Shown: in pieces, positions 1 through 64,000 of the stretch
Layout: every line of letters begins with the position of its first letter
Numbering within the stretch: the first letter of the stretch is position 1
From: a virus
IMG/VR virus record: IMGVR_UViG_3300037193_002017
Coordinates: 1 to 64,000 of that record
Direction: 5' to 3' (one strand)
DNA length: 64,000 nt
Program-made: the position numbers and the translations under genes
The notes under the pieces: generated by a model
Seen by the model: only the letters and a program-made list of their open reading frames with translations
What the model was told of the DNA's origin: nothing
Databases searched by the model: none

Positions 1-528
1 ATCGACGCCTTCCTCCTGTACGGGCTGGAGGAGGAGCTCGAGGACCAGATGATCCAGGGCGACGGCACCGGCGAGAACTTCGAGGGTCTCGGCACCGTGT
101 CCGGTGTCCAGGCGCAGGCCTGGGACACCAACCTGCTCACCACCCTCAGGAAGGCGCGGACCAAGGTCCGCACCGTGGGCCGGTCCATTGCCAACGCCTA
201 CCTGTTCAACCCGGCCGACCTCGAGACCCTCGACCTCCTGCAGGACAACGAGGGCCGCTATTACTTCGGCGGGCCGACCGCGTCCGGGAGTGCCAACCCG
301 CTGTGGGGTGTCGGGGTCGTCGAGACCGAGGCCGTTCCGGCGGGCACCGGCTACGTCGGTGACTTCCGCAAGGCCGTGCTGTGGGACCGAGAGCAGGCCA
401 CCGTCCAGGTGACCGACTCCCACCTGGACTTCTTCGTCCGCAACCTGGTGGCGATCCTCGCCGAGATGCGCGCGGCGTTCGGTGTCCTGCAGCCGTCCGC
501 GTTCGTCGAGATCGACCTGACCGCCTGA
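1..528 (+). CDS. Major capsid protein (HK97 fold), C-terminal part; runs off the window start
   Basis: Frame open from base 1; motifs GDGTGENFEG, NPAD..L.LLQDNEGRY, LWGVGVV, GDF, FVRNLVAILAEMR, PSAFV. Confidence 0.93.
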   Translation: MDAFLLYGLEEELEDQMIQGDGTGENFEGLGTVSGVQAQAWDTNLLTTLRKARTKVRTVGRSIANAYLFNPADLETLDLLQDNEGRYYFGGPTASGSANPLWGVGVVETEAVPAGTGYVGDFRKAVLWDREQATVQVTDSHLDFFVRNLVAILAEMRAAFGVLQPSAFVEIDLTA

Positions 529-543
529 TCGGAGGCTGAACCC

Positions 544-756
544 ATGGCGTACCTCGACCCCGCAGGGGGCAGGGCCCGCGAGGGCAAGCAGACCGCCGCC
601 GTCACCAATGCCGCAGCCGCGACCGCTTCGGCGGCCGCCGGCGCGACCCCGACGAAGGCGGAGTACGACGCGCTCCTGGCCGACTGCAACGCGCTGCGCA
701 CCAAGCTGAACGCGCTGCTCGCGGCCATGCGGACGTCCGGCCAGCTGGCGTCGTGA
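544..756 (+). CDS. Small virion protein (head fibre/decoration-like coiled coil)
   Basis: RBS GGAGG; directly after the capsid gene; TKAEYDALLADCNALRTKLNALLAAMR pattern. Confidence 0.7.
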   Translation: MAYLDPAGGRAREGKQTAAVTNAAAATASAAAGATPTKAEYDALLADCNALRTKLNALLAAMRTSGQLAS

Positions 757-1382
757 CGCTGTTCACCCACCGCAACGCCGGAGGGCGGTGCCCGTGCGGA
801 GCAGCCAACGCTGCGTGCGGGCCGCCCTCCGACGTGGTGCCGGTGGACCAACGCATCGAGGAGGTGGCCGCGGTGAGCGGTCCGCTGAAGAAGTACAGGG
901 TCACGCGCGGCGGCGTGTCGACCGTGATGAAGCTGAACGAGGCCGATGCCGCCCGGCTCGGCGTCGGGGCCGGTGACGTCGTTGGGGCGGCGTCGACCAT
1001 CCCGGTCGTCGAGCCGGTCGGCGAGACCGATGGGGGCGGTGACGGCGATGGCGCTGCTGACGACTCCAGCACCGTCCAGGCCATGGTCGCCGCTGATGCC
1101 GGTACGGGGGCGGAGCCGGTGCAGTCGGCTGCGGACTCCGGCGGTGACAGCCCGGCGCCGGGAGACCCGCAGGCTGCGGCGGATCCGGGCGATCAGAAGG
1201 AGGCAGCGGTGAGCGACGCGGGCGACCAAGCGGCCGCCGAACCGGCCGACGCCGGCGGCGACACCCCGGCCAAGGCGCCCGCCCGGGCGCCGGCGAAGAA
1301 GACGGCCGCCAAGAAGCAGACAGCGGCCGCGAACAAGGCCCGCACGGCGGCGGCCAACAAGGCCGAGAGCCCCGGTGGCTGA
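753..1382 (+). CDS. Hypothetical head-associated protein, low-complexity Ala/Asp/Lys tail (start may be ~866)
   Basis: Overlaps both neighbours; position in head module. Confidence 0.6.
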   Translation: MTLFTHRNAGGRCPCGAANAACGPPSDVVPVDQRIEEVAAVSGPLKKYRVTRGGVSTVMKLNEADAARLGVGAGDVVGAASTIPVVEPVGETDGGGDGDGAADDSSTVQAMVAADAGTGAEPVQSAADSGGDSPAPGDPQAAADPGDQKEAAVSDAGDQAAAEPADAGGDTPAKAPARAPAKKTAAKKQTAAANKARTAAANKAESPGG

Positions 1383-1929
1383 GACGTTCCTCGCCGACCC
1401 GGCCGAGCTGGCGGTGAAGCTCGGCCGGGCGGAGGACGACCCGAAGCTGCAGTTCGCGCTGCGGGCTGCGACGCGCCGGTTCCGCGGACAGGTCGGGCAC
1501 CAGGTCTACCCGGTCACCGAGAACGAGCAGGTGACGCTGGACGGCAACGGCCGCGAGTCCATCCTGCTGCCGGTGTGGCCCACGGTCACGGTGACGACGG
1601 TGGTCCTCGAGGGCGTCACCCTCGTCGAGGGCACCGACTACCAGTGGTCCGAGGAGGGCATCCTGCGCCGCCTGGGCTGCAAGGTGTGGCCCGACAAGCT
1701 GCGCTGCCTGCAGGTCACCTACAGCCACGGCTGGGCGACCCGCCCGGCGGACGTGGCGGAGGTGGTCGGCGAGCGGACGGAGGCGGCGTTCACCATCCCG
1801 GTCGGTGTCCAGTCCCAGGCCGTGGGCGGGCAGTCCGTGACGTTCGGGGCGCAGGCCGCGTCCGGGTCCACGGAGGCCTGGGTCAAGACCGTCGACCGCC
1901 ACAAGGTCCGTGCATCCGGAGACGTCTGA
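1375..1929 (+). CDS. Head-to-tail adaptor/connector
   Basis: Gene order; VTLDGNG, VTYSHGW..PADV motifs. Confidence 0.8.
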   Translation: MAETFLADPAELAVKLGRAEDDPKLQFALRAATRRFRGQVGHQVYPVTENEQVTLDGNGRESILLPVWPTVTVTTVVLEGVTLVEGTDYQWSEEGILRRLGCKVWPDKLRCLQVTYSHGWATRPADVAEVVGERTEAAFTIPVGVQSQAVGGQSVTFGAQAASGSTEAWVKTVDRHKVRASGDV

Positions 1930-2276
1930 TGTTCTTTCACGACAGCGTCGTACGGGTACGCGCGGGCACCCGCACGAGCCGCGGCGGGGACACCGTGAAG
2001 GACTGGTCGGCGGGAGCGGTGTCAAGGCTGGCGGTGGGCCAGCTGAACATCCAGCCCGCCAGCCAGAGCGAGCAGACCGATGCCACACGTACGGCGGTCG
2101 TCACTGGGTGGCGGGTGCAGTCCGAGCCGGGCACCGCCCCGGACATCACGGCCGCCGACCGGATCGAGTGGCGCGGCATGGTCCTCGAGGTCCAGGGCGA
2201 GGTCGCCGAGTGGCCGGGCCCGCTCACCGGCGCCGTGCATCACATCGAGTTCACCATGAACCGCGCCACCGGATAG
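1929..2276 (+). CDS. Head-to-tail stopper/closure protein
   Basis: ATG at 1929 overlaps previous TGA; DITAADRIEWRG..LEVQGEV..W motif. Confidence 0.78.
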   Translation: MFFHDSVVRVRAGTRTSRGGDTVKDWSAGAVSRLAVGQLNIQPASQSEQTDATRTAVVTGWRVQSEPGTAPDITAADRIEWRGMVLEVQGEVAEWPGPLTGAVHHIEFTMNRATG

Positions 2277-2285
2277 GAGGCTCTC

Positions 2286-2567
2286 GTGCTCCAAGACTTC
2301 CGGCTGGATGCCGCCGGCGTTCGGGAGGTCCTCAAGGGCCCGGAGATGCGTCAGGTCATCGACGATCTGGCCGGGCAGATCGCCGGGCACGTGCGGGCGA
2401 ACGTGCCCTCCGGCACGGTCGTGTCCGTGCGCGGCTACACCACCGACCGTGGGGCGGCCACGGTGGTCATCGAGGACGTTCAGGCGATGGCGTGGCAGGC
2501 CCGCGACGGCATCCTCACCCGGGCCGCGGCGGCGGCCGGGCTCGAGGTGAAGGCGTGGCAGCGATGA
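2286..2567 (+). CDS. Tail completion/neck protein
   Basis: RBS AGGAGG; FRLDAAGVREVLKGPEM motif; gene order. Confidence 0.7.
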   Translation: MLQDFRLDAAGVREVLKGPEMRQVIDDLAGQIAGHVRANVPSGTVVSVRGYTTDRGAATVVIEDVQAMAWQARDGILTRAAAAAGLEVKAWQR

Positions 2568-2983
2568 AGACGTTGACCGTCTTCGACGACGCTCAGGCCG
2601 CCGGAGCCACCGTCCTACGGGACGCGCTCGCCGCGCGCGTCGAGGCCTTCGTCCAGGGTGTGAGCGTGGGCACGAGGGTGCCGGCGGACCGGTCGCCGGA
2701 GCTTGAGCGTCTGCCGTATGTGATGGTCCGCAAGGACTCCGACAGCCCGCACTCGTCCATGGCCAACGCGCGCGTCACGCTGCGGGTGACGGTGTGGCAC
2801 GAGGACGACGACCAGGCGCATGACCTGGCGATGCTCTGCCAGGGCCTGCTCATCGTCCACTCCGGTCCCGTCATCCGGGGCGTCCGCCCGGGCACCGGCC
2901 CGATCCCTGCCGTGGACGACGTCTCCGGCTATCCGCTGAGCACGTTCACCGTGCTCGCCAACATCAAGCCCCGGCTCGCCTGA
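2564..2983 (+). CDS. Tail terminator protein
   Basis: ATGA overlap at 2564; immediately upstream of the major tail gene. Confidence 0.72.
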   Translation: MKTLTVFDDAQAAGATVLRDALAARVEAFVQGVSVGTRVPADRSPELERLPYVMVRKDSDSPHSSMANARVTLRVTVWHEDDDQAHDLAMLCQGLLIVHSGPVIRGVRPGTGPIPAVDDVSGYPLSTFTVLANIKPRLA

Positions 2984-3125
2984 CACACCAGACACCCGCC
3001 GCCCGGCGATGGGGCAGAGAGCCTCCTCCGGGCTGAGACTCCGGTGCGCGCGCAGCGTCCGGGCGGCGGGCCCCTGCTGCTGAACTGCGGCTCCCTGCTG
3101 ACCTGCTACATGAGAGGAGGGCGCC

Positions 3126-3896
3126 GTGGCCGGCGACCCGACACTGGCAAATTTGTGGACCGACGCTGATGTGTACGTGTCCTGGAACCTGAGCGCAGCT
3201 ATTCCGGCGAACGCCGAGACGGCGTTCGGCGCGGACTGGAAACTGATCGGCCTCTTGGACGGGGACGAGGGTTTCCCCGAGACCCGCGACGAGGACACGG
3301 ACGACAAGTTCGCCTGGGGCGGCATCCTCGTCCGCACCAGCCGCAACCACTTCAAGCTCACCAAGTCCTTCACGTGCCTGGAGGACAACGAGTGGACCAG
3401 GAAGCTGGTGTGGCCGGGGTCCACCGACACGCAGATCAAGGTGCCCAAGCCGGAACGGGTGCTCGTCGCGTTCGAGACCCGCGAGGGCGACAAGACGCGC
3501 CGCCTGATCACCGCCCAGTACGCGGAGTGTTCCCTCGACGGGGACCACGGCGAGAACGAAGTGGACCTCGAGTCGGCGACGATCGCCGCGACGATCTTCC
3601 CGACCTCGGCCGGTGTGCTGTTCACCCGTCAGGCCACCCCGGTCCTGCAGTCCATCTCGGTCACCCCGGCCACCCTGTCGATCCCCGACGGCGAGATCAG
3701 CGCCCTGGCCGCGACCGCCACCTACTCCGACGCCAGCACCGCCGACGTCACCGCGCTGGCGTCCTGGACCTCGTCGGACCCGACCAAGGCCACCGTGTCC
3801 GCCGGGTTCGTCACCGGCATCGCGCCCGGCACGTCCACCGTCACCGCCTCGTACCAGGGGCAGACCGACACCTGCGCCGTCACCGTCACGGCCTGA
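3126..3896 (+). CDS. Major tail tube protein with C-terminal Ig-like (Big_2-type) domain
   Basis: Strong RBS GAGGAGG; C-terminal SISVTP...ATATYSD...DVT..ASWTSSDPTKATVS.G.VTG.APG. Confidence 0.9.
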   Translation: MAGDPTLANLWTDADVYVSWNLSAAIPANAETAFGADWKLIGLLDGDEGFPETRDEDTDDKFAWGGILVRTSRNHFKLTKSFTCLEDNEWTRKLVWPGSTDTQIKVPKPERVLVAFETREGDKTRRLITAQYAECSLDGDHGENEVDLESATIAATIFPTSAGVLFTRQATPVLQSISVTPATLSIPDGEISALAATATYSDASTADVTALASWTSSDPTKATVSAGFVTGIAPGTSTVTASYQGQTDTCAVTVTA

Positions 3897-3987
3897 CCCA
3901 TCGCCCGGGCGCGGGGAGTTCGTCGCGGTTCGGCCCGCGCCCGGTGCACCACCCACCCCCGAACCGCGACGAGAGGAACCGCGACAC

Positions 3988-4347
3988 ATGGCCCTGCAGT
4001 TCACCGACGCCGAGCTCCACGCCAAGGCCATCCAACTCGGCATCGTCGCCGGCCCTGATGAAGTGCTGCCGCCCCGGCAGCGTTCCAAGGTGGCCGCCGC
4101 CCTCGTCGAGGAGCGGCGCGCCGCCACCCGGCAGGAGGAGACGCCGGAGCCGGTGTGCGCGAAGGAGATCGTCGTGCAGCCCGGCGGCCAAGTGCTCGTC
4201 GACGGCGAGCCGTTTCCGTGGCTGATCGCCCGGCAGCCGATGGAGATCGGCCTCAACCCCGAGGGCATCAGCACCGTCCGTCTCACGCTCATGACCGAGA
4301 CGGTTCAGGTCCTCAAGCCCCAGCCCAGCAAGAACGAGAGCGAGTAA
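3988..4347 (+). CDS. Hypothetical protein between major tail and chaperone genes
   Basis: ATG 3988 with GAGGA upstream; typical codon usage. Confidence 0.65.
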   Translation: MALQFTDAELHAKAIQLGIVAGPDEVLPPRQRSKVAAALVEERRAATRQEETPEPVCAKEIVVQPGGQVLVDGEPFPWLIARQPMEIGLNPEGISTVRLTLMTETVQVLKPQPSKNESE

Positions 4348-4352
4348 CACCC

Positions 4353-4697
4353 ATGACCAGCCGAACCGCGACCAAGGCCCCCGACGACCAGCCGTTCGAC
4401 TTCAACCTCGACGCCGTCAAGGCCGAAAGCGACCTGTCCCCGTTCCGCGTCCACTTCGCCGGCCGCCGCTGGGAGATGAAGCACCTCGAGGCCCTGGACG
4501 TCTGGCAGCTGATGGACGCCGCCGAACGGGGTGAGATCGGCGCCATGCTCGGCGCGTTCCAGGCCGCCCTCGGCGACGACTACACCGACTTCCGCAAGCA
4601 GGAGTTGCCGCAGTACAAGCTGAAGGCCCTGTTCGAGGCTTACCGGAAGCACTGCGGCGTGGCCGAGGGGGAATCGGAGGCCTCGTCCGGCTCCTGA
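4353..4697 (+). CDS. Tail assembly chaperone (gpG-like)
   Basis: Lies between major tail and tape measure genes; slippery GGGGGAA near the 3' end. Confidence 0.85.
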   Translation: MTSRTATKAPDDQPFDFNLDAVKAESDLSPFRVHFAGRRWEMKHLEALDVWQLMDAAERGEIGAMLGAFQAALGDDYTDFRKQELPQYKLKALFEAYRKHCGVAEGESEASSGS

Positions 4698-5119
4698 GAG
4701 AGCACGGCGAGGCAGTCCAAGCCGACCTGCGCGAGCACTACAACATCCGCCTGTCGGATCTGTTCGCGCGCGACGCGCACGGCCGGCCGCTGCTGACGTG
4801 GCGGGAGCTCGGCGGCTACATCCGCCAGCTCCCCCCGCACGCCCGCACCCGCATGGCCCTGGGCCACACCGACGGCGTGTGGGGCCTGCAGGAACACCTC
4901 ACCGCCCTCGTCATCGACGAGCTGCGGGTGGCGAACTGGCAGCGCCAGAACGAGGGCGTCAAGGAGTCCAAACGGTCCAAGCCGCCCAAGCCCGTGCCCC
5001 GCCCCGGGGTGCGGGGCGGCCGGGAGAAGAACTCCCCCGAACGCGTCGCCAAGCGCAAGGCGGCCCTGGCCCGGGCCGCCCAGCGTAAGCGGGCGATCGC
5101 CGCAGGAGAGATCCGCTGA
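4667..5119 (+). CDS. Tail assembly chaperone -1 frameshift extension (gpGT-like)
   Basis: G GGG GAA at 4667-4673; -1 frame is open through GIGGLVRLLREHGEAVQADL... to the stop at 5119. Confidence 0.8.
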   Translation, partial: GGIGGLVRLLREHGEAVQADLREHYNIRLSDLFARDAHGRPLLTWRELGGYIRQLPPHARTRMALGHTDGVWGLQEHLTALVIDELRVANWQRQNEGVKESKRSKPPKPVPRPGVRGGREKNSPERVAKRKAALARAAQRKRAIAAGEIR

Positions 5120-5146
5120 TCAACAACTGAACACAGGGGGTGCCCT

Positions 5147-8100
5147 ATGCCGTCCGTCGGCTACGCCACGCTGCAGGTCATCCCCTCCGTACGCGGGATC
5201 GGCGACGAGCTGCGCCGTCAGCTCCTCGGCCCCGCCTCCGACGCCGCCGACCAGGCCGGGGAGCAGTCCGGGTCCCGGTTCGGCGAGAAGTGGAAGCAGG
5301 GCCTGGCGGCGGCTGGTGCTGCGGCCGGGGCGGTCCTGGTGGCGGCCACGGTGTCGGCCGTGGAGAAGGAGCGGATGGCCGACAAGCTGTCCGCTCAGCT
5401 GGGCCTGACCGGGCGCGGGGCCAAGCAGGCGGGGAAGATCGCGGGCGATCTGTACTCGGGTGCGGTCGTCGAGTCCTTCGAGGACGGCGCCGCCGCGGTG
5501 CGGGCGGTCATGGGGTCTGGCCTGATCGACGACAAGGCCACCACCAAGAGCATCAAGGCCATCACCACCCAGGTCGCCGACCTGGCGAACACCTTCGAGC
5601 AGGACCTCGTCGGCACGACCAACGCCGCGACCCAGCTCATCCGCACCGGTCTGGCCAAGGACGCCCCTGCCGCGCTGGACCTGCTGACCGCGGGCCTGCA
5701 GTCGTCCGCTGACAAGGGCGGCGACTTCCTCGAGACGATCAATGAGTACTCGACTCAGTTTCGCAAAGCCGGGCTCGACGGTGCTACGGCGGTCGGCCTG
5801 CTCAACCAGGCCATCCGCGCGGGCGCCCGCGACAGCGATATCGCCGCGGATGCGATCAAAGAGTTCAGCATCAGGGCTATCGACGGCTCTGATTCCAGCA
5901 GTGCCGGGTTCAAGGCGCTGGGGCTGTCGGCCAAGGACATGGCCGCCCAGTTCGCCCAGGGAGGTGAGGCCGCCAACGGCGTCCTGGACGTGACCCTCGA
6001 CAAGCTCCGCGGCGTCAAGGACCCGGTCAAGCAGTCGCAGATCGCCGTCCAGCTGTTCGGCACCCAGGCCGAGGACCTCGGGGCGAGTTTGCTCGCGATG
6101 GACCCGTCCTCGGCCGCCGCCGAACTGGGTCAGTTCGGTGGTGCGGCCAAGCGGGTCGGCGACACCATCCGCGGCAACACCTCCACCGAACTGAAGGTTC
6201 TGCAGCGGCAGCTGATGGGGGTCGTCGGCGGTGTGGTCACGTCTGTCGTGCTGCCCGGCCTGCGCGGGCTGAACGACGCTCTGGCATGGACCGGCAGGGC
6301 GGCGGGCGCCACGGGACGCTGGTTCCAGCAGTGGGGCGCGTGGCTGCTCCCGGTGATCGTGCTCGTCGGCGGGCTGACCATCGCGCTGAACGCGCAGGCC
6401 ATCTCCACAGCGGCCGTCACCGCGGTCTTCTCCATCTACCGTGCGGCGATCCTGGCCGGCACCGCCGTCACGCAAGGCTTCGCCATCGCGCAGGCCTTCC
6501 TCAACAGCGTGATGGCGCTGAACCCGATCACGCTGATCGTGATCGCGCTCGTGGCGCTCGGCGTCGCGCTGGTCGTCGCCTACAAAAAATCGGAGACTTT
6601 CCGGGGCATCGTCCAGGCCGTCTGGAAGGGCATCCAGACGGCGGCCCTGTGGGCGTGGAACAACGTCCTCAAGCCCGTCTTCGCGGCCCTGGTCGTGGCC
6701 TGGCAGGAGGCCGCGAAGTGGGCGCTGTGGCTGTGGCGGTCCGTGCTGCAGCCCGTGATCGGGTTCATCGTCACCGCCTTCAAATGGTGGTGGACCGCCG
6801 CCAAGATCTACTTCACCGCCGTCGGCGTCGTCTTCTACACGCTCGGCGCGGTCGCGGTCTGGCTCTGGAAGAACGCGATCTGGCCGGTGATCGGGTGGAT
6901 CATCGGCGGGTTCAAGCTCTGGTGGGCCGGGGTCAAGCTGTACTTCTCCCTGGTCGGCGCCGGGTTCCGGGCGGTCGGCGCGGTCGCGATGTGGCTGTGG
7001 CGCAACGCCATCTGGCCCGTCATCGGGTTCATCATCGGCGGCTTCAAGCTGTGGTGGGCCGGGGTCAAGATCTACTTCAACCTGGTCAAGGGCGGTTTCC
7101 GGGCGGTCGGCGCCGGAGCGACGTGGCTCTGGAAGAACGCGATCATGCCCGCCTGGAACGGCATCAAGACCGGCATCTCCACGGTCTACAACGTCGGCAT
7201 CAAGCCGGTGCTCGCGGCCCTGCGCACGGCGGTCGGCAAGACCGGCGATGCCTTCGGCGCCGCGAAGGACGCCATCAAGGTCGCCTGGGACAAGGTGAAG
7301 GGGATCGCGAAGGCACCGGTCGAGTTCGTCGTCGACACCGTCTACAACCGCGGACTCGTAGGCGTCTGGAACAAAGTCGCCTCGGCTTTCGGCGCGCCCA
7401 AGTTGTCGAAGTACAAGTTCGCCCGGGGCGGCCCGGTGTTCGGGGCGGGCACCGAGACCAGCGACGACGTCCCCGCGTGGCTGTCGAAGAACGAGCACGT
7501 ATGGACGGCGAAGGAGGTACGCGGCGCCGGCGGTCACGGCGCGGTCATGGCCCTGCGCAAGTGGGCCGCGGCCGGCGGGCGAGGCCGTCCCGGGTTCGCC
7601 GACGGGGGCGGCCTGTTCGGGTGGGTCGGCTCAGCCGCCTCCACCGCGAAGGGCTGGGGATCGGACGCCTGGGAGGCGGTCAAGTCCGGCGCGAAGTGGC
7701 TGAAGGACACCCTCGCCGACTCGGCCCGCTCCGGGGTCAACACGGTCGTCAAGCCGCTGCTACGCGGGATCCCGCACCTGGACTCCGGCATCGGCAAGAT
7801 GATCGCCAAGGTCCCCACCGCGATGATCGACGCCCTGTTCGGGTACGCGGAGAAGGCCGACAAGAAGGGCGCCTCACAGTCCTCGGCCGGCTTCGGCGGG
7901 GGGCAGATCCCGACGGGGAAGCGGGCCACGATCATCCGCCGGGCCCTGCAGGCGGCCGGTGTGCCGCCGCCAGGCACGATCGGCCAGTGGCTCGCCGGGA
8001 TGAACACACTGATCACCCGCGAGTCCGGCTGGAACGCCTCCGCCGTCAACCGGTGGGACATCAACGCGAAGAACGGCGTGCCATCCCAGGGTCTGGCGCA

Positions 8101-9454
8101 GACGATCCCGCCGACGTGGAGCGCCTACGTACCCAAGTCGCTGCGGTCGCGCGGCATTCTCGACCCGGTCGGCAACGTCGCGGCGGCGATCCGGTACATC
8201 GTCGCCCGCTACGGCAACATCACGCGCGTGCAGCAGGCCAACGCCAACGCGGCCCCGAAGGGGTACGCCGGCGGCGGCCGGCCGCGCCCGGGTGAGATGT
8301 TCTGGGTCGGCGAGAGGGGCCCGGAGCTGATGCAGCTCGGGGCGCACGGGGCGACGGTGTGGGACTCGGCGACGTCGATGCGGATGGCCTCCGGGCTCGG
8401 CGTGCTCAAGGGGTTCGCCAAGGGCACCAGCGGCGCCCAGACCAAGGCGGCGAAGGCGCAGGCCGCCGTACGCAAGGAGATCGCCGGTGACCTGACCGGG
8501 GTGACGAAGGCGCTCACGGCCAGCGCGGCGGACATCAAGAAGGCGTTCGACGAGCTGACCAAGGACCTCCGCGCCACCGGTGTGGCGGGCAAGGCGCTGG
8601 CCGCGTCCACGGTGGCGGCGTCGGTGAAGCTGCAGGCGCTGGCCAAGCAGCGCGACAGTGTCGACGCCCGCCTCGAGGCCGCCCGGTCGGCTGCCTCGGA
8701 CCAGAAGAAGGCCGCCGCCGACTTCCTCGGCCTCTCCCAGGTCGGCGAGGTCGGCACGGTCACCGACCTGCTCGGGGCACTGACGTCCCGGCAGGCCACA
8801 GCGAAGACGTTCCAGCAGCAGATCGCCGCCCTGTCCAAGAAGGGCCTGAGTCAGGACCTCATCAGCCAGCTCGTCGCGATGGGCCCCGAGGGGGCGCTGA
8901 TCGACCTGGTGGCCGGAGCGTCCAAGGGACAGATCGGCCAGCTCAACACGCTCGCCAAATCCGGCGCCGCCCTGTCCAGGTCATACGGAAACACCATGGC
9001 CGATGCCATGTTCGACGCCGGTACGCAGGCAGGCCGCGGTTTCCTCACCGGCCTGAAAGCCCAGAAGAAGGAGCTGCAGAAGGAGATGACCTCGCTCGGG
9101 GGCATCCTCGTCGCGGCCCTCGAAGCGAAGCTGAAGATCAAGTCCCCGGCCAAGCGCACCCAGTGGACCGGCGAGATGACCGGTCTCGGCCTGCAGGTCG
9201 GCCTGGACAACACCGCCTCGAGGGTGGCGGCTGCAGCTGCCCGTGTCGCGGACGCCGCCGTCCCCCAGGTGCCGACCGTCTCACCCGCATCCATCGCGGC
9301 CTCGACACCGCAGGGCCTCGCCCCTGGAACCCGGCTGCGCCTGGTCGTGGGCGAGCACGAGTTCGACGCATACGTCGACGACCGCGCCGATGACCGCGTC
9401 AACGCCGGGTTCACCCGGGTACGCCGCGCGGCCTCGTCCGGCCGCAAGCAATAG
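5147..9454 (+). CDS. Tape measure protein with lytic transglycosylase (SLT) domain
   Basis: 1435 aa, Ala/Gly-rich; Trp-rich repeats; ITRESG...N.WD.NA..G.PS.GL.Q..PTW SLT motif. Confidence 0.95.
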   Translation: MPSVGYATLQVIPSVRGIGDELRRQLLGPASDAADQAGEQSGSRFGEKWKQGLAAAGAAAGAVLVAATVSAVEKERMADKLSAQLGLTGRGAKQAGKIAGDLYSGAVVESFEDGAAAVRAVMGSGLIDDKATTKSIKAITTQVADLANTFEQDLVGTTNAATQLIRTGLAKDAPAALDLLTAGLQSSADKGGDFLETINEYSTQFRKAGLDGATAVGLLNQAIRAGARDSDIAADAIKEFSIRAIDGSDSSSAGFKALGLSAKDMAAQFAQGGEAANGVLDVTLDKLRGVKDPVKQSQIAVQLFGTQAEDLGASLLAMDPSSAAAELGQFGGAAKRVGDTIRGNTSTELKVLQRQLMGVVGGVVTSVVLPGLRGLNDALAWTGRAAGATGRWFQQWGAWLLPVIVLVGGLTIALNAQAISTAAVTAVFSIYRAAILAGTAVTQGFAIAQAFLNSVMALNPITLIVIALVALGVALVVAYKKSETFRGIVQAVWKGIQTAALWAWNNVLKPVFAALVVAWQEAAKWALWLWRSVLQPVIGFIVTAFKWWWTAAKIYFTAVGVVFYTLGAVAVWLWKNAIWPVIGWIIGGFKLWWAGVKLYFSLVGAGFRAVGAVAMWLWRNAIWPVIGFIIGGFKLWWAGVKIYFNLVKGGFRAVGAGATWLWKNAIMPAWNGIKTGISTVYNVGIKPVLAALRTAVGKTGDAFGAAKDAIKVAWDKVKGIAKAPVEFVVDTVYNRGLVGVWNKVASAFGAPKLSKYKFARGGPVFGAGTETSDDVPAWLSKNEHVWTAKEVRGAGGHGAVMALRKWAAAGGRGRPGFADGGGLFGWVGSAASTAKGWGSDAWEAVKSGAKWLKDTLADSARSGVNTVVKPLLRGIPHLDSGIGKMIAKVPTAMIDALFGYAEKADKKGASQSSAGFGGGQIPTGKRATIIRRALQAAGVPPPGTIGQWLAGMNTLITRESGWNASAVNRWDINAKNGVPSQGLAQTIPPTWSAYVPKSLRSRGILDPVGNVAAAIRYIVARYGNITRVQQANANAAPKGYAGGGRPRPGEMFWVGERGPELMQLGAHGATVWDSATSMRMASGLGVLKGFAKGTSGAQTKAAKAQAAVRKEIAGDLTGVTKALTASAADIKKAFDELTKDLRATGVAGKALAASTVAASVKLQALAKQRDSVDARLEAARSAASDQKKAAADFLGLSQVGEVGTVTDLLGALTSRQATAKTFQQQIAALSKKGLSQDLISQLVAMGPEGALIDLVAGASKGQIGQLNTLAKSGAALSRSYGNTMADAMFDAGTQAGRGFLTGLKAQKKELQKEMTSLGGILVAALEAKLKIKSPAKRTQWTGEMTGLGLQVGLDNTASRVAAAAARVADAAVPQVPTVSPASIAASTPQGLAPGTRLRLVVGEHEFDAYVDDRADDRVNAGFTRVRRAASSGRKQ
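6728..7155 (+). repeat. 132-bp (44 aa) tandem repeats inside the tape measure gene
   Basis: WLW units start at 6728, 6860, 6992, 7124. Confidence 0.85.
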
Positions 9455-9475
9455 CAGAGAGGAGGGAGAGCCCGG

Positions 9476-10354
9476 ATGCCGATGATCGTGGACCCGGATG
9501 TTCCGCCCATCACGCCGCCGGAGACCGTCACCAGCCCGGACGGCTGGCTGACGGCCATCGTCGACGCCCCGTGGGCGGGCGTGGTCCTGGCCGTCGACTA
9601 CACCGCCGCCACCCCTCTCGCGGGGGTGGCGAACGTGCGCCGGGTCCTGATCACCCGCCAGGACCCGGGCGCGAGCGCGCCCGTACCCGTGCGGGGAGCC
9701 AACCTGGCGTGGGCGGTGGCCGGAACGGGGCAGGCCTACGACCACGAGGCCCCCCTCGGTGTCGGCGTCACCTACACCGCCCGCCCCCAGTTCGCCGACG
9801 GCACCTGGGGACCGACATCGTCGGTGGGGATCACGGTGCCCGAACCGTCGCCGGTGGCGGACGTGTGGCTGAAATCGCTGGACCTGCCGGGTACTTCGGC
9901 GCGGGTCACCGTCACCGCGTGGCCGCAACTGGCGTGGGGCGCGCGCATCGACCAGGCCCAGGTCGCCGGGAGCCCGTATCCGGTGGCGGCGCAGGACGTG
10001 TACGGGGCGGCCGGCTCGGACATCACCCTCGACGCCGAGGGCGACGCGATCGAGACGGTGCGGGAGCTGCTGACGACGCCGGGGGTGCGGCTGCTGCAGA
10101 CCCGCCCCGGCTACCACCGGCCCGACATGTACGTCCTGCTGTCCGACCCCGCCGAGGCGGTCGACGCCGCACCCGACGGCTCGCGCACGTTCACCGCCGG
10201 CGTGGTCCAGGTCGAGCGCCCGGACACCACGGGTCAGCCGATGCGGATGCCGGAGTGGTCGTACGACGTGCTGGCGGGGGCGTACGCGAGCTTTGACGCC
10301 GCCGCAGCCGCCTACAGCTCGTTCACGTCGCTGGCCACCAACGGGGCCGCCTGA
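9476..10354 (+). CDS. Minor tail protein (distal tail-like)
   Basis: First gene after the tape measure; YDHEAPLGVGVTY motif. Confidence 0.78.
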   Translation: MPMIVDPDVPPITPPETVTSPDGWLTAIVDAPWAGVVLAVDYTAATPLAGVANVRRVLITRQDPGASAPVPVRGANLAWAVAGTGQAYDHEAPLGVGVTYTARPQFADGTWGPTSSVGITVPEPSPVADVWLKSLDLPGTSARVTVTAWPQLAWGARIDQAQVAGSPYPVAAQDVYGAAGSDITLDAEGDAIETVRELLTTPGVRLLQTRPGYHRPDMYVLLSDPAEAVDAAPDGSRTFTAGVVQVERPDTTGQPMRMPEWSYDVLAGAYASFDAAAAAYSSFTSLATNGAA

Positions 10355-11517
10355 TGCTCCCGATCAGCGCCCGGGTGCTGGCGGCGCTGCCGCAGGCGAC
10401 CGGCCGCCCCTACAAGGCGGACTGGTCCAACGACGGCGGACAGACGTGGACGGCGTGCAGCGTGGTGGCGGGGTCGGCGTCGGTCACGGCGGACCGTACC
10501 GCGGAGGTCCGTTACACCGCCTCCGCCGAACTCACCGGGGTGACCGCCGGACGCGCCGGGATCAACCCGGTCGCGACCAACGTCCGCCTGTGGCAGGGCA
10601 TCACCCTGCCGCGCACGGACACGATCTGGTTCCCGGCCGGCCGCTACACCGTCGGCCGCACCCGCCGAGATCGAATTGGCGCCGTCTCGGTGGAACTGAA
10701 CGGCCTCGAGGACGAACTCCGCGCAGCCAGCTTCCCAGCCGCGCGGACCATCGGCCCGGGCGCCGCCCGCGACCTGGTGGAGCCCCTCGTCGGGGAGGCG
10801 CTGCCGGGTATCCCGGTGGCGTGGCGGTCCGGCATCAGCCCCGACACCCTCATCCCGCAGATCGCCGCGACGGAAGACCGGTGGGCGGTGCTGTCCGGCG
10901 GCACCGACAGCACCGGCACGGGCACGGGGATCGCCGCGGCGCTGGCCGGGGAGATGTGGGTGGACGCCCGCGGCGTCGTCACCCTCGGCCCCGTCCCCAC
11001 CCTGGACGATCCGGTCGTGTGGAGGATCGCCCGTGGGCAGGGCGGTGCGCTCGTCGAGCCGCAGGCCGAGCAGACCAGCGAAGGCCTCGCCAACGTTTGG
11101 GCGGTCTCGGGTGACGGCGGCGACGGTGCCCCGGCGGTCGGCCCCGCCTACGCCTGGGACGACGACCCGAACTCGATCACGTACGCGGGCCCGGACCCGG
11201 TCAACGACCCGCTCGCCCCGCAACGGCTGGGCCTGTACGGGGTGCGGCTGCGGGTGCAGCGCCACGCCTCCGCGCTGATCACGACGTTCACCCAGGCCTC
11301 CGAGGTCGCCGCCGCGAAACTCGCCGACAGCCTCGGGGTGAAGGCGTCGCTGACGCTGACCGCCGTGTGCAACCCCGCCCTCGAGCCGGGCGACCTGGTG
11401 GAGGTCGAGACCGAGACCGGGGTGTGGGAGCCGCACATCATCGACTCCTTCAGCTACACCCTCGGCGCCGCCTCCATGTCCTGCGCGACCCGTACGACGA
11501 CGAGGAGGCTGGCATGA
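10354..11517 (+). CDS. Minor tail protein (baseplate hub/Tal-like)
   Basis: Gene order; C-terminal NPALEPGDLVEV motif. Confidence 0.8.
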   Translation: MLPISARVLAALPQATGRPYKADWSNDGGQTWTACSVVAGSASVTADRTAEVRYTASAELTGVTAGRAGINPVATNVRLWQGITLPRTDTIWFPAGRYTVGRTRRDRIGAVSVELNGLEDELRAASFPAARTIGPGAARDLVEPLVGEALPGIPVAWRSGISPDTLIPQIAATEDRWAVLSGGTDSTGTGTGIAAALAGEMWVDARGVVTLGPVPTLDDPVVWRIARGQGGALVEPQAEQTSEGLANVWAVSGDGGDGAPAVGPAYAWDDDPNSITYAGPDPVNDPLAPQRLGLYGVRLRVQRHASALITTFTQASEVAAAKLADSLGVKASLTLTAVCNPALEPGDLVEVETETGVWEPHIIDSFSYTLGAASMSCATRTTTRRLA

Positions 11518-12452
11518 ACGATCCCGCAGACCTGCTCGGCGCCGCCCTCGCCCAAGCCCAAGCGGCAGGCGGGGGCGGGGGTGAGGTGGTATCGGCGGTC
11601 GTCGCGGACGTCACCGAGTCCGGGCGCGTCAACCTCCAGCTGGGCAACGGGGATCTGCTGCTGGAGGTGGCCTGCCCGGACTCCTACCGGGGCAGGGCAG
11701 CCGGGGACTGGGTGGCCGTACGGTTGTCCGCCCGCCCGGTCGTGCTGTGGAGGCTCGGCGCCGACCCCGTGGAGGATGAGCAGGCGGCCACCGAGCAGAT
11801 CGCCGTCCAGGCCGCCATCGACACCCAGGTCGTCCGCGCCGCCACCTACGGCACCGGCGCCCCCTCCGGGACCGGCTGGCAGCAAGCCACCGAAGTCCAC
11901 GTCCGCAAAATCGACGGGAAGCTGGAGCTGTACTTCAAGGTCGGCTCCGTCGCCGACCCCTCACCCGGCACCCCAGACGTGCCCGCGCCGAAGCCAGTCA
12001 CCATCTCGCCGACCGACTCCGGATCGTGGCGCAACGGGAAGCCGGACGAGTACGCGGCCTCCCCGACCCAGGGCGACTGGACAGGCCGCGGCAACCGGCG
12101 CGGGGCCTGGTTCTACGGGTCGGCGATCCAGAACGCGTGCGCGGGCAAGACCGTCGCCTCGATGAAGGTGCGGTTCTCGCGGAAGACCGGCGCCGGCGTC
12201 AACGTGAAGAGGCCCATGCACCTGTACCTGCACGACCACTCCTCCCCGCCGTCCGGGCAACTCGACCTGGACGACGGGCCGGAGGAACTGCTGTCGCTCA
12301 GCGTCGGCGCGACCGGCACCGCGACGCTGCCCGCCTCTTGGCGCTCCCAGCTCGCCTCCGGTGCGGCCAAGGGCCTGGCCATCTACGCCACCGGCTCCCG
12401 CGACTACATGGCCGTCACCGGCGGCCGGATCACCATCACCTTCTCCGCGTAG
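11514..12452 (+). CDS. Minor tail protein
   Basis: ATGA overlap at 11514 with RBS GGAGG; QGDW..GNRRGAWFYG motif. Confidence 0.75.
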   Translation: MNDPADLLGAALAQAQAAGGGGGEVVSAVVADVTESGRVNLQLGNGDLLLEVACPDSYRGRAAGDWVAVRLSARPVVLWRLGADPVEDEQAATEQIAVQAAIDTQVVRAATYGTGAPSGTGWQQATEVHVRKIDGKLELYFKVGSVADPSPGTPDVPAPKPVTISPTDSGSWRNGKPDEYAASPTQGDWTGRGNRRGAWFYGSAIQNACAGKTVASMKVRFSRKTGAGVNVKRPMHLYLHDHSSPPSGQLDLDDGPEELLSLSVGATGTATLPASWRSQLASGAAKGLAIYATGSRDYMAVTGGRITITFSA

Positions 12453-12462
12453 GAGCACCCCC

Positions 12463-13089
12463 TTGCCCACCATCGGATACGCAGAACTCCCCGTCCCCGC
12501 AGGCGCGGACGCCCCCGACGTCGTCGGCGCCCTCACCGATCTGGCCACCACCCTCGACCCCCACCTGGTCCAGCACGTCACCGACCTCGCCGACCGCAAC
12601 GCCACACTGGCCGCGGCGCCGCAGCACACGGTGGCGGTCGCCGACGACGGCACCACCTGGATCAAGACCGACGGAGGCTCCAACACCTGGATCGTGGTGT
12701 GGGAACCGCTCCCGGCCTGGCAGAACATCACCCTCGCCTCCGGCTACCAGGTGTCGGCCGGCTACACCCCCCAGGCCCGCCTCGTCGGCAAACGGGTCTC
12801 CCTGCGGGGGCGGATCGAACGCACCGACGGCCAGGTCATCCCCACCAACGGCGTCAAACTCGGCACCGTCCCCACGTCGTGTATCCCCCAGGAGCAGATC
12901 GGCCAGTACGCCGGTACCTGCTCCCTCGCCAACGACGTGACCATCGGCGTCGGGAAGATCGAGATCCTCGAGGTCGACACCTCCTCCACGCTCGGTACCG
13001 CCGGTGACCTCACCTGGTGGTCCCAGGACGGGCCCACGGCGGCCGGGACCCCGTGGATCGGCATCAACGGCGAGTACTGGATCGACTAA
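12463..13089 (+). CDS. Minor tail/fibre-associated protein
   Basis: TTG start after AGGAG; WQNITLASGY, VSLRGRI motifs. Confidence 0.72.
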   Translation: MPTIGYAELPVPAGADAPDVVGALTDLATTLDPHLVQHVTDLADRNATLAAAPQHTVAVADDGTTWIKTDGGSNTWIVVWEPLPAWQNITLASGYQVSAGYTPQARLVGKRVSLRGRIERTDGQVIPTNGVKLGTVPTSCIPQEQIGQYAGTCSLANDVTIGVGKIEILEVDTSSTLGTAGDLTWWSQDGPTAAGTPWIGINGEYWID

Positions 13090-13105
13090 GGAGGCCTTGG
13101 CACCT

Positions 13106-15544
13106 GTGGCGCTTTACACCTTCGGCGGCAGCCCGGCCGACGTCCTCACCGACACCGCCGGCAACGTCGTCCCCGACTTCCAGGTCCTCGTCTACCGGGC
13201 CGGAACCAACGAACTCGTGACCGCCCTGTATGAGATGGACGGCACCACCCCCATCAGCGAGCTGCGCAGCAACCCCACCGGCTCCAACACCCCCGGCGCG
13301 ATCCGCTCCTTCAAGGCCGACAACGTCACCGCGATCGAGTACGCCTACAACGGGCCCGGCGGCAGCCCGGTCCGCTGGTACCAGGCCGCCCGCGAACTCG
13401 CCCAGGAAGCCGCGAGCGCGGCGGCCGACGCCCTGTCCAAGACCAGCGGCGGCACCGTCCAGGGCGCCACCACCTTCGAGGCCGGCCTGACCGTCGAGGG
13501 CGGACTGAACGTCACCGGCGGCGCCACCCTCGACGGCCTCGACGTCGAGGGCGACCTCACCGTCGACGGAGTCTTCACGCCGCAGAGCCTGCAGCTGTCC
13601 GGCATGCGCATCTACAACCCGCGCGTGTACGGGGCACTCGGCAACGGCACCGGCAACGACGCCCCCGCCATCAACGAAGCCCTCGCCGCGGCGTACGCGG
13701 CAGGCGGCGGCTGGGTCATCGTCCCCTCCGGCACCTACATGATCGGCGAGATCCTCCGCATCTACGGCAATACGAGGCTGACGCTGCTGCCAGGGGCTGA
13801 GTTCCGGCGGAACTACGCCGGGACGATGATCCTGAACGGCGACGCCGAGCAGAACCTCGCGGGCTACGCCGGCCACGGCAACATCCTCATCGAGGGCGGA
13901 CTGTGGAACATGAGGGGGACCACGTCCGGGCTGACGGGGAGCGCGATGTGTATCAGCATCGGGCACGCCCAGAACGTCACCATCCGCGACCTCGAAGTCC
14001 GTGATACCCCGGGCTATCACGGCATCGAACTCAACTCCACGAAGAACGGACTTGTCGACAATTGCAAGTTCCGCGGCTACATCGACCCCGGCGGCAGAAC
14101 GTTTTCCGAGGCTGTCCAAGTCGACCTCGCCAAAGCCGCCAGCGTCTTCGGGGGGTTCGGCCCGTATGACAACACCGCGTGCGAGGACATCACGGTCCGC
14201 GGCTGTTACATCGGCGCCTCCGGCACGGCCGGCACCGTCGCGTGGCCGCGCGGCGTCGGATCCCACGCCGCCACCATCGACCGCTGGCACAAGCGGATCC
14301 GCGTCCTGGGCAACACCGTCGAAGGCGGCGCGCAGTACGCGGTGGGCGCCTACGCGTGGCAGGACTGCCTGATCCAGGGCAACACCATCGCCGGTCAGGG
14401 GGCCGGGGTGCGGCTGTGGACCAACGACACCACGGACGCCAACGCCACCACCAACGCCTCCGGGGTGCAGACCAGTGCGAGCCAGGAGACCCGAGGCGGC
14501 GCGGTCGTGGGCAACACCTTCCGCAGCCTCACGGGGTACGACGACGCGATCCTCGTCCGCGGTGAAGCCACCGGGAAGCTAACCGGAGTGACGGTCGCGG
14601 ACAACGTCGTCGACACCGTGTCGTCCTCGGGTGCGGGTGTGCGGCTGGAGTACGCCGAGCAGGTCACCGTGACGGGCAACCTCATCCGCGCGGTGGGCGG
14701 GACCGGGATCAGCATGGTCAACGCGGTTGGCGGCGCGGTGACCGGGAACCGGATCTACCAGCCTGGCGGCTCCGGTATCGCGGCGGCGCCCGCGACGGGC
14801 ATGCAGATCACGGGCAACTCGATCCGTGAGCCGTCCAGCCACGGCGTCCACCTGCAGGGCGGATCCGACGTCCAGGTCGTGTCCAACTACATCAAGGGCG
14901 CCTCCCGCACGGCGGGCAGTTTCGGCATCCGTATCACCACCTCCGCCGACGGAATCCTCCTCACGGGCAACAAGATCCGCACGCTCGGCTCGGGTGCGGA
15001 CGCCGCCTACGGTGTGTCGATCACCAACACCTGCACCAACATCCGCCGCTACGGAAACGACCTCACCGGGTCGGGGACGACGGGGCCTCTCGATGACCAG
15101 TCGACCACCCCGGACATCAACCCCCAGGACAGCGGGCTCCTCACCTACACCCCCACCGTCACCAACGGCGGATCCGCCACCTTCACCACCCAGACCGCCG
15201 ACTACTACAAGCTCGGCAAGCTGGTCTGGGTGAACATCGGCCTGGTCGTCAACGCCGCCGGGTCCGGCACCAGCAGCGTCGCCGTCAGCCTGCCCTCCAC
15301 CCCATCCCGCACCATCCAGCAGACGCTGGACCTGACCTGCGAGAGCGTCAGGGTGGCCAGCCAGTCCACCAAGGGATCCGCCGTCATCCTCATCACCGGA
15401 TCCGGAGCCACGATCGACCGGCTCCGCAACCAGGTAGCCGCCTCCGGCGATGCCACCACCGACAACAGGATCCTGAACGTCCAAGGCGCCCATCTACTGG
15501 CCGGCGCCATCATCACCATCACCGGCTGGTACCGCGAAGCCTGA
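13106..15544 (+). CDS. Tailspike / receptor-binding protein with right-handed beta-helix (pectate lyase-like)
   Basis: YNPRVYGALGNGTGNDAPAINEAL...VPSGTY entry motif, then many xxGNxI coils. Confidence 0.88.
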   Translation: MALYTFGGSPADVLTDTAGNVVPDFQVLVYRAGTNELVTALYEMDGTTPISELRSNPTGSNTPGAIRSFKADNVTAIEYAYNGPGGSPVRWYQAARELAQEAASAAADALSKTSGGTVQGATTFEAGLTVEGGLNVTGGATLDGLDVEGDLTVDGVFTPQSLQLSGMRIYNPRVYGALGNGTGNDAPAINEALAAAYAAGGGWVIVPSGTYMIGEILRIYGNTRLTLLPGAEFRRNYAGTMILNGDAEQNLAGYAGHGNILIEGGLWNMRGTTSGLTGSAMCISIGHAQNVTIRDLEVRDTPGYHGIELNSTKNGLVDNCKFRGYIDPGGRTFSEAVQVDLAKAASVFGGFGPYDNTACEDITVRGCYIGASGTAGTVAWPRGVGSHAATIDRWHKRIRVLGNTVEGGAQYAVGAYAWQDCLIQGNTIAGQGAGVRLWTNDTTDANATTNASGVQTSASQETRGGAVVGNTFRSLTGYDDAILVRGEATGKLTGVTVADNVVDTVSSSGAGVRLEYAEQVTVTGNLIRAVGGTGISMVNAVGGAVTGNRIYQPGGSGIAAAPATGMQITGNSIREPSSHGVHLQGGSDVQVVSNYIKGASRTAGSFGIRITTSADGILLTGNKIRTLGSGADAAYGVSITNTCTNIRRYGNDLTGSGTTGPLDDQSTTPDINPQDSGLLTYTPTVTNGGSATFTTQTADYYKLGKLVWVNIGLVVNAAGSGTSSVAVSLPSTPSRTIQQTLDLTCESVRVASQSTKGSAVILITGSGATIDRLRNQVAASGDATTDNRILNVQGAHLLAGAIITITGWYREA

Positions 15545-15624
15545 CCAGCCCCTCTGACCCACCCCCCAACTCCCCGCCCCGCGCCACCGATGGCCGGGGC
15601 CTTCGTCACGTCTGGAGCCCCTTC

Positions 15625-16062
15625 ATGTCCCCACCGTCCACCACAGAGCTGGCCAAGGTCGCGTACGAGGCGTACGGCAACTCGACCGGCCACAAGAACT
15701 ACCAGGGCCTGCCCATGCCCGACTGGGACGAGCTGACCGCCTCAATCCGGCTGGCCTGGATCGAAGCGGCCGGGGCCGTCGCCCTCGCCAACCTCGCCGA
15801 GTTGTCCGGCATCACGCGGCCGTCCACGGACCCCAGCGTCGGCGACATCGTCCTGGTCCCCATGGACCCCGCCACCAACAACGGCGCCACCACGGCCCCG
15901 GCCGTCATCACCCGCGTGTGGTCGCCGAGCACGGTCAACGTCCGCGTCCTGGCCGACAAGGACACTGCCCCCGAGTGGCGCACCTCGCTCGTCTACGCCG
16001 AGAGCTTCGAAGGCATCAACGGCCCGTTCGCCGCCTGGACCTGGCCGGGCGGTGACGACTGA
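15625..16062 (+). CDS. Hypothetical protein
   Basis: RBS GGAG; TGATG coupling to the endolysin gene. Confidence 0.7.
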   Translation: MSPPSTTELAKVAYEAYGNSTGHKNYQGLPMPDWDELTASIRLAWIEAAGAVALANLAELSGITRPSTDPSVGDIVLVPMDPATNNGATTAPAVITRVWSPSTVNVRVLADKDTAPEWRTSLVYAESFEGINGPFAAWTWPGGDD

Positions 16063-16829
16063 TGGCGCCGCCCCTGAGCGCGGCCAAGTTCCTGGCCGTG
16101 CTGAGAGCCGAAGGTGTGAACGTCGTCGAGGTCGGCGACTGGCGGGACCATAACCGCAATCACAAGGGCCCGTGGGGCCCGGTCCACGGTGTGATGATGC
16201 ACCACACCGTGACCTCCGGCAGCGAGCGCACTGTCCGCATCTGTCGCGACGGCTACGAGGGCCTTCCCGGCCCGCTGTGCCACGGCGTCATCACCAAGGA
16301 CGGTCGGGTCCACCTCGTCGGGTACGGGCGTGCCAACCACGCTGGCTCCGGCGACCCGGACGTCCTCAGGGCGGTCATCGCGGAGAAGGCCCTGCCGAAG
16401 GCGAACGAGAACAAGACCGACGGCAACCGCCACTTCTACGGGTTCGAGTGCGAGAACCTCGGCGACGGCGATGACCCGTGGCCCGATGTGCAGGTCGAGG
16501 CGATCGTCCGCGTCGGGGCCGCGCTCTGCCGGGCGCACGGCTGGACCGTGCGCAGCGTGATACGGCACCTCGAGTGGCAGTTCGGGAAGGTCGATCCGCG
16601 TGGTCTGGACTGGGCGGACGTCGAGGCGCGGATCAGTGAGCGGCTGAAGCACAAGGCGGGCTGGTCGCCGGGGCGCTCGTACACCGTGGTGAAGGGCGAC
16701 ACGCTGTGGGGGATCGCCAGGCGCCAGCTGGGTGACGGTGCTCGCTCGAAGGAGATCGTGGCGCTGAACCCGGAGGTCGATCCGGACCGGTTGAAGGTGG
16801 GCCAGGTCCTGAAGCTGCCCGCGAAGTGA
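16062..16829 (+). CDS. Endolysin: N-acetylmuramoyl-L-alanine amidase with C-terminal LysM
   Basis: MHHT, ANHAG, YGFECEN, H.EW...K.DP amidase motifs; YTVVKGDTLWGIA...L.VGQVLKLP LysM. Confidence 0.93.
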   Translation: MAPPLSAAKFLAVLRAEGVNVVEVGDWRDHNRNHKGPWGPVHGVMMHHTVTSGSERTVRICRDGYEGLPGPLCHGVITKDGRVHLVGYGRANHAGSGDPDVLRAVIAEKALPKANENKTDGNRHFYGFECENLGDGDDPWPDVQVEAIVRVGAALCRAHGWTVRSVIRHLEWQFGKVDPRGLDWADVEARISERLKHKAGWSPGRSYTVVKGDTLWGIARRQLGDGARSKEIVALNPEVDPDRLKVGQVLKLPAK

Positions 16830-17025
16830 GGCGGCTGTTGGAGCGGTTGGTGTGTCCGGGCTGCTGCTGCCTGCGGGTGGGGCCCGGGCACTTGCTCCGC
16901 GTCCTGGCCGGCATCTGCCGCCTGTAGGGCGGCCGAGGCCTTAGTTCTCGGTGTGATTTTTTCACGCGTTTCATTGCACCCCAGGTCAGGGGCGGTCTCT
17001 GGCCTGCCCGAGGAAAGGGGCTCGC

Positions 17026-17340
17026 ATGCCCTCTCTGTTCATCTCCCTCATGCGCATGGTCGTCCCGCTCGTCGCGGGGTGGCTGATAAGCCTGGCCGTG
17101 TGGGCGGGCGTCGAGGTCGACTCCCAGGCCATCACCGGCCTGGTCACCCTGGCCCTGGCGCTCGTCTACTACGCCCTGTTCCGTCTGCTCGAGCTGGCGG
17201 GGATGAAGGCGCGCGGGACCGTCCTGCAGAAGCTGGCCGGCCTCCTGCTCGGTTGGGCGAGGCCGCCGGCGTATCCGGCGCAGGACACGCTGCCTCCGGT
17301 CACCCGCCCCTACAGCGGCGGGTCGTACGGCGGTCAGTAA
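17026..17340 (+). CDS. Holin
   Basis: 104 aa, hydrophobic helices, follows the endolysin. Confidence 0.75.
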   Translation: MPSLFISLMRMVVPLVAGWLISLAVWAGVEVDSQAITGLVTLALALVYYALFRLLELAGMKARGTVLQKLAGLLLGWARPPAYPAQDTLPPVTRPYSGGSYGGQ

Positions 17341-17387
17341 CACCGGCCGCTGCGGCGGCTGTTGCACCACAGCAACTGGAGGGGCGC

Positions 17388-17678
17388 GTGGACGCTGCCA
17401 CTGTCGGAGCAGTACTCGCGCTCGTCGGTGTCCTGTCGGGGTCGGTGGTCGCCTACCTCGGCAAGCGGGGTGAGAACGCGAACGCGCGGATGGTCGCCGA
17501 GATGGACCAGGTCCAGGAGGAGCGCGACAAGATGCTCGCCCAGCGTGATGCCCTGCAGACACACGTCAGTGAGAAGGAACGGCGGATCGAGGAGTTGCTG
17601 GAGCAGCGGCTCGCCGACCGGGAGACGATCGCGCGGCTGCGCGTGAGGATCGTTGAGATGGGGGGCGATCCGTCGTGA
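17388..17678 (+). CDS. Membrane-anchored coiled-coil lysis-cassette protein
   Basis: GTG after GGAGG; N-terminal TM helix then coiled coil. Confidence 0.7.
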
Positions 17679-18367
17679 CGCGTGCGGAGTTGGCGCTGGC
17701 CGGGCGGTGGCGGTGGATCGCCGTGTTCTGCTGGCTGATCGCCCTCACGGGGGCGGCGGTCGTCGGCTGGTCCTATTTTCAGCAGGCTGTTGCTGAGGCC
17801 GACCGGCGGGGCGAGGCCGTCAGCACCCTCGCCTCCGATGTTCGGGTGTTGCGGGAGCAGGTGAAAGCGGCGGGCGAGGTGCCGGCGGCGCCGGATCCGA
17901 GTCAGGCCGTCAAGGACCTCGAGGACCGGGCCCGGGTCCCCGTCCCCATTCCGGGCCCTGCAGGGCCTGCTGGGCCTGCCGGGGAGAAGGGCGAGCCCGG
18001 AGAGCCGGGATCGCCGGGGGCATCGGGCGAGCCGGGCCGCGATGGAAAGGACGGGGCAGACGGAGAGGCCGGCGCGCCTGGTGAACCCGGAGCAGAGGGC
18101 CCGGCCGGACCTGCAGGACCTGCCGGGCCGCCTGGTCCGCAAGGCGAGCCCGGCCCGGCTGGCCCGCAGGGCGAGCGTGGCGAGCAGGGGGAGCAGGGTC
18201 CGGCCGGGCCGTCGTGTCCGGAGGGGTACAGCCTGCAGGCGCCCTCGTGGGACCCGGACTCTCTGGTGTGCCGACGGGACGGGTCACCGCCCCCAGAGGA
18301 CGAAGGCGGCGGTGCGGTGGGGCTGCGGGCCGCTGGGCTGGATCCGACCCGACGACAGTACGTGTGA
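17675..18367 (+). CDS. Membrane-anchored collagen-like protein
   Basis: N-terminal TM helix, long Gly-X-Y run, C-terminal C...C motif. Confidence 0.85.
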
Positions 18368-18374
18368 GATGGCT

Positions 18375-18410
18375 GCGGCCCTCGCCCTCCTTCGGGAGGG
18401 CGAGGGCCGC
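18375..18410. terminator. Bidirectional terminator hairpin
   Basis: GCGGCCCTCGCCCTCC-TTCG-GGAGGGCGAGGGCCGC, 16-bp perfect stem between convergent genes. Confidence 0.85.
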
Positions 18411-18420
18411 TTCTCGTATG

Positions 18421-18897
18421 TCAGCTCGGTGGGACGGGGAAAAGGCCTTCGCCGCCGTACTCATACGGCTCTTCCATCCAGACTCCCCGGTACAGCTCGG
18501 CAGAGGTGAAGTCTCGAAAGTTCCGGGTAAGGAAGACGTCTGCTTCCGCATACACCGCAGTGGCCAGGTGCAGGGCGTCCATACCCCTGATCCGTGTCCG
18601 CTCGACGCTGATCTCCCGGGCGAGCAGACCAACGCGGCGGGTGACGTCGACCAGCGTCACGTACGGCTCCTGCAGCAGGTCACGAATCCGCTTCTCACCG
18701 GTGGTGGTGTCCCGCTGGCCGTTGGTCGTACCGCGGGCCTCGGCGAACATCGCGGTGGACGCGATGATTGTGACCTGCTTCCGCCTGGCGGCGTGCAGCC
18801 ACGTCTCCACGGCGGCGCAGCTGAACTTGCCCTCGGCCCAATCTATGTAGCAGCAACAGTCCAGGTATACGCGCCGCGGGTTGTCAGGCCTCGCCAC
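18421..18897 (-). CDS. PIN-domain (VapC-like) ribonuclease toxin
   Basis: VYLD, AE, DALHLATA, FLT.N..DF PIN motifs. Confidence 0.85.
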   Translation of the reverse strand: MARPDNPRRVYLDCCCYIDWAEGKFSCAAVETWLHAARRKQVTIIASTAMFAEARGTTNGQRDTTTGEKRIRDLLQEPYVTLVDVTRRVGLLAREISVERTRIRGMDALHLATAVYAEADVFLTRNFRDFTSAELYRGVWMEEPYEYGGEGLFPVPPS

Positions 18898-19738
18898 GGA
18901 TCACCGCCAGGTGCTGCAGAGCTCCGAGGCCGCCGGTCATATCGGGCCAGAACCCGCCGTGCAGGTCGTCCTCGGAGAGAGACGGCTCGGTGGGAAGCAG
19001 TTCGATGTCTTCCACCTTGATCTTCACTACCTGTCCCTGAGCGTTCTCCGTGATCAGACCTGTCACTTCCACCCGGTCATGCCCCCATGCCTGCCGCAGT
19101 TGCTCGCGATGTTCCTTGCCACAGATCAGTGGGATGCGCTCATGACCGACCTCTGACCAGAGCACCGCCTTCAGGTGGCCTCCTGTGTCAGACAGGCCGC
19201 CGAGGTGGCCGCGACGGGAGCCGTGGGTGGTGTAGCGGGCTTTGACCGCGTTGCTGAGGTTCCGGCGGGCGCGCTCGGTGACTTCGGCCTCCGCGACGAT
19301 CGTGTCGTTGACGCGTAGCGCCAGGTGCATCCCGACTTCCCTCGAGGCGCCAAGGGTACGGGCCACCAGAATGCCGAACTGGGCGGCATGCATGGTCCAG
19401 TCGGATGGGATCTCGGGGCGGTCCTCGGCCGCGGCGAATCCCTCTACGGTCTGGTGAAGCACCCTGTCAACCTGCTCGTAGCTGGAGGCCTCCGGCACCT
19501 GCAGTGGTGCCAGGGCCGCTCGAGTACTCCCCAGGCCGAGCTGGGTGAAGGTCCACCGTGTGTAGGCGGGACTACGTCGGCGGTTGGACGGCGAGGAGGG
19601 CAGTGGTGCTGAGCGGCCCGTCTCGGTGACCTCCAGCTCCTTGAGCAGGAGCAGGAGGGCCTCCATCGCTTTCAGAGTGGCGCCCGCGTCCATGCCAGCG
19701 TGGGGACCACGAAGCGTTATGTCGAGTTCAGAACCCAC
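18884..19738 (-). CDS. Hypothetical partner of the PIN toxin (possible sensor-antitoxin)
   Basis: GTG at 19738 with GGAGG; overlaps the PIN gene by 14 bp; beta-rich C-terminal domain. Confidence 0.7.
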   Translation of the reverse strand: MGSELDITLRGPHAGMDAGATLKAMEALLLLLKELEVTETGRSAPLPSSPSNRRRSPAYTRWTFTQLGLGSTRAALAPLQVPEASSYEQVDRVLHQTVEGFAAAEDRPEIPSDWTMHAAQFGILVARTLGASREVGMHLALRVNDTIVAEAEVTERARRNLSNAVKARYTTHGSRRGHLGGLSDTGGHLKAVLWSEVGHERIPLICGKEHREQLRQAWGHDRVEVTGLITENAQGQVVKIKVEDIELLPTEPSLSEDDLHGGFWPDMTGGLGALQHLAVIRGEA

Positions 19739-19968
19739 GCGGTGACCTCCCCTCGCTGTATGTCGTTCGTGGCTCGTCACTATGCCGTCGTTCACGGCCA
19801 TCCTCCCCCAGCCTGCGCCGCCATTCACCCCGAGGAGTGGCACCGTACCGGCGGTGGACAGGTGCCAGCCAGACCCCCACGTGTGTCTCGCGCCGACCTG
19901 CTGGCGGCGTTCCCGGTCGGGCATCGTGTGATGTCGACGCATCGGCCGGGTGGCTAGCCACCCGGGGG

Positions 19969-20163
19969 TCAGGCGGCCTCAGCGTAGGAGGGGCGGGGGC
20001 GTCGTTCGGCTGCGTCGGCGATGGCCCATGCGGTGACGAGCTGCTCGTACTCGAGGCGTTCGTGGGGTCGGAGGTAGCCGCCGGCAGCGTGGAAGAGGGT
20101 GCGTATCCGCTGGTTGAGGTCGGCCGCAGACCGCACGGAACCACGGCCAAGGTCGGGGGACAT
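19969..20163 (-). CDS. Small hypothetical protein
   Basis: RSAADLNQRIRTLF...L.P.ER.EYEQLV.AW pattern recognised from small Streptomyces proteins. Confidence 0.6.
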   Translation of the reverse strand: MSPDLGRGSVRSAADLNQRIRTLFHAAGGYLRPHERLEYEQLVTAWAIADAAERRPRPSYAEAA

Positions 20164-20238
20164 GCCGGGAAGCATACGGGCAGCCACTGACAAAGCGATG
20201 AGAATTATCCGCCGCAGGGCCTTGGGTACGCTGCCCGC

Positions 20239-20901
20239 ATGATTCGCTCTGTGGTCTTCGACGTCGGTGAGTGCCTTGTAGACGAGACACGGGAGTACGG
20301 CACCTGGGCCGACTGGCTGGACGTACCCCGACACACCTTCGCCGCGATGTTCGGCGCGGTCATCGCGCAGGGCCGCGACTACCGCGAGACCTTCCAGGAG
20401 TTCCGCCCCGGGTTCGACCTGTACGAGGAGCGGGAGAAGCGGGCCCAGGCCGGGAAGCCGGAGACCTTCGGTGAGGAGGACCTCTATGCCGATGTCCGGC
20501 CCGCGTTCCGCCAGCTGCGCGCGGACGGGCTGTGGCTCGGGATCGCGGGCAACCAGACCGTACGGGCCGGGGGGATCCTGCGCGAGCTGTTCACGGCGGA
20601 CGTGGACCTGATCGGCACCTCGGACGACTGGGGCGCCAGCAAGCCGGACCCTGAGTTCTTCCGCCGCGTCGCCGAGGTGACCCCCTTCGCCAACGACGAG
20701 ATCCTCTACGTCGGTGACCGCGTCGACAACGACCTGCGCCCAGGAGCCGAGGCCGGCATGCACACCGCGCTCGTTCACCGAGGCCCGTGGGCGACGATCC
20801 AGTGGAACACCGAGGAAGCGCGGAAGTTGCCCACCTTCCGGGTGGAGAGCCTCCTCGAGCTGCCCGGCCTGATCGCCGAGTTCAACGAGCAAGCGCGCTG
20901 A
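20239..20901 (+). CDS. HAD-superfamily hydrolase
   Basis: FDVGECLVD motif I, KP.PEFF, YVGDRVDND motif IV. Confidence 0.92.
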   Translation: MIRSVVFDVGECLVDETREYGTWADWLDVPRHTFAAMFGAVIAQGRDYRETFQEFRPGFDLYEEREKRAQAGKPETFGEEDLYADVRPAFRQLRADGLWLGIAGNQTVRAGGILRELFTADVDLIGTSDDWGASKPDPEFFRRVAEVTPFANDEILYVGDRVDNDLRPGAEAGMHTALVHRGPWATIQWNTEEARKLPTFRVESLLELPGLIAEFNEQAR

Positions 20902-22111
20902 CCGTCGTCGTCCACCCATACAACCGGTCGTCGAGGTCACGCACGCACGCCTCGTGCTGGTGCGGGGCGAGTGAACGCCGCACCTCGCGTACCCGGTCCA
21001 TGCCCATCGCGTACCAGGTGCGCTCGAGCTGATCGAGCGCACGCCGCGCGTACCCGCATGCGGCTTCGGGGTCTCCTGCCGCGGCCTCGACGGCGGCCAG
21101 GTCCCCGAGGATGACGGTGGTCTGCTTCTCTTCGCTCGGGTCCAGGTCCTCGAGGACGCCGAGCAGCGTGGTGCGGGCCTGCGGCAAGTGGCCGGCCTTC
21201 AGCTGGGTGTTGCCCTTGAAGGCGGCCAGGCGTACGGGGCTGAACCAGTCGAGCCACTCCGGGACCTCGTGGCTGCCGCCTGCGGCGAGGACGGTCTCGG
21301 CGTGGCCGATCAGGTGGAGCGCGGTGCGGGTGTTGCCGCACCGCGTCTCGCACTCCGCTTCAACGGCGTCCAGCCAGGCCAGCATCTCTGCCGGGGCGGG
21401 TCCTCGGCGAGCGTAGGTACGGGCCGCGACCATACGCTCCACGGCAGCGTCGCGGTGGCCCTCCCATGCCGGGATGAACGCGGTGTGTGCCAGGACCGCC
21501 GCGCCGAGCAGGGGGTCATCGGCCTCGCCACCGGCCTGGAGCGCCCGGAGCAAGGTCTGTTGGGCGCGGTCGGCGTCGCGGAGGTCGAAGAACTCGATGC
21601 GTCCGGCGAGTAGCCAGGTCTCTGCGAGGGCGGCGGCGACCGCGCGGCGGGTCTGTCCCGCCGTCTCTGAGAGCAGGGCGCAGCCGAGGGAGGCATGCGC
21701 GAGTGCGGCTGGGTGCAGGGTGGCCGGGGCCACGGACCAGTACAGCCGCCGGTGTGAGCGGGTGACGGCCGCGAAGTCCTCGGCGACAGAGGCGGGCTGC
21801 ATGGCGATCGCCTGAGTGGGGACTGCGACGAGCCCGACCGCGGCTGCTGTGGCCGCGAGCACCGTACGGCGTCCGTTGCCCGTCTGTACTCCCGGGGGTG
21901 GGTTGAATCCGAGGGATTCCAGGTCCTGGCCGAGGAGGCGTATGAGAGCCTGGGCCACCTCGGATTGCGGCCAGGGCGGGGTGTCGGACTCCCATCGCCG
22001 TACCTGCCTCACGCCGACTCCGAGTGCATCGGCCAGGGCCTGCTGGGAGTGGTAACCGGCTGCGATCCTCGCGGCCTTCAGCCGGGTGTTACCTGGGGTG
22101 CTGGCCACCAT
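20882..22111 (-). CDS. XRE-family HTH regulator with C-terminal TPR-like domain
   Basis: RLKAAR...SQQALADALGVGVRQVRRWES followed by helical repeats. Confidence 0.88.
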   Translation of the reverse strand: MVASTPGNTRLKAARIAAGYHSQQALADALGVGVRQVRRWESDTPPWPQSEVAQALIRLLGQDLESLGFNPPPGVQTGNGRRTVLAATAAAVGLVAVPTQAIAMQPASVAEDFAAVTRSHRRLYWSVAPATLHPAALAHASLGCALLSETAGQTRRAVAAALAETWLLAGRIEFFDLRDADRAQQTLLRALQAGGEADDPLLGAAVLAHTAFIPAWEGHRDAAVERMVAARTYARRGPAPAEMLAWLDAVEAECETRCGNTRTALHLIGHAETVLAAGGSHEVPEWLDWFSPVRLAAFKGNTQLKAGHLPQARTTLLGVLEDLDPSEEKQTTVILGDLAAVEAAAGDPEAACGYARRALDQLERTWYAMGMDRVREVRRSLAPHQHEACVRDLDDRLYGWTTTVSALAR

Positions 22112-22295
22112 TCACCTCCATATCGGGCACGCAGCAAGTGTCCTCGGAGGTCCTCAGTCTGGCTACTCGTCACCCGGTAGGCCTACAGAAAGTCCGCTTC
22201 TCGGCCGCAAGAAGGCCTCTTGAAGTCCTCGGAAGGCGTCGATACGAGGGCCACCCTTGTAGACACCTGATTCCCTCTGGTGCCGAGGAGCCCGG

Positions 22296-22685
22296 ATGTC
22301 CGCGACTGCCTTATCGACCACGTTGGCCTGCACGCTGCAGACCGCAGGCGAGGACTGGGACGCGATCCGTACGCCGAAGAGCCTTGGTCTCGCCGCGATG
22401 GCGATCCTGGGTTCGCGGTGCGGGGCCGTGGTCGAGGACTCCTCCGGCGCCGTCGTCTACTTCTTCACTCCGTGTGGCACGGCATCCAGGTGGTCTGTTG
22501 ACCACGCTCAGGCGGTTGAGGAAGGGGACACCGTGCCGGTTCCGCCGGCGCGTCGGACTCAGGGCCCGGGCCCGCACTGGCGGATGTGCCCGGGCGAAGG
22601 CCGCATGCTCACCGACCCGGATGCCCTGAAGGCGGCGCTCGAGGACGCCTTCGGACCGCGGGTCGGGGATGAACAGGCGGACTGA
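22296..22685 (+). CDS. Hypothetical protein, divergent from the XRE gene; contains a TTA codon
   Basis: RBS GAGGAG; AGEDWDAIR..., VP.P.RT.GPGPHW, LTDP..L motifs. Confidence 0.7.
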   Translation: MSATALSTTLACTLQTAGEDWDAIRTPKSLGLAAMAILGSRCGAVVEDSSGAVVYFFTPCGTASRWSVDHAQAVEEGDTVPVPPARRTQGPGPHWRMCPGEGRMLTDPDALKAALEDAFGPRVGDEQAD

Positions 22686-22846
22686 CTTCTGTGCCCCGGC
22701 GACCGCCGGCCGCGGTCCCGGGGCAATGGCCGACCTGATCGGAGCAGATCGACAATGCATCTTGTATCACAGGCCCTCGCATGGGCCAGAGGTTCGCACT
22801 CTCACGCCTTCCCCTGCCGTGCTGTGGCTCACGGGGAGGACGCCCG

Positions 22847-23041
22847 GTGACCACCATGGACCGCGCCCCCATCGGGCTGAGCCTGCCCCTTGAGGACCCC
22901 GAGCCCGTATCCGACTGCAAGGAATGCGCTGCTCTGGGGCACCAGCGCTCCGAGGCCCGGGCACAGGGCGACATGTCACGGGTCTCGGACTGCAACGTCC
23001 GTATGCGCGCGCATCACCCGCGGCAGAAGCGGAGGAGGTGA
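22847..23041 (+). CDS. Small Cys/His-containing hypothetical protein
   Basis: GTG after GGAGG; CxxC...SDCNV.MR.H. Confidence 0.6.
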   Translation: MTTMDRAPIGLSLPLEDPEPVSDCKECAALGHQRSEARAQGDMSRVSDCNVRMRAHHPRQKRRR

Positions 23042-23043
23042 CC

Positions 23044-23226
23044 ATGGAGACTCGCCAGCCCGCTCGCGTCGGTGGCTGGTGCTCATGGCACGAGGCCTAC
23101 GACCGTACCGCCCGCCCCGTACGAGAGCTCGAGGACCAGGGTTCCGGTCACGGCACCGGCGACCTGTCCGCGTGCGCTTCCTGCCGCGAGGCATACGAAC
23201 TGACACCGATAGGCAGCCGCACATGA
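23044..23226 (+). CDS. Small Cys-rich hypothetical protein
   Basis: RBS GGAGG; GWCSWH...ACASCRE. Confidence 0.62.
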   Translation: METRQPARVGGWCSWHEAYDRTARPVRELEDQGSGHGTGDLSACASCREAYELTPIGSRT

Positions 23227-23600
23227 GCACTACGGCCCGAGGCATTCCAGACGCCGAGGCGGGCGCCCTGCCCATCGACCTTGCCGTCATGCGGGAAGCG
23301 GCGGCCCGGATGCCTGCGGAGGGTGGCGGGGCACCGCTGTCCGACGAGGATCTGGAGACACTGAGGCTCCAGCTGCGGGGGCACCTGTCCCTTCTTGTAC
23401 TCGCCGTTGAGGAAGCGGCCGACGGCCTCCCGGAAGGGGGCGAGGCACGCAGGTTGGCCCGCGCATTCGTCTTCGCGGCACGGGCACATCTCCGCCTCGG
23501 ACGCGGCGACACACGGCTTGTGCGCCTGTCGGTGGTGCGCAAGTTAGCCGACTCGGTGCGCACGCTGTGCGGCCATATGGAGAGGACGACCGCTTCCTGA
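23223..23600 (+). CDS. Hypothetical protein (DUF6415-like)
   Basis: PIDL..MR..A, L..LRGHL.LL...VE, KLA.SV..LC.H pattern recognised from memory. Confidence 0.65.
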   Translation: MSTTARGIPDAEAGALPIDLAVMREAAARMPAEGGGAPLSDEDLETLRLQLRGHLSLLVLAVEEAADGLPEGGEARRLARAFVFAARAHLRLGRGDTRLVRLSVVRKLADSVRTLCGHMERTTAS

Positions 23601-23753
23601 GCCCCCTGCTGCCGGGCCACGGAACCTTCCCCCGGCGGCAGGCGTCGCCCCAGTGCCGCAACGAGGGCGACAGGCGGTGACCCGTGCGCCGGCACCCCCG
23701 AACGGCCGCGGGTCACCGCACCAGTTGGCCTTCGATGCCGGCGAGAGCGGCTA

Positions 23754-24032
23754 TCACCCCGTTGCCGAGGATCCCCCCGCGCTGGTCACAGGGCCCCGCA
23801 CGAGATCGGACAGCGGCACGCCGACGACACGGGCGATGGCGTTGAGGGTGTCCAGGGTGGGATTTGCTACGCCGGATTCAACCTCTTGGTAGTAGCTGCG
23901 GGCCAGCGGCACCGCGAGGTAGACGTCCTCCTGAGTCAGGTTGTGGTGCAGACGCGTGTCGCGGATGCATCTGCCGACCCGCTGGCGTTCGAGGAGGATC
24001 CACTCGCGGTCGTCGGGCAGGTCGCTGGGCAC
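23754..24032 (-). CDS. XRE-family HTH protein
   Basis: IRDTR...NLTQE......ARSYYQEVESG.ANPTLDTL.AIA. Confidence 0.85.
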   Translation of the reverse strand: MPSDLPDDREWILLERQRVGRCIRDTRLHHNLTQEDVYLAVPLARSYYQEVESGVANPTLDTLNAIARVVGVPLSDLVRGPVTSAGGSSATG

Positions 24033-24212
24033 TCGACACACGCTCTGAGCTGCGTGATCATATGTCAGCCCGGTGACACCGGGCTTTTTCTGATCTTTCT
24101 CAGTGTGGATAGAGGCTTCTGGGGCAGGAGGATCCCGTGGCGTGAGCAGCGTGCAGCCCCGAGCCCTGCGGCACTCTGACCGAGACCGCAGGGCTACACA
24201 GCCTGCCAGAAA

Positions 24213-24228
24213 TCGAACTTTTGTTCAC
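24213..24228. promoter_or_regulatory. Putative LexA (SOS) box
   Basis: TCGAACTTTTGTTCAC versus actinobacterial TCGAAC-N4-GTTCGA; core GAAC-N4-GTTC intact. Confidence 0.5.
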
Positions 24229-24251
24229 ACGAACGGGTGACTGACGAGGGC

Positions 24252-24437
24252 ATGGAAAGCGCGTTAGACATACCGAGGCCCACCCCCCACCCCGACGTGC
24301 CAGGCCGTCCCACGTGGTGCCCCCCTCTGCGGCGGCCTGGCACTGAGGGTGGCCCCCGCTCTCGCGTCGGCGCTGGGCGCGGGGATCGTTGCCTTCTGGT
24401 CCTGACCTGCGCAGACGTCATGATCATTTGGGCGTGA
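24252..24437 (+). CDS. Possible small ORF downstream of the SOS box
   Basis: ATG after GAGGG; contains TTA; weak coding signal. Confidence 0.3.
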   Translation: MESALDIPRPTPHPDVPGRPTWCPPLRRPGTEGGPRSRVGAGRGDRCLLVLTCADVMIIWA

Positions 24438-24506
24438 TTTAGGCGCAGGCCTCGTGTAGCGAGGGTGTAGTCAGACTGTCTGGGGATGTAGCCAGATTGC
24501 ACACAA

Positions 24507-24550
24507 TGAAGGCCCAGGAGCGGAGACTTGCTCCGCGACCTGGGCCTTCA
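24507..24550 (-). terminator. Terminator hairpin downstream of the tRNA fragment
   Basis: TGAAGGCCCAGG...CCTGGGCCTTCA with inner GCGGAG/CTCCGC stem. Confidence 0.8.
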
Positions 24551-24561
24551 ATCGTCTGACC

Positions 24562-24615
24562 TGGTGCCCCCGGCAGGATTCGAACCTGCGACACCCGCTT
24601 TAGGAGAGCGGTGCT
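24562..24615 (-). tRNA. Truncated tRNA-Arg(CCT), 3' 54 nt only; att core at the prophage junction, not a functional gene
   Basis: Reverse complement AGCACCGCT-CTCCTAA-AGCGGGTGTCGCAGGTTCGAATCCTGCCGGGGGCACCA has anticodon arm, T arm and CCA; 5' acceptor strand and most of the D arm are missing. Confidence 0.88.
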
Positions 24616-24636
24616 GAAACACCCGGTCAGCTTCCC

Positions 24637-26013
24637 TTACATGGCTTCTGACCTGTCACGATACCCTCGCCTCCTGTTCCGCCAATCCTCCAGGAAGATC
24701 GTTTGGGCGGAATTTGGGAGATCAACTTCGGCAGGCCGCTTCACCAGGCTGACACGGCCCCACAGCGTCTCCCAGCCCAGGTTCCCCATCGCCCTCCAGA
24801 AGATCTCCTCCATGCCGTCGAGGCGCTCCTGCCGCATGTCCGGCGTCGGGTGCTGATACACGCCCTTGATGCCGGGCCGTTTGTGGCCGGCCTGCTCGAA
24901 GGCGAGCGCGGCCCGCACGCCGATCTGGTCCTGGAGCGAGTCGTGGAGGTGACGCAGGCCGCGCATCGTCAGCCCCGGCGCGAGCGGCTTCCACTCCTCG
25001 CGGTAGGAAGCACCCTGCCGCTTTTTGCGCTCGGGCCGGCCGTCGGCCGCGGGACGCAGGTACTGCTTGCCCCAGTTGTTGCGGCGCCACCACTTCCCGT
25101 TGGGCGTGCACAGCACCCAGTCGTACGGCCAGTCGGCGAGGTGGTACTGCCACAGCCGTGCCAGGAACGGCGGCAGGTCCAGGTCGCGGACGCGGTACTT
25201 GTTCTTCACGGGCTCGAGCCGCATGACGGTGCCGAGCTTCTTGCCGTCGACGTCACGGTCCTCGTACTCCGCGACCTCCTGGACGACACGCAGGACCGGG
25301 CACTCCCACATGCTGTTCCCCCACGCCTGCCTGCGGGTGAGCAGGCAGTGCTCTCGCTGCAGCCCGATTCCCTCACCCCAGTTGACCCCCGTGAACATCG
25401 TGGTGAGCACGTGCAGACCCTTGGCCGGCCCCAAGCGGTCAGCGACCTGCAGAACCGCTTCGGGGGAGTGGAGCTGCTTCTTGTCGTTGCCGCTCACGGG
25501 GACGACGGCGGGAGTGTGGTCCACCGGCTTGGTGCGCTTGCGCCCGAAGACCGGGTTGAGCGGCAGCCAGCGCGCGTCGACGGCGCCCGTGAGGATGGTG
25601 GACAGCAGCGACACACAGTGCCCCTTGGTGACGTCGTCGCACGGCAGGCCCATCTGCCAGGAGTCGACGTCGAACCAGGTGATCGAAATCAGCGGCGCGT
25701 GCTCCCACTTCGGCAGGATGTACTTGTCGAGGTTGTCCCAGCGGGTGTCCATCGTGCGGCCCCGCTTGGGGCGCTCGGCCATGTACTTCCTGGCGAACTT
25801 CCCGAACGGTGAGCGGTACAGGTCCGGATCGATCCAGGTGCCTTCCTTGATCTTCCGTTCCTGCTCTTCACCCCACTCCTCCGCCTTGTTCTTGGTCGGG
25901 AATCCCGGCTCGCTGCCGACGCTGCCGTCGGGTTTCTTGTATCGCGCCCTCCACGTGAACTGCTTCGTCTGCTTGCCATCACGGACTTTGTAGACCTTTT
26001 GTGCGTAGGCCAT
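24637..26013 (-). CDS. int: Tyrosine recombinase (phage integrase), atypical catalytic motifs
   Basis: N-terminal arm-binding region (WRARY..PDG, GF.TK..A..W), TGxxWGE, K, xxLRH, AGH, Y.H motifs; adjacent to att. Confidence 0.92.
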   Translation of the reverse strand: MAYAQKVYKVRDGKQTKQFTWRARYKKPDGSVGSEPGFPTKNKAEEWGEEQERKIKEGTWIDPDLYRSPFGKFARKYMAERPKRGRTMDTRWDNLDKYILPKWEHAPLISITWFDVDSWQMGLPCDDVTKGHCVSLLSTILTGAVDARWLPLNPVFGRKRTKPVDHTPAVVPVSGNDKKQLHSPEAVLQVADRLGPAKGLHVLTTMFTGVNWGEGIGLQREHCLLTRRQAWGNSMWECPVLRVVQEVAEYEDRDVDGKKLGTVMRLEPVKNKYRVRDLDLPPFLARLWQYHLADWPYDWVLCTPNGKWWRRNNWGKQYLRPAADGRPERKKRQGASYREEWKPLAPGLTMRGLRHLHDSLQDQIGVRAALAFEQAGHKRPGIKGVYQHPTPDMRQERLDGMEEIFWRAMGNLGWETLWGRVSLVKRPAEVDLPNSAQTIFLEDWRNRRRGYRDRSEAM

Positions 26014-26047
26014 GTCTCTCCCCCGCCGCGCGCGCCGAAGGCCGACC

Positions 26048-26452
26048 TCAGACGGCGTGGAGGTGGCGAGGTTGGCGCACGGGGCGGCGCTCCCAGTCCG
26101 GTGATCTCTCGGACTGATGACGGGTGATTGACTTGGCGCCGCGCTCGCTGATCAGACCATGGCGCACGGTGTACGCAATGCACGTCGGGCGGTCGTCGAC
26201 CACGATGAAGACGCCGTCCGGCAGGTCTGTGCGCAGATCCATGGTGACCGGGATCTGCGGCCCGCGAGGTGTCTCCGGTGCGCGGGGCATCCACCTACGG
26301 GCCTGTTCTGTCAGGGCCTCAGCAAAAAGTGAGGCCCCTTCTTCTGTGATGTCGTCGTTGTGGAAGTGCAGGACACATCCGGTGTCGTGATCTTCGATGT
26401 ATGGCAGGAAGTACTGCCCAGGCCGACGCTCCACTCCGATGGTGAGTTGCAC
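26048..26452 (-). CDS. Hypothetical protein with internal duplication, between repressor and integrase
   Basis: GTG 26452; two similar halves. Confidence 0.6.
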   Translation of the reverse strand: MQLTIGVERRPGQYFLPYIEDHDTGCVLHFHNDDITEEGASLFAEALTEQARRWMPRAPETPRGPQIPVTMDLRTDLPDGVFIVVDDRPTCIAYTVRHGLISERGAKSITRHQSERSPDWERRPVRQPRHLHAV

Positions 26453-26550
26453 GAGTTCCCCGATCCGCCGAGTGGTGCCCCCCTCTCGGTGACGGTCCGT
26501 GCATGCAACCATACTTATTGGAGTTACGCGAGTGTCCTGCGGTAACTCCG

Positions 26551-27063
26551 CTATGGGTCTGCAACCGCGTCGGGTTCGGCGGCTAGGCCCTGCAGATGCC
26601 GACGAGCGCGCCGATAGCGCGCCGCGATCCGCTCGACCTCCTCCGGGGTGGCGCCCTTCCGGCCTTGCAGGACGACGATGATGTGCCCGTCCTCGTCATC
26701 GGGTCCCAGGTTGATGACCTGCGAGCCGAGTGTCTCGCCCGTCCTGAGCTCGTACTCGACTTCCGGCGACAGGCCCAGATCGGACGAAGAGGCCTCACTC
26801 GATGGACTCTTGCCTGACGCACTTTCGTCGAGCACCGGTCCGCCGGCCATGACGCGATCCTCGGCGCCCTCCGGCCAGCCGAGGAGTCTTGCGTACTTCC
26901 GCACGGTGGCGTTGATCCGGGTGAACTTGCCGTGCTCGATGTTCTGGATCGTGGTCCGGCTCACGCCGAGCGCCTCGGCGGCATCGCCCTGCTTGAGCCT
27001 CGGGCGTCGGCTTTCACGTGCTCTCTGAAGCTCAGAGCCAAGCCGCTTGGAGTCGTCGTCCAT
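26551..27063 (-). CDS. Immunity repressor (XRE HTH)
   Basis: Q.DAAEALGVSRTTIQNIEHG; co-oriented with the integrase, divergent from Cro. Confidence 0.85.
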   Translation of the reverse strand: MDDDSKRLGSELQRARESRRPRLKQGDAAEALGVSRTTIQNIEHGKFTRINATVRKYARLLGWPEGAEDRVMAGGPVLDESASGKSPSSEASSSDLGLSPEVEYELRTGETLGSQVINLGPDDEDGHIIVVLQGRKGATPEEVERIAARYRRARRHLQGLAAEPDAVADP

Positions 27064-27268
27064 GGGTCCCCATCATGCCTCATTTGGTTGCACGCGCGTA
27101 GCCCAGATTCGGCGCTTTGACCTGGGCATTAATGAGCATTTTGAGCCGGTTGGGTTGCACCACGGCAGTCCCACGGGTCACAGAATCTGAGCTTGAAGCC
27201 AAGATTTTCAGGGTTGGATGTAGTCAGAGTGCTTGCTTACGTAGCTAGATTGCACCTAGATTCTTGGC
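27064..27268. promoter_or_regulatory. Lysis/lysogeny switch region with repeated (G/A)TTGCAC and GTAGYYAGA motifs
   Basis: AT-richer intergenic region between divergent HTH genes; GGTTGCAC at 27086 and 27153, AGATTGCAC at 27247. Confidence 0.65.
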
Positions 27269-27472
27269 GTGAAGCCCAACGGACCTGTCATCAGAGCCAT
27301 ACGCAAGGCCAGGAAAGTGAGCCTTCGTTGGCTCCAGGACGAGACCGGCCTGGATCGGGGCTACCTCTCTCGCATGGAGCGGGGCCTCATCCAGGAGTCC
27401 GGTGACCAGCAGGTCGAACGGGTTGCCACCGCGCTGAACGTCCCCCCTGACGTGATCACCCAAGAGGAGTAA
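27269..27472 (+). CDS. Cro-like XRE HTH protein
   Basis: IRAIRKARKVSLRWLQDETGLDRGYLSRMERG. Confidence 0.85.
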   Translation: MKPNGPVIRAIRKARKVSLRWLQDETGLDRGYLSRMERGLIQESGDQQVERVATALNVPPDVITQEE

Positions 27473-27474
27473 CC

Positions 27475-27750
27475 GTGACCGGGAAGGCCACGACCCTGAC
27501 CCCCACCGGGCCCGCCCAGCACACGCCAGACCGCGCTGAGTACGAGGCCGAATTCCGCCGCTGGACCTTGGACGAGGTCATCGCGAAGCAGCTCCTGCCG
27601 TACCGGAGTCGGCGCGTGCTTCGCGACAAGTGCTACCGGCGCGAGGTCTACCACCACCTCGACGGCGGCCGGATCACCTTCACCGCCGACGACATCCGCA
27701 AAGAGAACGCCAGGACGGCAGTCACGCCCTTCGAGAAGCCCGCCGCCTGA
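27475..27750 (+). CDS. Excisionase-like (MerR-type HTH) protein
   Basis: RBS GAGGAG; WTLDEV...LR......GGRITFTADDI pattern; position after Cro. Confidence 0.65.
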   Translation: MTGKATTLTPTGPAQHTPDRAEYEAEFRRWTLDEVIAKQLLPYRSRRVLRDKCYRREVYHHLDGGRITFTADDIRKENARTAVTPFEKPAA

Positions 27751-27834
27751 CACGTGCGAAACGGGGCCGTGGACCCTGCCCGGTCCCGCGACCCCGCCGA
27801 AGAAATCGCCTCACCACTACGCAATGAGGTTCAC

Positions 27835-28467
27835 ATGGAACAGGCTACTGAGCCGACCACCACGGCCGCATCACCCGAGGTAAGAGACGCTGCCCCCCAA
27901 GGCCCCACTCTCACCGAGGCCCACGCCCTTGTCGGCCGCATCATTGCTGAACTCACCACTCACCCCCGCGACATAGACATGAAGCGGGAGATCAGCGGCG
28001 AGTACTCCGTCCACATCTTCTGGAGCGACGACGTCTCCGGCGTCCGTGCCCTCGCCGCCTGGGCTAACTGCACCTGGGACCTCGTCCCCAGCGAGTTCAA
28101 CGCCGGCACCTACGCCGAGACCCGCCCCGTCATCGATGGCGTCGAGGTCTGGGCCTGGACCCTCCTCAACGGCGACGAGGCAGCCAAGGCCGAGCACCTG
28201 CTCGCCGCCGACCGCGCAGCCCCTCCCGCCGACGCCAGCGCCCAGCCCGTACCGGCGCCGGTGCCGCTCGCGGAGTCCGCCGTCGCCCATGACCGGCCCG
28301 GCCTGTCCGGCGGGGACCCGCTGGCGTACGGGCCGACGGGTATCCGCTGCGGCTGCGGGAAGAACGCCCACTCCAACCTCGTCCCCTGCCAGCCCGACGC
28401 GGAGCCGAGCGCCCCAGACACCGTCTCCTTCGCCCCCGCCGTCCCACACGCGGGTGGTGACCGGTGA
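27835..28467 (+). CDS. Hypothetical early protein
   Basis: ATG after GAGG; operon continuity. Confidence 0.65.
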   Translation: MEQATEPTTTAASPEVRDAAPQGPTLTEAHALVGRIIAELTTHPRDIDMKREISGEYSVHIFWSDDVSGVRALAAWANCTWDLVPSEFNAGTYAETRPVIDGVEVWAWTLLNGDEAAKAEHLLAADRAAPPADASAQPVPAPVPLAESAVAHDRPGLSGGDPLAYGPTGIRCGCGKNAHSNLVPCQPDAEPSAPDTVSFAPAVPHAGGDR

Positions 28468-29060
28468 GCCGCGGCCTGCAGCAACTGCTGCACTCCCGCC
28501 TCGAGACCGTCGCCACACTCCGGGACCTGCCGCTCACCGCGCAGCAGATCGAGGTTCTGGCCCTCGACCTGACCCCCTGTGTCAAGGCCATGCTCGCCGA
28601 GAGCGACGCCCAGATCGAGGAACTCGCCCCTGTCGCCTACGCGTTGGCCGGGCCCGCCGAACCCACCGACCGGTGCGTCACCGAGTACGCGGGCTGCACC
28701 TCGGCGATCCACCCCGAAGTGGACGTCGACTGCCCGGCCGCGCTCCTCGCCCACGAACTGGCCCAGACCCAGCCGGACGTGACCGCCACCGACGTCCCCA
28801 CCCCCGCCCATCTGACGCTGACCGTACGGCCGCAGTCCGTCCGGGCCTGGACGTGGTGGCTGCACAAGATGTCCGTCCACACCGGCACCACCCTCCGGCA
28901 CGGCCCCCTCGTCACCGGCACCGGCCACTACGGCGAGATCACCGTCCACCTGCGCGGCGAGAACGTCGGCCAGCTCCTGGACGACCAAGCCGCAGCCCAG
29001 TCCGCAAACAGACTGCGCAGCTTCATCGCCCCGCCAGCCGCGCGCAGGCACCCATGGTGA
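28464..29060 (+). CDS. Hypothetical early protein
   Basis: GTGA overlap. Confidence 0.65.
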   Translation: MSRGLQQLLHSRLETVATLRDLPLTAQQIEVLALDLTPCVKAMLAESDAQIEELAPVAYALAGPAEPTDRCVTEYAGCTSAIHPEVDVDCPAALLAHELAQTQPDVTATDVPTPAHLTLTVRPQSVRAWTWWLHKMSVHTGTTLRHGPLVTGTGHYGEITVHLRGENVGQLLDDQAAAQSANRLRSFIAPPAARRHPW

Positions 29061-29374
29061 GCGCCACCACCGGCGACCCGCTCGTCTTATGGCTGGTCAT
29101 CACCGGATCCGCGCTCACCACCGGCCTGATCCTGTGGCTGCTGAAGGTGCTGATCGACACCAGCACGGACACCACCCCCGCCGACGACCACGACCAGGGC
29201 CGGGAACCGCGCCTGACGTGGCTCCTCGCCTGGCCCTCCACCGGCGCCCCGCTCAGCTCCAAGCCCACACCGCCGGCCTCTCACATCCACACCCCGGCCT
29301 GTACCGGCGAAACCCTCCAGATCACCTCCGTCCAGCCGTCCCGCGCACGCCACGCCAAGAGGACCAACTCGTGA
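29054..29374 (+). CDS. Membrane protein with TTA codon
   Basis: N-terminal TM helix; operon overlap. Confidence 0.55.
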   Translation: MVSATTGDPLVLWLVITGSALTTGLILWLLKVLIDTSTDTTPADDHDQGREPRLTWLLAWPSTGAPLSSKPTPPASHIHTPACTGETLQITSVQPSRARHAKRTNS

Positions 29375-30018
29375 TCGAGAACACCTACTTCGGGTGGGAC
29401 CAGCTCGCCCACACCACCACCTGCGCGTCCCCGTCCTGGGACGTCGACGTCCGCAACACCATCACCACCCGCCCCCTCGCCGACTCCGCCGTCACCCACG
29501 GCTGCCCGGACCAGCACTGCACCCACTCCGGCGCCCTCGACCGGGTCACCATCCGCGTCATCTGCCGTGGCTGCGACACCGCCCACGTCATCAGCGGCGA
29601 GGCCCTCACCCGCACCGTCACCACCACCGGCGCGCTCGGCTACGGCCAGCCCCCGCGCGAGACGGCCGGCCTCTACCTGTGGCCCGGCCGCCCCGTCCTG
29701 CACGGCTGGGGCCCCGGGCCCTCCGGCCTGGACGACCAGCCCCACGAGTACCTCGTCACCACCACCCGAGTGGACCGGCTCACCCCCGGCGACTGCGTGG
29801 GCGCGGTCGGCCGCCACCGCACCGCTGGCGGCAAGCCCCGCTGGTGGGCCGGAGCCATCCCCACCCTGCCGCCCCTGCGCAGTCTGCCCGCGCCCGGGGA
29901 ATACCGGCTCGCCTGGGGCCGCCGCACCAGCGACCACACCACCGTCGAAGAGGCCGCCGCCTGGATCGCCGACGCCCTCAACCCCGCCCAGCCCCAGCCT
30001 CTGGTGGTCGCCGTATGA
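29371..30018 (+). CDS. Hypothetical Cys/His-rich protein
   Basis: GTGA overlap; H.C...C.H and CxxC motifs. Confidence 0.65.
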   Translation: MIENTYFGWDQLAHTTTCASPSWDVDVRNTITTRPLADSAVTHGCPDQHCTHSGALDRVTIRVICRGCDTAHVISGEALTRTVTTTGALGYGQPPRETAGLYLWPGRPVLHGWGPGPSGLDDQPHEYLVTTTRVDRLTPGDCVGAVGRHRTAGGKPRWWAGAIPTLPPLRSLPAPGEYRLAWGRRTSDHTTVEEAAAWIADALNPAQPQPLVVAV

Positions 30019-30839
30019 ACCTCATCGAACTTGCCCTGACCACCTACACCGAGTACCTCGGCGCCGCCGAGGACGAGGCCGACGCGCGGGCCGAGGAGCT
30101 GCGTGACAGCTTCCTCGCCGCCGCCCGCGCGACCGCCGGCACCCGCCTCGGTTCCGCCGCCGACGAGCTGGAGTGGACCTACACCCCGCACGGCGCCCTC
30201 CCCGAGGACACCGAGCAGGCCACCGCCCTGCTCGCCCCGGGACGGCTGGAGTACCTGCGCTACCGGTACGACCATGACGCCGAGGACACATCGTTCGAGC
30301 TGGTCCAGCCGTGCGGCGCGTGCGGGCACGACCGCGTCAACGAGGTCCCGGGCCTGACCAGGCTGGGCGAACTCCTCCACCAGGACGAGCAGCCCCACCA
30401 GGACGAGAAGCAGGACGCGGAGCCGGGCCCGCTCGCCGCGATCGAGACGCTCGAGGCCCTTACCGCCCGCATCGCCGGGCTGGCCCGCCGCCTCATCACC
30501 AAGCACCCGGGCCTCACCGTCGCCGACGTCCACGCCTTCGGCCACGACGACGCCACCAGCACCGGCAAGATCCGCATCAAGGCCGCCACGTTCGATGCGC
30601 TCGATCAGATCGCGCACGCCCTCGGCGTAGACGTGACCAACAAGACCGTGGACGTCGGCGACGGGACCCTTGGCGGCAGCGGCCTGTACGGGCGCGTCTT
30701 CCGCCACGCCCACGCCAACGCCGAGACCGACGGCATCGAGATCGAACTACGTGCCTCCACCCAGCTCAGCGTCGACGAGGCCGCCGCCTGGCGCGCCCAG
30801 CAGGACCAGGGTGCCGAGGACGGTGAAGGCACGTGCTGA
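30015..30839 (+). CDS. Hypothetical protein
   Basis: ATGA overlap; good codon usage; CxxC. Confidence 0.7.
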   Translation: MNLIELALTTYTEYLGAAEDEADARAEELRDSFLAAARATAGTRLGSAADELEWTYTPHGALPEDTEQATALLAPGRLEYLRYRYDHDAEDTSFELVQPCGACGHDRVNEVPGLTRLGELLHQDEQPHQDEKQDAEPGPLAAIETLEALTARIAGLARRLITKHPGLTVADVHAFGHDDATSTGKIRIKAATFDALDQIAHALGVDVTNKTVDVGDGTLGGSGLYGRVFRHAHANAETDGIEIELRASTQLSVDEAAAWRAQQDQGAEDGEGTC

Positions 30840-31051
30840 CCCGTTCCGTCATTGCGTTGCGGCCCGGTGACCAGGTCCGCCAGCCATCCGGGGCGTGGCT
30901 GACCGTGGCTGCCCGGCCCCGGCCCAACCCCCGTGGCCCCCGCCTCACCTGGCACTACGTCGGCGGCAGCACCGGCACCGCCGACTGGCTGGCCCGCGTG
31001 CCCTGCCGCCCCGCCCCCGACCAGACCGCCGAGGGCGGTGAGGACCAGTGA
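30833..31051 (+). CDS. Small hypothetical protein
   Basis: Operon overlap; ALRPGDQV motif. Confidence 0.55.
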   Translation: MLTRSVIALRPGDQVRQPSGAWLTVAARPRPNPRGPRLTWHYVGGSTGTADWLARVPCRPAPDQTAEGGEDQ

Positions 31052-31314
31052 CCGACACCGCCCAGGTCGTCACCGGCCTGCTCGCCCTGCCGCTGCTCGC
31101 GTCCGTACTCGTCATCGCCCGCACCACCGCCCGCCGCTGCTACTCGCCCGCCGGGTACGCCACCTTCCGTCAGCCCGCCCCCGGCGAGCAGCTACTCGCC
31201 TGCGAGGGACAGTGCCCGGGGCTGACGCCCCACGAAAAGGACGGCGACAGCACCGCCACCTGCACCATCTGCGGCGCACCCCGCCCGGAGTCCGCCGAGG
31301 CAGGTGAGGGCTGA
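31048..31314 (+). CDS. Membrane-anchored zinc-ribbon-like protein
   Basis: TM helix then C...C...H...CxxC. Confidence 0.6.
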   Translation: MTDTAQVVTGLLALPLLASVLVIARTTARRCYSPAGYATFRQPAPGEQLLACEGQCPGLTPHEKDGDSTATCTICGAPRPESAEAGEG

Positions 31315-31520
31315 TGGCGACTCGTGCCCAACGGCCCCGCCTGCCCGAGACCAACGACGCGCAGCGCAAGGCCCGCCAGGCCTGGAACGGCGGACTCGTC
31401 GGCGCCCCGCGCGTCGGCGACCACATCCCGCTCGTCCACACATGCACCGTCCCTGGCTGCAGCCGGTGCGCGGCGATCGCCCGCGCCCGCGCCGACCTCA
31501 GGTCAGGGGGCACCCCATGA
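31314..31520 (+). CDS. Small hypothetical protein
   Basis: TGATG coupling; H.C...C..C. Confidence 0.55.
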   Translation: MATRAQRPRLPETNDAQRKARQAWNGGLVGAPRVGDHIPLVHTCTVPGCSRCAAIARARADLRSGGTP

Positions 31521-32032
31521 GCGAGCGCGCCGACGTCATCGCCGCGGCCCTGCGCCAGCCGACCCTGCGCCGCCCGTACGTCGGGCATGAACTGCGCGGC
31601 GCCATCCTGCAGTTGCAGACGCCCAGGTCGGGCGTCGCGTGGACGGCGACCGTGCCGCAGCTGGCCCAGGCCATCGACACCGCACTGAGGAAGACCGAGG
31701 AGAAGGACACCCCGGGCGGCGCCCAGCCGTCGCCCGGGGCGGCGTTCACTGCTCGCGCTCAGATCCTCGCCGCCCTCCAAGCCGCCGGCCACACCCCCGA
31801 CCAGGCCGCGCAACTGCTCGCCCAGGCCGACCACGAACCCCGCGACCCCGACCCGAACCCCGACCACCCCGAGACCCTCGGCGGCGGTCACGCCCTGATC
31901 GTCGAGCACGGCGACTTCGTCCTCAAGGCCTCCTGCCAGTGCGGCAAGCAGCTTGGCTCAACCATCTCCGACGCCTCCCCGGACCTGTTCATGCCGGGCT
32001 GGGAGCGCCACACCAACACGGAGGTCACCTGA
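31517..32032 (+). CDS. Hypothetical protein
   Basis: ATGA overlap; CQCG...WERH. Confidence 0.6.
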   Translation: MSERADVIAAALRQPTLRRPYVGHELRGAILQLQTPRSGVAWTATVPQLAQAIDTALRKTEEKDTPGGAQPSPGAAFTARAQILAALQAAGHTPDQAAQLLAQADHEPRDPDPNPDHPETLGGGHALIVEHGDFVLKASCQCGKQLGSTISDASPDLFMPGWERHTNTEVT

Positions 32033-32033
32033 C

Positions 32034-32522
32034 ATGGCTCTCCCCACGCGTCACGCCGCCCGGGCGCAGATCGTCGCCCGTCTCCTCAACAGCCCCGGCA
32101 CCTGGCTGCCCGCCGGCACCTTCCCCGACCGTATGGCCGCCGACCATCTCGCCCGCCACATCAACGGCGCCGAGGGCGTGTTCGGCAAGTACGGCACAAA
32201 GGGCGACTACAGCACCCGCACCCGCTCCGTCGAGGACGGCTTCCTCGTCGAGGCCCGCTACCTCGAGGCCGCGCCGCCCAAGCCGCGCGTGGACGCCCCG
32301 GGGTCGCCCGACACCCAGCGCGTGCTGCAGCAGATCGCGCACGGCGAGATCTGGTGCGGCCCCGAGGCAGCCCGGGCGATCGCGGCCCGCCACGAGGAGG
32401 CGTACGGCGCCGCCTGGCGGAGGAAGCCTGCCCAGCCCACCGACGACACCGCGTGGGCCGACGCCTGCGCCGCCCTCAGCCCGACCACCTCCAGCAGCGC
32501 GCCTCTGAACGGAGCAGCATGA
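32034..32522 (+). CDS. Hypothetical protein
   Basis: RBS GGAGG. Confidence 0.62.
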   Translation: MALPTRHAARAQIVARLLNSPGTWLPAGTFPDRMAADHLARHINGAEGVFGKYGTKGDYSTRTRSVEDGFLVEARYLEAAPPKPRVDAPGSPDTQRVLQQIAHGEIWCGPEAARAIAARHEEAYGAAWRRKPAQPTDDTAWADACAALSPTTSSSAPLNGAA

Positions 32523-33859
32523 CCACGCCCAGCATCGAGCCTCCGGCCGTTCCCGATCTGGCGCGGATCCTCGGCGGGCCGGTCGTCACGATGCTCGCCC
32601 ACGCCGATGAGGTCTTCCTCGGCGACGTCGTCGACACCATCGACGGCCCCGTCCACGTACGGGAGATCGTCCAGCGCCGCGACCGCTGGACTCTGGCCGG
32701 CGACCCGCCCGGCCACATCGTCCGCTCCATCGCCCGGAATCCGTGGCCGGTGCCGGCGGAACCGCTGTTCCGCCGCACCCTGCCCGCGTACCAGACGATC
32801 CGGATCCGCCGCTCGGTCCGGCACTTCGGCCGGTTGAAGGGCCACGCCCAGGACGTCCGCTCCCACAACCCGGTCAAGCGCGGCTGCTACACCCACATCG
32901 ACGGCTACACCGCCGCCTGCTCCTGCGGCTGGAAGGCCATCGACATCTACGCCTCCAAGGGCCGGGCCTCCGATGGCTGGCAGGGGCACAAGGCCGGCCA
33001 GTTCACAGAGGCCGCCTACGCCGACAACTCCGCCCTGCTGTGGCTGGACTCGGTCGAGGCCGTCCACCTGACCCTGCCCCCGCTGCCGTGGGCCTTCAAG
33101 AAGATCGTCAGCGGTCCGCGCCACGGCGACGGCATCGCCGAGGCCTCCCTGGACAGCCTCACCGTGGACCGGGCCCGCCAGGTGATGGCTGCCTGGCGGG
33201 CGGTGATCGACGTCGAGGACGAGGAAACCATCGACAACCACCGGCCCGGCCCGATCCACGGCCCCGGCGGTGAGCGCCCCGGCAACACCTACCTGCGCCT
33301 GTCCGGCAACGGCGGGGCCAACGCCCGGGTCATCCTCACCGCCGTCATCGACGACCTCCCGGCCGACGTTGAGGAGCGGCGTGGCAGCCCGGAACCCCGG
33401 CTGGCCGTGAAAGCCACGTCCGCGCGCTACGCCGAGGAACTGCGCCGGACTCCGGGGAAGGCGTCGGCCGACGGACACGCAGGTTGGGAGTGCGGTGCGG
33501 GCGCCTCGCTGATCGTCCGGGCAGAAACTCCCGGGGCCGGGAAGCTCGGGACGCATCACGGCGTGATCTACGCCTGCGCCGAGCACCAGGTGGCGGCCGA
33601 GGAGCGCATCGAGGGCGCCGGGTACGGGCCGCGGGTCGACCCGGCCCCCGCCGGGCACCGGTGGGACCCGTGGCCGTGCGGTCACGTCACCGCGTACAAC
33701 TCGGCGGCCCTGACCGCCCTCAGGGACGACGTCCCTGACGACGATCGCGACCCCGCGTCCCTGCACCCCGAGCCTGACGAGCCCGACTGGGACAGCCCGC
33801 ACTGGGACGGCAACGACGGTCAGCACGGCGACGAGCCTGACGAGGACGTCGTGGGATGA
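32519..33859 (+). CDS. Hypothetical multi-domain protein
   Basis: ATGA overlap; CSCGW...W..H motif; acidic tail. Confidence 0.65.
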   Translation: MTTPSIEPPAVPDLARILGGPVVTMLAHADEVFLGDVVDTIDGPVHVREIVQRRDRWTLAGDPPGHIVRSIARNPWPVPAEPLFRRTLPAYQTIRIRRSVRHFGRLKGHAQDVRSHNPVKRGCYTHIDGYTAACSCGWKAIDIYASKGRASDGWQGHKAGQFTEAAYADNSALLWLDSVEAVHLTLPPLPWAFKKIVSGPRHGDGIAEASLDSLTVDRARQVMAAWRAVIDVEDEETIDNHRPGPIHGPGGERPGNTYLRLSGNGGANARVILTAVIDDLPADVEERRGSPEPRLAVKATSARYAEELRRTPGKASADGHAGWECGAGASLIVRAETPGAGKLGTHHGVIYACAEHQVAAEERIEGAGYGPRVDPAPAGHRWDPWPCGHVTAYNSAALTALRDDVPDDDRDPASLHPEPDEPDWDSPHWDGNDGQHGDEPDEDVVG

Positions 33860-34164
33860 GCGGGGACCGTCCGCGCCCGGAGTGCCGGCACTGGATCGGC
33901 GTCGAGCGCCGTCACTGCCGGGCCGTGGACGGCGTCCGCTTCTACCTCACCGGCTGGTGCTGCCCCGACCACACTCCACGCGCCCTGCAGGGCCTGGACG
34001 AGATCGAGCCCGGGACCGGCATCCCTCCCGGGGATCTTCCTCTCTCGCCCATCTCCGCCTCCCGCGTCCACGACACCCGCGCGGTCGCTTCCGGCAAGCG
34101 CCGCTCCACCCCCGCCGCCTACCAGGCCGCGAAAGCCGATCTCCGAAGGGAACTCAACCTGTGA
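33856..34164 (+). CDS. Cys/His zinc-binding hypothetical protein
   Basis: CRHW....HC......YLTGWCC..HTP. Confidence 0.65.
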   Translation: MSGDRPRPECRHWIGVERRHCRAVDGVRFYLTGWCCPDHTPRALQGLDEIEPGTGIPPGDLPLSPISASRVHDTRAVASGKRRSTPAAYQAAKADLRRELNL

Positions 34165-34742
34165 CACCGACCAGCGCATGCCGCCCCTCGCCCGCCGACA
34201 TGCACCCCCGCCGCACTACGCCCGCCCCGGCAGCCTCGGCCAAACCCACCACCCCCACCCCGGCACCGCCCGTACCGTCCCGGCCGCAGAACACCGCCCC
34301 GGCGCCGGCCGAGGCACCCCGCCCGTACGTGCCGCGCCGCCTGACGCTCGCCGAGGCCGTCGCTCCCGGCAAGTTGCGCAACAAAGAGCACCTGCGCAGC
34401 CTGTTCCCCCGCGCCGTCCGGATCAGCCGCATGCACCCCGAAGCACGGTTGGTCGCCCTGACCCTCCTCGGCCACGCCCACTTCAAGACCGGCCTGGTCA
34501 GCCCCGCGCGCCGCCCCAACATGACGCAGCTCGCCGAGGAGACCGGCCTCACCACCGGCCAGGTCGAGGTGCAGATCCACGTCCTGACCCAGCGCGGCTG
34601 GCTCTACACCCGCCCCCTCACCCAGGGCCGCCACGCCGGTGAGGAGGGCCTGTTCGTGGCCGTGCCCGCCCTGCTCCTCGAGCACCTGCGCGCTGCCCGC
34701 TCCGCACACGCCGAGCAGACCGCCGACGGCGGCACCGAGTGA
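34161..34742 (+). CDS. Winged-HTH protein, replication-associated
   Basis: ARLVALTL...P....LAEETGL....V.....L..RGWL. Confidence 0.65.
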   Translation: MTPTSACRPSPADMHPRRTTPAPAASAKPTTPTPAPPVPSRPQNTAPAPAEAPRPYVPRRLTLAEAVAPGKLRNKEHLRSLFPRAVRISRMHPEARLVALTLLGHAHFKTGLVSPARRPNMTQLAEETGLTTGQVEVQIHVLTQRGWLYTRPLTQGRHAGEEGLFVAVPALLLEHLRAARSAHAEQTADGGTE

Positions 34743-34868
34743 GCCGCCCCCGCAGGCCCTGCCGCCGGGCGGCCCGGGCCCTGGCCCTCCTCTGTGCCGC
34801 GCTGACCACGGCCGCCCTCGTCCTCACCGCCTGCACCCACCCCTGACCCGCGCTCCAAGGAAGGCTCT

Positions 34869-36740
34869 GTGTCCGCTGCGCACGCTGCCGCTGCTGAGCC
34901 CCGCCACACCCGTGGCGGGGCCAGCAGCGCTGCCGTGCGCACCCGCGCGCGCCGCCCTCAGCGACGCACGGTGCAGACGGTGGAGATCCCCGAGCGCGTC
35001 TACCGCGGCTCCCACTACTCGGACGCGTTCGTCAAGGCGTGGGCAAAAATAGCCGCCCTCGACGTCGACACCAACGAAGAACACTGCAACGCCCACGTCA
35101 CCGAACTCGCCCGCTTCTCCGGCCTGTCGGTGCGCACCTTCCAGCGCGCCCTCACCGAGGGCCGCACCCCAGGCCCGGACGGCGGCCCGCCAGAGTTCTC
35201 CACCCGCCGCATGACCCGGAAGACGGGTGTCGGCCGCACAGCGATCCGAGAAGTCCGCCCCGTCGTCGAAGGCGAGCGGTACGTCACCGTGTCCGTCGCG
35301 ATGTGCGATGCCCTCGAGCCGCGCCGCCTGCGCGCCGCCCTCCTCCTCGCGCACACCGCCAAGTACACCCCCGGCTACGAGCCGACCGCCGCCGAACTGG
35401 CGGGCGAGCTGTTCCACCACCACGACACCAGCGCCGGGCAGTCGCTCTCGGAGCGCACCGCGCGCCGCATCATGCGCGACCTCGAGCAGACGGGCTGGGC
35501 CAGCATCGGCCACCGTGCCGGCTACCAGGGCCGCCACACCCTCACCGTCCACCGCCATCCGATCCGCCCCGCCGAGCAGCTCGCCCTGGACCTCGACGTC
35601 CCGGCCGCCGACACATCTGCTGGCCCGGTCGACTCGGCCGGGCCGGGTGCGGACAACCATGGCGGATCCGGTCCGGCCGCCCCTGGCGGATCCCTCGCGA
35701 TCAAGGAAGACAGCGGGGTTGTTACTGACGAGGTTGTTGCGCCCCAGGAGGTGGGTGGTTCCCGCCGTAGGCGAGTGACCGGTAGTAAGCCCGCGATCGA
35801 CGCGCGTGACCTCGCTGACGGCACGTTCGGGCCCGGCGCTGCTCGCGCTCCGCGCGGGAACCACCCCGCCCCCACCCTCACCACCGCCGGGAAGCCCGCG
35901 TACGCCGGGCCGGAACTGCGCTGGACCAAGCGCATCCACGACAGCCTCGCCCCCGTACGCCACCACCTCGACGGCATCAGCCGGTTCATGCTGCGCAAGG
36001 TCGCCCGCGAGATCGGCCGCCAGCTCGACCAGGCCGCCCACACCCTGATGACCCCGCAGCGGATGGCCGCCCGCATCGCCACCCGCTACCGCGACGCCGG
36101 ACCCATCCGCGACATGGGCGCCTGGCTCCTCGCCGTCGCCATCACCCCCAAGGGCTGCGGCCAGCCGCTGTGCGAAGACTCGAGCATCTGGCCCACCGGC
36201 GAACCCTGCGAGACCTGCACCGTCAACCGGCAGACCACCAGCGAGCACTGGCGGCGCGCCCGCGCCTGGGGCGACCAGCTCGCCGAGCTCCGCGCCCGCC
36301 GGGCATCTGAGACCGCCCCCGTGCGGGCGACGTACCGGCAGCGCTCCGCGGCCCCCGACGAGGAGGTCCTGGCGGTGGCCGCCGCGCACGGCCCGGCGAC
36401 CGCGCTGCACGTCTACGGCGTGTACCGGGCCGGACCCGTGCTCCGCGCCCAGTACGGGCACCTGCCCGCCGCTGCCGGCGCCGCCCCGCACCAGCCCGCT
36501 GCGCCCGCTCCCCTTCGCATGCCCGAGGAGACGCCCATGCCCGACCACCGCGGCTACATGCCCGCCGAGTTCCGCCGCGCGGCCGGCCGGGCCCCCGCCG
36601 AGGGCGCGCTCGCCATCGCCTGCCCGCAGCCCGGCTGCCTCGCCGAGGAAGGGCAGCCGTGCACGACCCAGCGCGGCCGACGCCGCGCACCACACGAAGC
36701 CCGCACGACCGCCGCCGAGACGCGCGGAGAGGAGAGCTGA
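34869..36740 (+). CDS. Putative replication initiator (two wHTH domains and C-terminal zinc finger)
   Basis: ELARFSGLSVRTFQRAL and ELAGEL...LSERTARRIMRDLEQTGW; C-terminal CP..C.A..GQPC....H..R. Confidence 0.7.
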   Translation: MSAAHAAAAEPRHTRGGASSAAVRTRARRPQRRTVQTVEIPERVYRGSHYSDAFVKAWAKIAALDVDTNEEHCNAHVTELARFSGLSVRTFQRALTEGRTPGPDGGPPEFSTRRMTRKTGVGRTAIREVRPVVEGERYVTVSVAMCDALEPRRLRAALLLAHTAKYTPGYEPTAAELAGELFHHHDTSAGQSLSERTARRIMRDLEQTGWASIGHRAGYQGRHTLTVHRHPIRPAEQLALDLDVPAADTSAGPVDSAGPGADNHGGSGPAAPGGSLAIKEDSGVVTDEVVAPQEVGGSRRRRVTGSKPAIDARDLADGTFGPGAARAPRGNHPAPTLTTAGKPAYAGPELRWTKRIHDSLAPVRHHLDGISRFMLRKVAREIGRQLDQAAHTLMTPQRMAARIATRYRDAGPIRDMGAWLLAVAITPKGCGQPLCEDSSIWPTGEPCETCTVNRQTTSEHWRRARAWGDQLAELRARRASETAPVRATYRQRSAAPDEEVLAVAAAHGPATALHVYGVYRAGPVLRAQYGHLPAAAGAAPHQPAAPAPLRMPEETPMPDHRGYMPAEFRRAAGRAPAEGALAIACPQPGCLAEEGQPCTTQRGRRRAPHEARTTAAETRGEES

Positions 36741-36743
36741 CCC

Positions 36744-37064
36744 ATGCCCAGTGACCACGGCATCGTCCTGTGCGACGACTGCCTCGAGCGGATCCGGTGG
36801 GCGATCACCGTCAACGGCCGCCGCCAGGCCGTCAACGCCGACCCCGATGAGAAGGGGAACCTGGCCGTCTACAAAGACGGCACCGGCACCCTGCGCGCCC
36901 GCGTTCTCACCGCCGAGCGGGACCGCCTCGAGGGCACCGAGTGGCAGGCCATGCCCCACGCCGCCACCTGCACCAACCCCCGCCCCCGGCCCCGCACCCC
37001 CAGCAGGCCCGGCCGCCGCGCCGCCGTACGCCCCGGCAACTGGCCGAACAGGTGGACGCGATGA
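36744..37064 (+). CDS. Zinc-binding hypothetical protein
   Basis: CxxC...IRWA.T.NG...VNADPD..GN...H.ATC. Confidence 0.7.
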   Translation: MPSDHGIVLCDDCLERIRWAITVNGRRQAVNADPDEKGNLAVYKDGTGTLRARVLTAERDRLEGTEWQAMPHAATCTNPRPRPRTPSRPGRRAAVRPGNWPNRWTR

Positions 37065-37092
37065 GGACCGCCGGGCAGCCCGGGGGTGAGGC

Positions 37093-37305
37093 ATGAGCGT
37101 CCCCGAGTTCCGCGAGCACCTCGCGGAGGACGTCCCGACCGGCTCGTTCGGCGGCTCCCGGCCGCCCCTGCCCGCGCACATCACACCGTGCACGCCCGAC
37201 GAGCAGGCCCGGCACTACGCCGACCTCGCCGACGCCCTCTGCAGCTTCCGCGTCGGCGACGCCCTCCGCCGCCACCAGCCTGCCAGCAAGGAGGCGCAAG
37301 CCTGA
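37093..37305 (+). CDS. Small hypothetical protein
   Basis: RBS GAGG. Confidence 0.55.
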   Translation: MSVPEFREHLAEDVPTGSFGGSRPPLPAHITPCTPDEQARHYADLADALCSFRVGDALRRHQPASKEAQA

Positions 37306-37532
37306 TGAGCCCCCAACTCCTGCTCTTCGCCTGCCCGTTCGGAGGCTGCGACGACGACGGCTACTGCGCCTGTCTGGAGGAGGACGTCGAGGCCTTCGAC
37401 GACCTGGACGACGAAGGCCTCGACGTCCTCCTCGACCGCCACGGCCGCGTACGCCGCATCGAGACCGTCCCGATCTCCATCGACGACTACCAGCCCACGC
37501 CCGCCACCGACGACGGAAGGCACAGCGCATGA
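37305..37532 (+). CDS. Small acidic hypothetical protein
   Basis: TGATG coupling, RBS AGGAGG. Confidence 0.55.
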   Translation: MSPQLLLFACPFGGCDDDGYCACLEEDVEAFDDLDDEGLDVLLDRHGRVRRIETVPISIDDYQPTPATDDGRHSA

Positions 37533-37960
37533 ACCTGCCCGCCCGCACCAACACCCCCGACCGCATCACCACCAACCCCGACGGCTCGAAGACCACCACC
37601 ATCAAGCTCAAGCGCGCCTGCAACGGCTGCGGACAACGCCTCCGCGACATCACCGACGCCGAGATGACCGCCGCGATCAACGGACGCCCGCTCCCCGACG
37701 TCCGCCGCGAATGCCCCACCTGCGGACCCACCGCACCACCCCCCGCCTGCCTCCCCATGACGCTCCTCTCCGGCGAGCTGCGCTGCATCGAAGGCGACTG
37801 CGACCACGACACCCCCACCGGATCGGACGAGTGCGACGCCATCGGCACAGAGACCGTCTGCGCCATCCACTCCACGTTCACCCCCGGCTTCGAGGACACC
37901 TACGAAGTGGTCACCCACGCCGAGCCCTGGCCCTGCCAGCACGACGCCTCTGCGGCCTGA
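37529..37960 (+). CDS. Cys-rich hypothetical protein
   Basis: CNGCG...ECPTC and a second Cys cluster ending WPC. Confidence 0.65.
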   Translation: MNLPARTNTPDRITTNPDGSKTTTIKLKRACNGCGQRLRDITDAEMTAAINGRPLPDVRRECPTCGPTAPPPACLPMTLLSGELRCIEGDCDHDTPTGSDECDAIGTETVCAIHSTFTPGFEDTYEVVTHAEPWPCQHDASAA

Positions 37961-38009
37961 TCCGCCGCCCATCCGGTCCGGAAACCCACGCGCACAGAAA
38001 GGCCCCCAC

Positions 38010-38216
38010 ATGACCGCCACGCCCTGCCCCGGACCCTGCCCCAACGGCATCCGCGGCTCCGGCAAGTACCTCTGTCTCGGCTGCTGGAGCGATCTGCCAA
38101 TGGCCGCCCGCCGCGCGCTGAACGGCCGCGACAGCAAGGCCATGGACCGCCTTCAGGAGCTGTACCGGCAGCTGTCCGCGGGCGTGCCGCTCGCCGAGGT
38201 TCAGGTGAGCCCGTGA
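38010..38216 (+). CDS. Small zinc-finger-like protein (paralog of 39295-39501)
   Basis: PCPG.C...YLC..CW..LP. Confidence 0.65.
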   Translation: MTATPCPGPCPNGIRGSGKYLCLGCWSDLPMAARRALNGRDSKAMDRLQELYRQLSAGVPLAEVQVSP

Positions 38217-38310
38217 ACGGCGACGTCTGGACCAACACGCCGTGCCCCAAGTTCCTCCCCGAGGACGACGAGTCCGCCGCCAGGGCAGGGCGGGACGGGG
38301 CGCAGCCGTC

Positions 38311-38550
38311 GTGAGGGATCTCGTCGAGTGCCAGTACTGCCACAAGCCGATCCGCTCGGCCACGTCGATGGGGCGGCGGATCGGGGGCCGCTGCTGGCGC
38401 AAGCTCGCCCCCGCCCAGCGCGACGCGATCCGCGCCGTTCTCGCCCGTACGGCCACGCCGTCCGCGGCGACCGTCCGCGCCGCCCTCAACCAGGCCGCCC
38501 CCGCCGGGGACGGCCAGCTCCCTCTCGAAGAACAGGACACCCAGCAGTGA
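38311..38550 (+). CDS. Zinc-finger protein (DUF6011-like)
   Basis: C..C.KP.....S..R.IG..CWRK. Confidence 0.65.
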   Translation: MRDLVECQYCHKPIRSATSMGRRIGGRCWRKLAPAQRDAIRAVLARTATPSAATVRAALNQAAPAGDGQLPLEEQDTQQ

Positions 38551-39182
38551 GCGATAACACCGAGCGCGAGCGTGAGGCAGAGACGCGGATGGTCGTGGTC
38601 GACGGCCGCGAAGCCATGGCATACGTAATCCTCCGCCCCACCGGCACGACCGGCACCATCGCCCTGGAAGCGGCAGCCGAGGACGGTGTCGACAAGAAGC
38701 ACGTCGCCCACGTGCTCCGGCACGTTGCGGACCAGTGGGCGCCCCGCCCTGGCCTGGCCGGTGTCCTCGACGAGATCGCCGCCGAACGCACCCGCCAGCA
38801 CACGGCGTTCGGCGAAGCGGAATGGGCGCGCCCCGACGGCACGGGCCAGTACCCCGAGACCATCGACGCGGACGTGGCCCTGCAGGCGTGCGAACAGGCC
38901 ACGGAGATGGGCTACCTGGACTGGCTCCACGTCCTGCGCGCCGCCGCCGGGCACGTCTTCGCCGAGTCCCGGCTCGCCGAGCTGCGCGTCGCGCTGGTGA
39001 AGCTGGCCTCGTTCACGGCCGGCTGGATCCAGGCGATCGACCACCGCACGGGCAACCAGCCTGGCGGCCTCGCCGAGCTCCTGGCCGTCGTCGCCGAGCA
39101 GCTGCCCGCCGACGACCCCGACGCTGCGGCCGAAGGCCTCGCCCGCATGCCCCGCCCCGATGCCACGGGGAGGACCGAGTGA
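38547..39182 (+). CDS. MazG-like helical domain protein, apparently degenerate
   Basis: LDEIAAERTRQ...FGE...PDGTG...W.HVL...LR..LV..A.....WI.AID. Confidence 0.55.
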   Translation: MSDNTEREREAETRMVVVDGREAMAYVILRPTGTTGTIALEAAAEDGVDKKHVAHVLRHVADQWAPRPGLAGVLDEIAAERTRQHTAFGEAEWARPDGTGQYPETIDADVALQACEQATEMGYLDWLHVLRAAAGHVFAESRLAELRVALVKLASFTAGWIQAIDHRTGNQPGGLAELLAVVAEQLPADDPDAAAEGLARMPRPDATGRTE

Positions 39183-39298
39183 TCGGTTACGCGGTCAGCG
39201 GCGCCGACGTCCTCGGCGCAGCCTGCCCTCTCACCTTCCTGATCGCCGTACTGGCCATCTCGTACCTGACCTGGCGCGCCCGTCGGAGGAACCGATGA
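39179..39298 (+). CDS. Very small membrane protein
   Basis: GTGA and ATGA overlaps on both sides; one TM helix with basic tail. Confidence 0.5.
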   Translation: MIGYAVSGADVLGAACPLTFLIAVLAISYLTWRARRRNR

Positions 39299-39501
39299 GC
39301 ACTCCCACCCTGCCCTGCCCTGGATGCCCTGGTCGCCGCAAGCACGGCCACTACCTGTGCAACAGCTGCTGGCGCGCCCTGCCGTCCACCACCCGCGGCC
39401 GGCTTGCCCTCCGCGACGCCCGCGCATCCCTCCGCCTCCGCGAGCTCCACAAGGCACTCGCCGCCAACACCCCGATCGCGATCATCCGGGTCAGCCGATG
39501 A
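39295..39501 (+). CDS. Small zinc-finger-like protein (paralog of 38010-38216)
   Basis: PCPGC...YLC..CW..LP. Confidence 0.65.
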   Translation: MSTPTLPCPGCPGRRKHGHYLCNSCWRALPSTTRGRLALRDARASLRLRELHKALAANTPIAIIRVSR

Positions 39502-39893
39502 ACACGCGCCTCTACGCCCACGCCAGCATGGCCGCCGCCGTGCTCCTCACCATCGGCGCCTGCTACACCGCCACCCTCGACGCCTGGTGGCCCGCCCTCG
39601 GGGGCCTCTTCCCCGCGGGCGTCCTCGCGTGGAACGCCCACCGCTGCTACACCCAGGCCCGCCGCGAGCAGGCCGTGCAGCAGCGACTGACGCGACTCAC
39701 CCGCGACAAGACCGAGCCGTTCGTGCCGCGGCCTCCGTGCTGCTCGTTCTGGCGGCACACCAGCGGCCAGATGCACGGCCCCGACTGCACACGGCCGGCC
39801 ACCGCGCGCACCGCCCTCACGCCCGCTGAAGAAGCCGCCTTCGCGCAGATCGCCGCGGAGTTCCATCGGACGGGAGGCCAGGCCAACCCGTGA
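39498..39893 (+). CDS. Membrane protein
   Basis: Two TM helices; CC..W......H..DC. Confidence 0.6.
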   Translation: MNTRLYAHASMAAAVLLTIGACYTATLDAWWPALGGLFPAGVLAWNAHRCYTQARREQAVQQRLTRLTRDKTEPFVPRPPCCSFWRHTSGQMHGPDCTRPATARTALTPAEEAAFAQIAAEFHRTGGQANP

Positions 39894-40201
39894 CCTCTCA
39901 CCCCATCCCGGGCAACGCCGGTCACTGGTGGCTGGCGTGCGGCAAGTGGCGCCGCCTGCACGCCATCCCCGGCACGGCCATCGACCGCACCGATGAGGAC
40001 GTCATGGACCGGCTCTGCTACCCGCCGGGCATCCCGGCCCGCGCCGCATGCGGGCTCCGGCGCGGCTGGCAGATGCCCGGGCTGTTCTCCCGCCTCGGCC
40101 GCCGCCGCTGCACCCCGTGCTGCCACGCCCTCAACATCCCCACCGGCTACGGCACCCCCGCCAACGAAGCATCGATCAAGGAAGGAACCACCCACCCATG
40201 A
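39890..40201 (+). CDS. Cys-rich hypothetical protein
   Basis: RLHAI, AACG, MPG.FSR...RC..CC. Confidence 0.62.
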   Translation: MTSHPIPGNAGHWWLACGKWRRLHAIPGTAIDRTDEDVMDRLCYPPGIPARAACGLRRGWQMPGLFSRLGRRRCTPCCHALNIPTGYGTPANEASIKEGTTHP

Positions 40202-40767
40202 TTCAGCAGCCCCAGCCCCGCTGGAACGGTGAGCCCTGCCAGGCCCGCCGCGTCACCGCCGTCGTCGCCGACAGCATCTTCTTCCCCCTGTACTGGGCCC
40301 GCGAGTTCGTCGGTACGCGTCGTAAGGCCGTCGAGGTCACGTACGGGGGCCGCACCTTCTACCTCGACGACGAGGACGGCTCCGGGTGGGCCAAGGTCAC
40401 CGCAGGCGGCTCACCCGCCCACAGCCACCGTGGCCTCAACGTCGACCCCGACAGCATCCGGCTCCGCGTCGACCCCGATCGGCCGTGCCTGCACGAGGAC
40501 TTCGACGCCTTCGTCGGCGTCGGCCGCATCACCGCGAGCGAAACCGATCCCACCGTGATCGGCTACTCGGCCGAGATCAGGGTGAACTGCCGGGCCTGCG
40601 GCGAGCCCTTCCGGTGGACCGGCGTCCCGGCCGGCCTCTCACCCCGCCAGCCGATGTGCAGCGTCGACGAGACCGAACTGCGCGCCCCGCTCCGCCCGGC
40701 CTCGGCCGACCCGGACTTCGGTCTCGGCCTGCCCGGCTTCTCCGTCAACCACCGCAAGGACGGCTGA
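40198..40767 (+). CDS. Two-domain hypothetical protein
   Basis: ATGA overlap; C.HE.F and C..CG.PF motifs. Confidence 0.65.
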   Translation: MIQQPQPRWNGEPCQARRVTAVVADSIFFPLYWAREFVGTRRKAVEVTYGGRTFYLDDEDGSGWAKVTAGGSPAHSHRGLNVDPDSIRLRVDPDRPCLHEDFDAFVGVGRITASETDPTVIGYSAEIRVNCRACGEPFRWTGVPAGLSPRQPMCSVDETELRAPLRPASADPDFGLGLPGFSVNHRKDG

Positions 40768-40769
40768 CC

Positions 40770-41174
40770 GTGCTGCAGCACACCGGCCCGACTGTCGTCG
40801 ACACCCGTATCTGGGACGGCAGCCGCGACCCCGAGCTCACCGCGTGGCTCGGCCCCAACGCCCACCACTACGAGGGCGAACAGCTCGTCATCGACAGCAT
40901 CGACGGACCCGTGCGGCCCCGGCCCGGCTACCACCTGATCCTCTGGACCGACCGGGAGGTCACCGTTGCCGCGCCGCGAGTCGCCGAGCGGGTGTACGGG
41001 CCCGACGGTCTCTGCGGCCAACTGGCCCGCGCCCAGGCCGCCATCGAGGCGGTCCACGTTCTCGCCGTCCGCTGGGCGAAGGCCGGACCGCCGCTCGGCA
41101 CGTCCATCGCGCGCTGGGTGGACGCCCGCCTCATCGAACTGAACACCGCCCTCGATAAAGCCAGGGAGTACTGA
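40770..41174 (+). CDS. Hypothetical protein
   Basis: Operon continuity. Confidence 0.6.
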   Translation: MLQHTGPTVVDTRIWDGSRDPELTAWLGPNAHHYEGEQLVIDSIDGPVRPRPGYHLILWTDREVTVAAPRVAERVYGPDGLCGQLARAQAAIEAVHVLAVRWAKAGPPLGTSIARWVDARLIELNTALDKAREY

Positions 41175-41175
41175 C

Positions 41176-41772
41176 ATGGGTCTGGAGTTCACACAACCCA
41201 CGCGGGTCTGGATCGGCCGCGAAGGCGGCTGGGAGCCGGTGGACGGCGTCGCCCACGTCCAGCTACAGGAGGAGGCCCTGCCCGTCGAGGACGCCAGCGT
41301 CGAGCTGGAGTTCAGCGTCAAGACACCGTCCAACGGGGTGCCGACCTGCCCGTCCGGCCGCCACCCCCAGCACACGCCCGACACCTGCGAGGAACACGAG
41401 GAACTCACGCAGGCCTTCCATGGCTTCATCGAGCTCCTTTTCGCAGCCGCCTTCGCCCAAGCCGAGCAGGCCGCCCGCCGCTACCAGCAGGCCCTGGCAG
41501 AGGCCTTCGCCGGCATCGACACCTGGGAGCCGCGCGGACTGTCGGCATGGCTCACCGAGCCAGAGCAGCCCACTCCGATCGAGCGCGCCCTGCAGATCCT
41601 CGCCCCGCACCTCGCCCACGAGCCGCTTTACCAGCCCAACCACCGCTGGCTCAGGGCCGCTCCCGCCCCGCAGCCCACCGACGAGCAGCCGGACGACACC
41701 GGCGAGGCCGCGCCGAGCACCGACCGGCCCGCCTGGCAGTCCCCGTACGGGCCGCCACCGAGGAGGCGCTGA
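41176..41772 (+). CDS. Hypothetical protein
   Basis: RBS GGAG; ends DRPAWQSPYGPP. Confidence 0.65.
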   Translation: MGLEFTQPTRVWIGREGGWEPVDGVAHVQLQEEALPVEDASVELEFSVKTPSNGVPTCPSGRHPQHTPDTCEEHEELTQAFHGFIELLFAAAFAQAEQAARRYQQALAEAFAGIDTWEPRGLSAWLTEPEQPTPIERALQILAPHLAHEPLYQPNHRWLRAAPAPQPTDEQPDDTGEAAPSTDRPAWQSPYGPPPRRR

Positions 41773-41774
41773 CG

Positions 41775-42038
41775 ATGCAGCTGCACCTGATACGCACTGA
41801 CCCCGTCCAGGAGATCGCGGCCGAGCCCGCCACCCTCGAACTCCTCATCACCGCCCTGGACGAAGCGACGCAACCGCGCCTGTCCTCACCCGAGTTGATC
41901 ACCGCGTGCCGCAGCGGACTCGGCTGGCCGCTCGTCCCGGACGAGTCCATCTGCCCCGGGGCCGTCCACCTCCGTCCTGTACCCCGCCCGTCCGAGTGGC
42001 ACAGCGGCACCGCACCCGCCGACTCGCCACAGCAGTAG
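41775..42038 (+). CDS. Small hypothetical protein
   Basis: RBS GGAGG. Confidence 0.55.
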   Translation: MQLHLIRTDPVQEIAAEPATLELLITALDEATQPRLSSPELITACRSGLGWPLVPDESICPGAVHLRPVPRPSEWHSGTAPADSPQQ

Positions 42039-42111
42039 ACGCCCCTCCCTACCCATCGGGTGGGGAGGACGACCCCGCCCCTGCCCCACCAGTACGAAGG
42101 GGAGCACACGC

Positions 42112-42795
42112 ATGATCTGCACCCTGTGCACGCACAACGAGCTCGAGTTCGGCAGCCTCTGCCCCTCCTGCACCCGCGCCACCCACGAACGCCTCACCCG
42201 CCTTCCCCGACTCTGGGCCTCCCTGGGGTCCTGGCTCACCCCCGGCGCCACCGGCAGCGCCCAGTACGGCGGTCGCGTCCGCCTCGCTGAGGCCCCCATG
42301 CCTCTCGACAGCGAGGTCCTGGACCTGATCGCCGAGGGCGGCATCGTCGGCGTCCTCGAGGACTGGCGCACCGCCGTCTACGAGACTCGCGGCTGGAGCC
42401 TGCCGCCCCGCGCGGCCAGCCTCGGTAACCGCGTCACCATCGCGGCCGGCGACCTCGACCACCATCTCGACTGGATCTCACGCTGGTACGCCGGCGAGGC
42501 CTTCGGCTGGGACATCCGCCGTCTCTTCCAGCGCGCCTCCCGCGTCGTACAGCCCGGCCACGACCTCGACCAGCCGAGGCCGACCTTCCTCGGCCACTGC
42601 ATCGCCGTGGACTCCTCCGGGGTGGTGTGCGGGGCGAAGATCTACGCGGACATGCGCACGTCGGTGCAGTGTGAGTGGTGCCTGTGCCCGTACCCGCCCT
42701 CCACCTGGCTGACCCTGCGGCGTTTCCAGCCGGGCAACGAGCACCTGCACGACGAGGACCAGGACGAGCCCGACATGGAGCCGGTGGCCGCCTGA
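42112..42795 (+). CDS. Zinc-binding protein ending the early operon (possible late-transcription regulator domain)
   Basis: N-terminal CxxC...CxxC and C-terminal GHC...CG...CxxC. Confidence 0.65.
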   Translation: MICTLCTHNELEFGSLCPSCTRATHERLTRLPRLWASLGSWLTPGATGSAQYGGRVRLAEAPMPLDSEVLDLIAEGGIVGVLEDWRTAVYETRGWSLPPRAASLGNRVTIAAGDLDHHLDWISRWYAGEAFGWDIRRLFQRASRVVQPGHDLDQPRPTFLGHCIAVDSSGVVCGAKIYADMRTSVQCEWCLCPYPPSTWLTLRRFQPGNEHLHDEDQDEPDMEPVAA

Positions 42796-42837
42796 CATGC
42801 CGCCACGCCACGGCGTAGCGTGTGCCTGGACACGCGA

Positions 42838-42876
42838 GAGCCCCGCCGCCCCACTTCTCCTGGGGCGGCGGGGCTC
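42838..42876. terminator. Terminator hairpin between convergent genes
   Basis: GAGCCCCGCCGCCCCA...TGGGGCGGCGGGGCTC, 16-bp stem. Confidence 0.8.
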
Positions 42877-42885
42877 GTCTGCGTT

Positions 42886-43146
42886 CTACGCCTCGTCGCC
42901 CTTCTCCAGGTCGGCGCGCTTGCCCTGGCGAATCCCTTCCTGGCGCGCTTTCCAGTACTGGTCGAACCAGGCCACGTCGTACTCCGGGCGCGAACTCCCG
43001 GGTCTGAACACAGGAGCCGGCCAGCCCTCGGCGGGGTTGGTCGCAAGCCGGTGGATGTATGTCCGGCTCACACCCGCTCGCTCTGCGAGTTTCGGGATGG
43101 TCATTGTCTCCCTCTCCGGCTCCTGCCGCTCGGGGGCATCGGGCAT
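42886..43146 (-). CDS. AlpA/excisionase-like HTH regulator divergent from the membrane operon
   Basis: RBS GGAGG before ATG 43146; MTIPKLAERAGVSRTYIHRL....WP.P. Confidence 0.78.
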   Translation of the reverse strand: MPDAPERQEPERETMTIPKLAERAGVSRTYIHRLATNPAEGWPAPVFRPGSSRPEYDVAWFDQYWKARQEGIRQGKRADLEKGDEA

Positions 43147-43160
43147 GCGGACATCCTCCC

Positions 43161-43191
43161 CGAGAAGTGTGGACAATGTCCACACTTCTCG
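43161..43191. promoter_or_regulatory. Perfect 31-bp palindrome, putative operator
   Basis: CGAGAAGTGTGGACA-A-TGTCCACACTTCTCG in the divergent intergenic region. Confidence 0.75.
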
Positions 43192-43295
43192 CTACGGTCG
43201 TTCTCGGCACAACGGAAAACCCCTCGACCCATGCGGAGTTGCAGCTCCGGGCCGAGGGGTGGACCCGTCCTGAAGCGAACGAAGGGAACAGGTCC

Positions 43296-43628
43296 GTGGC
43301 AGACACTACCCAGCCCGATCAGATCGACGTAGCCCTCAAGGTGCTGCTCGCCGAGCCCACCTACGCCGCACAGACCCTCACCAAGCTGGCCGGCCTCCTC
43401 CAACTGGACCCCGGCCAGCCGATGACCGGCCGCGACCTCGAGCGCGCCATCGACATCGCCGCCGAGGCCGTCCTCACCCGACTGCCCGACGTCGTCGCCC
43501 GCGACAGCATGCAGCGCATGTACCGGGCCCTCCCGGACCGGTCGGCCACGGTCACCCGCGGCGAGTACGCCCTCCTCCTGCGCCAGGCTGCCAAGGACCT
43601 CGACGCCGTACGAGGTGACCGCCGATGA
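43296..43628 (+). CDS. Hypothetical protein, first gene of the accessory membrane operon
   Basis: GTG after AAGGGA; TRGEYALLLR. Confidence 0.65.
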   Translation: MADTTQPDQIDVALKVLLAEPTYAAQTLTKLAGLLQLDPGQPMTGRDLERAIDIAAEAVLTRLPDVVARDSMQRMYRALPDRSATVTRGEYALLLRQAAKDLDAVRGDRR

Positions 43629-43834
43629 GCCGGAAACCCACCACGGCCGAGCGCGTCGCCGCGCTCCACCGCCAGTGCGCCGCCGACTACCGCGCCGCCC
43701 ACGCGAACCACGACAGCGTCGACCACCTGGACCTCGTGCACGGCCTGGAGGTCGGCTACGACCCGCACGCCCAGGACCTGAACACGCTGGCCACCGAGTC
43801 CGCCGCCGCACGCCTCGACCACGACGCCGACTGA
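43625..43834 (+). CDS. Small hypothetical protein
   Basis: ATGA overlap. Confidence 0.55.
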   Translation: MSRKPTTAERVAALHRQCAADYRAAHANHDSVDHLDLVHGLEVGYDPHAQDLNTLATESAAARLDHDAD

Positions 43835-43906
43835 ACCCCGCCAGACCGCCGCGCCCCGGCACATCCCCCGGCCGGGGCGCGGCCTCCCCACGCACTGGAG
43901 TCCTTC

Positions 43907-45514
43907 GTGATCCTGGACCAGCCCTACGCGAGAGCGGCGGCCGAGTACTGGCCCACCGCCCTCGCCGCCGGCCTCCTCCTCACCACCCTCGCAGGCCTGT
44001 GCTGGCTGGTCGTGCGGCGTACCAGCGGCGCCGTCCTCACCGCCGGGATCGGCGCGCTCGTCTGCACCGCCTACACCGCCGACACCTCCTGGCGGTTCGC
44101 CGAGCACCGCCTGGACATGGCCGACCACACCGAGCGCCTGGTGATGTTCGCCGCCGGTGAGGTCGCCCTCCTCGCCTGCGCGGTCATGGCCCGAGCCAAC
44201 AAACGCGCCACCGCCACCGAGGACACCGCCGGCACCCCCGGCGTACCCGGCGTACTCGTGTGGACCATCACCGGCGTCCAGGTCATCCCCGCCTACTCCG
44301 AGTCCGGCATCATCGGCGGCACCGTCCGCGCCGTCTTCGGCCCCGTCATGGCCGCCCTGCTCTGGCACCTCGCCATGGGCCTGGAGATCCGCGTCGCCAA
44401 ACCGCAGGCCCTCTCCACCGGACTGCCCGCGCAGATCGGCCACGAGCTGCGCGAACGCCTGCTGTCCTACCTCGGACTGGCGACCCGGAACCGTACCGCG
44501 GAACAGATCAGCCGCGACCGCGCGACCGCCCGCGCCGTACGCCTCGCCTCCCGCCGCCACCGCGGCTGGTGGGCCCGCGCCGCCCTCAAGGCCGCGGTGG
44601 CCCGCTCCGGGGCGGCCGTCGACGGCGAGCGCCGCCACCAGCTCCTGCAGCTGCTCGCCGCACGCCGTACCGCGGCCGAGCTGAGCACCGTACCCGTCGT
44701 CTCGCCGTGGGTAGCCCAGCCCCTACCCGAGCCCTACCCGCCTACCCCGCTCGGCGTCACCGGCGCCGAACTGCGCGCCATGGACCCGATGGACGCCATC
44801 CTCCGGATACACGCCGCACGGCCCGACGCGACGCCCGCAGAGACCGCCGCGCTGTGCACGGAGTACGGCGTACCCGTCTCCGAGACCCTCGTACGGGTAG
44901 CCCTCCGCGCGGGCAACCCCGACCCCACCCCGCCCCCCGCCCCGGCCGTACCCGAGCGGCCCCAGCTCCACGCCGCACCCGCACCCGTGCCCGGCCCGCA
45001 GGACGCGCCCGTACCGGCCCTACCCGAGGCGGCCGAGCACGAGTACACCAGCCCCGGCCTGCACCTCGACCTCATCACCGCCCCCCGGGTACACCCCCAG
45101 GTAGCCTGCGCCGTCCCCGCCGCCCACGCCCGTACCCGGCCCGGCCGCACCGAGGTACACGCCCGCCTACCCGAACAGCCCGAAGCCATCCAGCACACCA
45201 CCGAGGGAGAACGCGCTACCCGGCCCGCGCAGCCCTCTACCCGGCCCGGGGTAGCCGCTCTACCCGAGCCCGTACCCGTACCCGGGGTAGACCCCAGGCC
45301 CGGCCCGGACGCCCTACCCCACCCCACGGGTACGGCGGGTAGGGACGGTGGCGGGGAGCAGGATCCGCTGCTCGACCGGGCCCGCGAGGTAGACGCCGCT
45401 CACCGCCGTACCCACCGCCGCCCGGCCAGCGTCCAGACCCTCAAGAAGGAGCTGCGGGTAGGGCAGAAGAAGGCCCAGCAGCTCCGTGACCTCCTCGCAG
45501 GCGAGCCCGCATGA
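43907..45514 (+). CDS. Multi-pass membrane protein (DUF2637/Spd-like) with Pro-rich linker and C-terminal FtsK-gamma-like wHTH
   Basis: 4-5 hydrophobic segments in the N-terminal ~160 aa; C-terminus DPLLDRA...ASVQTLKKELRVGQKKAQQL. Confidence 0.75.
   Translation: MILDQPYARAAAEYWPTALAAGLLLTTLAGLCWLVVRRTSGAVLTAGIGALVCTAYTADTSWRFAEHRLDMADHTERLVMFAAGEVALLACAVMARANKRATATEDTAGTPGVPGVLVWTITGVQVIPAYSESGIIGGTVRAVFGPVMAALLWHLAMGLEIRVAKPQALSTGLPAQIGHELRERLLSYLGLATRNRTAEQISRDRATARAVRLASRRHRGWWARAALKAAVARSGAAVDGERRHQLLQLLAARRTAAELSTVPVVSPWVAQPLPEPYPPTPLGVTGAELRAMDPMDAILRIHAARPDATPAETAALCTEYGVPVSETLVRVALRAGNPDPTPPPAPAVPERPQLHAAPAPVPGPQDAPVPALPEAAEHEYTSPGLHLDLITAPRVHPQVACAVPAAHARTRPGRTEVHARLPEQPEAIQHTTEGERATRPAQPSTRPGVAALPEPVPVPGVDPRPGPDALPHPTGTAGRDGGGEQDPLLDRAREVDAAHRRTHRRPASVQTLKKELRVGQKKAQQLRDLLAGEPA
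44690..45461. repeat. Dense array of TACCC(G)/(C)GGGTA motifs inside the coding sequence
   Basis: About 24 copies counted by eye in ~780 bp, both orientations. Confidence 0.8.
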
Positions 45515-45882
45515 ACCACGCTGCAGAGCCCCTGGACCTGGCCGCCGCCAGCACCCCCGCCAGCGCGTTACCGCACCGAAGGAACCCCGTGATACTCGCC
45601 GCCCTCGTGGCGCTCGGCCTGGCCCCCGGCCTGATCACCGCCGTACACGTGCACCGCACCCACGGCCCCGTCAGAGCCGCCCTCGCCGCCGCCGGCGTCA
45701 CTCTCGCCCTGGCCGCCGCGCTGCTCGGCGTCCTCCTCGTCTTCCCGCCGCTCGCCATCGCCTGCGCGGCCGGATGCGTCCTGGCCGCGCTCCGCGCCTA
45801 CGACCAGGCGCGCCTCACTGCGGCGAGCAGCTGGCTGAGCTTGGCCGGCCTGTTCGCGTGGTGTGCGAGGTGGCGGTCATGA
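45511..45882 (+). CDS. Small multi-pass membrane protein with TTA codon
   Basis: ATGA overlap; about four hydrophobic segments. Confidence 0.65.
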   Translation: MNHAAEPLDLAAASTPASALPHRRNPVILAALVALGLAPGLITAVHVHRTHGPVRAALAAAGVTLALAAALLGVLLVFPPLAIACAAGCVLAALRAYDQARLTAASSWLSLAGLFAWCARWRS

Positions 45883-46424
45883 GCAAGGACACCCCCATCG
45901 TCCCCACCCGCGTCATCCCCGCCGGCGTACCCCTGCCCGCCCGGCCCCCCGAGCCCGGCGAGGTACCCCCCTGGCGCACCCCGCCTACCCCACCACCGGC
46001 TACCCCGCCCGTACCCCCTCCGCCTGCGCCGCCTGCGGAGCCTCAGGCCGTCGTCGTACGCCACGTCCACGAAGTGGTCCTGGTCGTCCCCGACCCCGAG
46101 CCGGAACCCCGGCTGTGGGAACGCCTCTGGGAACGGCTGTTCACGTGGCGGATGATCGCCGCGATCCTCGCCGCCCTCCTTCCGTGGGCGGCCGGGCAGA
46201 GCCCCGTCGGCCTGTGGTCCCACACCGTCCACCAGGCCCGCGCCGAGGCGGGGATCGTCGCTGCGTACGTCATCGCCGCCGTCGCCGTCGCCGCGACGTG
46301 GGCCCTGGACCGGCGTACCGGCCGTCTCGTGCCCCGCTTCCTCCTTGTCACCAGCTCACTCGGGGCGTTCGGCGTCCTGCACTGGTTCGACCCCATCACC
46401 CTGCTCACCGGAGTCCACCTGTGA
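45879..46424 (+). CDS. Membrane protein with Pro-rich N-terminus (SpdD-like architecture)
   Basis: ATGA overlap; Pro-rich N-terminus then three TM helices. Confidence 0.65.
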   Translation: MSKDTPIVPTRVIPAGVPLPARPPEPGEVPPWRTPPTPPPATPPVPPPPAPPAEPQAVVVRHVHEVVLVVPDPEPEPRLWERLWERLFTWRMIAAILAALLPWAAGQSPVGLWSHTVHQARAEAGIVAAYVIAAVAVAATWALDRRTGRLVPRFLLVTSSLGAFGVLHWFDPITLLTGVHL

Positions 46425-46933
46425 CCGCCACCAACACCCTCACCATCGGCGGCCTCCTCGCCGCCCTGATCATCCTGACCTGCAACCTCTACCCCTGGTG
46501 GACCGGCAACAGGGAGATGAAGCAGCTCTCTTCGTTCGGCAAGGGGTTCGGGGCCGCCGCCTGTGCCGCGGCGTGCCCGGGCGGCATCCTCGGCTGGGCT
46601 CACCACCGATCCGGAACCATCGCCAACGACACCGGCGAGAAGACCAGCACCGCCGTCACCGGCACATCCTCCGCCGCTGGCCTGACCACCGGGCAGCTCG
46701 TCGGCCTCGGCGCCACGGGCGCGGTCGTCGTGGTCATCGCGGTCACCCTCGTCGTCCTGTCGTACAAGGCGGCGGGGAAGAAAGACAAGAAGCGGATCAT
46801 CGGCGGCGCCTTCGTCGGCTCCACGTTCTGCCTCACCGCAGGCGTCGCCGGGGCCCTGTCCTGGCTTCCTGCCGCCCTCAACGCGGCTGGCGGCGGCATC
46901 CTCGCCTTCTTCCAGGGCGCGGGCATCCTGTGA
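46421..46933 (+). CDS. Gly/Ala-rich membrane protein
   Basis: GTGA overlap; 3-4 hydrophobic segments. Confidence 0.68.
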   Translation: MTATNTLTIGGLLAALIILTCNLYPWWTGNREMKQLSSFGKGFGAAACAAACPGGILGWAHHRSGTIANDTGEKTSTAVTGTSSAAGLTTGQLVGLGATGAVVVVIAVTLVVLSYKAAGKKDKKRIIGGAFVGSTFCLTAGVAGALSWLPAALNAAGGGILAFFQGAGIL

Positions 46934-47520
46934 GCCGCCTCGCCTGTATCGCCGACCGTCTCGCCACCGGCTCCCGCCTCCACACCCGCCGCCTCGTGAA
47001 CGGGGCCGTGGCCTGGTGCGCGCGCGGCCGACGCGACGACCTCAAGGGCTGGAAAGCGGCCCTCGGCATCATCGCCCGCCTCGCCCTCCTCGCCGTCGGC
47101 GCGTACGTACTGGCCCGCCTCGTACGGGCCCTGCCGTCCCTCATGTGGCTGCTCACCGGATGGTGGACGCTCGCCTCCTGGCGGGCCGGGAAACCCGCCG
47201 ACACCCCCCAGGAGAAGGCCCCCGAGGGGCGATCGGTGGAGGCCGACCGGGAGGCCGTCCGCACCCTCCTGCTCACGGTCATGGGGGAGGCGGACAAGGT
47301 GCACCTCCGGGCCGTCCTCGCCCACCTCCACCAACAGGGCCAGTGGGAGGGCCGCACGGTCACCGATATGCGCCACCGACTGGCCGCCCTGGACATCCCC
47401 TTCGACCGCTCCGTGAAGGTGGCCGGAATCCCCACCTGGGGGGTCCGCCGAAACGACCTGCAGACCCCTTCCCCAGCCACCGCCGAGGAAGCGTCTCCCA
47501 CCGCGTCTACCGCCGCCTGA
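46930..47520 (+). CDS. Membrane-anchored wHTH protein resembling the TraB C-terminus, no ATPase domain
   Basis: Two TM helices then VMGEADKVHLRAVLAHL...W....DMR.RL..L.I......V......GVRRNDL. Confidence 0.65.
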   Translation: MSRLACIADRLATGSRLHTRRLVNGAVAWCARGRRDDLKGWKAALGIIARLALLAVGAYVLARLVRALPSLMWLLTGWWTLASWRAGKPADTPQEKAPEGRSVEADREAVRTLLLTVMGEADKVHLRAVLAHLHQQGQWEGRTVTDMRHRLAALDIPFDRSVKVAGIPTWGVRRNDLQTPSPATAEEASPTASTAA

Positions 47521-47579
47521 CCTGCACGTCTACCGGCCGTCTACCGCCATCTACCGATGCATCTACCGGCCGTCTACCG
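47504..47579 (+). repeat. Six direct repeats of CRTCTACCG (clt/TRS-like)
   Basis: Copies at 47504, 47527, 47538, 47548, 47560, 47571. Confidence 0.88.
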
Positions 47580-47597
47580 GCCAGAGAGGGGGCCGTC

Positions 47598-47786
47598 GTG
47601 CCCAAGTACACGTACCAGTCCGCGCCCGGGCTGAGGGTCCGCACCACGAACTACCGCGGCAGCGCCCAGGAGTTCGCGGACGCGCTCGCCGAAGACTGCC
47701 GCGCAGATCACGGCGTTGAGCCGGACGTGCGTGTGTGGAACGGCGAAGGGCCGGTAACCGAGCCGCCCGCCGCAACCGCACCGTGA
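47598..47786 (+). CDS. Small hypothetical protein
   Basis: GTG after GAGGGGG. Confidence 0.5.
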   Translation: MPKYTYQSAPGLRVRTTNYRGSAQEFADALAEDCRADHGVEPDVRVWNGEGPVTEPPAATAP

Positions 47787-47877
47787 CGCGTCTCCCATAA
47801 GCCCCGGGGCGGCCGCCCCTCCGCCAAGAAGTACGGCCGCCCCGGTCACCCATCCCGAACGAGACAGGAGCACCATC

Positions 47878-48042
47878 ATGGGCCTGTTCACCCGCAAAAC
47901 CGAGACCGACCTCCTCGCCGACACTGTGGCCAGCCTCCCGCCCCAACCGGCCAACTGGACACCCGAGCAGTACGCCCAGTTCACCCAGCAGTCGAACCGC
48001 GCCATGCGCGAGCAGAACGGTGTAGACCCGGACGCCGACTGA
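47878..48042 (+). CDS. Small hypothetical protein (54 aa, MGLFTRK...)
   Basis: RBS AGGAG; below the ORF-track cutoff; followed by a hairpin at ~48064-48104. Confidence 0.6.
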   Translation: MGLFTRKTETDLLADTVASLPPQPANWTPEQYAQFTQQSNRAMREQNGVDPDAD

Positions 48043-48150
48043 CACCCCCTGCCACACTGAAGCCGTAGGCCCCGCCGCGCCCCCCCGTCGCGCCGGGGCC
48101 TACGCCATGTCCGCGTGCGGCCCGCGACGACCCGGACCATCCTGAGGGGT

Positions 48151-48366
48151 ATGTCCCCGCTGCCGCTGGTCGTCGTCTACCCGCCCGACGAGGACGGCGG
48201 CCGCCGCGTACGCGCCGGAGGCGAAATCCTCGGCCTCGCATACGACCTGAACGACCTGGTGGAGTTCCTCCGACGAGCAGGCCTGGACGACTGGGACGCT
48301 CTCGACGCACGCACCAGCGGCCTGATCGAATGGCGCGGCGGCGGCCCCGACACCTGGCCCCCGTGA
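48151..48366 (+). CDS. Small conserved actinobacterial protein
   Basis: VVVYPP...GGRRV...EILGLAY...D..EFLRRAGL...IEWRGGGP. Confidence 0.7.
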   Translation: MSPLPLVVVYPPDEDGGRRVRAGGEILGLAYDLNDLVEFLRRAGLDDWDALDARTSGLIEWRGGGPDTWPP

Positions 48367-48396
48367 CGACCCGCCCCGCCTCGTGCCGCGGAACCG

Positions 48397-48867
48397 TCAG
48401 ATGATCGGCGACCCTGGCTGCAGTTCCTCCAGCTGACCGAACTCGTCCCGACTCCAGCGGACCCCGTTGTCGTCCGTGAAGTGGAGCGCCGGCCTGCTCC
48501 GGTCCACCGTGTCCTCCGTCCACCGCGGCGACTCGAAGTCCACGCTGCGTCCGCCACCGATCAGATGCACGGGGACCGTACGCCGCCCTCCGTCAGGCAG
48601 GCCGCGTGCCTCGACCTCGGCGGCCGCCGCAGCGTTATACACGCCCCCGAAGCGCACCATCACGTCATGAATCGGAGCGCCGCTGCCGTTCACGACCGTC
48701 ACATCCCACCGGTCATACCCGGTGTCATCGCCGTACCCGTTCGTCCCAGTACTGCCTGCGGTCCGGAACGTCATCTCCACCTGGCGCGCCTGAGCGACCC
48801 GCCGTTCAGCGGCAAGAGCACGCAACTCCTCGCGCTCCAGCCGCGTGGCGAGGTCGCCTACGTCCAC
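48397..48867 (-). CDS. Hypothetical protein, possibly lacking an N-terminal TM segment
   Basis: RBS AGGAG; AQARQV, V.NGSGAPI.DV, FTDDNGVRW.RD..G.L motifs. Confidence 0.65.
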   Translation of the reverse strand: MDVGDLATRLEREELRALAAERRVAQARQVEMTFRTAGSTGTNGYGDDTGYDRWDVTVVNGSGAPIHDVMVRFGGVYNAAAAAEVEARGLPDGGRRTVPVHLIGGGRSVDFESPRWTEDTVDRSRPALHFTDDNGVRWSRDEFGQLEELQPGSPII

Positions 48868-48951
48868 TGCGCTCCTGTCCTTGATCGCTACTCGCTGCGC
48901 ACCACCACGGGCACGGCATTTTGCTTCGCCGCGACGGGCGCACTCTCCCGC

Positions 48952-49428
48952 CTATGCGGCCTTCAACTCATCGGTGGTCATCGTGAACTGCAGCGACGTG
49001 CCACCGCCCATGATCGTGTACGTGTCCTTGGGGCACGGCGAGCCATCAATCCCGGCGTTGGGGTCGCCCAGGCACTCATGCTCGGTATACGCGTCGACGG
49101 CCTTGTTGATCTTCTCAATCTCCTTCATGGAGCGCGGGTACGCCTCCTCGGCCCCGGCGTCCTGGATGGCGGACTCGAGATCGGAGACGACCAACGCGAT
49201 GTCTGTGAGGTGTTCAGCGCAGGCCTGATCGCCGACCTCAGCACAGACGCCGGACCGACCCTCGGTAGCTTCCTCCAGCTTCGGAATCCACTCGCTGGAC
49301 AACCCGGAGACCGAGGCGCTGGGTGATGTGCTCGTGTCCGTGCCGCCGCCACCTTCGCTGGACGTACAGCCCGTTACCCCGAGCACGAGTGCGGCTACGA
49401 GCGTGACGGCCGCGCGTGTGTGATGCAT
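48952..49428 (-). CDS. Lipoprotein
   Basis: Signal peptide with lipobox VTG-C, Ser/Thr linker, four further Cys. Confidence 0.78.
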   Translation of the reverse strand: MHHTRAAVTLVAALVLGVTGCTSSEGGGGTDTSTSPSASVSGLSSEWIPKLEEATEGRSGVCAEVGDQACAEHLTDIALVVSDLESAIQDAGAEEAYPRSMKEIEKINKAVDAYTEHECLGDPNAGIDGSPCPKDTYTIMGGGTSLQFTMTTDELKAA

Positions 49429-49585
49429 GAGTTGCCCCCCTTGCTGGTGCGGCGAGGGTAGGACACTAGGTGCCCGCAGTGAGCAGGAAACCGCCCGATT
49501 GCCCAGCCCGTTCTGGGCCCAAGGCGCCTGCGCCTCCGTCCGCCCGGCCTGCCGTCCTGCATCCCACAGGTGGCATCCTGAGCGC

Positions 49586-49786
49586 ATGAGCGACCCCATG
49601 ATCGTGGACATCTACGCCGCCGCTCTCAGTGTCGCGCAGAAGCCTGGCACCATCCGTCAGTGGATCCACCGGGGCGAGATCACACACCGCGGCTACGACA
49701 AGCGCCGCCGCGTCCTCGTCGACCTTGACGAGTTGCAACGGGTCGTGCACGACAAGGCGCTGCGGGCCCGCCAGGAAGCGGCTTGA
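49586..49786 (+). CDS. Small MerR-type HTH protein (putative late-gene regulator)
   Basis: AAA....KPGTIRQWIHRG.I....D.R.R.L.DL; directly before the late operon. Confidence 0.72.
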   Translation: MSDPMIVDIYAAALSVAQKPGTIRQWIHRGEITHRGYDKRRRVLVDLDELQRVVHDKALRARQEAA

Positions 49787-49874
49787 CCACTGCTCTGACC
49801 TCCTGTAACACTCGACCCACGTTCAGCATGTCCAAACATGCTTCACAAAACGCCCCCAACGGGCACCACAGACC

Positions 49875-49922
49875 GCATGGCGAAGGCCCCGAGAGCATCT
49901 GACTCCGGGGCCTTCGCCATGC
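49875..49922 (+). terminator. 17-bp hairpin at the head of the late operon
   Basis: GCATGGCGAAGGCCCCG...CGGGGCCTTCGCCATGC; a -35-like TTGACC at 49783 lies upstream. Confidence 0.75.
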
Positions 49923-50024
49923 CCAGGCGCCCGCCGCACGGCAGGCCGCTCACGCCATGGCCCCCAGCCACGGCCCGCTGCAGCCGTACGACGGGCGCCC
50001 CAGCCCACGCGGGAGGTGACCCCG

Positions 50025-50318
50025 ATGGCCGGCAACCCCCGCAACGGCAGGCCGTACAGACGCCTCTGCGCCCAGCAACGCGCACTCCTCCTGCCCTGCT
50101 GGTGGTGCAAGAAGGACATCGACTACAGCCTCACCGGTCGTGCCGGCCAGACCAGCCCCTGGGCGTTCACCCTCGACCACGCCGTCCCACTGTCCAAGGG
50201 CGGCAACCTCCTCGACCCCACCAACGCTCGTAGCGCGCACCGCCGATGCAACAGCGCCCGCGGCAACCGCACCACCACACAGCCCCGGACACGCGAGCAA
50301 GCCACACGAAGGTGGTGA
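50025..50318 (+). CDS. HNH endonuclease, packaging-associated
   Basis: CWWC, TLDH..P...GG....N...AH..CN. Confidence 0.9.
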   Translation: MAGNPRNGRPYRRLCAQQRALLLPCWWCKKDIDYSLTGRAGQTSPWAFTLDHAVPLSKGGNLLDPTNARSAHRRCNSARGNRTTTQPRTREQATRRW

Positions 50319-50320
50319 CC

Positions 50321-50563
50321 ATGGCGTACGAAGACGACCTCGCCGACCTGCAGAGCCGCATCCTCACCGCCTTGCGCACCCAGCCACCCCGCGTCCTGCG
50401 CTGGTACCGCCCTGAAGCGACAGGCATCGAGCGCCGCGTCCGCGAGGCCCTCGACAACCCCCGCTACGCCGCAGCACGCCTGCCCGGCCGCCTCGCCTGC
50501 CGCCTCCTCCACCGTCACAACTGGACCTGCATCGGCACGAACCGACACCCGGACAGGTGGTAG
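50321..50563 (+). CDS. Small hypothetical protein (paralog of 50685-50957)
   Basis: ACRLL.RHN.TC.G motif. Confidence 0.58.
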   Translation: MAYEDDLADLQSRILTALRTQPPRVLRWYRPEATGIERRVREALDNPRYAAARLPGRLACRLLHRHNWTCIGTNRHPDRW

Positions 50564-50684
50564 CCATGCGCAACCTGGACCACAACGGGCGCCACGTACT
50601 GCGATGGCTGGAGCGTCGCCTCCAGCGAGAGATGAAGCGCTCACTGGAGGAGCTGACACACGCCCTGCAGGAGGGGAAGTACCC

Positions 50685-50957
50685 ATGCTCGACCCGCAGC
50701 CCCGAGAGCCCGCAGCCGACTCGCGAAGGTGGTGGCCGGCCTACCGCTACCCCAGCGACTGCCCCAACGCCCCCGCCTACTGGCTCCTCTTCGCCCTGAG
50801 TGAGCCCCGCGAGTTCGCCTACGTCGCGCCTCGACGTATCGCCTGCCGCCTCCTGCGACGACACAACGTCACCTGCCGAGGCCGCGCCGACCACCCACGC
50901 ACCGTCACCGTCCAGCTGGACAACAGCACTGGCACCTTCACCCCGCGGAGGCGATGA
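50685..50957 (+). CDS. Small hypothetical protein (paralog of 50321-50563)
   Basis: RBS GGAGGGG; ACRLL.RHN.TC.G motif. Confidence 0.58.
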   Translation: MLDPQPREPAADSRRWWPAYRYPSDCPNAPAYWLLFALSEPREFAYVAPRRIACRLLRRHNVTCRGRADHPRTVTVQLDNSTGTFTPRRR

Positions 50958-50958
50958 C

Positions 50959-51141
50959 ATGGCAGTCGGCAGCTTCACCCTGAGCGCCCGCTGCCCCGCC
51001 TGCGGCCAGCCCATCGAACTCAACGCCACGCTCCGGCCAGAACTGAAGCGCAACGTGCTCGGCATCGACACCGCGCCCATCCACACCCACATCCGCGAGG
51101 CTCATCCCGGGCAGGCGCAGGCCGTCACCGAGGGTCAGTGA
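50959..51141 (+). CDS. Small CxxC...HxxxxH protein
   Basis: RBS GGAGG; CPAC, HIREAH. Confidence 0.58.
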   Translation: MAVGSFTLSARCPACGQPIELNATLRPELKRNVLGIDTAPIHTHIREAHPGQAQAVTEGQ

Positions 51142-51154
51142 AACGATGACAGGC

Positions 51155-51550
51155 ATGACCGATGATCTAGTGCAGTGGCTCACGGCCCAGCTCGACGAGG
51201 ACGAGCGGGTGGCACGCGGCTGTAGCGGTGAGGCGTGGTGGGAGCACCCGAAGAACTGGGTGAGCGCTCCGCCGTTGAACCGCGTTGCCGTCGTTGTGCA
51301 TGACGGTGATCGCGGCCACATCGTGCGTCATGATCCGGCGCGGGTGCTGCGCGAGATCGAGGCCAAGCGCGAGCTCCTCACCGAGCACACCGACACCAAC
51401 GACGGCTCATGCCGGACCTGCGTCGACGGCCACTGGGGCTACCCCACGCACGGCGGCAGCACGCCTCAGCGCTACCCCTGCCGCACGCTCCGCCTGGCCG
51501 CACTGCCCTACGCCGATCGGCCTGGCTACCAGGAGCAATGGCGCCCGTAG
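51155..51550 (+). CDS. Hypothetical protein (DUF6221-like)
   Basis: DLV.WL.AQLDEDER.A, HI.RHDPARVLREIEAKR, LA.PYAD.PGY.E.WRP. Confidence 0.8.
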   Translation: MTDDLVQWLTAQLDEDERVARGCSGEAWWEHPKNWVSAPPLNRVAVVVHDGDRGHIVRHDPARVLREIEAKRELLTEHTDTNDGSCRTCVDGHWGYPTHGGSTPQRYPCRTLRLAALPYADRPGYQEQWRP

Positions 51551-51568
51551 ACGTCAGGGTGACGCAGT

Positions 51569-51778
51569 GTGGACAGCTTCACCGACACCTACATGGACTG
51601 GGACCTGGTGGCCTGCACGCCCATGTGCCGACGCCCGTGGCGCCGGCGGCGGTGGCGAGCGCCCCGCATCTGGACGTGCCCCGGCTGTCACACCCGCTGG
51701 ACCCTCGAAGGCCGGCGCTGGACGCAGGCCATGAGCCCCGCCCAACTCGCCCGCCTCGAACGTGAGCTCGGGATGTAG
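51569..51778 (+). CDS. Small Cys-containing basic protein
   Basis: WTCPGC..RW; weak start. Confidence 0.45.
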   Translation: MDSFTDTYMDWDLVACTPMCRRPWRRRRWRAPRIWTCPGCHTRWTLEGRRWTQAMSPAQLARLERELGM

Positions 51779-51803
51779 CGCTGGCCTGCTCGATGATGAG
51801 CCC

Positions 51804-52079
51804 ATGACGACATACAACGGACCTGCCACCGTCACAGCCGACGGCACGCAGTACGAGGTAACCGCCCAGCTCACCGTGACGCCCGTCGGCCACCTGAAGG
51901 AGTGGTACGGCTCCCTGCAGGCCCAGGACGACGCGGCCGCCTGGAACATCCTGAACGCCAGCACGGCCATCCTTCGCGTTGCCGAGGGCCGCGAGAGTGC
52001 CTTCACGGCCACCGGCTCCAGCGCAGGATCCAACGAGCTCGACATCCAGGGCGGCGGCCCTGCGCCCTTCGGGGACTGA
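51804..52079 (+). CDS. Hypothetical protein (DUF4873-like)
   Basis: Y.GPATV, WYG.L, G.GP.PF. Confidence 0.7.
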   Translation: MTTYNGPATVTADGTQYEVTAQLTVTPVGHLKEWYGSLQAQDDAAAWNILNASTAILRVAEGRESAFTATGSSAGSNELDIQGGGPAPFGD

Positions 52080-52112
52080 CCCACTACGCGGCTGGCGAGG
52101 CGGTGATGCTCC

Positions 52113-52553
52113 GTGCTGTACGTCATCACCGGCCCGCCAGCCGCCGGCAAGTCCAGCTGGATCGAGGCCCGCGCCACAGCCCGTGACATCGTCATCGACC
52201 TCGACCGCATCACCCGCGCCCTCACCGGCCCCGGCGCGCCCCAGTGGAACCAGGACGAGATCGCCATCAAGATCGCGCACCGCGCTCGCTACGCCGCCAT
52301 CGACGAGGCGGTCAAGCACCTGGACCAGGTCGACGTGTACCTGATCCACACCATGCCCAGCACCCGGTGGCGCGCCCGCTACCAGCGCCTCGGTGCTGAG
52401 ATCGTCACCGTTGACCCAGGCGAAGCGGTCGTACGAGAGCGCGTTGCCGCGATGCGATCAGACGAAATGAACCGCGTCGTCACGCGCTGGTACCGCCAGC
52501 ATCGCCGGGGCGAGTCACGCCCCGTCACCACCCAGACAACCCGGCAGTGGTGA
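52113..52553 (+). CDS. P-loop (AAA/kinase-like) protein upstream of terminase
   Basis: Walker A GPPAAGKS; IVIDLD. Confidence 0.85.
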   Translation: MLYVITGPPAAGKSSWIEARATARDIVIDLDRITRALTGPGAPQWNQDEIAIKIAHRARYAAIDEAVKHLDQVDVYLIHTMPSTRWRARYQRLGAEIVTVDPGEAVVRERVAAMRSDEMNRVVTRWYRQHRRGESRPVTTQTTRQW

Positions 52554-52856
52554 CCCTCCGCTACTCACCGATGGTGACCGTCGGCGGTGCACGGAGGGTG
52601 ACTCCGAGTGCCGTCGAGGGCCTGTTCGCGGGCCCGTTCGGCTTGCCGGGGAAGAGGTGGATCAAAACTTCGGCGGGAGACCGGGCGACCCAAAACGCCC
52701 TTGTCGCCCGTCTCTCTCCCCGCGGCGATCGCTAATCACCGCGAACCGAGTTCGGCCCTCCTAACGGGTCATGATCACCACCCGGCGGCCCGTCACACTC
52801 CGTGACGGTCGACGGTCGTCACTGCGTGTGACGCTCCGTCAGATCGGAGGCGGATC

Positions 52857-53159
52857 ATGAGCGATCAACCGAAACGTGTCCGAGCCGGAGCCGTCGCCAA
52901 GGCAACCGCCGCCGAGCTCGATGACCTGGGGCTTGACCCGAAGACGAACGCCGCTGCGGCCTCCGCCCTCCGCCTCGCGAAGGTCATGGACTCGACTGCC
53001 GACCCCAAGGAGCTCGCCGCCGCCGGGCGCGAGCTCCGCCAGACCATGAATACAGCGCGTGGCCTCGCTCCCCCGAAGGCGCTCGGCGACCGGATCGACC
53101 AGCTGGCCGACCGGCGCGAGAAGCGGCTCTCCCCTCGGGCCGCTAAGGGCACCGCGTGA
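52857..53159 (+). CDS. terS: Terminase small subunit
   Basis: RBS GGAGG; ALRLA..MD, A...ELR, D..D.L..RR; GTGA overlap with the large subunit. Confidence 0.8.
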   Translation: MSDQPKRVRAGAVAKATAAELDDLGLDPKTNAAAASALRLAKVMDSTADPKELAAAGRELRQTMNTARGLAPPKALGDRIDQLADRREKRLSPRAAKGTA

Positions 53160-54718
53160 TCGGCTGCCAGACACCGCGGATCCTGTCCGTGCCGTGGTAC
53201 CGACGCGTGGACACGGGGCGGTGGGACGGCACCGAGGACCAGGTCGCGCTGGACTTCCGCTCGCCCGCGGGCACGGAGTGCATCGAGCTCGCGGAGGAGG
53301 CGGGCCTCGACCTCGACATCTGGCAGCAGCTCGCCCTGCACCACAGCCTCGACGAGGATGCCGAGGGCCGGTGGACGTCGCTCGAGGTCGTCCTCAACAT
53401 CGCGCGCCAGAACGGCAAGGGCGGATACCTCGAGGCCAGACAGATCGGCGGCGTGATCCTCTTCGGGGACGAGCTCGTCATCCACACCGCGCACCAGTTC
53501 AACACCGCGCAGGAGAGCTTCCTTCGGCTCGACCGGATCTTCGAAGGGTCCGCGTCACTGAGTCGCCGCATCAAGCGCGTACGCCGCTCGCATGGCGAGG
53601 AGGGCTTCGAGTTCTTCAACGGCGCCAGGATCCGTTTCCTGGCGCGGGGCGGGGACAGCGGCCGCGGGTTCTCCGGTGACCTGGTCATCATGGACGAGGC
53701 CATGAAGCTGCGGGCCGCGCCCGTGGGCGCCCTCATGCCGGTGCTGTCCGCCCGCCGCAACCCTCAGCTCGTGTTCACCGGGTCGGCCGGTCTGGGGGCT
53801 GAGAGCGAGCAGCTGGCGCTGCTGCGGGCCCGTGCGATGGCGGAGGAGGGCGGGCCGGACCCGTCTTTGACGTACCTGGAGTACTCGATCGCGCCGCACG
53901 TGAAGGAGTGCCCGCGCGATGAGGACGGCCGGGTCGTGTGCACGGCTCATGACGACCGGGACGACGAGCGGTCGTTCGCCCGGGCCAACCCGGCGCTGGG
54001 CATCCGGATCCGCACGTCGTACGTACAGCGGGAGATGCGGGGCATGCGTGAGGACCTGTTCGACCGTGAGCGCCTCGGTGTGGGGGACTACCCGGAGGTC
54101 AGCGACGAGACGTGGCAGGTCATCGCGAAGGAGGCCTGGGAGGCGCTCACGGACGCCAGCTCGCGTCCGACGGACCCGGTGGCGTTCGCCATCGACACCA
54201 ACCCGGAGCGGACGTGGACGGCCATCTCGGTGGCCGCCGAGTCGTCGGGCGGTGGCCGGCACATCGAGGTCGTTGCCCACCAGCCCGGCACGGACTGGGT
54301 CGTGGACTGGGTTGCTGAGCGTGACGAGAAGTGGAAGCCATGCGCGTGGGTCATCGACGAGGGCGGTCCGGCCGGGTCGCTTGTGCCAGCGCTGCGGAAG
54401 AAGCTGGCCGGGAAGCACCCGGTGGGCAGCGACCTGGGGCGCGATCGCTTCCTGGTGTCGCCAAAGGTGCGGGAGATCGTGCAGGCCTGCGGCGCCTTCT
54501 ACGACCGGGTGAAGGACGGCTCACTCGCCCACATCGGCCAGTCACCGCTGGCGACCGCTCTCGCCGGCGCGAAGAAGCGCGACCTGGGTGATGCGTGGGC
54601 GTGGGCACGGCGCAGTGAGGGTGTGGACGTGAGCCCGCTGGTGGCCGGGACGTATGCGTTGTGGGGCTGGGAGAAGTTCCACGACGAGGAGCCGGAAGGG
54701 GCGCCGAACCTGTGGTGA
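53156..54718 (+). CDS. terL: Terminase large subunit
   Basis: ARQNGKG, GRGFSGDLVIMDEA, ANPALG, AFAID, DVSPLVA. Confidence 0.95.
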   Translation: MIGCQTPRILSVPWYRRVDTGRWDGTEDQVALDFRSPAGTECIELAEEAGLDLDIWQQLALHHSLDEDAEGRWTSLEVVLNIARQNGKGGYLEARQIGGVILFGDELVIHTAHQFNTAQESFLRLDRIFEGSASLSRRIKRVRRSHGEEGFEFFNGARIRFLARGGDSGRGFSGDLVIMDEAMKLRAAPVGALMPVLSARRNPQLVFTGSAGLGAESEQLALLRARAMAEEGGPDPSLTYLEYSIAPHVKECPRDEDGRVVCTAHDDRDDERSFARANPALGIRIRTSYVQREMRGMREDLFDRERLGVGDYPEVSDETWQVIAKEAWEALTDASSRPTDPVAFAIDTNPERTWTAISVAAESSGGGRHIEVVAHQPGTDWVVDWVAERDEKWKPCAWVIDEGGPAGSLVPALRKKLAGKHPVGSDLGRDRFLVSPKVREIVQACGAFYDRVKDGSLAHIGQSPLATALAGAKKRDLGDAWAWARRSEGVDVSPLVAGTYALWGWEKFHDEEPEGAPNLW

Positions 54719-54963
54719 ACGACGACCAGGCGGAAGACGCGAACAGCCGTGACCGAGCGGGCCGTTGGCTGGTGATCCTCGAGACGGTGTTTGTCCTGGT
54801 CATCGTGGCGGGCGTCGCGCTCGTGCATGTGCCGGGCGCGCTGATGCTGGCCGGGGTGCTGGGGGTGCTGGCGTGCGAGCGCGCGCTGGCCCGGCGCCAG
54901 GCCGAGGAACGTGTCCCTGGGGAGGGGCGCGGTGGGGAAGCGGCGGGAGGTGAGCGGCAGTGA
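54715..54963 (+). CDS. Small membrane protein between terminase and portal
   Basis: Two TM helices; GTGA overlaps. Confidence 0.65.
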   Translation: MNDDQAEDANSRDRAGRWLVILETVFVLVIVAGVALVHVPGALMLAGVLGVLACERALARRQAEERVPGEGRGGEAAGGERQ

Positions 54964-56279
54964 CAGCTGGGTTGTTCGGCCTGTTCGACGGGCGGTCGAG
55001 GAGGGGGCTGGAGAGCCCGGCGCAGCCGCTCACCTCCGCCGCGCTGGCGGAGTACCTCGGTGGCGTGCAGTCGGACGCCGGGGTGCCGGTATCGGAGACG
55101 ACCGCACTGCGGGCGTCACCAGTGTGGCGGGCTGTGGCGCTGATTGCCGGGGTGTCGGCGGCGCTGCCGCTGCCGACATACAAGGAGGGCACGCGAGAGA
55201 AGCAGGCCGCTGACCTGCTGAAATACCCGCATCCCGATCTCACGCCGGTGGAACTGTGGCGGTTCGCGTACCTGTACCGGGTGCTGTGGGGCAACACGTA
55301 CATCCAGAAGGTGCGCGACGGGGCCGGCCAGATCCGGGAGCTGTGGCCGGTGTCCGCCGATCGGGTCCGCGTGGATCGGATCAAGCCGGACGAGGCGAAC
55401 CCCACCGGCAAGCTGTTTGACGTCGTGGACGACTGGGGCGTGCACCACGTGTGGACGCCCCATCAGATGCTGCACATCCCTGGCCTGGGGTACGACGGCC
55501 TCACCGGCTGCTCACCCGTACGGCTGGCCACACAGGGCATCGGCCTGGCGCAGGCCGCCGAGAAGTCGGCGGCCCGTCTGTTCGGGTCGGGCAACATGAT
55601 CGGCGGCGTGCTGCAGACCGAGCAGCGCCTCGACCCGGACCAGGCCGCCCGGCTGAAGGAACGCTGGAAGGCCAAGATGTCCGGCGTCCACAACAGCCAC
55701 GAGATCGCCGTGCTCGATTCGGGCGCCAGCTTCAAACCAGTGCAAATGCCGAACACCGACGCCCAGTTCCTCGAGAGCAGGCAGTTCCAGGTCACGGAGA
55801 TCGCCCGCATGTTCGGCGTGCCGCCGTTCCTGCTGATGTCCACCGAGAAGAGCACCAGCTGGGGGACGGGGCTGGAGCAACAGGCGCAGGGCTGGGTCAC
55901 GTTCGACCTCAACCCGACATGGCTGACGCCGACCGAGCAGCGCGTGACCAAAGAGCTGCTGCCACGGTCGCTGTACGCGAACTACCAGATGGGCGGCCTG
56001 CTGCGCGGCGACTCGGCGGCGAGAGCCACGTTCTACCGGGCAATGCGCGACATCGGCGCCTACAGCGCGAACGACATCCGGGCGCTCGAGGAGATGCCGC
56101 CGCTGACGGAGAACGGCGACGTCTACCTGCAGCCCATGTACATGGCACCGCTCGGGTCCAACCCCCTCGACCCTGGCGGGGAGGCGCCGGCGGGCTCGAA
56201 CCGGGCGCGGGCGGCCGCGCTGATGGCGGAGGCACAGCGTCTGTTGCAGACGCCTGACGATGCTGAGGAAGGCACCTGA
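54960..56279 (+). CDS. Portal protein (HK97 family)
   Basis: GN.Y, LH......DGL.G.SP, DAQFLE.R, EIARMFGVPP, N..RA.E..P. Confidence 0.95.
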   Translation: MTAGLFGLFDGRSRRGLESPAQPLTSAALAEYLGGVQSDAGVPVSETTALRASPVWRAVALIAGVSAALPLPTYKEGTREKQAADLLKYPHPDLTPVELWRFAYLYRVLWGNTYIQKVRDGAGQIRELWPVSADRVRVDRIKPDEANPTGKLFDVVDDWGVHHVWTPHQMLHIPGLGYDGLTGCSPVRLATQGIGLAQAAEKSAARLFGSGNMIGGVLQTEQRLDPDQAARLKERWKAKMSGVHNSHEIAVLDSGASFKPVQMPNTDAQFLESRQFQVTEIARMFGVPPFLLMSTEKSTSWGTGLEQQAQGWVTFDLNPTWLTPTEQRVTKELLPRSLYANYQMGGLLRGDSAARATFYRAMRDIGAYSANDIRALEEMPPLTENGDVYLQPMYMAPLGSNPLDPGGEAPAGSNRARAAALMAEAQRLLQTPDDAEEGT

Positions 56280-57514
56280 TGAGGACTCTGACGAGGACGA
56301 CGACCGAGGAACACCGCCGTCTGCCGTTGTCCACGGCAGAGGTCGCCATCCGGGCGGCCGACGGCGACGACGGAGGCGAGCGGTTCAAGGGCTACGCCGC
56401 GGTGTTCAACTCCCGTACCGCGATCGGGAATCCGTTGAGGTGGGGGTTCTACGAGGAGATCGCGCCCGGGGCGTTCACGAAGACGCTGTCAGAGGGCGAT
56501 GCGCGGATGCTCATCGACCACGACTCGTACTTCGTCGTATCGAGGGTGTCGGCCGGCAGCCTGGACCTGGCCGAGGACGGGCGCGGCCTGGCCGTCGACT
56601 CCGCCCTCGACGCTGGCCTGTCGTACGTCAACGACCTGAAGGCCAACGTCCGGAACAAGAACATCACCGGCATGTCGTTCGGGTTCTACGTCGTCAAGGA
56701 CGACTGGACCTTGGAGAAGGTGGAGACCTCCGACGGACAGACCGCCGAGGTCGAGATCCGCCGGATCCTCGAGGTTCGCCTCATCGAGGTGTCCGCGGTG
56801 ACGTTCCCCGCGTACGAGGACACCGAGGCCGAACTCGCCAGCGTCCGCTCCGCGCTCCTGCGGCGCGGCGACCAGCAGGCCATCGAGCAGCGCGCGAAGT
56901 ACCGACCGGAGCTGCGGGACCTCCTGCAGCTCGTCGGCGAGGAGACGCCCGCCGAGGACACCCCGGCGGCCCGTACGGCCCCGGCCGTCGAGGAGCGGGC
57001 CGCGCTGGCGGTCCACTCCACCAGTACGTCGGATGCGGCGTGGGACGGTCCGGCGAACTCGAAGGATCTCCCCCAGGAGGAGTCGGCGCTGAGGATGGCG
57101 CACGCCTGGGTGGACCCCGAGGGCGACGCCGACACCAAGAGCAGCTACCGGTTCATCCACCACTTCGTGGGCGTGGACGGCGACGTCGGCGCCGCCTCAA
57201 CCGTCGCGTGCACCACGGCGATCGGCGTCCTCAACGGCGCCCGCGGCGGCACCACCATCCCCGACGAGGACCGCGAGGCGGTCTACAAGCACCTGGCCCG
57301 GCACCTGAAGGACGCCGGGCTGAAGGCGCCAGAGCTGAAGGCAGTTGGCAGCGAGCCGGGTGAGTCCACTCGCGAGACCAGCACACCGGAGACCGACCCC
57401 GCGGACACGGACGACACCGAGCCGGCAGAGACCACTCGGAGCGACCTCGACGCGCGCGTACTCCGGATGAAGGGCCTGGCCGCCCGCTTCGGGCTGGCCG
57501 CGCCCAGCTCGTAA
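56279..57514 (+). CDS. Prohead protease (HK97/U35 type) with extra C-terminal domain
   Basis: GYAAVFN, E.I.PGAF, DHD, MSFGF, L.EVS.VTFPAY. Confidence 0.92.
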   Translation: MRTLTRTTTEEHRRLPLSTAEVAIRAADGDDGGERFKGYAAVFNSRTAIGNPLRWGFYEEIAPGAFTKTLSEGDARMLIDHDSYFVVSRVSAGSLDLAEDGRGLAVDSALDAGLSYVNDLKANVRNKNITGMSFGFYVVKDDWTLEKVETSDGQTAEVEIRRILEVRLIEVSAVTFPAYEDTEAELASVRSALLRRGDQQAIEQRAKYRPELRDLLQLVGEETPAEDTPAARTAPAVEERAALAVHSTSTSDAAWDGPANSKDLPQEESALRMAHAWVDPEGDADTKSSYRFIHHFVGVDGDVGAASTVACTTAIGVLNGARGGTTIPDEDREAVYKHLARHLKDAGLKAPELKAVGSEPGESTRETSTPETDPADTDDTEPAETTRSDLDARVLRMKGLAARFGLAAPSS

Positions 57515-57527
57515 CCCGTACTCACCC

Positions 57528-57560
57528 CGAAGGCCCGTGACCAGCTGGTGCGGGCCTTCG
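57528..57560 (+). terminator. Hairpin between protease and capsid genes
   Basis: CGAAGGCCCG...CGGGCCTTCG. Confidence 0.6.
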
Positions 57561-57582
57561 CCATGTCTGAAAGAGGAAGCAC

Positions 57583-58827
57583 ATGAGCGAGCAGCTCAGG
57601 CGGCTCATCGACGAGCAGAACACCCTGTGGCAGCGGATGCAGGACATCCAGACTGCCGCCGAGGGCGAGAAGCGCGACCTTACCGCCGAGGAGCGGCAGA
57701 ACTGGGACCAGGCGGAGGAACGGCTCACCGTCGTCTCCGGGGACATCGAGCGCCTCAACCGCATGGCCCAGATGTCGAAGATCGACCGCAGCCAGATCGC
57801 CGTCACCACCGGCGAGCCGGAGGGCCGCCGCGGCGGCGACCCCGGGGAGCAGGCGAAGCGGTACGCCGAGACCTTCGGGGCGTACCTGCGCGGCGGCATG
57901 GACCGGCTCACGCCGGACCAGCGGAACCTGATGATGGACCACGAGGTCGACCTGCGCGCGATGAGCGCGGGCATCGACACCGCCGGCGGGTTCACCGTGC
58001 CGGACGAGTTCCGCAACATCATGACCGAGACGATGAAGGCATACGGCGGCCTCCTCGCCCTGGCCGACGTCATCACGACCTCGACGGGCGCCGACCTGAA
58101 GTGGCCGACCAACGACGACACCGGCAACGAGGGCGAGATCCTCGGCGAGAACGACGAGGCCGGCGAACAGGACCTCAGCGTCGGCGGCCGGACGCTGAAG
58201 GCGTACACCTTCTCCTCCAAGCAGGTGAAGCTGTCCATGCAGCTCCTGCAGGACTCGGCGTTCAACCTCGAGACGTGGGTGCCCAGGAAGCTCGGCGAGC
58301 GCATCGGCCGCCGCGCAGCCCGCGCGTTCACCACCGGCACCGGCGTCGACCAGCCCGAGGGCCTGGCCACCAGCGCGGCCGTCGGCAAGCAGGGCGCCTC
58401 CGGCCAGACCACGTCGGTCATCTACGACGACCTGGTCGACCTCGAGCACTCCGTCGACAGCGCGTACCGGCCCAACGGCAGGTACCTCATGCACGACTCG
58501 ACCCTGAAGGTGATCCGCAAGCTGAAGGACACCCAGGGCCGCCCGCTGTGGGTTCCGGTCCCGGCCCCCGGCTTCCCTTCGACGATCAACGGCTTCGAGT
58601 ACTCGCTCGACAACTCGATGCCCACCCCGGCCGCGTCCGCAAAGACGATCGCGTTCGGCGACTTCAAGGCCGGCTACGTCATCCGCCAGGTGCAGAGCGT
58701 GCAGACGCTGCGCCTGAACGAGCGGTACGCCGAGAAGCTGCAGGTCGGTTTCCTGGGGTTCGCCCGCCTCGACGGCATGATCCAGGACTCGTCCGCGATC
58801 CGCATGTACCAGCACGCCGCCAGCTGA
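57583..58827 (+). CDS. Major capsid protein (HK97 family, N-terminal coiled-coil delta domain)
   Basis: AGGFTVP.EF, S.QLLQDSA, GTG..QP.GL, LKD..GRPLW, FGDF, R.DG. Confidence 0.95.
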   Translation: MSEQLRRLIDEQNTLWQRMQDIQTAAEGEKRDLTAEERQNWDQAEERLTVVSGDIERLNRMAQMSKIDRSQIAVTTGEPEGRRGGDPGEQAKRYAETFGAYLRGGMDRLTPDQRNLMMDHEVDLRAMSAGIDTAGGFTVPDEFRNIMTETMKAYGGLLALADVITTSTGADLKWPTNDDTGNEGEILGENDEAGEQDLSVGGRTLKAYTFSSKQVKLSMQLLQDSAFNLETWVPRKLGERIGRRAARAFTTGTGVDQPEGLATSAAVGKQGASGQTTSVIYDDLVDLEHSVDSAYRPNGRYLMHDSTLKVIRKLKDTQGRPLWVPVPAPGFPSTINGFEYSLDNSMPTPAASAKTIAFGDFKAGYVIRQVQSVQTLRLNERYAEKLQVGFLGFARLDGMIQDSSAIRMYQHAAS

Positions 58828-58842
58828 CCGACACCCGCTCGT

Positions 58843-58874
58843 ACGGGCCCAGGAACTCGGGTTCCTGGGCCCGT
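58843..58874 (+). terminator. Hairpin after the capsid gene
   Basis: ACGGGCCCAGGAAC-TCGG-GTTCCTGGGCCCGT. Confidence 0.75.
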
Positions 58875-58899
58875 CGGCATCCACAGGAAGGAGCGCGTC

Positions 58900-59304
58900 G
58901 TGAAGGACGCGTACAGCAGCCTGCTCGTCAAGAACACCCTGACGCCGGCGGCGCGGACGGCGTCGGCGAACGGCACGACGGTGGACCGGGCCGAGGACTC
59001 CTCGATGTTCCAGGACGCCCTGGTCGTCATCCCCGTCGGCACGGTGACCGACGGAACCCACACCTTCGAGGTGCAGCACTCCGACGACAATTCGTCCTGG
59101 TCGGCCGTTGCCGACGCCGACCTGCAGGGCACCGAGCCCGCCGTCACCTCCAGCACGGACGAGACCGTGTACGAGCTCGGCTACAAGGGCGACAAGCGCT
59201 ACCTGCGTGTCGCGGTGACCGTGGCCAGTGCCACGACCGGCGGCGTGTACGGCGCCCACATCGTCCTTGCCAACCCGCGTGTGGCCCCGGTGGTGCGGAA
59301 CTGA
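58900..59304 (+). CDS. Virion structural protein (head decoration-like)
   Basis: RBS AAGGAG; Q.SDD.S.W, GY.G.KRYLRV. Confidence 0.72.
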   Translation: MKDAYSSLLVKNTLTPAARTASANGTTVDRAEDSSMFQDALVVIPVGTVTDGTHTFEVQHSDDNSSWSAVADADLQGTEPAVTSSTDETVYELGYKGDKRYLRVAVTVASATTGGVYGAHIVLANPRVAPVVRN

Positions 59305-59963
59305 TGCCGCGCATCTGCGTAAGGGAGGCGATCGCCGGGGCCGACTTCTCGTGGGTGCCCGGCGACGTCGTCGATCTCCCCGAAGAGGAAGCGGCCAGGT
59401 GGGCTGATGGCCATCGGGCCGTCCTCCTGGAGGATGGTGAATTCCGGGAGCCGGGCACCGACGGGCCGTCGATCGTGCACCAGCAGCCGCTGGTGGTCGG
59501 CGAGGACGGCCAGGAGCTCGAGGTCCTCGCCGCAACGCTCAAGGACCTCGACCCGCCAGCCGGGCAGGAGGACGGGCCTCGCTGGGTGCGGTGGTCGGTG
59601 ACTGTGCGCCTGTCCGTCCCGCCGTCCGAGCCCGGATCGGACGGCGGCGGTCAGGACGACGGCGAGGAGGCAGGGAAGCAGGACGGCGACGCCCCCGGCC
59701 CGCCTGCACTGTTCGACCCTCGCGAGCACAGCAACCGTGAAGTGCTCGCCTACCTCGACACCGTCGGCTACGAGGAGGCGCTGCGCGTGCTGGACCTGGA
59801 AGCGAACGAGGGCGATCCGCCCCGGGCGGGGATCATCAAGAACCGCGACAAGGTCCTCGAGGCCGCGCGCGCCCGCGACGGCGGGCAGGCCGGGGCGGAG
59901 AAGGCGGCCAAGACCTCGCGGGGTGGCGGCCGCGGCGAGCAGCCCGAGACCCGCGAGTGGTGA
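59304..59963 (+). CDS. Hypothetical head-associated protein
   Basis: TGATG coupling; PGDVVDLP..EA; FDP.EH....VL.YL...E..RVL..E. Confidence 0.68.
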   Translation: MPRICVREAIAGADFSWVPGDVVDLPEEEAARWADGHRAVLLEDGEFREPGTDGPSIVHQQPLVVGEDGQELEVLAATLKDLDPPAGQEDGPRWVRWSVTVRLSVPPSEPGSDGGGQDDGEEAGKQDGDAPGPPALFDPREHSNREVLAYLDTVGYEEALRVLDLEANEGDPPRAGIIKNRDKVLEAARARDGGQAGAEKAAKTSRGGGRGEQPETREW

Positions 59964-59974
59964 GGGGGTGAGCG

Positions 59975-60787
59975 GTGCCGTACGACCTCGGCGCGACCGC
60001 GCGCCTGACTGCTGAATGCCGGGACCCCGGCGGCACCCTCACCACCGCCAGCACGGCCGTTGTGACGGTGACCCTGCCGGATGCGACGACCGCGACCCCG
60101 ACGGTGACGAACACCGGGATCGGGCTGTACCGGGCGGACTACACCACGGCCCAGGCCGGACGGCATACCGTGCGCTGGCTGTTCACCAGCCCGGCTCACG
60201 CCTACACCGATTCGTTCGACGTGTGGGAGGCGGCGCCGCCCGCGGTGCTGTCCTTGAAGGACGCGAAGGACCTGCTCAAGAAGACGACCCCGGACGACGA
60301 CGCACGGGTGCGATTCTGGCTCAACGCCACCACGCGCGCCGTTGAGTACTTCGTCGGCCCGGTCATCGTCCGCCAGGTCGTCGAGGACCACCACGTGGGC
60401 GTGGTCACCGCGCTCGCCCTGCACCGGACGCCGGCCGTGTCGTTGGTGTCCGTCGCGGCGCTGCTGTCGGGCGGAACGTCGTACGACGTCGACGACCTCA
60501 ACTTGGACGGTGCGAAGGGGATCGTGACCCGGAAGGACGGCGGCCAGATGGTCGGGCCGCTCCGAGCCACCTACCGGGCCGGGCGGACGGTCATCGCGCC
60601 GAACACCACCGCCGCCGCGCAGGTGATCCTGCAGCACCTGTGGCGGACACAGACCGGTGAGGGCCGCCCGCAGCGCGGCACCTCCGACTACGACGTCACC
60701 GAACCCATTCCGGGCCTGGGATATGCGATCCCGAACCGGGCGGTGCAGCTGATGAATCCGGACGACCAAGGACCGGGGATGGCGTGA
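59975..60787 (+). CDS. Head-to-tail adaptor with N-terminal beta-sandwich
   Basis: SL.DAK..L, ATY.AG, IL.HLW.TQ. Confidence 0.78.
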   Translation: MPYDLGATARLTAECRDPGGTLTTASTAVVTVTLPDATTATPTVTNTGIGLYRADYTTAQAGRHTVRWLFTSPAHAYTDSFDVWEAAPPAVLSLKDAKDLLKKTTPDDDARVRFWLNATTRAVEYFVGPVIVRQVVEDHHVGVVTALALHRTPAVSLVSVAALLSGGTSYDVDDLNLDGAKGIVTRKDGGQMVGPLRATYRAGRTVIAPNTTAAAQVILQHLWRTQTGEGRPQRGTSDYDVTEPIPGLGYAIPNRAVQLMNPDDQGPGMA

Positions 60788-61254
60788 TGGCGACCTCCGC
60801 AGTACCGGGCGCCATCAGCGCCCTCCTGACCATCCTGCAGGCGTCCGCCGAGCTCGACGACGTGATGGTCATCGACGGGCCGCCGACCGACGACGTGGCC
60901 ACCGAGGACATCCTCGTCGTGGGCTGGTCGCCGCAAGGCGAGGCCGCCGCCGAGCTGGTGCAGAACTTCAACGCGGCCGGCGCCCGCACCAGGGACGAGG
61001 ACTTCACCCTCACCTGCTACATCGATTGCTGGTCCGGGGACTTCAACTTCGCCACCGTACGGGGCCGGGTGTTCGAGGTCCTCGGCGTCGTCGAGCAGGA
61101 GCTACGCGCCACCAGCTCCGACCCCACGGCACCGAACCTGAATGGCGCGGTGATGTGGGCGCACTTGACCCGGGGCGTGCTGCAGCAGTCCACCAACGAC
61201 CAGGGAATCAGGGCATCGCTGACATTCACCTTGTCCTGCCACGCCCGCCTGTAG
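60784..61254 (+). CDS. Tail terminator/completion protein
   Basis: V.DGPP, P.L.G.V motifs; gene order. Confidence 0.7.
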   Translation: MMATSAVPGAISALLTILQASAELDDVMVIDGPPTDDVATEDILVVGWSPQGEAAAELVQNFNAAGARTRDEDFTLTCYIDCWSGDFNFATVRGRVFEVLGVVEQELRATSSDPTAPNLNGAVMWAHLTRGVLQQSTNDQGIRASLTFTLSCHARL

Positions 61255-61318
61255 CCCCCTAACTCGAGGAGCCCGCATGGTGCGGGCTGTTCGCCATGCC
61301 CAAGCGAAGGAGGACCCT

Positions 61319-61603
61319 GTGGCGAAGGTCCGCTACATCGGCGACGAGCCGGTGACCGTACCCGAACTGTTCGGCCACGACCGCTTCGTCCAGCCGGACG
61401 AGGTCGTCACCGTCCCGGACGAGCGGTTCGCCGCCTACGTGTGCCAGCCGCGCACCTGGCAGGCCGTCGAGGAACCGGCCGACTGGAACACCACCACGCC
61501 CCAGGACAGCGACCAGCCGGGCGTGACGACCGCGCCCCCGGCGGCGAAGGCCCCGCCGAAAAAGACCGCAGCGACCAAGACGCCGTCGCAGAAGGAGGAC
61601 TGA
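61319..61603 (+). CDS. Small virion-module hypothetical protein
   Basis: GTG after AAGGAGG. Confidence 0.65.
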   Translation: MAKVRYIGDEPVTVPELFGHDRFVQPDEVVTVPDERFAAYVCQPRTWQAVEEPADWNTTTPQDSDQPGVTTAPPAAKAPPKKTAATKTPSQKED

Positions 61604-61606
61604 TCC

Positions 61607-62593
61607 ATGGCGATCGGATCGGGTCTCGGCGCCCAACTCGGCATCGCCGCCGAGGTCACGTACGGCACGTACGTCGCGCCGACGAAGTTCATCGAGTTCA
61701 CCAAGGAAGGCCTCCAGCTCAAGAAGACGACCGCGCAGTCGGCGGGCATCGCGGCCGGCCGACTTCTCCCGCTGTCGGCGCGCCGTGTCGTCACCCGGCA
61801 GGAGGTGCAGGGCTCGATCGACCTGGAGGTCACCAATAAGGCCATGGGCCTGCTGCATCAGGCGCTGATGGGGACCACGGTCACGCCCGTGCAGCAGGGT
61901 GCGACAGCGGCGTACCTGCAGACCCACACCCTCGCCAGCGTCGCGGGCAAGAGCCTGTCGATCCAGAAGGGTGTCCCGCTGACCACGGGCACGGTGACCG
62001 ACAAGTCCTTCGTGGGCTGCAAGGTCACGAGCGCCGAGTTCAGCTGCGCGGTCGGCGAGATGCTGATGGGCACGTTCGAGTTCGACGGCAAGAACTGCGA
62101 CGAGGCCCAGTCCCTGGCCGCCGCCTCCTACCCGTCGATGAGCCCCTACCACTTCGGCCAGATGGCCGTGAAGATCGGGAGCTTCGGCTCGGAAGCGGCA
62201 ATCGACGGCATCCGCAAGGTCAGCTGCAAGATCGAACGGCCGCAAGACGTCGAGCGGTTCTACGCGGGCCAGGCCGGACTGAAGAAGGAACCGATCGAGA
62301 ACGACCAGGTGAAGATCACCGGGTCCTTCGAGTCGGACTACGTAGCGACCACCCTCGACGATCTCCATACCAGTGACGCTGCGACCAGCTTGGTGTGGGA
62401 GTTCGTCGGCCCGGTGATCGAGACCCCGCACGCCGAGACGTGGCGGCTGACCCTACCCGCGATCCGTATCGACGAGGGGCCGCCCGTCGTCGACGGCTTC
62501 GGAGTCGTCAAGCCCACGTTCAACTTCACCGGTCTCTACGACGGCACCAACCAGCCGAAGATCGAGATCATCTCGACGGACACCGCGCTGTGA
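61607..62593 (+). CDS. Major tail tube protein
   Basis: RBS GGAGG; LG.A.E.TYGT, GCKV...FS, ITG.FE. Confidence 0.88.
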   Translation: MAIGSGLGAQLGIAAEVTYGTYVAPTKFIEFTKEGLQLKKTTAQSAGIAAGRLLPLSARRVVTRQEVQGSIDLEVTNKAMGLLHQALMGTTVTPVQQGATAAYLQTHTLASVAGKSLSIQKGVPLTTGTVTDKSFVGCKVTSAEFSCAVGEMLMGTFEFDGKNCDEAQSLAAASYPSMSPYHFGQMAVKIGSFGSEAAIDGIRKVSCKIERPQDVERFYAGQAGLKKEPIENDQVKITGSFESDYVATTLDDLHTSDAATSLVWEFVGPVIETPHAETWRLTLPAIRIDEGPPVVDGFGVVKPTFNFTGLYDGTNQPKIEIISTDTAL

Positions 62594-62605
62594 GGTGAGG
62601 CCCTC

Positions 62606-63118
62606 ATGGTGCAGGACATCCGGATCATCGGGACCGGCCAGCTGCTCGAACTCTCCCGCAAGCTGAGAGCGGCTGGCCACGAGAACATCCGGTCCAGCTT
62701 CGCCCGCCGGATCCGGCGGGCGGCCGAGCCCCTGCAGGCCGACCTGCAGGAGACCATCCGCACCCTGCCCATCCAGTCCCAGCCTCGCAAGGCAGGCAGC
62801 CGCGGCGGCCCCTCACCCACCGATCGCCCGCTACGCCGTTCGATCGCCCAGGCCGTGCGGATCTCCGTCCGGGTCACTGGCAATCCGGGCGCGCGGGTCT
62901 GGCTCGACAAGAGCCGCCTGCCCCCGGACATCACGATGGGCGTGGTCAACCGCCTCAACGAAGGCAGGCTCAGGCACCCCGTGTTCGGCAACAAGCGCCG
63001 GTGGGTGCAGCAGACGACCACGCCGCTGTGGTGGGACAAGACCGTGCGGGCCCACCAGCCGCGCATCACGCGCGAGGTGGAGCGCGTCGTCGACGACGTG
63101 CGCCGCCGACTCGAATAG
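62606..63118 (+). CDS. Neck/tail-completion protein (HK97 gp10-like)
   Basis: Arg-rich; LRR.IA, G..RHPVFG. Confidence 0.65.
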   Translation: MVQDIRIIGTGQLLELSRKLRAAGHENIRSSFARRIRRAAEPLQADLQETIRTLPIQSQPRKAGSRGGPSPTDRPLRRSIAQAVRISVRVTGNPGARVWLDKSRLPPDITMGVVNRLNEGRLRHPVFGNKRRWVQQTTTPLWWDKTVRAHQPRITREVERVVDDVRRRLE

Positions 63119-63128
63119 GAGCACCACC

Positions 63129-63695
63129 TTGATCATCATCTACACCCCGGAGTTCGGTGGCGAACCCGAGCACTACGACGCGCGCGATCTGCTCGTGTCC
63201 GAGGCGTCGATCGTGTCGCGCACCATCGACATGAAGTGGGGCGAGATCCAGCAGGGCCTGGAGCAGGAGGACCTGGATGCGATGCGCGGCATCGTGTGGG
63301 TCCTCAAGAAGCGGCAGCAGCCGACCCTCCGCTTCGGGGACTTCGACCCGAAGGTCGACTCGATGGTCACCCGGATGTCCCGGCGCGAGGTCACCGACTA
63401 CGTCGAGAACGCCTTCAGCCTGGTCGGCACGGACCCTGATCTCACCCGGGAGAAGGTGGCGCAGGTTCTCAGCGAACTCCCGGACACCGCGGCCGCTGAT
63501 CCCGAGCACGCGCGGGCCCTGATCGAGCAGATGGCGAAGGACCCAAAAGACCAGCCGGACACGGAAGTTCCCGAGGAGCCGGTACCGGACGGCGAGTTGT
63601 CGAGCCCGAGCCCGACATCGAACTCGCCCGAGACCAGTACCTCCCCCTCTTCGCCCATCTCCTCCACATCCCCCCTGCAGGAGTCGACGGCCTGA
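63129..63695 (+). CDS. Tail assembly chaperone (gpG-like)
   Basis: TTG after AGGAG; precedes the tape measure; slippery CCCAAAA at 63542-63548. Confidence 0.8.
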   Translation: MIIIYTPEFGGEPEHYDARDLLVSEASIVSRTIDMKWGEIQQGLEQEDLDAMRGIVWVLKKRQQPTLRFGDFDPKVDSMVTRMSRREVTDYVENAFSLVGTDPDLTREKVAQVLSELPDTAAADPEHARALIEQMAKDPKDQPDTEVPEEPVPDGELSSPSPTSNSPETSTSPSSPISSTSPLQESTA

Positions 63696-63772
63696 CCGTC
63701 GTCGACTTCTACAACCTCACCGCCTGGATCGACCTCCACCTCCAGGCCCAGCAGTCGGAAGGCGGTGAGTGA
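63542..63772 (+). CDS. Tail assembly chaperone -1 frameshift extension
   Basis: C CCA AAA; -1 frame reads ...YLPLFAHLLHIPPAGVDGLTVVDF... to TGA at 63770-63772. Confidence 0.72.
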   Translation, partial: PKRPAGHGSSRGAGTGRRVVEPEPDIELARDQYLPLFAHLLHIPPAGVDGLTVVDFYNLTAWIDLHLQAQQSEGGE

Positions 63773-63775
63773 CCG

Positions 63776-64000
63776 GTGACCTCGATGAACTTCATCCTCA
63801 CCGGCCGGGATGCACTCAGTCGCGTCCTGGACCGTGCCGGGGACGCCAGCGACCGCCTGGGCCGCAGGCTGCTGGCGGCGTCCATCAACGGCGACGCTGC
63901 CATGAGGCGGTTCACAACCAACGCCTCCCGCCACCTGGCCGGACTGGAGCGGGACACCACGGCCGGCGCGAAGGCCGTCGATCAGCTGAAGAAAGCCACA
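63776..64000 (+). CDS. Tape measure protein, N-terminus (runs off the window)
   Basis: MTSMNFILTGRDALSRVL..., open to the window end, directly after the chaperone. Confidence 0.75.
   Translation, partial: MTSMNFILTGRDALSRVLDRAGDASDRLGRRLLAASINGDAAMRRFTTNASRHLAGLERDTTAGAKAVDQLKKAT

What the first reader, a model, noticed from the sequence alone, without database searches (positions are those of the whole stretch)
42886..47786. Candidate undescribed system: prophage operon of motor-less FtsK/TraB-like membrane anchors with their own repeat arrays
Seen: an operon whose five membrane-protein genes (43907-47520) are translationally coupled, placed behind a perfect palindrome and a divergent HTH gene. 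The first and last of these proteins have TM helices plus a C-terminal winged-helix-like domain, neither has a Walker A/B motif, and each is associated with a TACC-core repeat array. Known: Streptomyces plasmids and AICEs move dsDNA using the FtsK-like TraB, its clt 8-bp repeats and Spd membrane proteins. Inference: this phage, which also has terminase, portal, capsid and tail genes, keeps the membrane and DNA-recognition parts of that machinery without the ATPase. It could tether or partition excised phage DNA at membranes or cross-walls, spread it within the mycelium, borrow a motor in trans, or jam incoming conjugative elements.
Basis: partly seen in the sequence, partly recalled or inferred. 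Interest (0 to 1): 0.88.

Follow-up and report, generated by a model that had tools for sequence, protein, structure and literature searches.

The report
Motor-less DNA-docking membrane module in phage
A Streptomyces prophage carries a conserved operon of five membrane proteins, two of which probably clamp the phage's own DNA to the membrane through private arrays of short DNA words; it resembles plasmid 'spread' machinery but never includes the DNA pump, and what it does is untested.

Summary
Five genes (43907-47520) overlap by 4 nt each. They lie behind a perfect 31-bp palindrome and a divergent small HTH gene. None has a Walker motif.

The last protein (g8, 196 aa) models as a TM hairpin plus a cytoplasmic winged helix. 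Its stop codon sits inside a rigid array of 7-8 heptamers (TCTACC) spaced 10-12 bp apart. The g8+array pair is seen in about 100 of the 116 related prophage and phage loci examined, including phages VWB and Kromp.

In divergent relatives the whole array switches word (TCTCCC, ACTACR, CCTCCC, TCTCCG), and the wing-tip residues of g8 switch with it. That argues for a cognate protein-site pair.

The first protein (g4) belongs to a family found next to TraB on Streptomyces plasmids and on plasmid-phage ZL12. Its linker-coding DNA carries a dense word cloud (SSTACCCG) written with rare codons. Relatives carry different words.

No TraB/FtsK was found: none in the record, and none within 10 kb in 45 loci. 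So this is a stable motor-less design, not a decayed remnant.

g8 shows no homology to TraB or FtsK-gamma, so the link to TraB is analogy only. SpdB2-like genes in actinophages were already noted in the literature. The g6-g7-g8+array core appears undescribed. The scan's notes list TraB-bearing phage modules on other DNA.

The parts
42838..42876 (.). Perfect 16-bp-stem hairpin between the upstream + strand gene (42112-42795) and the 3' end of the HTH gene. It is the likely two-way terminator that marks the left edge of the module.
   Evidence: (I4)
42886..43104 (-). Divergent small HTH regulator, 72 aa from the ATG at 43104 (alternative GTG start at 43185). MerR/excisionase-like.
   Evidence: homologues on the minus strand upstream of the cassette in many loci
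43161..43191 (.). Perfect palindrome CGAGAAGTGTGGACA-a-TGTCCACACTTCTCG in the divergent intergenic region; operator-like.
   Evidence: I6; the same palindrome in L027, and the core TGGACA-N-TGTCCA next to the HTH gene in L007, L019 and L022
43239..43628 (+). g2, soluble protein of unknown function (phrog_28251). Start codon uncertain.
43625..43834 (+). g3, 69-aa acidic protein, coupled to g2 by a 4-nt overlap.
43848..43883 (.). 13-bp-stem GC hairpin between g3 and g4. Possibly an attenuator; there is no room for a promoter before g4.
   Evidence: (I10)
43907..45514 (+). g4, 535 aa. Multi-TM N-domain (about residues 14-156), helical cytoplasmic part, small helical domain 286-336, disordered Pro-rich linker, and a C-terminal three-helix HTH (487-531). 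Spd-class protein whose relatives lie beside TraB on plasmids.
44665..45463 (.). Dense cloud of SSTACCCG/CGGGTASS words on both strands, inside the linker-coding part of g4 and written with rare GTA/CTA codons.
   Evidence: the same word cloud in L011, L017, L018 and L045, other words in L021, L035, L027 and in plasmid homologues
45511..45882 (+). g5, 123 aa, 2-3 TM (phrog_34269). This slot is variable or tiny in other loci.
45879..46424 (+). g6, 181 aa. Conserved Pro-rich N-part plus 2-3 TM (phrog_15316). Core gene.
46421..46933 (+). g7, 170 aa, 4 TM. Conserved CAAACPGG motif and a basic loop (phrog_16379). Core gene.
46930..47520 (+). g8, 196 aa. N-terminal helix, TM hairpin (42-86), linker, cytoplasmic winged helix (101-178), and a disordered tail encoded by the first array units. 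Core gene.
47494..47579 (+). Phased array of seven TCT[AC]CC heptamers, plus a variant CTGACC over the stop codon. Units lie at -27, -15, (-4), +8, +19, +29, +41 and +52 relative to the g8 stop. Consensus unit CRTCTACCG.
   Evidence: conserved in 46 loci and most of 71 further loci
47598..47786 (+). g9, 62-aa ORF between the array and the terminator. Present in only a few loci (for example L025, 86% identical).
47804..47845 (.). 12-bp-stem GC hairpin, the likely operon terminator. In most related loci this type of hairpin follows the array directly.
   Evidence: (I14)

Best explanation
The operon encodes a membrane complex that docks the phage's own double-stranded DNA to the cytoplasmic face of the membrane through two independent, sequence-specific anchors.

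Anchor 1 is g8. Its TM hairpin holds a winged helix in the cytoplasm. Copies of this domain bind head-to-tail, about one helical turn apart, to the 7-8 heptamers that straddle the stop codon of its own gene. The beta-hairpin wing reads the variable bases.

Anchor 2 is g4, an Spd-class multi-TM protein. Its HTH domain or domains read the dense word cloud written into the linker-coding part of its own gene.

g5, g6 and g7 are integral-membrane partners. The divergent HTH protein controls the operon through the palindrome.

The module is the phage counterpart of the Spd ('spread') part of Streptomyces plasmid transfer systems, without the TraB pump. Its most likely role is to hold, and hand over, replicated or excised phage DNA at membranes or cross-walls of the mycelium.

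Shown here: anatomy, conservation, absence of a motor, and co-variation of array word with wing sequence. Inferred: actual DNA binding, complex formation and the biological role.
For: 1. g8 model: N-helix, TM hairpin 42-86, and an H-b-H-H-b-b domain at 101-178. All fold hits for that domain are winged helices. Basic residues before TM1 place the domain in the cytoplasm.

2. In 46 loci the array has the same register relative to the g8 stop. Spacings are 12/23/12/10/12/11, and 34 of 46 loci have 7 copies. Downstream genes differ between loci.

3. Divergent g8 relatives carry arrays of other words at the same place, with all units changed together.

4. The wing tip co-varies with the word:
- (T[WR] or A[WY])GV[RH]R goes with TCTACC.
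- [TK]RGV[LSA]x goes with TCTCCC.
- TRGVTR goes with CCTCCC.
- RSGVSR goes with TCTCCG.
- VTVGIHR goes with ACTACR.

5. In the tree, the ACTACR clade is nested with L028 and L118. These share helices 1-3 but keep the TWGVRR wing and a TCTACC array.

6. In most loci the array lies between the stop codon and a terminator hairpin, so it is not a promoter element.

7. g4 cloud: GTA makes up 14 of 19 Val codons in the linker, against 38 of 921 in other genes. Words lie on both strands and in all three phases.

8. g4-family and DUF2637-type first-slot genes in other loci and plasmids carry their own dense, lineage-specific words. The g4 word changes while the g8 array stays TCTACC.

9. g4 relatives lie next to TraB-type ATPases on plasmids and on plasmid-phage ZL12.

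10. First-slot genes of VWB and Kromp are DUF2637. The commonest first-slot family matches pIJ101 SpdB (hhalign 72%, E 3.5e-5).

11. Thoma et al. 2015 (PMC4447253) report that spd genes are translationally coupled, and that SpdB2 is a DNA-binding, pore-forming membrane protein with homologues in actinophages phiC31 and VWB.
Against:
- The winged-helix match is generic: Foldseek E at least 0.16, VIA Z 5-6.
- The word/wing co-variation rests on few independent switches (about 3-4), on a poorly resolved 95-column tree.
- Some GVRR proteins sit beside mixed A/C arrays.
- For g4 no clear co-variation between HTH residues and word was seen. On TraB plasmids the word cluster could be read by TraB rather than by the g4-like protein.
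- g4 could not be tied to DUF2637/SpdB by profile comparison.
- On the one plasmid with the cassette, the 7 x 12-bp array lies near rep, not next to the g8 homologue.
- Nothing shows when the operon is expressed.
Confidence: 0.5

Rival explanations
1. Mobilisable phage. The word cloud, the array or both are clt-like sites read by a TraB/FtsK-type pump supplied in trans by a resident plasmid, an AICE or the host. The membrane proteins are only Spd-type helpers, so phage DNA is pumped between compartments or cells by a borrowed motor.
For: - g4 relatives and their word clusters lie beside TraB on plasmids and on ZL12.
- clt loci are clusters of short direct repeats read by the TraB C-terminal wHTH (PMC4447253; PMC4170104).
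- Some cloud words equal GGGTAGGG/CCCTACCC, which resembles the FtsK KOPS consensus GGGNAGGG (sequence; consensus from my own knowledge).
Against: - Words change in concert between TraB-less prophage lineages within one host genus. That points to a reader encoded in the cassette, not to a host or foreign pump.
- The g8 array co-varies with the g8 wing.
- No TraB within 10 kb in 45 loci.
Confidence: 0.13
2. Membrane tether for the phage's own replication, segregation or carriage into spores, in the manner of phi29 p16.7 or phi29 parS hitch-hiking, with no movement across cross-walls.
For: - The same anatomy fits: membrane anchors plus cis sites.
- The cassette sits between the early/replication region and the packaging genes in phage lineages with different virion modules.
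- Arrays of 7-10 helically phased direct repeats bound by small DNA-binding proteins are typical of type II/III plasmid centromeres (my own knowledge of ParR-parC and TubR-tubC).
Against: - No partition NTPase is present.
- An integrated prophage needs no partition.
- The first-slot genes are of the Spd class, whose only known role is spreading.
Confidence: 0.17
3. Exclusion module. The membrane complex blocks DNA entry of superinfecting phages or of conjugative elements. The arrays serve another purpose, such as autoregulation.
For: - It is a membrane-protein operon in a temperate phage under its own divergent regulator.
- RNA-library contigs identical to parts of it exist in a plant metatranscriptome (weak, DNA carry-over not excluded).
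Against: - No match to any PADLOC defence family for g4-g8.
- Exclusion does not explain two conserved, co-varying cis arrays on the phage's own DNA.
- Exclusion does not explain the same cassette on a 10-kb plasmid in the tra/spd position.
Confidence: 0.1
4. The array is an iteron-type replication origin, and g8 is a membrane-bound initiator or origin-binding protein.
For: - Direct repeats lie inside or next to the gene of a winged-helix protein, as with lambda O/ori and iteron plasmids (my own knowledge).
- On plasmid NZ_CP109464 the 7 x 12-bp array lies in the lower-GC region next to rep.
Against: - No AT-rich unwinding element is nearby. In the phage loci the array is followed at once by a GC hairpin or a ribosome-binding site.
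- The heptamer and 11-bp period are unlike typical 17-22-bp iterons.
- The phage has a separate replication region upstream.
Confidence: 0.05
5. A decayed remnant of a TraB-Spd transfer module under no selection.
For: Relatives of g4 normally sit beside TraB.
Against: - More than 200 g8 clusters exist, and the 120 best listed are 173-207 aa. A sample of 26 has 34 invariant residues.
- No longer fused forms were found.
- g6-g7-g8 are intact and coupled in nearly all loci.
- The array register is fixed.
Confidence: 0.02

Closest known systems
TraB-clt of Streptomyces conjugative plasmids (pSVH1, pIJ101)
   Same: A membrane-anchored protein with a C-terminal winged helix, and a cluster of short direct repeats at or after the 3' end of its own gene. 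Specificity classes differ between elements. A divergent regulator controls the operon (PMC4447253).
   Different: g8 has no FtsK/SpoIIIE ATPase domain and no Walker motifs. It has no detectable sequence similarity to TraB/Tra or FtsK-gamma. It is 196 aa rather than about 650-770 aa. Its repeats are heptamers in a rigid 8-position register. The regulator is a small MerR/Xis-like HTH, not GntR.
SpdB/SpdB2 spread proteins (DUF2637; Pfam 38 SpdB_N + HTH_SpdB_C)
   Same: A multi-TM N-domain plus a C-terminal HTH, as first gene of a translationally coupled membrane-protein operon. Homologues were already noted in phages phiC31 and VWB. VWB gp24 and Kromp gp82, which occupy the same slot, are DUF2637. 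The commonest slot family matches pIJ101 SpdB.
   Different: The window's g4 belongs to a different family with no significant profile match to DUF2637-type proteins. It is tied to Spd by position next to TraB on plasmids and on ZL12 and by language-model neighbours only. SpdB2 is reported to bind DNA non-specifically, whereas g4-family genes carry dense specific words.
TraB-bearing plasmid-phages (pZL12/ZL12 type) and other actinomycete phages with full TraB-clt-Spd modules
   Same: A tailed temperate actinomycete phage carrying plasmid-type DNA-transfer genes. ZL12 has a g4 homologue (pZL12.73c) in a GntR-controlled block.
   Different: Those phages carry the FtsK-like pump (pZL12.71c). This lineage never does, and instead has the g6-g7-g8+array core, which ZL12 lacks.
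Centromere-binding proteins on phased direct repeats (TubR-tubC, ParR-parC) and OmpR/PhoB/SARP-type winged helices on 11-bp heptamer repeats
   Same: Seven to ten short direct repeats about one helical turn apart, bound head-to-tail by a small DNA-binding domain. This is an analogy from my own knowledge.
   Different: No partner NTPase is present. The binder is an integral membrane protein. No sequence or specific fold match was found.

Membership tests
TraB / FtsK-SpoIIIE DNA translocases | FtsK_SpoIIIE P-loop ATPase domain with Walker A and B | tested here: not met
   No Walker A/B in g2-g9. No Pfam hit. No PF01580 in the whole record.
TraB / FtsK-SpoIIIE DNA translocases | N-terminal membrane anchor | tested here: met
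   g8 TM hairpin at 42-86; g4 multi-TM N-domain.
TraB / FtsK-SpoIIIE DNA translocases | C-terminal wHTH related to the TraB wHTH or FtsK gamma | tested here: inconclusive
   g8 has a winged-helix fold. It has no FtsK_gamma Pfam hit and no HMM similarity to three TraB-type proteins. Its fold hits are generic winged helices only.
TraB / FtsK-SpoIIIE DNA translocases | Cognate cluster of short direct repeats (clt/TRS) at or near the 3' end of the gene | tested here: met
   Array at 47494-47579, conserved in register in 46 loci. Binding itself is not testable here.
SpdB / SpdB2 (DUF2637, SpdB_N + HTH_SpdB_C) | Sequence membership in DUF2637 or SpdB_N | tested here: inconclusive
   g4 has no Pfam hit. 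0 of 42 family members hit DUF2637. hhalign against slot-mates gives 1-4% probability. Atlas neighbours include DUF2637 and SpdB clusters at 0.84-0.93, which are leads only. The newer SpdB models are not in the local Pfam copy.
SpdB / SpdB2 (DUF2637, SpdB_N + HTH_SpdB_C) | Multi-TM N-domain plus a cytoplasmic C-terminal HTH | tested here: met
   AF2 model of g4.
SpdB / SpdB2 (DUF2637, SpdB_N + HTH_SpdB_C) | Lies in a translationally coupled membrane-protein operon next to TraB on conjugative elements | tested here: met
   Coupling. g4 homologues lie beside TraB/DUF87/FtsK-like genes on two plasmids and on ZL12. In this phage, TraB itself is absent.
SpdB / SpdB2 (DUF2637, SpdB_N + HTH_SpdB_C) | Needed for intramycelial spreading / pock formation | not testable with these tools
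   Needs genetics.
Partition centromere systems (ParR/TubR type) | Adjacent partition NTPase (ParM, TubZ, ParA) | tested here: not met
   No P-loop or other NTPase motif in the operon. No Pfam hits.
Iteron-type replication origin | AT-rich unwinding element beside the repeats | tested here: not met
   The sequence after the array is a ribosome-binding site or a GC hairpin.
Known anti-phage defence systems (PADLOC) | Match of any component to a defence family | tested here: not met
   No hit for g4-g8. There is only a weak 21-residue hit of the HTH protein to mad1.

The most novel reading that the evidence does not exclude
The cassette (first-slot Spd-like protein, g6, g7, g8 and its array) is a self-sufficient apparatus that moves or distributes double-stranded DNA within or between hyphae without a dedicated FtsK-like motor. 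Both temperate phages and a TraB-less 10-kb Streptomyces plasmid would use it. On that plasmid the cassette sits under a GntR 'Kor' regulator, exactly where tra/spd genes normally lie.
Probability: 0.15. Interest if true: 0.85.

Novelty: new variant of a known kind. Interest (0 to 1): 0.64.

Why it matters
Streptomyces plasmids spread through the mycelium with Spd proteins whose mechanism is still unknown, and always in the company of the TraB pump. This module keeps an Spd-class protein, adds three conserved membrane proteins and never has the pump. It gives two apparently sequence-specific DNA-membrane anchors with predictable sites.

It occurs in two cultured phages, VWB and Kromp, so Spd-type function can be studied apart from TraB. 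It also makes it possible to test whether tailed phages of mycelial bacteria place or move their DNA at membranes and cross-walls.

The wing/word co-variation offers a small recognition code that can be checked by swapping residues. If the module does nothing of the kind, it is still one of the commonest unannotated operons of Streptomyces prophages.

Tried and rejected
- Longer, fused forms of g8 were sought (344-2000 aa) and none found. The tool calls this weak evidence.
- The g8 profile found nothing in PDB sequences below E 0.2.
- g8 was not found on any PLSDB plasmid by tblastn. One divergent homologue was found only by HMM.
- Foldseek of the full g4 model found nothing.
- NCBIfam gave nothing for g4-g8, VWB gp24, Kromp gp82 or the plasmid g4 homologue.
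- pIJ101 SpdB, SpdA and KilB have no model in the local Pfam copy.
- hhalign of the g4 family against DUF2637-type slot-mates was not significant.
- The sigma-70 promoter and terminator scan was uninformative in this GC-rich DNA.
- Whole-plasmid k-mer counts were not informative until restricted to the g4-like genes.
- RNA reads: three runs sharing the holder's species label gave 0-3 partial reads, so they are no test. Only short contigs of a plant metatranscriptome matched.
- The protein atlas could not read the window's own g4, so a homologue was used.
- The small-terminase/pac-site reading of the array was rejected. Loci with different terminase and virion modules share the same array, and the array keeps a fixed register to the g8 stop.
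- The downstream-promoter reading was rejected. In most loci a terminator follows the array directly.
- A literature search for DUF2637 found nothing relevant. The phiC31 genome paper is not held.

Full report
**Setting.** The window is part of a 77-kb IMG/VR virus record. Its G+C is about 70%, and every relative found is from Streptomyces. Portal (54960-56279) and major capsid (57583-58827) genes confirm a tailed phage. Genes were called from third-position GC.

**Anatomy.**
- A perfect 16-bp-stem hairpin (42838-42876) closes the upstream genes.
- Next comes a small minus-strand HTH gene (42886-43104). The ATG at 43104 has a good ribosome-binding site. Hits to HTH and excisionase-type families are weak.
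- The divergent intergenic region holds a perfect 15+1+15 palindrome (43161-43191).
- On the plus strand follow g2 and g3, which are soluble and coupled, then a GC hairpin (43848-43883).
- Five genes then overlap by 4 nt each: g4 43907-45514, g5 45511-45882, g6 45879-46424, g7 46421-46933 and g8 46930-47520.
- All five have hydrophobic segments. None has a Walker A or B motif, and the whole record has no FtsK_SpoIIIE domain.
- Pfam and NCBIfam are silent on g4-g8. PHROGs places g5-g8 in families of unknown function.

**g8 and its array.**
- An AlphaFold model from 26 relatives (mean pLDDT 74.5) gives an N-terminal helix, a TM hairpin (42-86), a disordered linker, and a domain H101-118, E123-125, H126-136, H144-153, E159-164, E167-173. 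That is the order of a winged helix.
- Foldseek and VIA-align return only winged-helix proteins for this part: PadR, GntR-type, RAP30, LOTUS, ESCRT-II and ORC. Scores are low (E at least 0.16, Z 5-6), so the fold is supported but no family is.
- Heptamers TCT[AC]CC stand at 47494, 47506, 47529, 47540, 47550, 47562 and 47573. Four adjacent TCTACC pairs occur here and none in 100 shuffles.
- The first two units are in frame and encode the disordered tail ...S-T-A-S-T-A-A-stop.

**Conservation of the array.**
- g8 has more than 200 clusters (90% identity level), and the 120 best listed are 173-207 aa. A sample of 26 shares 34 invariant residues. No longer forms were found.
- In 43 genome loci, plus phages Kromp and VWB, the array is present in the same register relative to the stop: -27, -15, a variant CTGACC over the TGA, then +8, +20, +30, +42, +53. 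Thirty-four of 46 loci have seven copies. The unit consensus is CRTCTACCG.
- What follows the array differs between loci. In most it is a GC hairpin. In this window a 62-aa ORF is inserted first. The array therefore belongs to g8, lies in the 3' end of the transcription unit, and is not a promoter element for downstream genes.
- About 22 loci continue with a small terminase, a T4-type large terminase, an SPP1-type portal and a minor capsid protein. This window has an HK97-type portal and capsid. The same array thus serves phages with different packaging machines, which argues against a pac/cos role.

**Co-variation.** Seventy-one further loci from IMG/VR include g8 relatives at 35-50% identity. 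Several carry, at the same place, arrays in which all units have changed together:
- ACTACR in L072, L091, L095 and L102;
- TCTCCC in VWB, L044, L100, L105, L106, L108 and L119;
- CCTCCC in L080;
- TCTCCG in L109 and L110.

The tip of the predicted wing changes with the word:
- (T[WR] or A[WY])GV[RH]R with TCTACC;
- [TK]RGV[LSA]x with TCTCCC;
- TRGVTR with CCTCCC;
- RSGVSR with TCTCCG;
- VTVGIHR with ACTACR.

In a tree of the domain, the ACTACR clade is nested with L028 and L118. These share helices 1-3 but keep the TWGVRR wing and a TCTACC array. This amounts to three or four switches, not many, and the tree is weakly resolved. Some GVRR proteins also tolerate mixed A/C arrays. Even so, a concerted change of all units within one host genus requires a reader that differs between phage lineages. 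g8 is the only DNA-binding candidate that is always linked to the array.

**g4 and its cloud.**
- The model (pLDDT 75.5) shows long membrane helices from 14 to 156 and a helical cytoplasmic part up to 261.
- It then shows a small confident helical domain (286-336), a disordered Pro-rich stretch (346-482) and a very confident three-helix HTH (487-531) with no wing.
- The N-domain defines a large family: 449 representatives at E 0.001 or better.
- It has members on actinomycete plasmids. On a 17-kb S. canus plasmid the order is GntR, traA, traB, a 175-aa gene, then the g4 homologue. On an S. goshikiensis plasmid it is an HTH regulator, the g4 homologue, then a DUF87 ATPase. HMM E-values are about 1e-50.
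- In plasmid-phage ZL12 the homologue pZL12.73c lies two genes before the FtsK-like pZL12.71c, under a GntR regulator.
- g4 is therefore a membrane partner of TraB modules, of the Spd class by position. Profile comparison does not tie it to DUF2637-type proteins. Language-model neighbours include DUF2637 and SpdB clusters, which are leads only.
- Inside the linker-coding DNA, TACC/GGTA reaches 18 per 400 bp against a window mean of 1.5. Sixteen of the window's 32 SSTACCCG words lie in 44242-45462.
- The words lie on both strands and in all three codon phases. They force GTA for 14 of 19 valines, against 38 of 921 elsewhere. The signal is therefore in the DNA, not in a peptide repeat.
- Four other g4-type prophage genes carry the same word: L011, L017 (23 copies), L018 and L045.
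- Three carry other words: CGCATCC in L021 and L035, CGGCTGC in L027. The plasmid homologues have GACCGCGACAC (24 copies, running into the downstream spacer) and CGGAACC.
- DUF2637-type first-slot genes have their own words too: GCGGACAC, GTCCGGA and, in VWB, GCACCCG.
- The g4 word differs between loci whose g8 array is the same TCTACC. The two arrays therefore have different readers.
- In TraB-less loci the only protein that varies with the cloud is g4 itself. I could not show residue-level co-variation.

**The module as a whole.**
- g6, g7 and g8 are the invariant core in nearly all of the first 45 loci compared.
- The first slot holds g4-type (8 loci), DUF2637-type (VWB gp24 E 1e-35, Kromp gp82 E 1e-6) or other membrane proteins.
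- The commonest slot family matches pIJ101 SpdB (hhalign 72%, E 3.5e-5).
- No TraB-like gene lies within 10 kb in 45 loci.
- A small HTH gene on the opposite strand is common upstream. The palindrome or its core recurs beside it in five loci.
- One 10.3-kb circular Streptomyces plasmid, also deposited as a dimer, carries the following:
  - rep and a GntR gene;
  - divergent from the GntR gene, the operon DUF2637, a 62-aa gene, a g6 homologue (E 3e-12), a g7 homologue and a g8 homologue (E 3e-21);
  - no TraB.
- The same plasmid has seven 12-bp units GT[AT]CCACCGTG near rep. Whether these are the g8-type site or rep iterons is open.

**What is known.**
- Thoma et al. 2015 (PMC4447253) describe spd operons as translationally coupled, and SpdB2 as an oligomeric, pore-forming, DNA-binding membrane protein that interacts with TraB.
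[quoted passage not shown] Spd-like genes in phages are therefore not new.
- clt loci are clusters of 8-bp repeats read by the TraB wHTH.
- Earlier notes of this scan report several actinomycete phages with complete TraB-clt-Spd modules. One has a membrane protein beside a second dense word array. I verified only the ZL12 case.
- I did not find any description of the g6-g7-g8 core with its phased array, of its word/wing classes, or of its consistent lack of a pump.

**Reading.**
- Most likely the operon builds a membrane complex that holds the phage's own DNA through two specific anchors. It would be the phage version of the Spd half of plasmid transfer.
- The role beyond docking is inference. 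Candidates are hand-over across cross-walls, membrane-bound replication or segregation, carriage into spores, or use of a pump supplied in trans.
- Exclusion, origin and promoter readings fit the data less well (see rivals).
- Calling g8 'TraB-like' is an analogy of layout, not a family assignment.

**Limits.**
- No binding or expression data exist. A plant metatranscriptome holds contigs identical to parts of the HTH gene, g4, g7 and g8, but DNA carry-over cannot be excluded.
- Membrane topology of g4 was not resolved.

Noticed in passing
L049 (plasmid NZ_CP109464.1) 523-4713 and 7261-7339: A 10.3-kb circular Streptomyces plasmid has rep, a GntR gene and, divergent from it, DUF2637, a 62-aa gene and homologues of g6, g7 and g8. 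It has no TraB. It also has seven 12-bp units GT[AT]CCACCGTG beside rep. NZ_CP109459.1 is a dimer of the same plasmid.
   Followed up: partly
L047 7865-8528 (S. canus plasmid); L046 9697-10500 (S. goshikiensis plasmid): On TraB-type plasmids the g4-like gene carries its own dense word cluster: GACCGCGACAC x24, and CGGAACC x19. Each cluster runs into the downstream spacer, so these may be the plasmids' clt loci.
   Followed up: partly
first-slot genes of L001, L002, L009, L012, L015, L043 and others: DUF2637-type first-slot genes also hold enriched lineage-specific 7-mers. Examples: GCGGACAC (8-12 copies per about 0.95 kb), GTCCGGA, GCACCCG in VWB gp24, CGGCTCAC, AGGACGC and CGTCTCA.
   Followed up: partly
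L011 13427-13624: There is a tblastn match to pIJ101 KilB (38% over 66 aa, E 1e-6) about 3.4 kb downstream of g8 in one prophage. This is another plasmid spread/kil-type gene in these phages.
   Followed up: no
window 47518-47528 and the same place in nearly all loci: The stretch TGACCTGCACG directly after the g8 reading frame is almost invariant. It holds a variant unit (CTGACC) in phase with the array. Another first-reader note says CTGACCTG recurs in the att region (24402, 24556, 24648); I did not check this.
   Followed up: no
window 44721-45462: Some cloud words are CCCTACCC or GGGTAGGG. These match the E. coli FtsK KOPS consensus GGGNAGGG (recalled from my own knowledge). No strand polarity is seen.
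   Followed up: no
window 51567: A second copy of the palindrome half-site GTGTGGACA lies in the spacer before the gene at 51804.
   Followed up: no
window 43021-43153, 44227-44379, 45154-45316, 46804-46998, 47280-47534: Contigs from an rRNA-depleted plant metatranscriptome are identical to these pieces. One runs on into a slightly different TCTACC array, so it comes from a close relative. This hints that the operon and its regulator are transcribed in nature, but DNA carry-over cannot be excluded.
   Followed up: partly
window 1-17000 versus 53000-64000: The window holds tail and lysis-type genes at its left end, and terminase, portal and capsid genes at its right end, with lower-GC DNA at 24-28 kb between them. 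Other notes read this as two prophages stacked at one tRNA site. The tail genes may therefore not belong to the phage that carries the cassette.
   Followed up: no
window 52113-52553: The only Walker A motif (GPPAAGKS) between 27 and 53 kb lies in a 146-aa protein just upstream of the terminase region. Its homologues recur downstream of the cassette in L012, L024, L027 and L036.
   Followed up: no

Follow-up and report, generated by a model that had tools for sequence, protein, structure and literature searches.

Why should the second half of a gene for a membrane protein be studded with copies of one pentanucleotide, written in part through codons that the rest of the contig hardly uses? This question is raised by a gene in the window (the whole stretch of 64,000 nucleotides analysed here, from a viral contig of 77 kb), in which the initial annotation had pointed to a possible binding array for the product of the gene itself. 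The features concerned are the following:

43,907–45,514, + strand: gene of a membrane-anchored helix-turn-helix (HTH) protein of 535 aa (open reading frame, GC3 0.88), first of five overlapping genes
44,691–45,460, no strand assigned: array 1, TACCC/GGGTA in 24 copies; the site extends to (C/G)GGGTA(G/C)G and reads GGGTAGGG in six of them
45,928–46,016, + strand: five extra TACCC in the first, Pro-rich part of the third operon gene, a spill-over of array 1

A direct motif count located 24 copies of TACCC/GGGTA within about 770 bp, starting at 44,691, 44,709, 44,724, 44,735, 44,743, 44,871, 44,895, 44,949, 45,021, 45,087, 45,133 and 45,168 in the first half and at 45,217, 45,238, 45,249, 45,261, 45,273, 45,279, 45,285, 45,315, 45,328, 45,337, 45,409 and 45,456 in the second. 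All 24 positions listed in the initial annotation were recovered in this way, each at most one base off, and the further motifs that it mentioned around 45,925–46,020 correspond to five more TACCC starting at 45,928–46,012, all on the + strand; spill-over 3' of the gene likewise occurs in the homologous loci L029, L033 and L011 and in phage VWB. Against 61 copies in the remaining 76 kb of the contig, the density amounts to a 35-fold excess, with CTACCC and TACCCG enriched 82-fold and 51-fold over the contig, respectively. Read on the + strand, 16 copies are TACCC and 8 are GGGTA; all three reading frames are used (16, 6 and 2 copies), the motif takes up 24 of the 32 TA dinucleotides of the stretch, and Tandem Repeats Finder reported no tandem repeat in array 1. 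The sites span the linker-coding DNA and enter the coding sequence of both flanking folded domains (sites 44,871, 44,895, 45,409 and 45,456). Aligned copies extend to (C/G)GGGTA(G/C)(G)(G/C), and eight copies of GGGTAGGG are found in the contig, six of these inside array 1.

The amino acid sequence does not account for this accumulation, as had been claimed from the start. Shuffling of synonymous codons inside the region, a null that keeps its own unusual codon usage, gave a mean of 8.8 copies (sd 1.8, maximum 19 in 5000 draws), and encoding the protein anew with codons drawn at the frequencies of 15 other contig genes gave 1.55 (sd 0.82, maximum 5 in 5000 draws), versus 24 observed. The codons GTA and CTA, described earlier as rare, indeed represent 4.5% of Val and 1.3% of Leu codons in the other genes of the contig, while in the 3' half of the gene they make up 16 of 23 and 5 of 25, respectively. 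Array 1 is therefore a real and strong feature of the locus, and the nulls together with the synonymous codon choice indicate selection at the DNA level.

The protein encoded by this gene has no family match as a whole in Pfam, PHROG or NCBIfam, and its predicted architecture comprises three folded parts:

43,907–44,686, + strand: N-terminal polytopic membrane and helical domain, aa 1–260 (AlphaFold2 helices at 4–164 and 173–259)
44,762–44,905, + strand: small four-helix middle domain, aa 286–333 (pLDDT about 95)
45,365–45,499, + strand: C-terminal three-helix HTH, aa 487–531, FtsK-gamma-like and without wing (AlphaFold2 model)

The N-terminal domain is the best-conserved part in the comparison of homologues. 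The DUF2637 HMM (PF10935) finds no match in the protein, in the six-frame translation of the contig or in 19 homologues; one source labels a homologue (P0093) as DUF2637, and in the ESM Atlas the N-domain of a homologue lies nearest to DUF2637 clusters (0.94 and 0.91), with SpdB_N clusters at 0.83. This feature similarity provides a lead to a possible relationship with DUF2637/SpdB_N. The middle domain is kept in many homologues and is missing in some array-bearing ones, such as L034. A linker of about 150 aa, predicted to be disordered and Pro-rich, leads to the C-terminal HTH.

It is this last domain, modelled with a pLDDT of 97 in the full protein and a mean of 83 when taken on its own, that weakly but consistently comes closest to the gamma domain of FtsK, in agreement with the likeness noticed at first sight in the C-terminal segment. 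FtsK gamma chains are its best PDB profile matches (E about 0.01), and FtsK_gamma (PF09397) is its top Pfam match, with 16.6 bits (E 0.0066) under a cut-off of 30.6; the same Pfam model matches 11 of the 39 family members, with a best E of 9.4e-5. In VIA alignments the domain superposes on FtsK gamma 5dcf with Z 5.9 and an rmsd of 1.4 A over 45 aa at 24% identity, and on 2ve8 with Z 5.5, generic winged-helix proteins reaching equal fold scores (Z 5–6). Foldseek with the whole model against the PDB returned nothing significant, the sole telling row being FtsK gamma 2ve9 at rank 41, and in the domain-only search every match had an E of about 1 because the domain is too small. The protein ends four residues past helix 3, so that the beta wing is absent. 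A profile search of 1.8 billion representatives collected 676 relatives of the domain, nearly always at the C-terminus of proteins of 40–550 aa; the best 150 of these 676 include no FtsK-sized protein (>550 aa), and no tra gene came up when plasmids were searched with the domain by tblastn. The FtsK/SpoIIIE motor (PF01580) has no match anywhere in the 77-kb contig.

FtsK gamma is the reader of 8-bp polar words, the KOPS, whose form in E. coli is GGGNAGGG; we take the six copies of GGGTAGGG in array 1 to fit this form, so that the window shares with KOPS an 8-bp G-rich word and with FtsK gamma a three-helix core for which that domain is the best sequence-profile and lowest-rmsd match. Unlike FtsK gamma, the putative reader of the window has neither wing nor motor and scores under the Pfam cut-off, and unlike KOPS its sites are clustered in one gene instead of being skewed along a chromosome, with related prophages using other words.

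Homologues of the 535-aa protein number more than 1146 in Streptomyces and the gene family is represented at no fewer than 569 genome loci; the array statistics given here cover 125 homologous genes of Streptomyces prophages and plasmids. A dense array lies at the same place in 109 of the 125, where some 5-mer is significantly enriched in the gene past its membrane part; within the membrane part this holds for 4 of 125. In full-length loci it begins at about nt +680–800, right after the membrane/helical domain, and ends with the gene. Five homologues with an LSRRDA-type C-terminus have no significant array, a point against docking by the gene's own product. The same design is present in two cultured phages, VWB (gp24, CG[C/A]ACCCG, 22 copies) and Kromp (gp82, CGGACA, 20 copies).

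The word in the array varies from lineage to lineage, in step with the type of C-terminal DNA-binding domain. Ten or more word classes can be distinguished; one HTH family accounts for seven of them, all fitting GGNT[AG][CG]G. Locus L018 belongs to the TGCGCA class, L033 to the GCAGCC class, and L032 and VWB gp24 to the GCACCC class. Expressed as median copies per kb, genes with the gamma-like IGQ type of domain have 19.4 of these words (1.6 in the others), the RDGN..GGRNE type has 23.7 GGGGAC (0 in the others), the Xis/HTH_17-like type 24.2 GCGTCC (1.5) and the RRWL type 27.2 CGGAAC (0). Even at a conserved peptide, GVPVS, the codons differ with the class: all GGGTA-class loci with Val-Pro use GTA CCC, the AGGTAC-class locus uses GTA CCT, and loci of the TGCGCA and GCAGCC classes use GTG CCA or GTG CCC. 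Since relatives carry other words at the same place, the gene is probably also a docking site for its protein. Literature searches on DUF2637, and on SpdB in connection with phages, turned up no account of arrays like these, and a literature search with one TRS word led to unrelated papers only. A pattern count in the host chromosome of L002 gave 475 occurrences of CGGGTACGG versus 338 for the reversed control.

Whether the word co-varies with the recognition helix, as the initial annotation had anticipated, receives a divided answer. The word does change with the type of C-terminal domain, but classes with different words share a highly conserved recognition helix (IGQxxAQxxR), and specificity residues are consequently not evident. 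When all columns of the protein are compared, mutual information with motif class peaks at residue 509 (0.69), where HTH helix 2 begins, versus a maximum of 0.40 among 217 N-domain columns; this residue probably lies in the core, and its high value can reflect ancestry. In pairwise comparisons a shared motif class is predicted only slightly better by C-domain than by N-domain identity (AUC 0.71 vs 0.64). On a FastTree phylogeny of the N-domain, at least 12 switches between C-terminal types are counted, a figure that tree error may inflate, versus 36 with shuffled labels, and an independent-pairs comparison on this tree has just 1–4 usable pairs on well-supported branches. As array and C-terminal domain are physically adjacent, joint inheritance alone could yield the co-variation.

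The gene does not stand alone, and its neighbourhood includes a second array and a further candidate DNA-binding protein:

42,886–43,185, − strand: divergent small HTH gene, with a PHROG match of excisionase/regulator type
43,161–43,191, no strand assigned: perfect palindrome (15-1-15), shared in part with the 5' end of that HTH gene
45,511–45,882, 45,879–46,424, 46,421–46,933 and 46,930–47,520, + strand: four further membrane-protein genes, of PHROG families of unknown function
47,493–47,579, + strand: array 2, six direct TCTACCG and one TCTCCC variant, across and beyond the stop of the fifth gene

Each of the five operon genes overlaps its neighbour as ATGA or GTGA, as read directly from the sequence, and homologues of the operon genes occur in phages Kromp (gp83–85) and VWB, the fifth gene being matched in VWB. 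Array 2 packs its six direct repeats into 74 bp and holds six of the ten TCTACCG of the window, all on the + strand. TCTACCG is found at the same place in L006, L009, L012, L018, L032, L033, L036, L037 and Kromp, and VWB has TCTCCC there; array 2 and the fifth protein vary little (TCTACC or TCTCCC) where array 1 changes. The divergent HTH protein, a likely regulator of the five-gene operon, has homologues in L033 and L008 that are 82–94% identical and sit beside arrays of other motifs, and it is therefore not the reader of array 1. The array-1 word thus tracks neither of these other local DNA-binding proteins, the divergent HTH or the fifth protein. RNA data come from one plant metatranscriptome with five short operon contigs at a depth of 2.5–6 (four exact, one with a single mismatch), for which DNA carry-over is possible, and from a raw-read run (X9) with 3 partial reads only.

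Taken as a whole, the locus suggests to us, at about even odds, that array 1 is a cis-acting docking array for the product of its own gene, within a motor-less module similar to those of plasmid spread. The 3' half of gene 43,907–45,514 would then have two jobs, coding for linker and DNA-binding head and offering, as double-stranded DNA, 24 (plus 5) sites (C/G)GGGTA(G/C)G for that same head. The N-terminal helices would place the protein in the membrane, and the disordered linker of about 150 aa would allow the C-terminal FtsK-gamma-like HTH to reach the DNA. Many close-set sites of 7–8 bp could provide high-avidity binding of many heads, through which phage DNA would be held at the membrane at the array locus. 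The fifth operon protein may act likewise on its own TCTACCG array, and the five coupled membrane proteins would form a motor-less module resembling the Streptomyces plasmid spread (Spd) genes, one that might anchor phage DNA at hyphal membranes, or hand it over there, for spreading or segregation. A counterpoint to docking by the gene's own product is that the contig has no match to an FtsK/SpoIIIE motor or a ParA-type partition ATPase that could account for the use of tethering.

The spread genes offer precedents for such a module. SpdA2 of plasmid pIJ101 binds specific sites (sps) inside its own coding region, and their synonymous removal affected segregational stability of the plasmid (PMC4170104). 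Unlike the window's array, sps is a 12-bp palindrome present two or three times, as opposed to 24 non-palindromic words of 7–8 bp, and SpdA2, soluble and only 135 aa long, binds through its N-terminal region; a sequence relationship between SpdA2 and the 535-aa membrane protein was not found. SpdB2 is an integral membrane protein that binds dsDNA, reportedly without specificity, and putative homologues exist on actinophages phiC31 and VWB, for which Thoma et al. suggested a help in the spread of phage DNA (PMC4447253). The window shares with SpdB2 the integral membrane proteins and an operon of small overlapping membrane-protein genes. In contrast, no cognate array has been described for SpdB2, and the relationship is one of language-model similarity, with no HMM match.

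Conjugative translocases provide another precedent. TraB uses helix 3 of its C-terminal wHTH to bind 8-bp words that occur repeatedly, and its clt/TRS loci (pSVH1, pJV1, pWTY27) are clusters of 7–9-bp repeats by or in the 3' end of the reader gene (PMC3583192, PMC4447253). The window's candidate reader is likewise membrane-anchored with a C-terminal HTH (winged in TraB) related to FtsK gamma, and in both systems the words vary between elements. Differently from clt, with its 4–9 sites in 50–175 bp, the window has 24–29 sites over 0.8–1.3 kb, oriented either way and located in coding sequence. They belong to a tailed prophage, and neither the protein nor the contig has an FtsK/SpoIIIE motor. 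It could be argued that the array is a borrowed clt/KOPS-like loading site on which a foreign motor, either TraB of a co-resident conjugative element or an FtsK-like translocase of the host, moves the prophage DNA. This is unlikely in our judgement, even if the fit of GGGTAGGG to the KOPS form, the lack of a motor in the element itself and the strong strand bias of some arrays (25:3 in L002, 12:0 in L034 and 21:2 in L032), as expected of polar loading sites, all speak for it. The words vary widely among prophages of a single genus, so that one conserved host FtsK could not read them all, and they sort by the C-terminal domain of the gene itself; moreover, that domain was found neither in plasmid tra genes nor in an FtsK-sized protein among the best 150 of its 676 relatives.

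Another possibility keeps the gene's own product as the reader and changes its purpose to exclusion or incompatibility, with the membrane-anchored protein of a resident prophage capturing incoming DNA that has the same array. Such a role would explain the diversification of lineage-specific pairs of word and domain, and it agrees with an operon that has its own divergent regulator and palindrome; the short identical operon contigs in one RNA library, which may be DNA carry-over, agree with it weakly. We consider it rather improbable, given that partition and transfer systems diversify their site/reader pairs in the same manner. In plasmid partition systems (parC, parS, tubC), a small HTH or RHH protein from an adjacent gene binds the centromere cooperatively. 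The window has in common with such centromeres an array of about ten or more short sites, a candidate HTH binder encoded beside them and specificities that diversify. The distinction lies in a membrane-anchored candidate reader, in intragenic sites and in the ATPase: of the elements of a ParABS-type system, array and candidate binder are present, and a ParA-type ATPase (PF13614, PF01656) was not found in the contig.

That the array serves as a replication origin or as a packaging (pac) site is very improbable. Initiator genes with iterons in the stretch that codes for their linker are classical, as known from lambda O/ori, where four 19-bp iterons and an AT-rich region are served by a soluble replication initiator. 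Among related phages the lambda-type sites co-vary with the binding domain, much as the words do among the homologues of the window's gene. Here, in contrast, 24 short words lie in the gene of a polytopic membrane protein without match to a replication-protein family, in a GC-rich stretch in which no AT-rich unwinding element was seen on reading the sequence. The terminase gene is 8 kb away from the array, and the operon has a second, independent array that goes with another of its membrane proteins. Streptomyces plasmid replication loci do use short direct repeats (PMC3583192). Finally, a reading without any binding site (rare-codon clustering for translational pausing in the linker, peptide repeats or local mutation bias) is strongly disfavoured, in spite of the concentration of GTA and CTA in the disordered linker and of GGGGAC-class words in peptide repeats such as GDRPHTVPN, because the same rare codons when shuffled yield far fewer copies than observed, copies occur in all frames and on both strands without tandem repetition, other lineages build their words from common codons, and the synonymous codons that spell the word at a conserved peptide follow the class of the lineage.

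Should docking by the gene's own product be correct, the locus would plainly exemplify large-scale dual coding, with 10–40 protein-binding words accommodated per gene by synonymous and linker-permissive choices, and spread over hundreds of Streptomyces prophages and plasmids. The family would also constitute a natural set of matched reader/word pairs, usable to learn how heads of the FtsK-gamma/TraB type read 8-bp words. An older question, raised by Thoma et al. (2015), is why spread-like membrane genes are found in temperate actinophages, VWB and phiC31 among them, and whether phage DNA spreads in the mycelium (PMC4447253). This question becomes testable since a cis site and a candidate reader are now defined, and VWB and Kromp are cultured phages that share the design. 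As a wider and more tentative proposal, which we regard as possible rather than probable, the gene would belong to a large undescribed family of motor-less, FtsK/TraB-like membrane anchors of Streptomyces phages and plasmids, each co-evolving with a KOPS/TRS-like array of 10–40 sites in its own linker-coding sequence and accompanied by a second anchor–array pair in the operon. Held at hyphal membranes by such anchors, prophage DNA would be passed from one compartment to another or into spores without the help of virions, a phage counterpart of plasmid spreading.

The gene at 43907-45514 (+), which encodes a 535-aa protein and has a GC3 of 0.88, carries 24 copies of TACCC or GGGTA within 44691-45460 (array 1), with five further copies at 45928-46012; the 24 copies and, to within one base, their positions agree with the initial annotation. 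Elsewhere in the 77-kb contig the motif occurs 61 times, which amounts to a 35-fold excess in array 1, and CTACCC and TACCCG are enriched 82- and 51-fold. The enrichment holds against a synonymous codon shuffle internal to the region, which preserves its odd codon usage (8.8 ± 1.8 copies, maximum 19 in 5000), and against a null in which the protein's codons were drawn at the frequencies seen in 15 other contig genes (1.55 ± 0.82 copies, maximum 5). GTA and CTA, described at the outset as rare elsewhere, are indeed so, accounting for 4.5% of Val and 1.3% of Leu codons in other genes versus 16 of 23 and 5 of 25 in the array half of this one. The copies occupy all three frames (16, 6 and 2) and both strands (16 versus 8), and account for 24 of the 32 TA dinucleotides in the region. 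A tandem repeat was rejected, since Tandem Repeats Finder returned scraps only, and the array is therefore dispersed. Its extended site is (C/G)GGGTA(G/C)(G)(G/C), and it reaches from directly past the membrane and helical domains up to the recognition helix, where the codons for the conserved R-V-G-Q that opens helix 3 contain the site CGGGTAGGG. Array 1 is very probably a cis-acting element operating at the DNA level.

The window has a G+C content of 70%, and its source IMG/VR virus record spans 76,977 bp. The relevant features are:

24637-26151, minus strand, integrase
42886-43185, minus strand, divergent HTH gene upstream of the operon
43161-43191, perfect 15-1-15 palindrome overlapping the 5' end of that HTH gene
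43907-45514, plus strand, first of five membrane-protein genes joined by ATGA or GTGA start/stop overlaps
53156-54718, terminase large subunit, a tailed-phage gene
54960-58827, portal, protease and capsid, tailed-phage genes

The palindrome is likely the operator of the operon. The contig looks like two tandem prophages rather than one phage: it opens inside a capsid-like gene, in the 3' end of it (1-528), and holds a second, complete head module at 54960-58827, with the integrase in between. CheckV rates the record 100% complete despite this appearance.

No family in Pfam, PHROG or NCBIfam matched the whole 535-aa protein. In an AlphaFold2 model that draws on 105 homologues, it divides as follows:

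aa 4-164, membrane helices, with further helices to 259
aa 286-333, small four-helix domain (pLDDT about 95)
aa 335-485, disordered Pro-rich linker
aa 487-531, three-helix HTH, the head (pLDDT 97), ending 4 residues before the C-terminus

The parallel with FtsK gamma proposed for the head was upheld as a plausible remote relationship, without wing and without motor, in view of the profile, Pfam and superposition results. A PDB search with a profile of 39 C-terminal domains gave FtsK gamma chains as best matches (five of seven hits, E about 0.01); Pfam FtsK_gamma matches 11 of these 39 and is the top match of the window's domain, yet below threshold (16.6 versus a cut-off of 30.6 bits). A domain-only model (pLDDT 83) superposes on FtsK gamma (5dcf) with Z 5.9 and 1.4 Å over 45 aa at 24% identity, the lowest rmsd and highest identity among its structural matches; an equal Z is reached by generic winged-helix proteins, and the E-values from Foldseek lie near 1. 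The whole contig contains no FtsK/SpoIIIE domain. At the N-terminus, the DUF2637 HMM gave no match, and a protein-language-model search with a homologue placed the domain beside the DUF2637 and SpdB_N clusters, a lead only. Across the 676 representative proteins of 40-550 aa that bear the gamma-like IGQ domain, it almost always sits at the extreme C-terminus, and many of these proteins, at about 80 aa, are scarcely more than the domain itself.

Relatives of the protein number more than 1146, and virtually all of them come from Streptomyces. Among 125 usable homologous genes, from 80 genome and 72 viral-contig loci, significant enrichment of a 5-mer (Bonferroni-corrected Poisson p < 1e-3) was found past the membrane domain in 109 and within the membrane part in four. 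In full-length loci the array starts at about nt +680 to +800, directly past the membrane and helical domain, and ends with the gene, sometimes running over into the next genes; in five LSRRDA-type homologues it was not detectable. The word differs between loci, the classes being CGGGTAC(G), CGGGTAG(GG) (the window and loci L028, L007 and L010), CAGGTAC, GCGCACCCG, TGCGCA, GGATGCG, CCGCAGCCG, CGGGGAC(C/G)G (up to 36 copies), GGCGTCCTGG, CCGGAAC, GAGAC and CGGACA. The 40 GAGAC copies lie past the membrane part of a distant homologue (L150, IMGVR_UViG_2765235989_000002; 38% identity in the membrane domain) with a C-terminus of yet another kind. Codons of the conserved peptide GVPVS follow the word class, being GTA CCC in every GGGTA-class locus having Val-Pro, GTA CCT in the AGGTAC-class locus, and GTG CCA or GTG CCC in the TGCGCA and GCAGCC classes, a pattern that gives direct evidence for synonymous codons being chosen to suit a DNA word particular to the lineage.

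Across these loci, the word sorts with the type of C-terminal DNA-binding domain.

Median word density in homologues by type of C-terminal domain
Gamma-like IGQ: words fitting GGNT[AG][CG]G, 19.4 sites per kb versus 1.6 in others
RDGN..GGRNE: GGGGAC, 23.7 sites per kb versus 0 in others
Xis/HTH_17-like: GCGTCC, 24.2 sites per kb versus 1.5 in others
RRWL: CGGAAC, 27.2 sites per kb versus 0 in others

As to the co-variation of word and recognition helix raised initially, the helix, IGQxxAQxxR, is much alike across classes with different words. Within the gamma-like class, mutual information with word class is highest at residue 509 (0.69), which opens HTH helix 2 and is probably a core position, followed by residue 513 (0.54); the N-domain maximum is 0.40 over 217 columns. 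Because array and head adjoin, their association could come from linkage. A FastTree N-domain tree requires 12 or more changes of C-terminal type, versus 36 with shuffled labels, and its supported branches provide only 1-4 phylogenetically independent pairs. Two other partners were rejected: the middle domain, since homologues without it (L034 and others) retain the array and a gamma-like head, and the divergent HTH protein, which stays 82-94% identical whether the neighbouring array is of GCAGCC (L033) or of GGGTAC (L008). The product of the operon's fifth gene does not follow the array 1 word either.

From sequence comparison, the most economical explanation, and a fairly probable one, is that the gene's own gamma-like head would read array 1. 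The initial interpretation, a gene doubling as a centromere-like binding array for its own product, is partly supported. Phage DNA would then be tethered at the membrane through the array, within a motor-less, spread-like module, a mechanism that could well be right and could well be wrong. Reading by a foreign protein, either a resident TraB or an FtsK-like motor of the host, is unlikely: word variety within one genus speaks against a conserved host reader, but the idea stays alive for the window's lineage because the octamer GGGTAGGG, with six of the contig's eight copies in array 1, conforms to the KOPS consensus of E. coli, GGGNAGGG. On the host chromosome of locus L002 (G001), the CGGGTACGG matches listed include 48 successive ones, all on the + strand, at 1.60-2.94 Mb, earlier ones being mixed; this could be chromosome-arm strand skew or a listing artefact, and the L002 array itself is not among the matches listed. 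It is quite improbable that binding by the gene's own product serves exclusion or incompatibility, and highly improbable that the array is an origin or pac site; that nothing binds it at all is hardly credible.

A second array (array 2; 47493-47579, plus strand) comprises six direct TCTACCG repeats at 47506-47579, of ten copies in the window, and one TCTCCC, across and past the stop of the operon's fifth gene, at 46930-47520. Its word is near-constant (TCTACC, some TCTCCC) at the same place in loci L006, L009, L012, L018, L032, L033, L036 and L037 and in phage Kromp, and its counterpart in phage VWB is TCTCCC. As the array 1 word differs among loci sharing it, the operon contains two anchor-and-array pairs varying independently. 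At 47534, contigs of public runs X1 (DNA) and X5 (RNA library) diverge from the window and carry on with more TCTACC units, which suggests repeat-number variation or assembly ambiguity.

Array 1 and the head are akin to the site-and-reader designs clt-TraB, KOPS-FtsK gamma and sps-SpdA2. TraB uses helix 3 of its C-terminal wHTH to bind 8-bp words repeated in clt, and these loci comprise 4-9 short repeats whose sequence varies from plasmid to plasmid (PMC3583192, PMC4447253); SpdA2 of pIJ101 binds palindromes within its own gene, plasmid stability being affected (PMC4170104). For putative SpdB2 homologues on the actinophages phiC31 and VWB, Thoma et al. proposed a part in spreading phage DNA (PMC4447253). 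No description of intragenic arrays of this kind was found in the literature searched.

Among cultured phages, VWB gp24 (439 aa) has an IGQ-type head joined through an acidic/Pro linker to a membrane domain, and its gene holds 22 copies of CG[C/A]ACCCG. The annotated gp25 (L155, record 17668-18918) has an Arg-rich, wrong-frame-looking N-terminal stretch of about 240 aa, into which the gp24 array runs on with its CGCACCCG/ACCCG words, and a C-terminal part matching the window's fourth gene; a smaller genuine gene has probably been fused in the annotation with a stretch that carries the array. Kromp gp82 has a head of a different kind and 20 CGGACA copies, and gp83-85 match the third to fifth genes of the window's operon. 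The proposed array-and-reader design is widespread, and in VWB and Kromp it is accessible to experiment.
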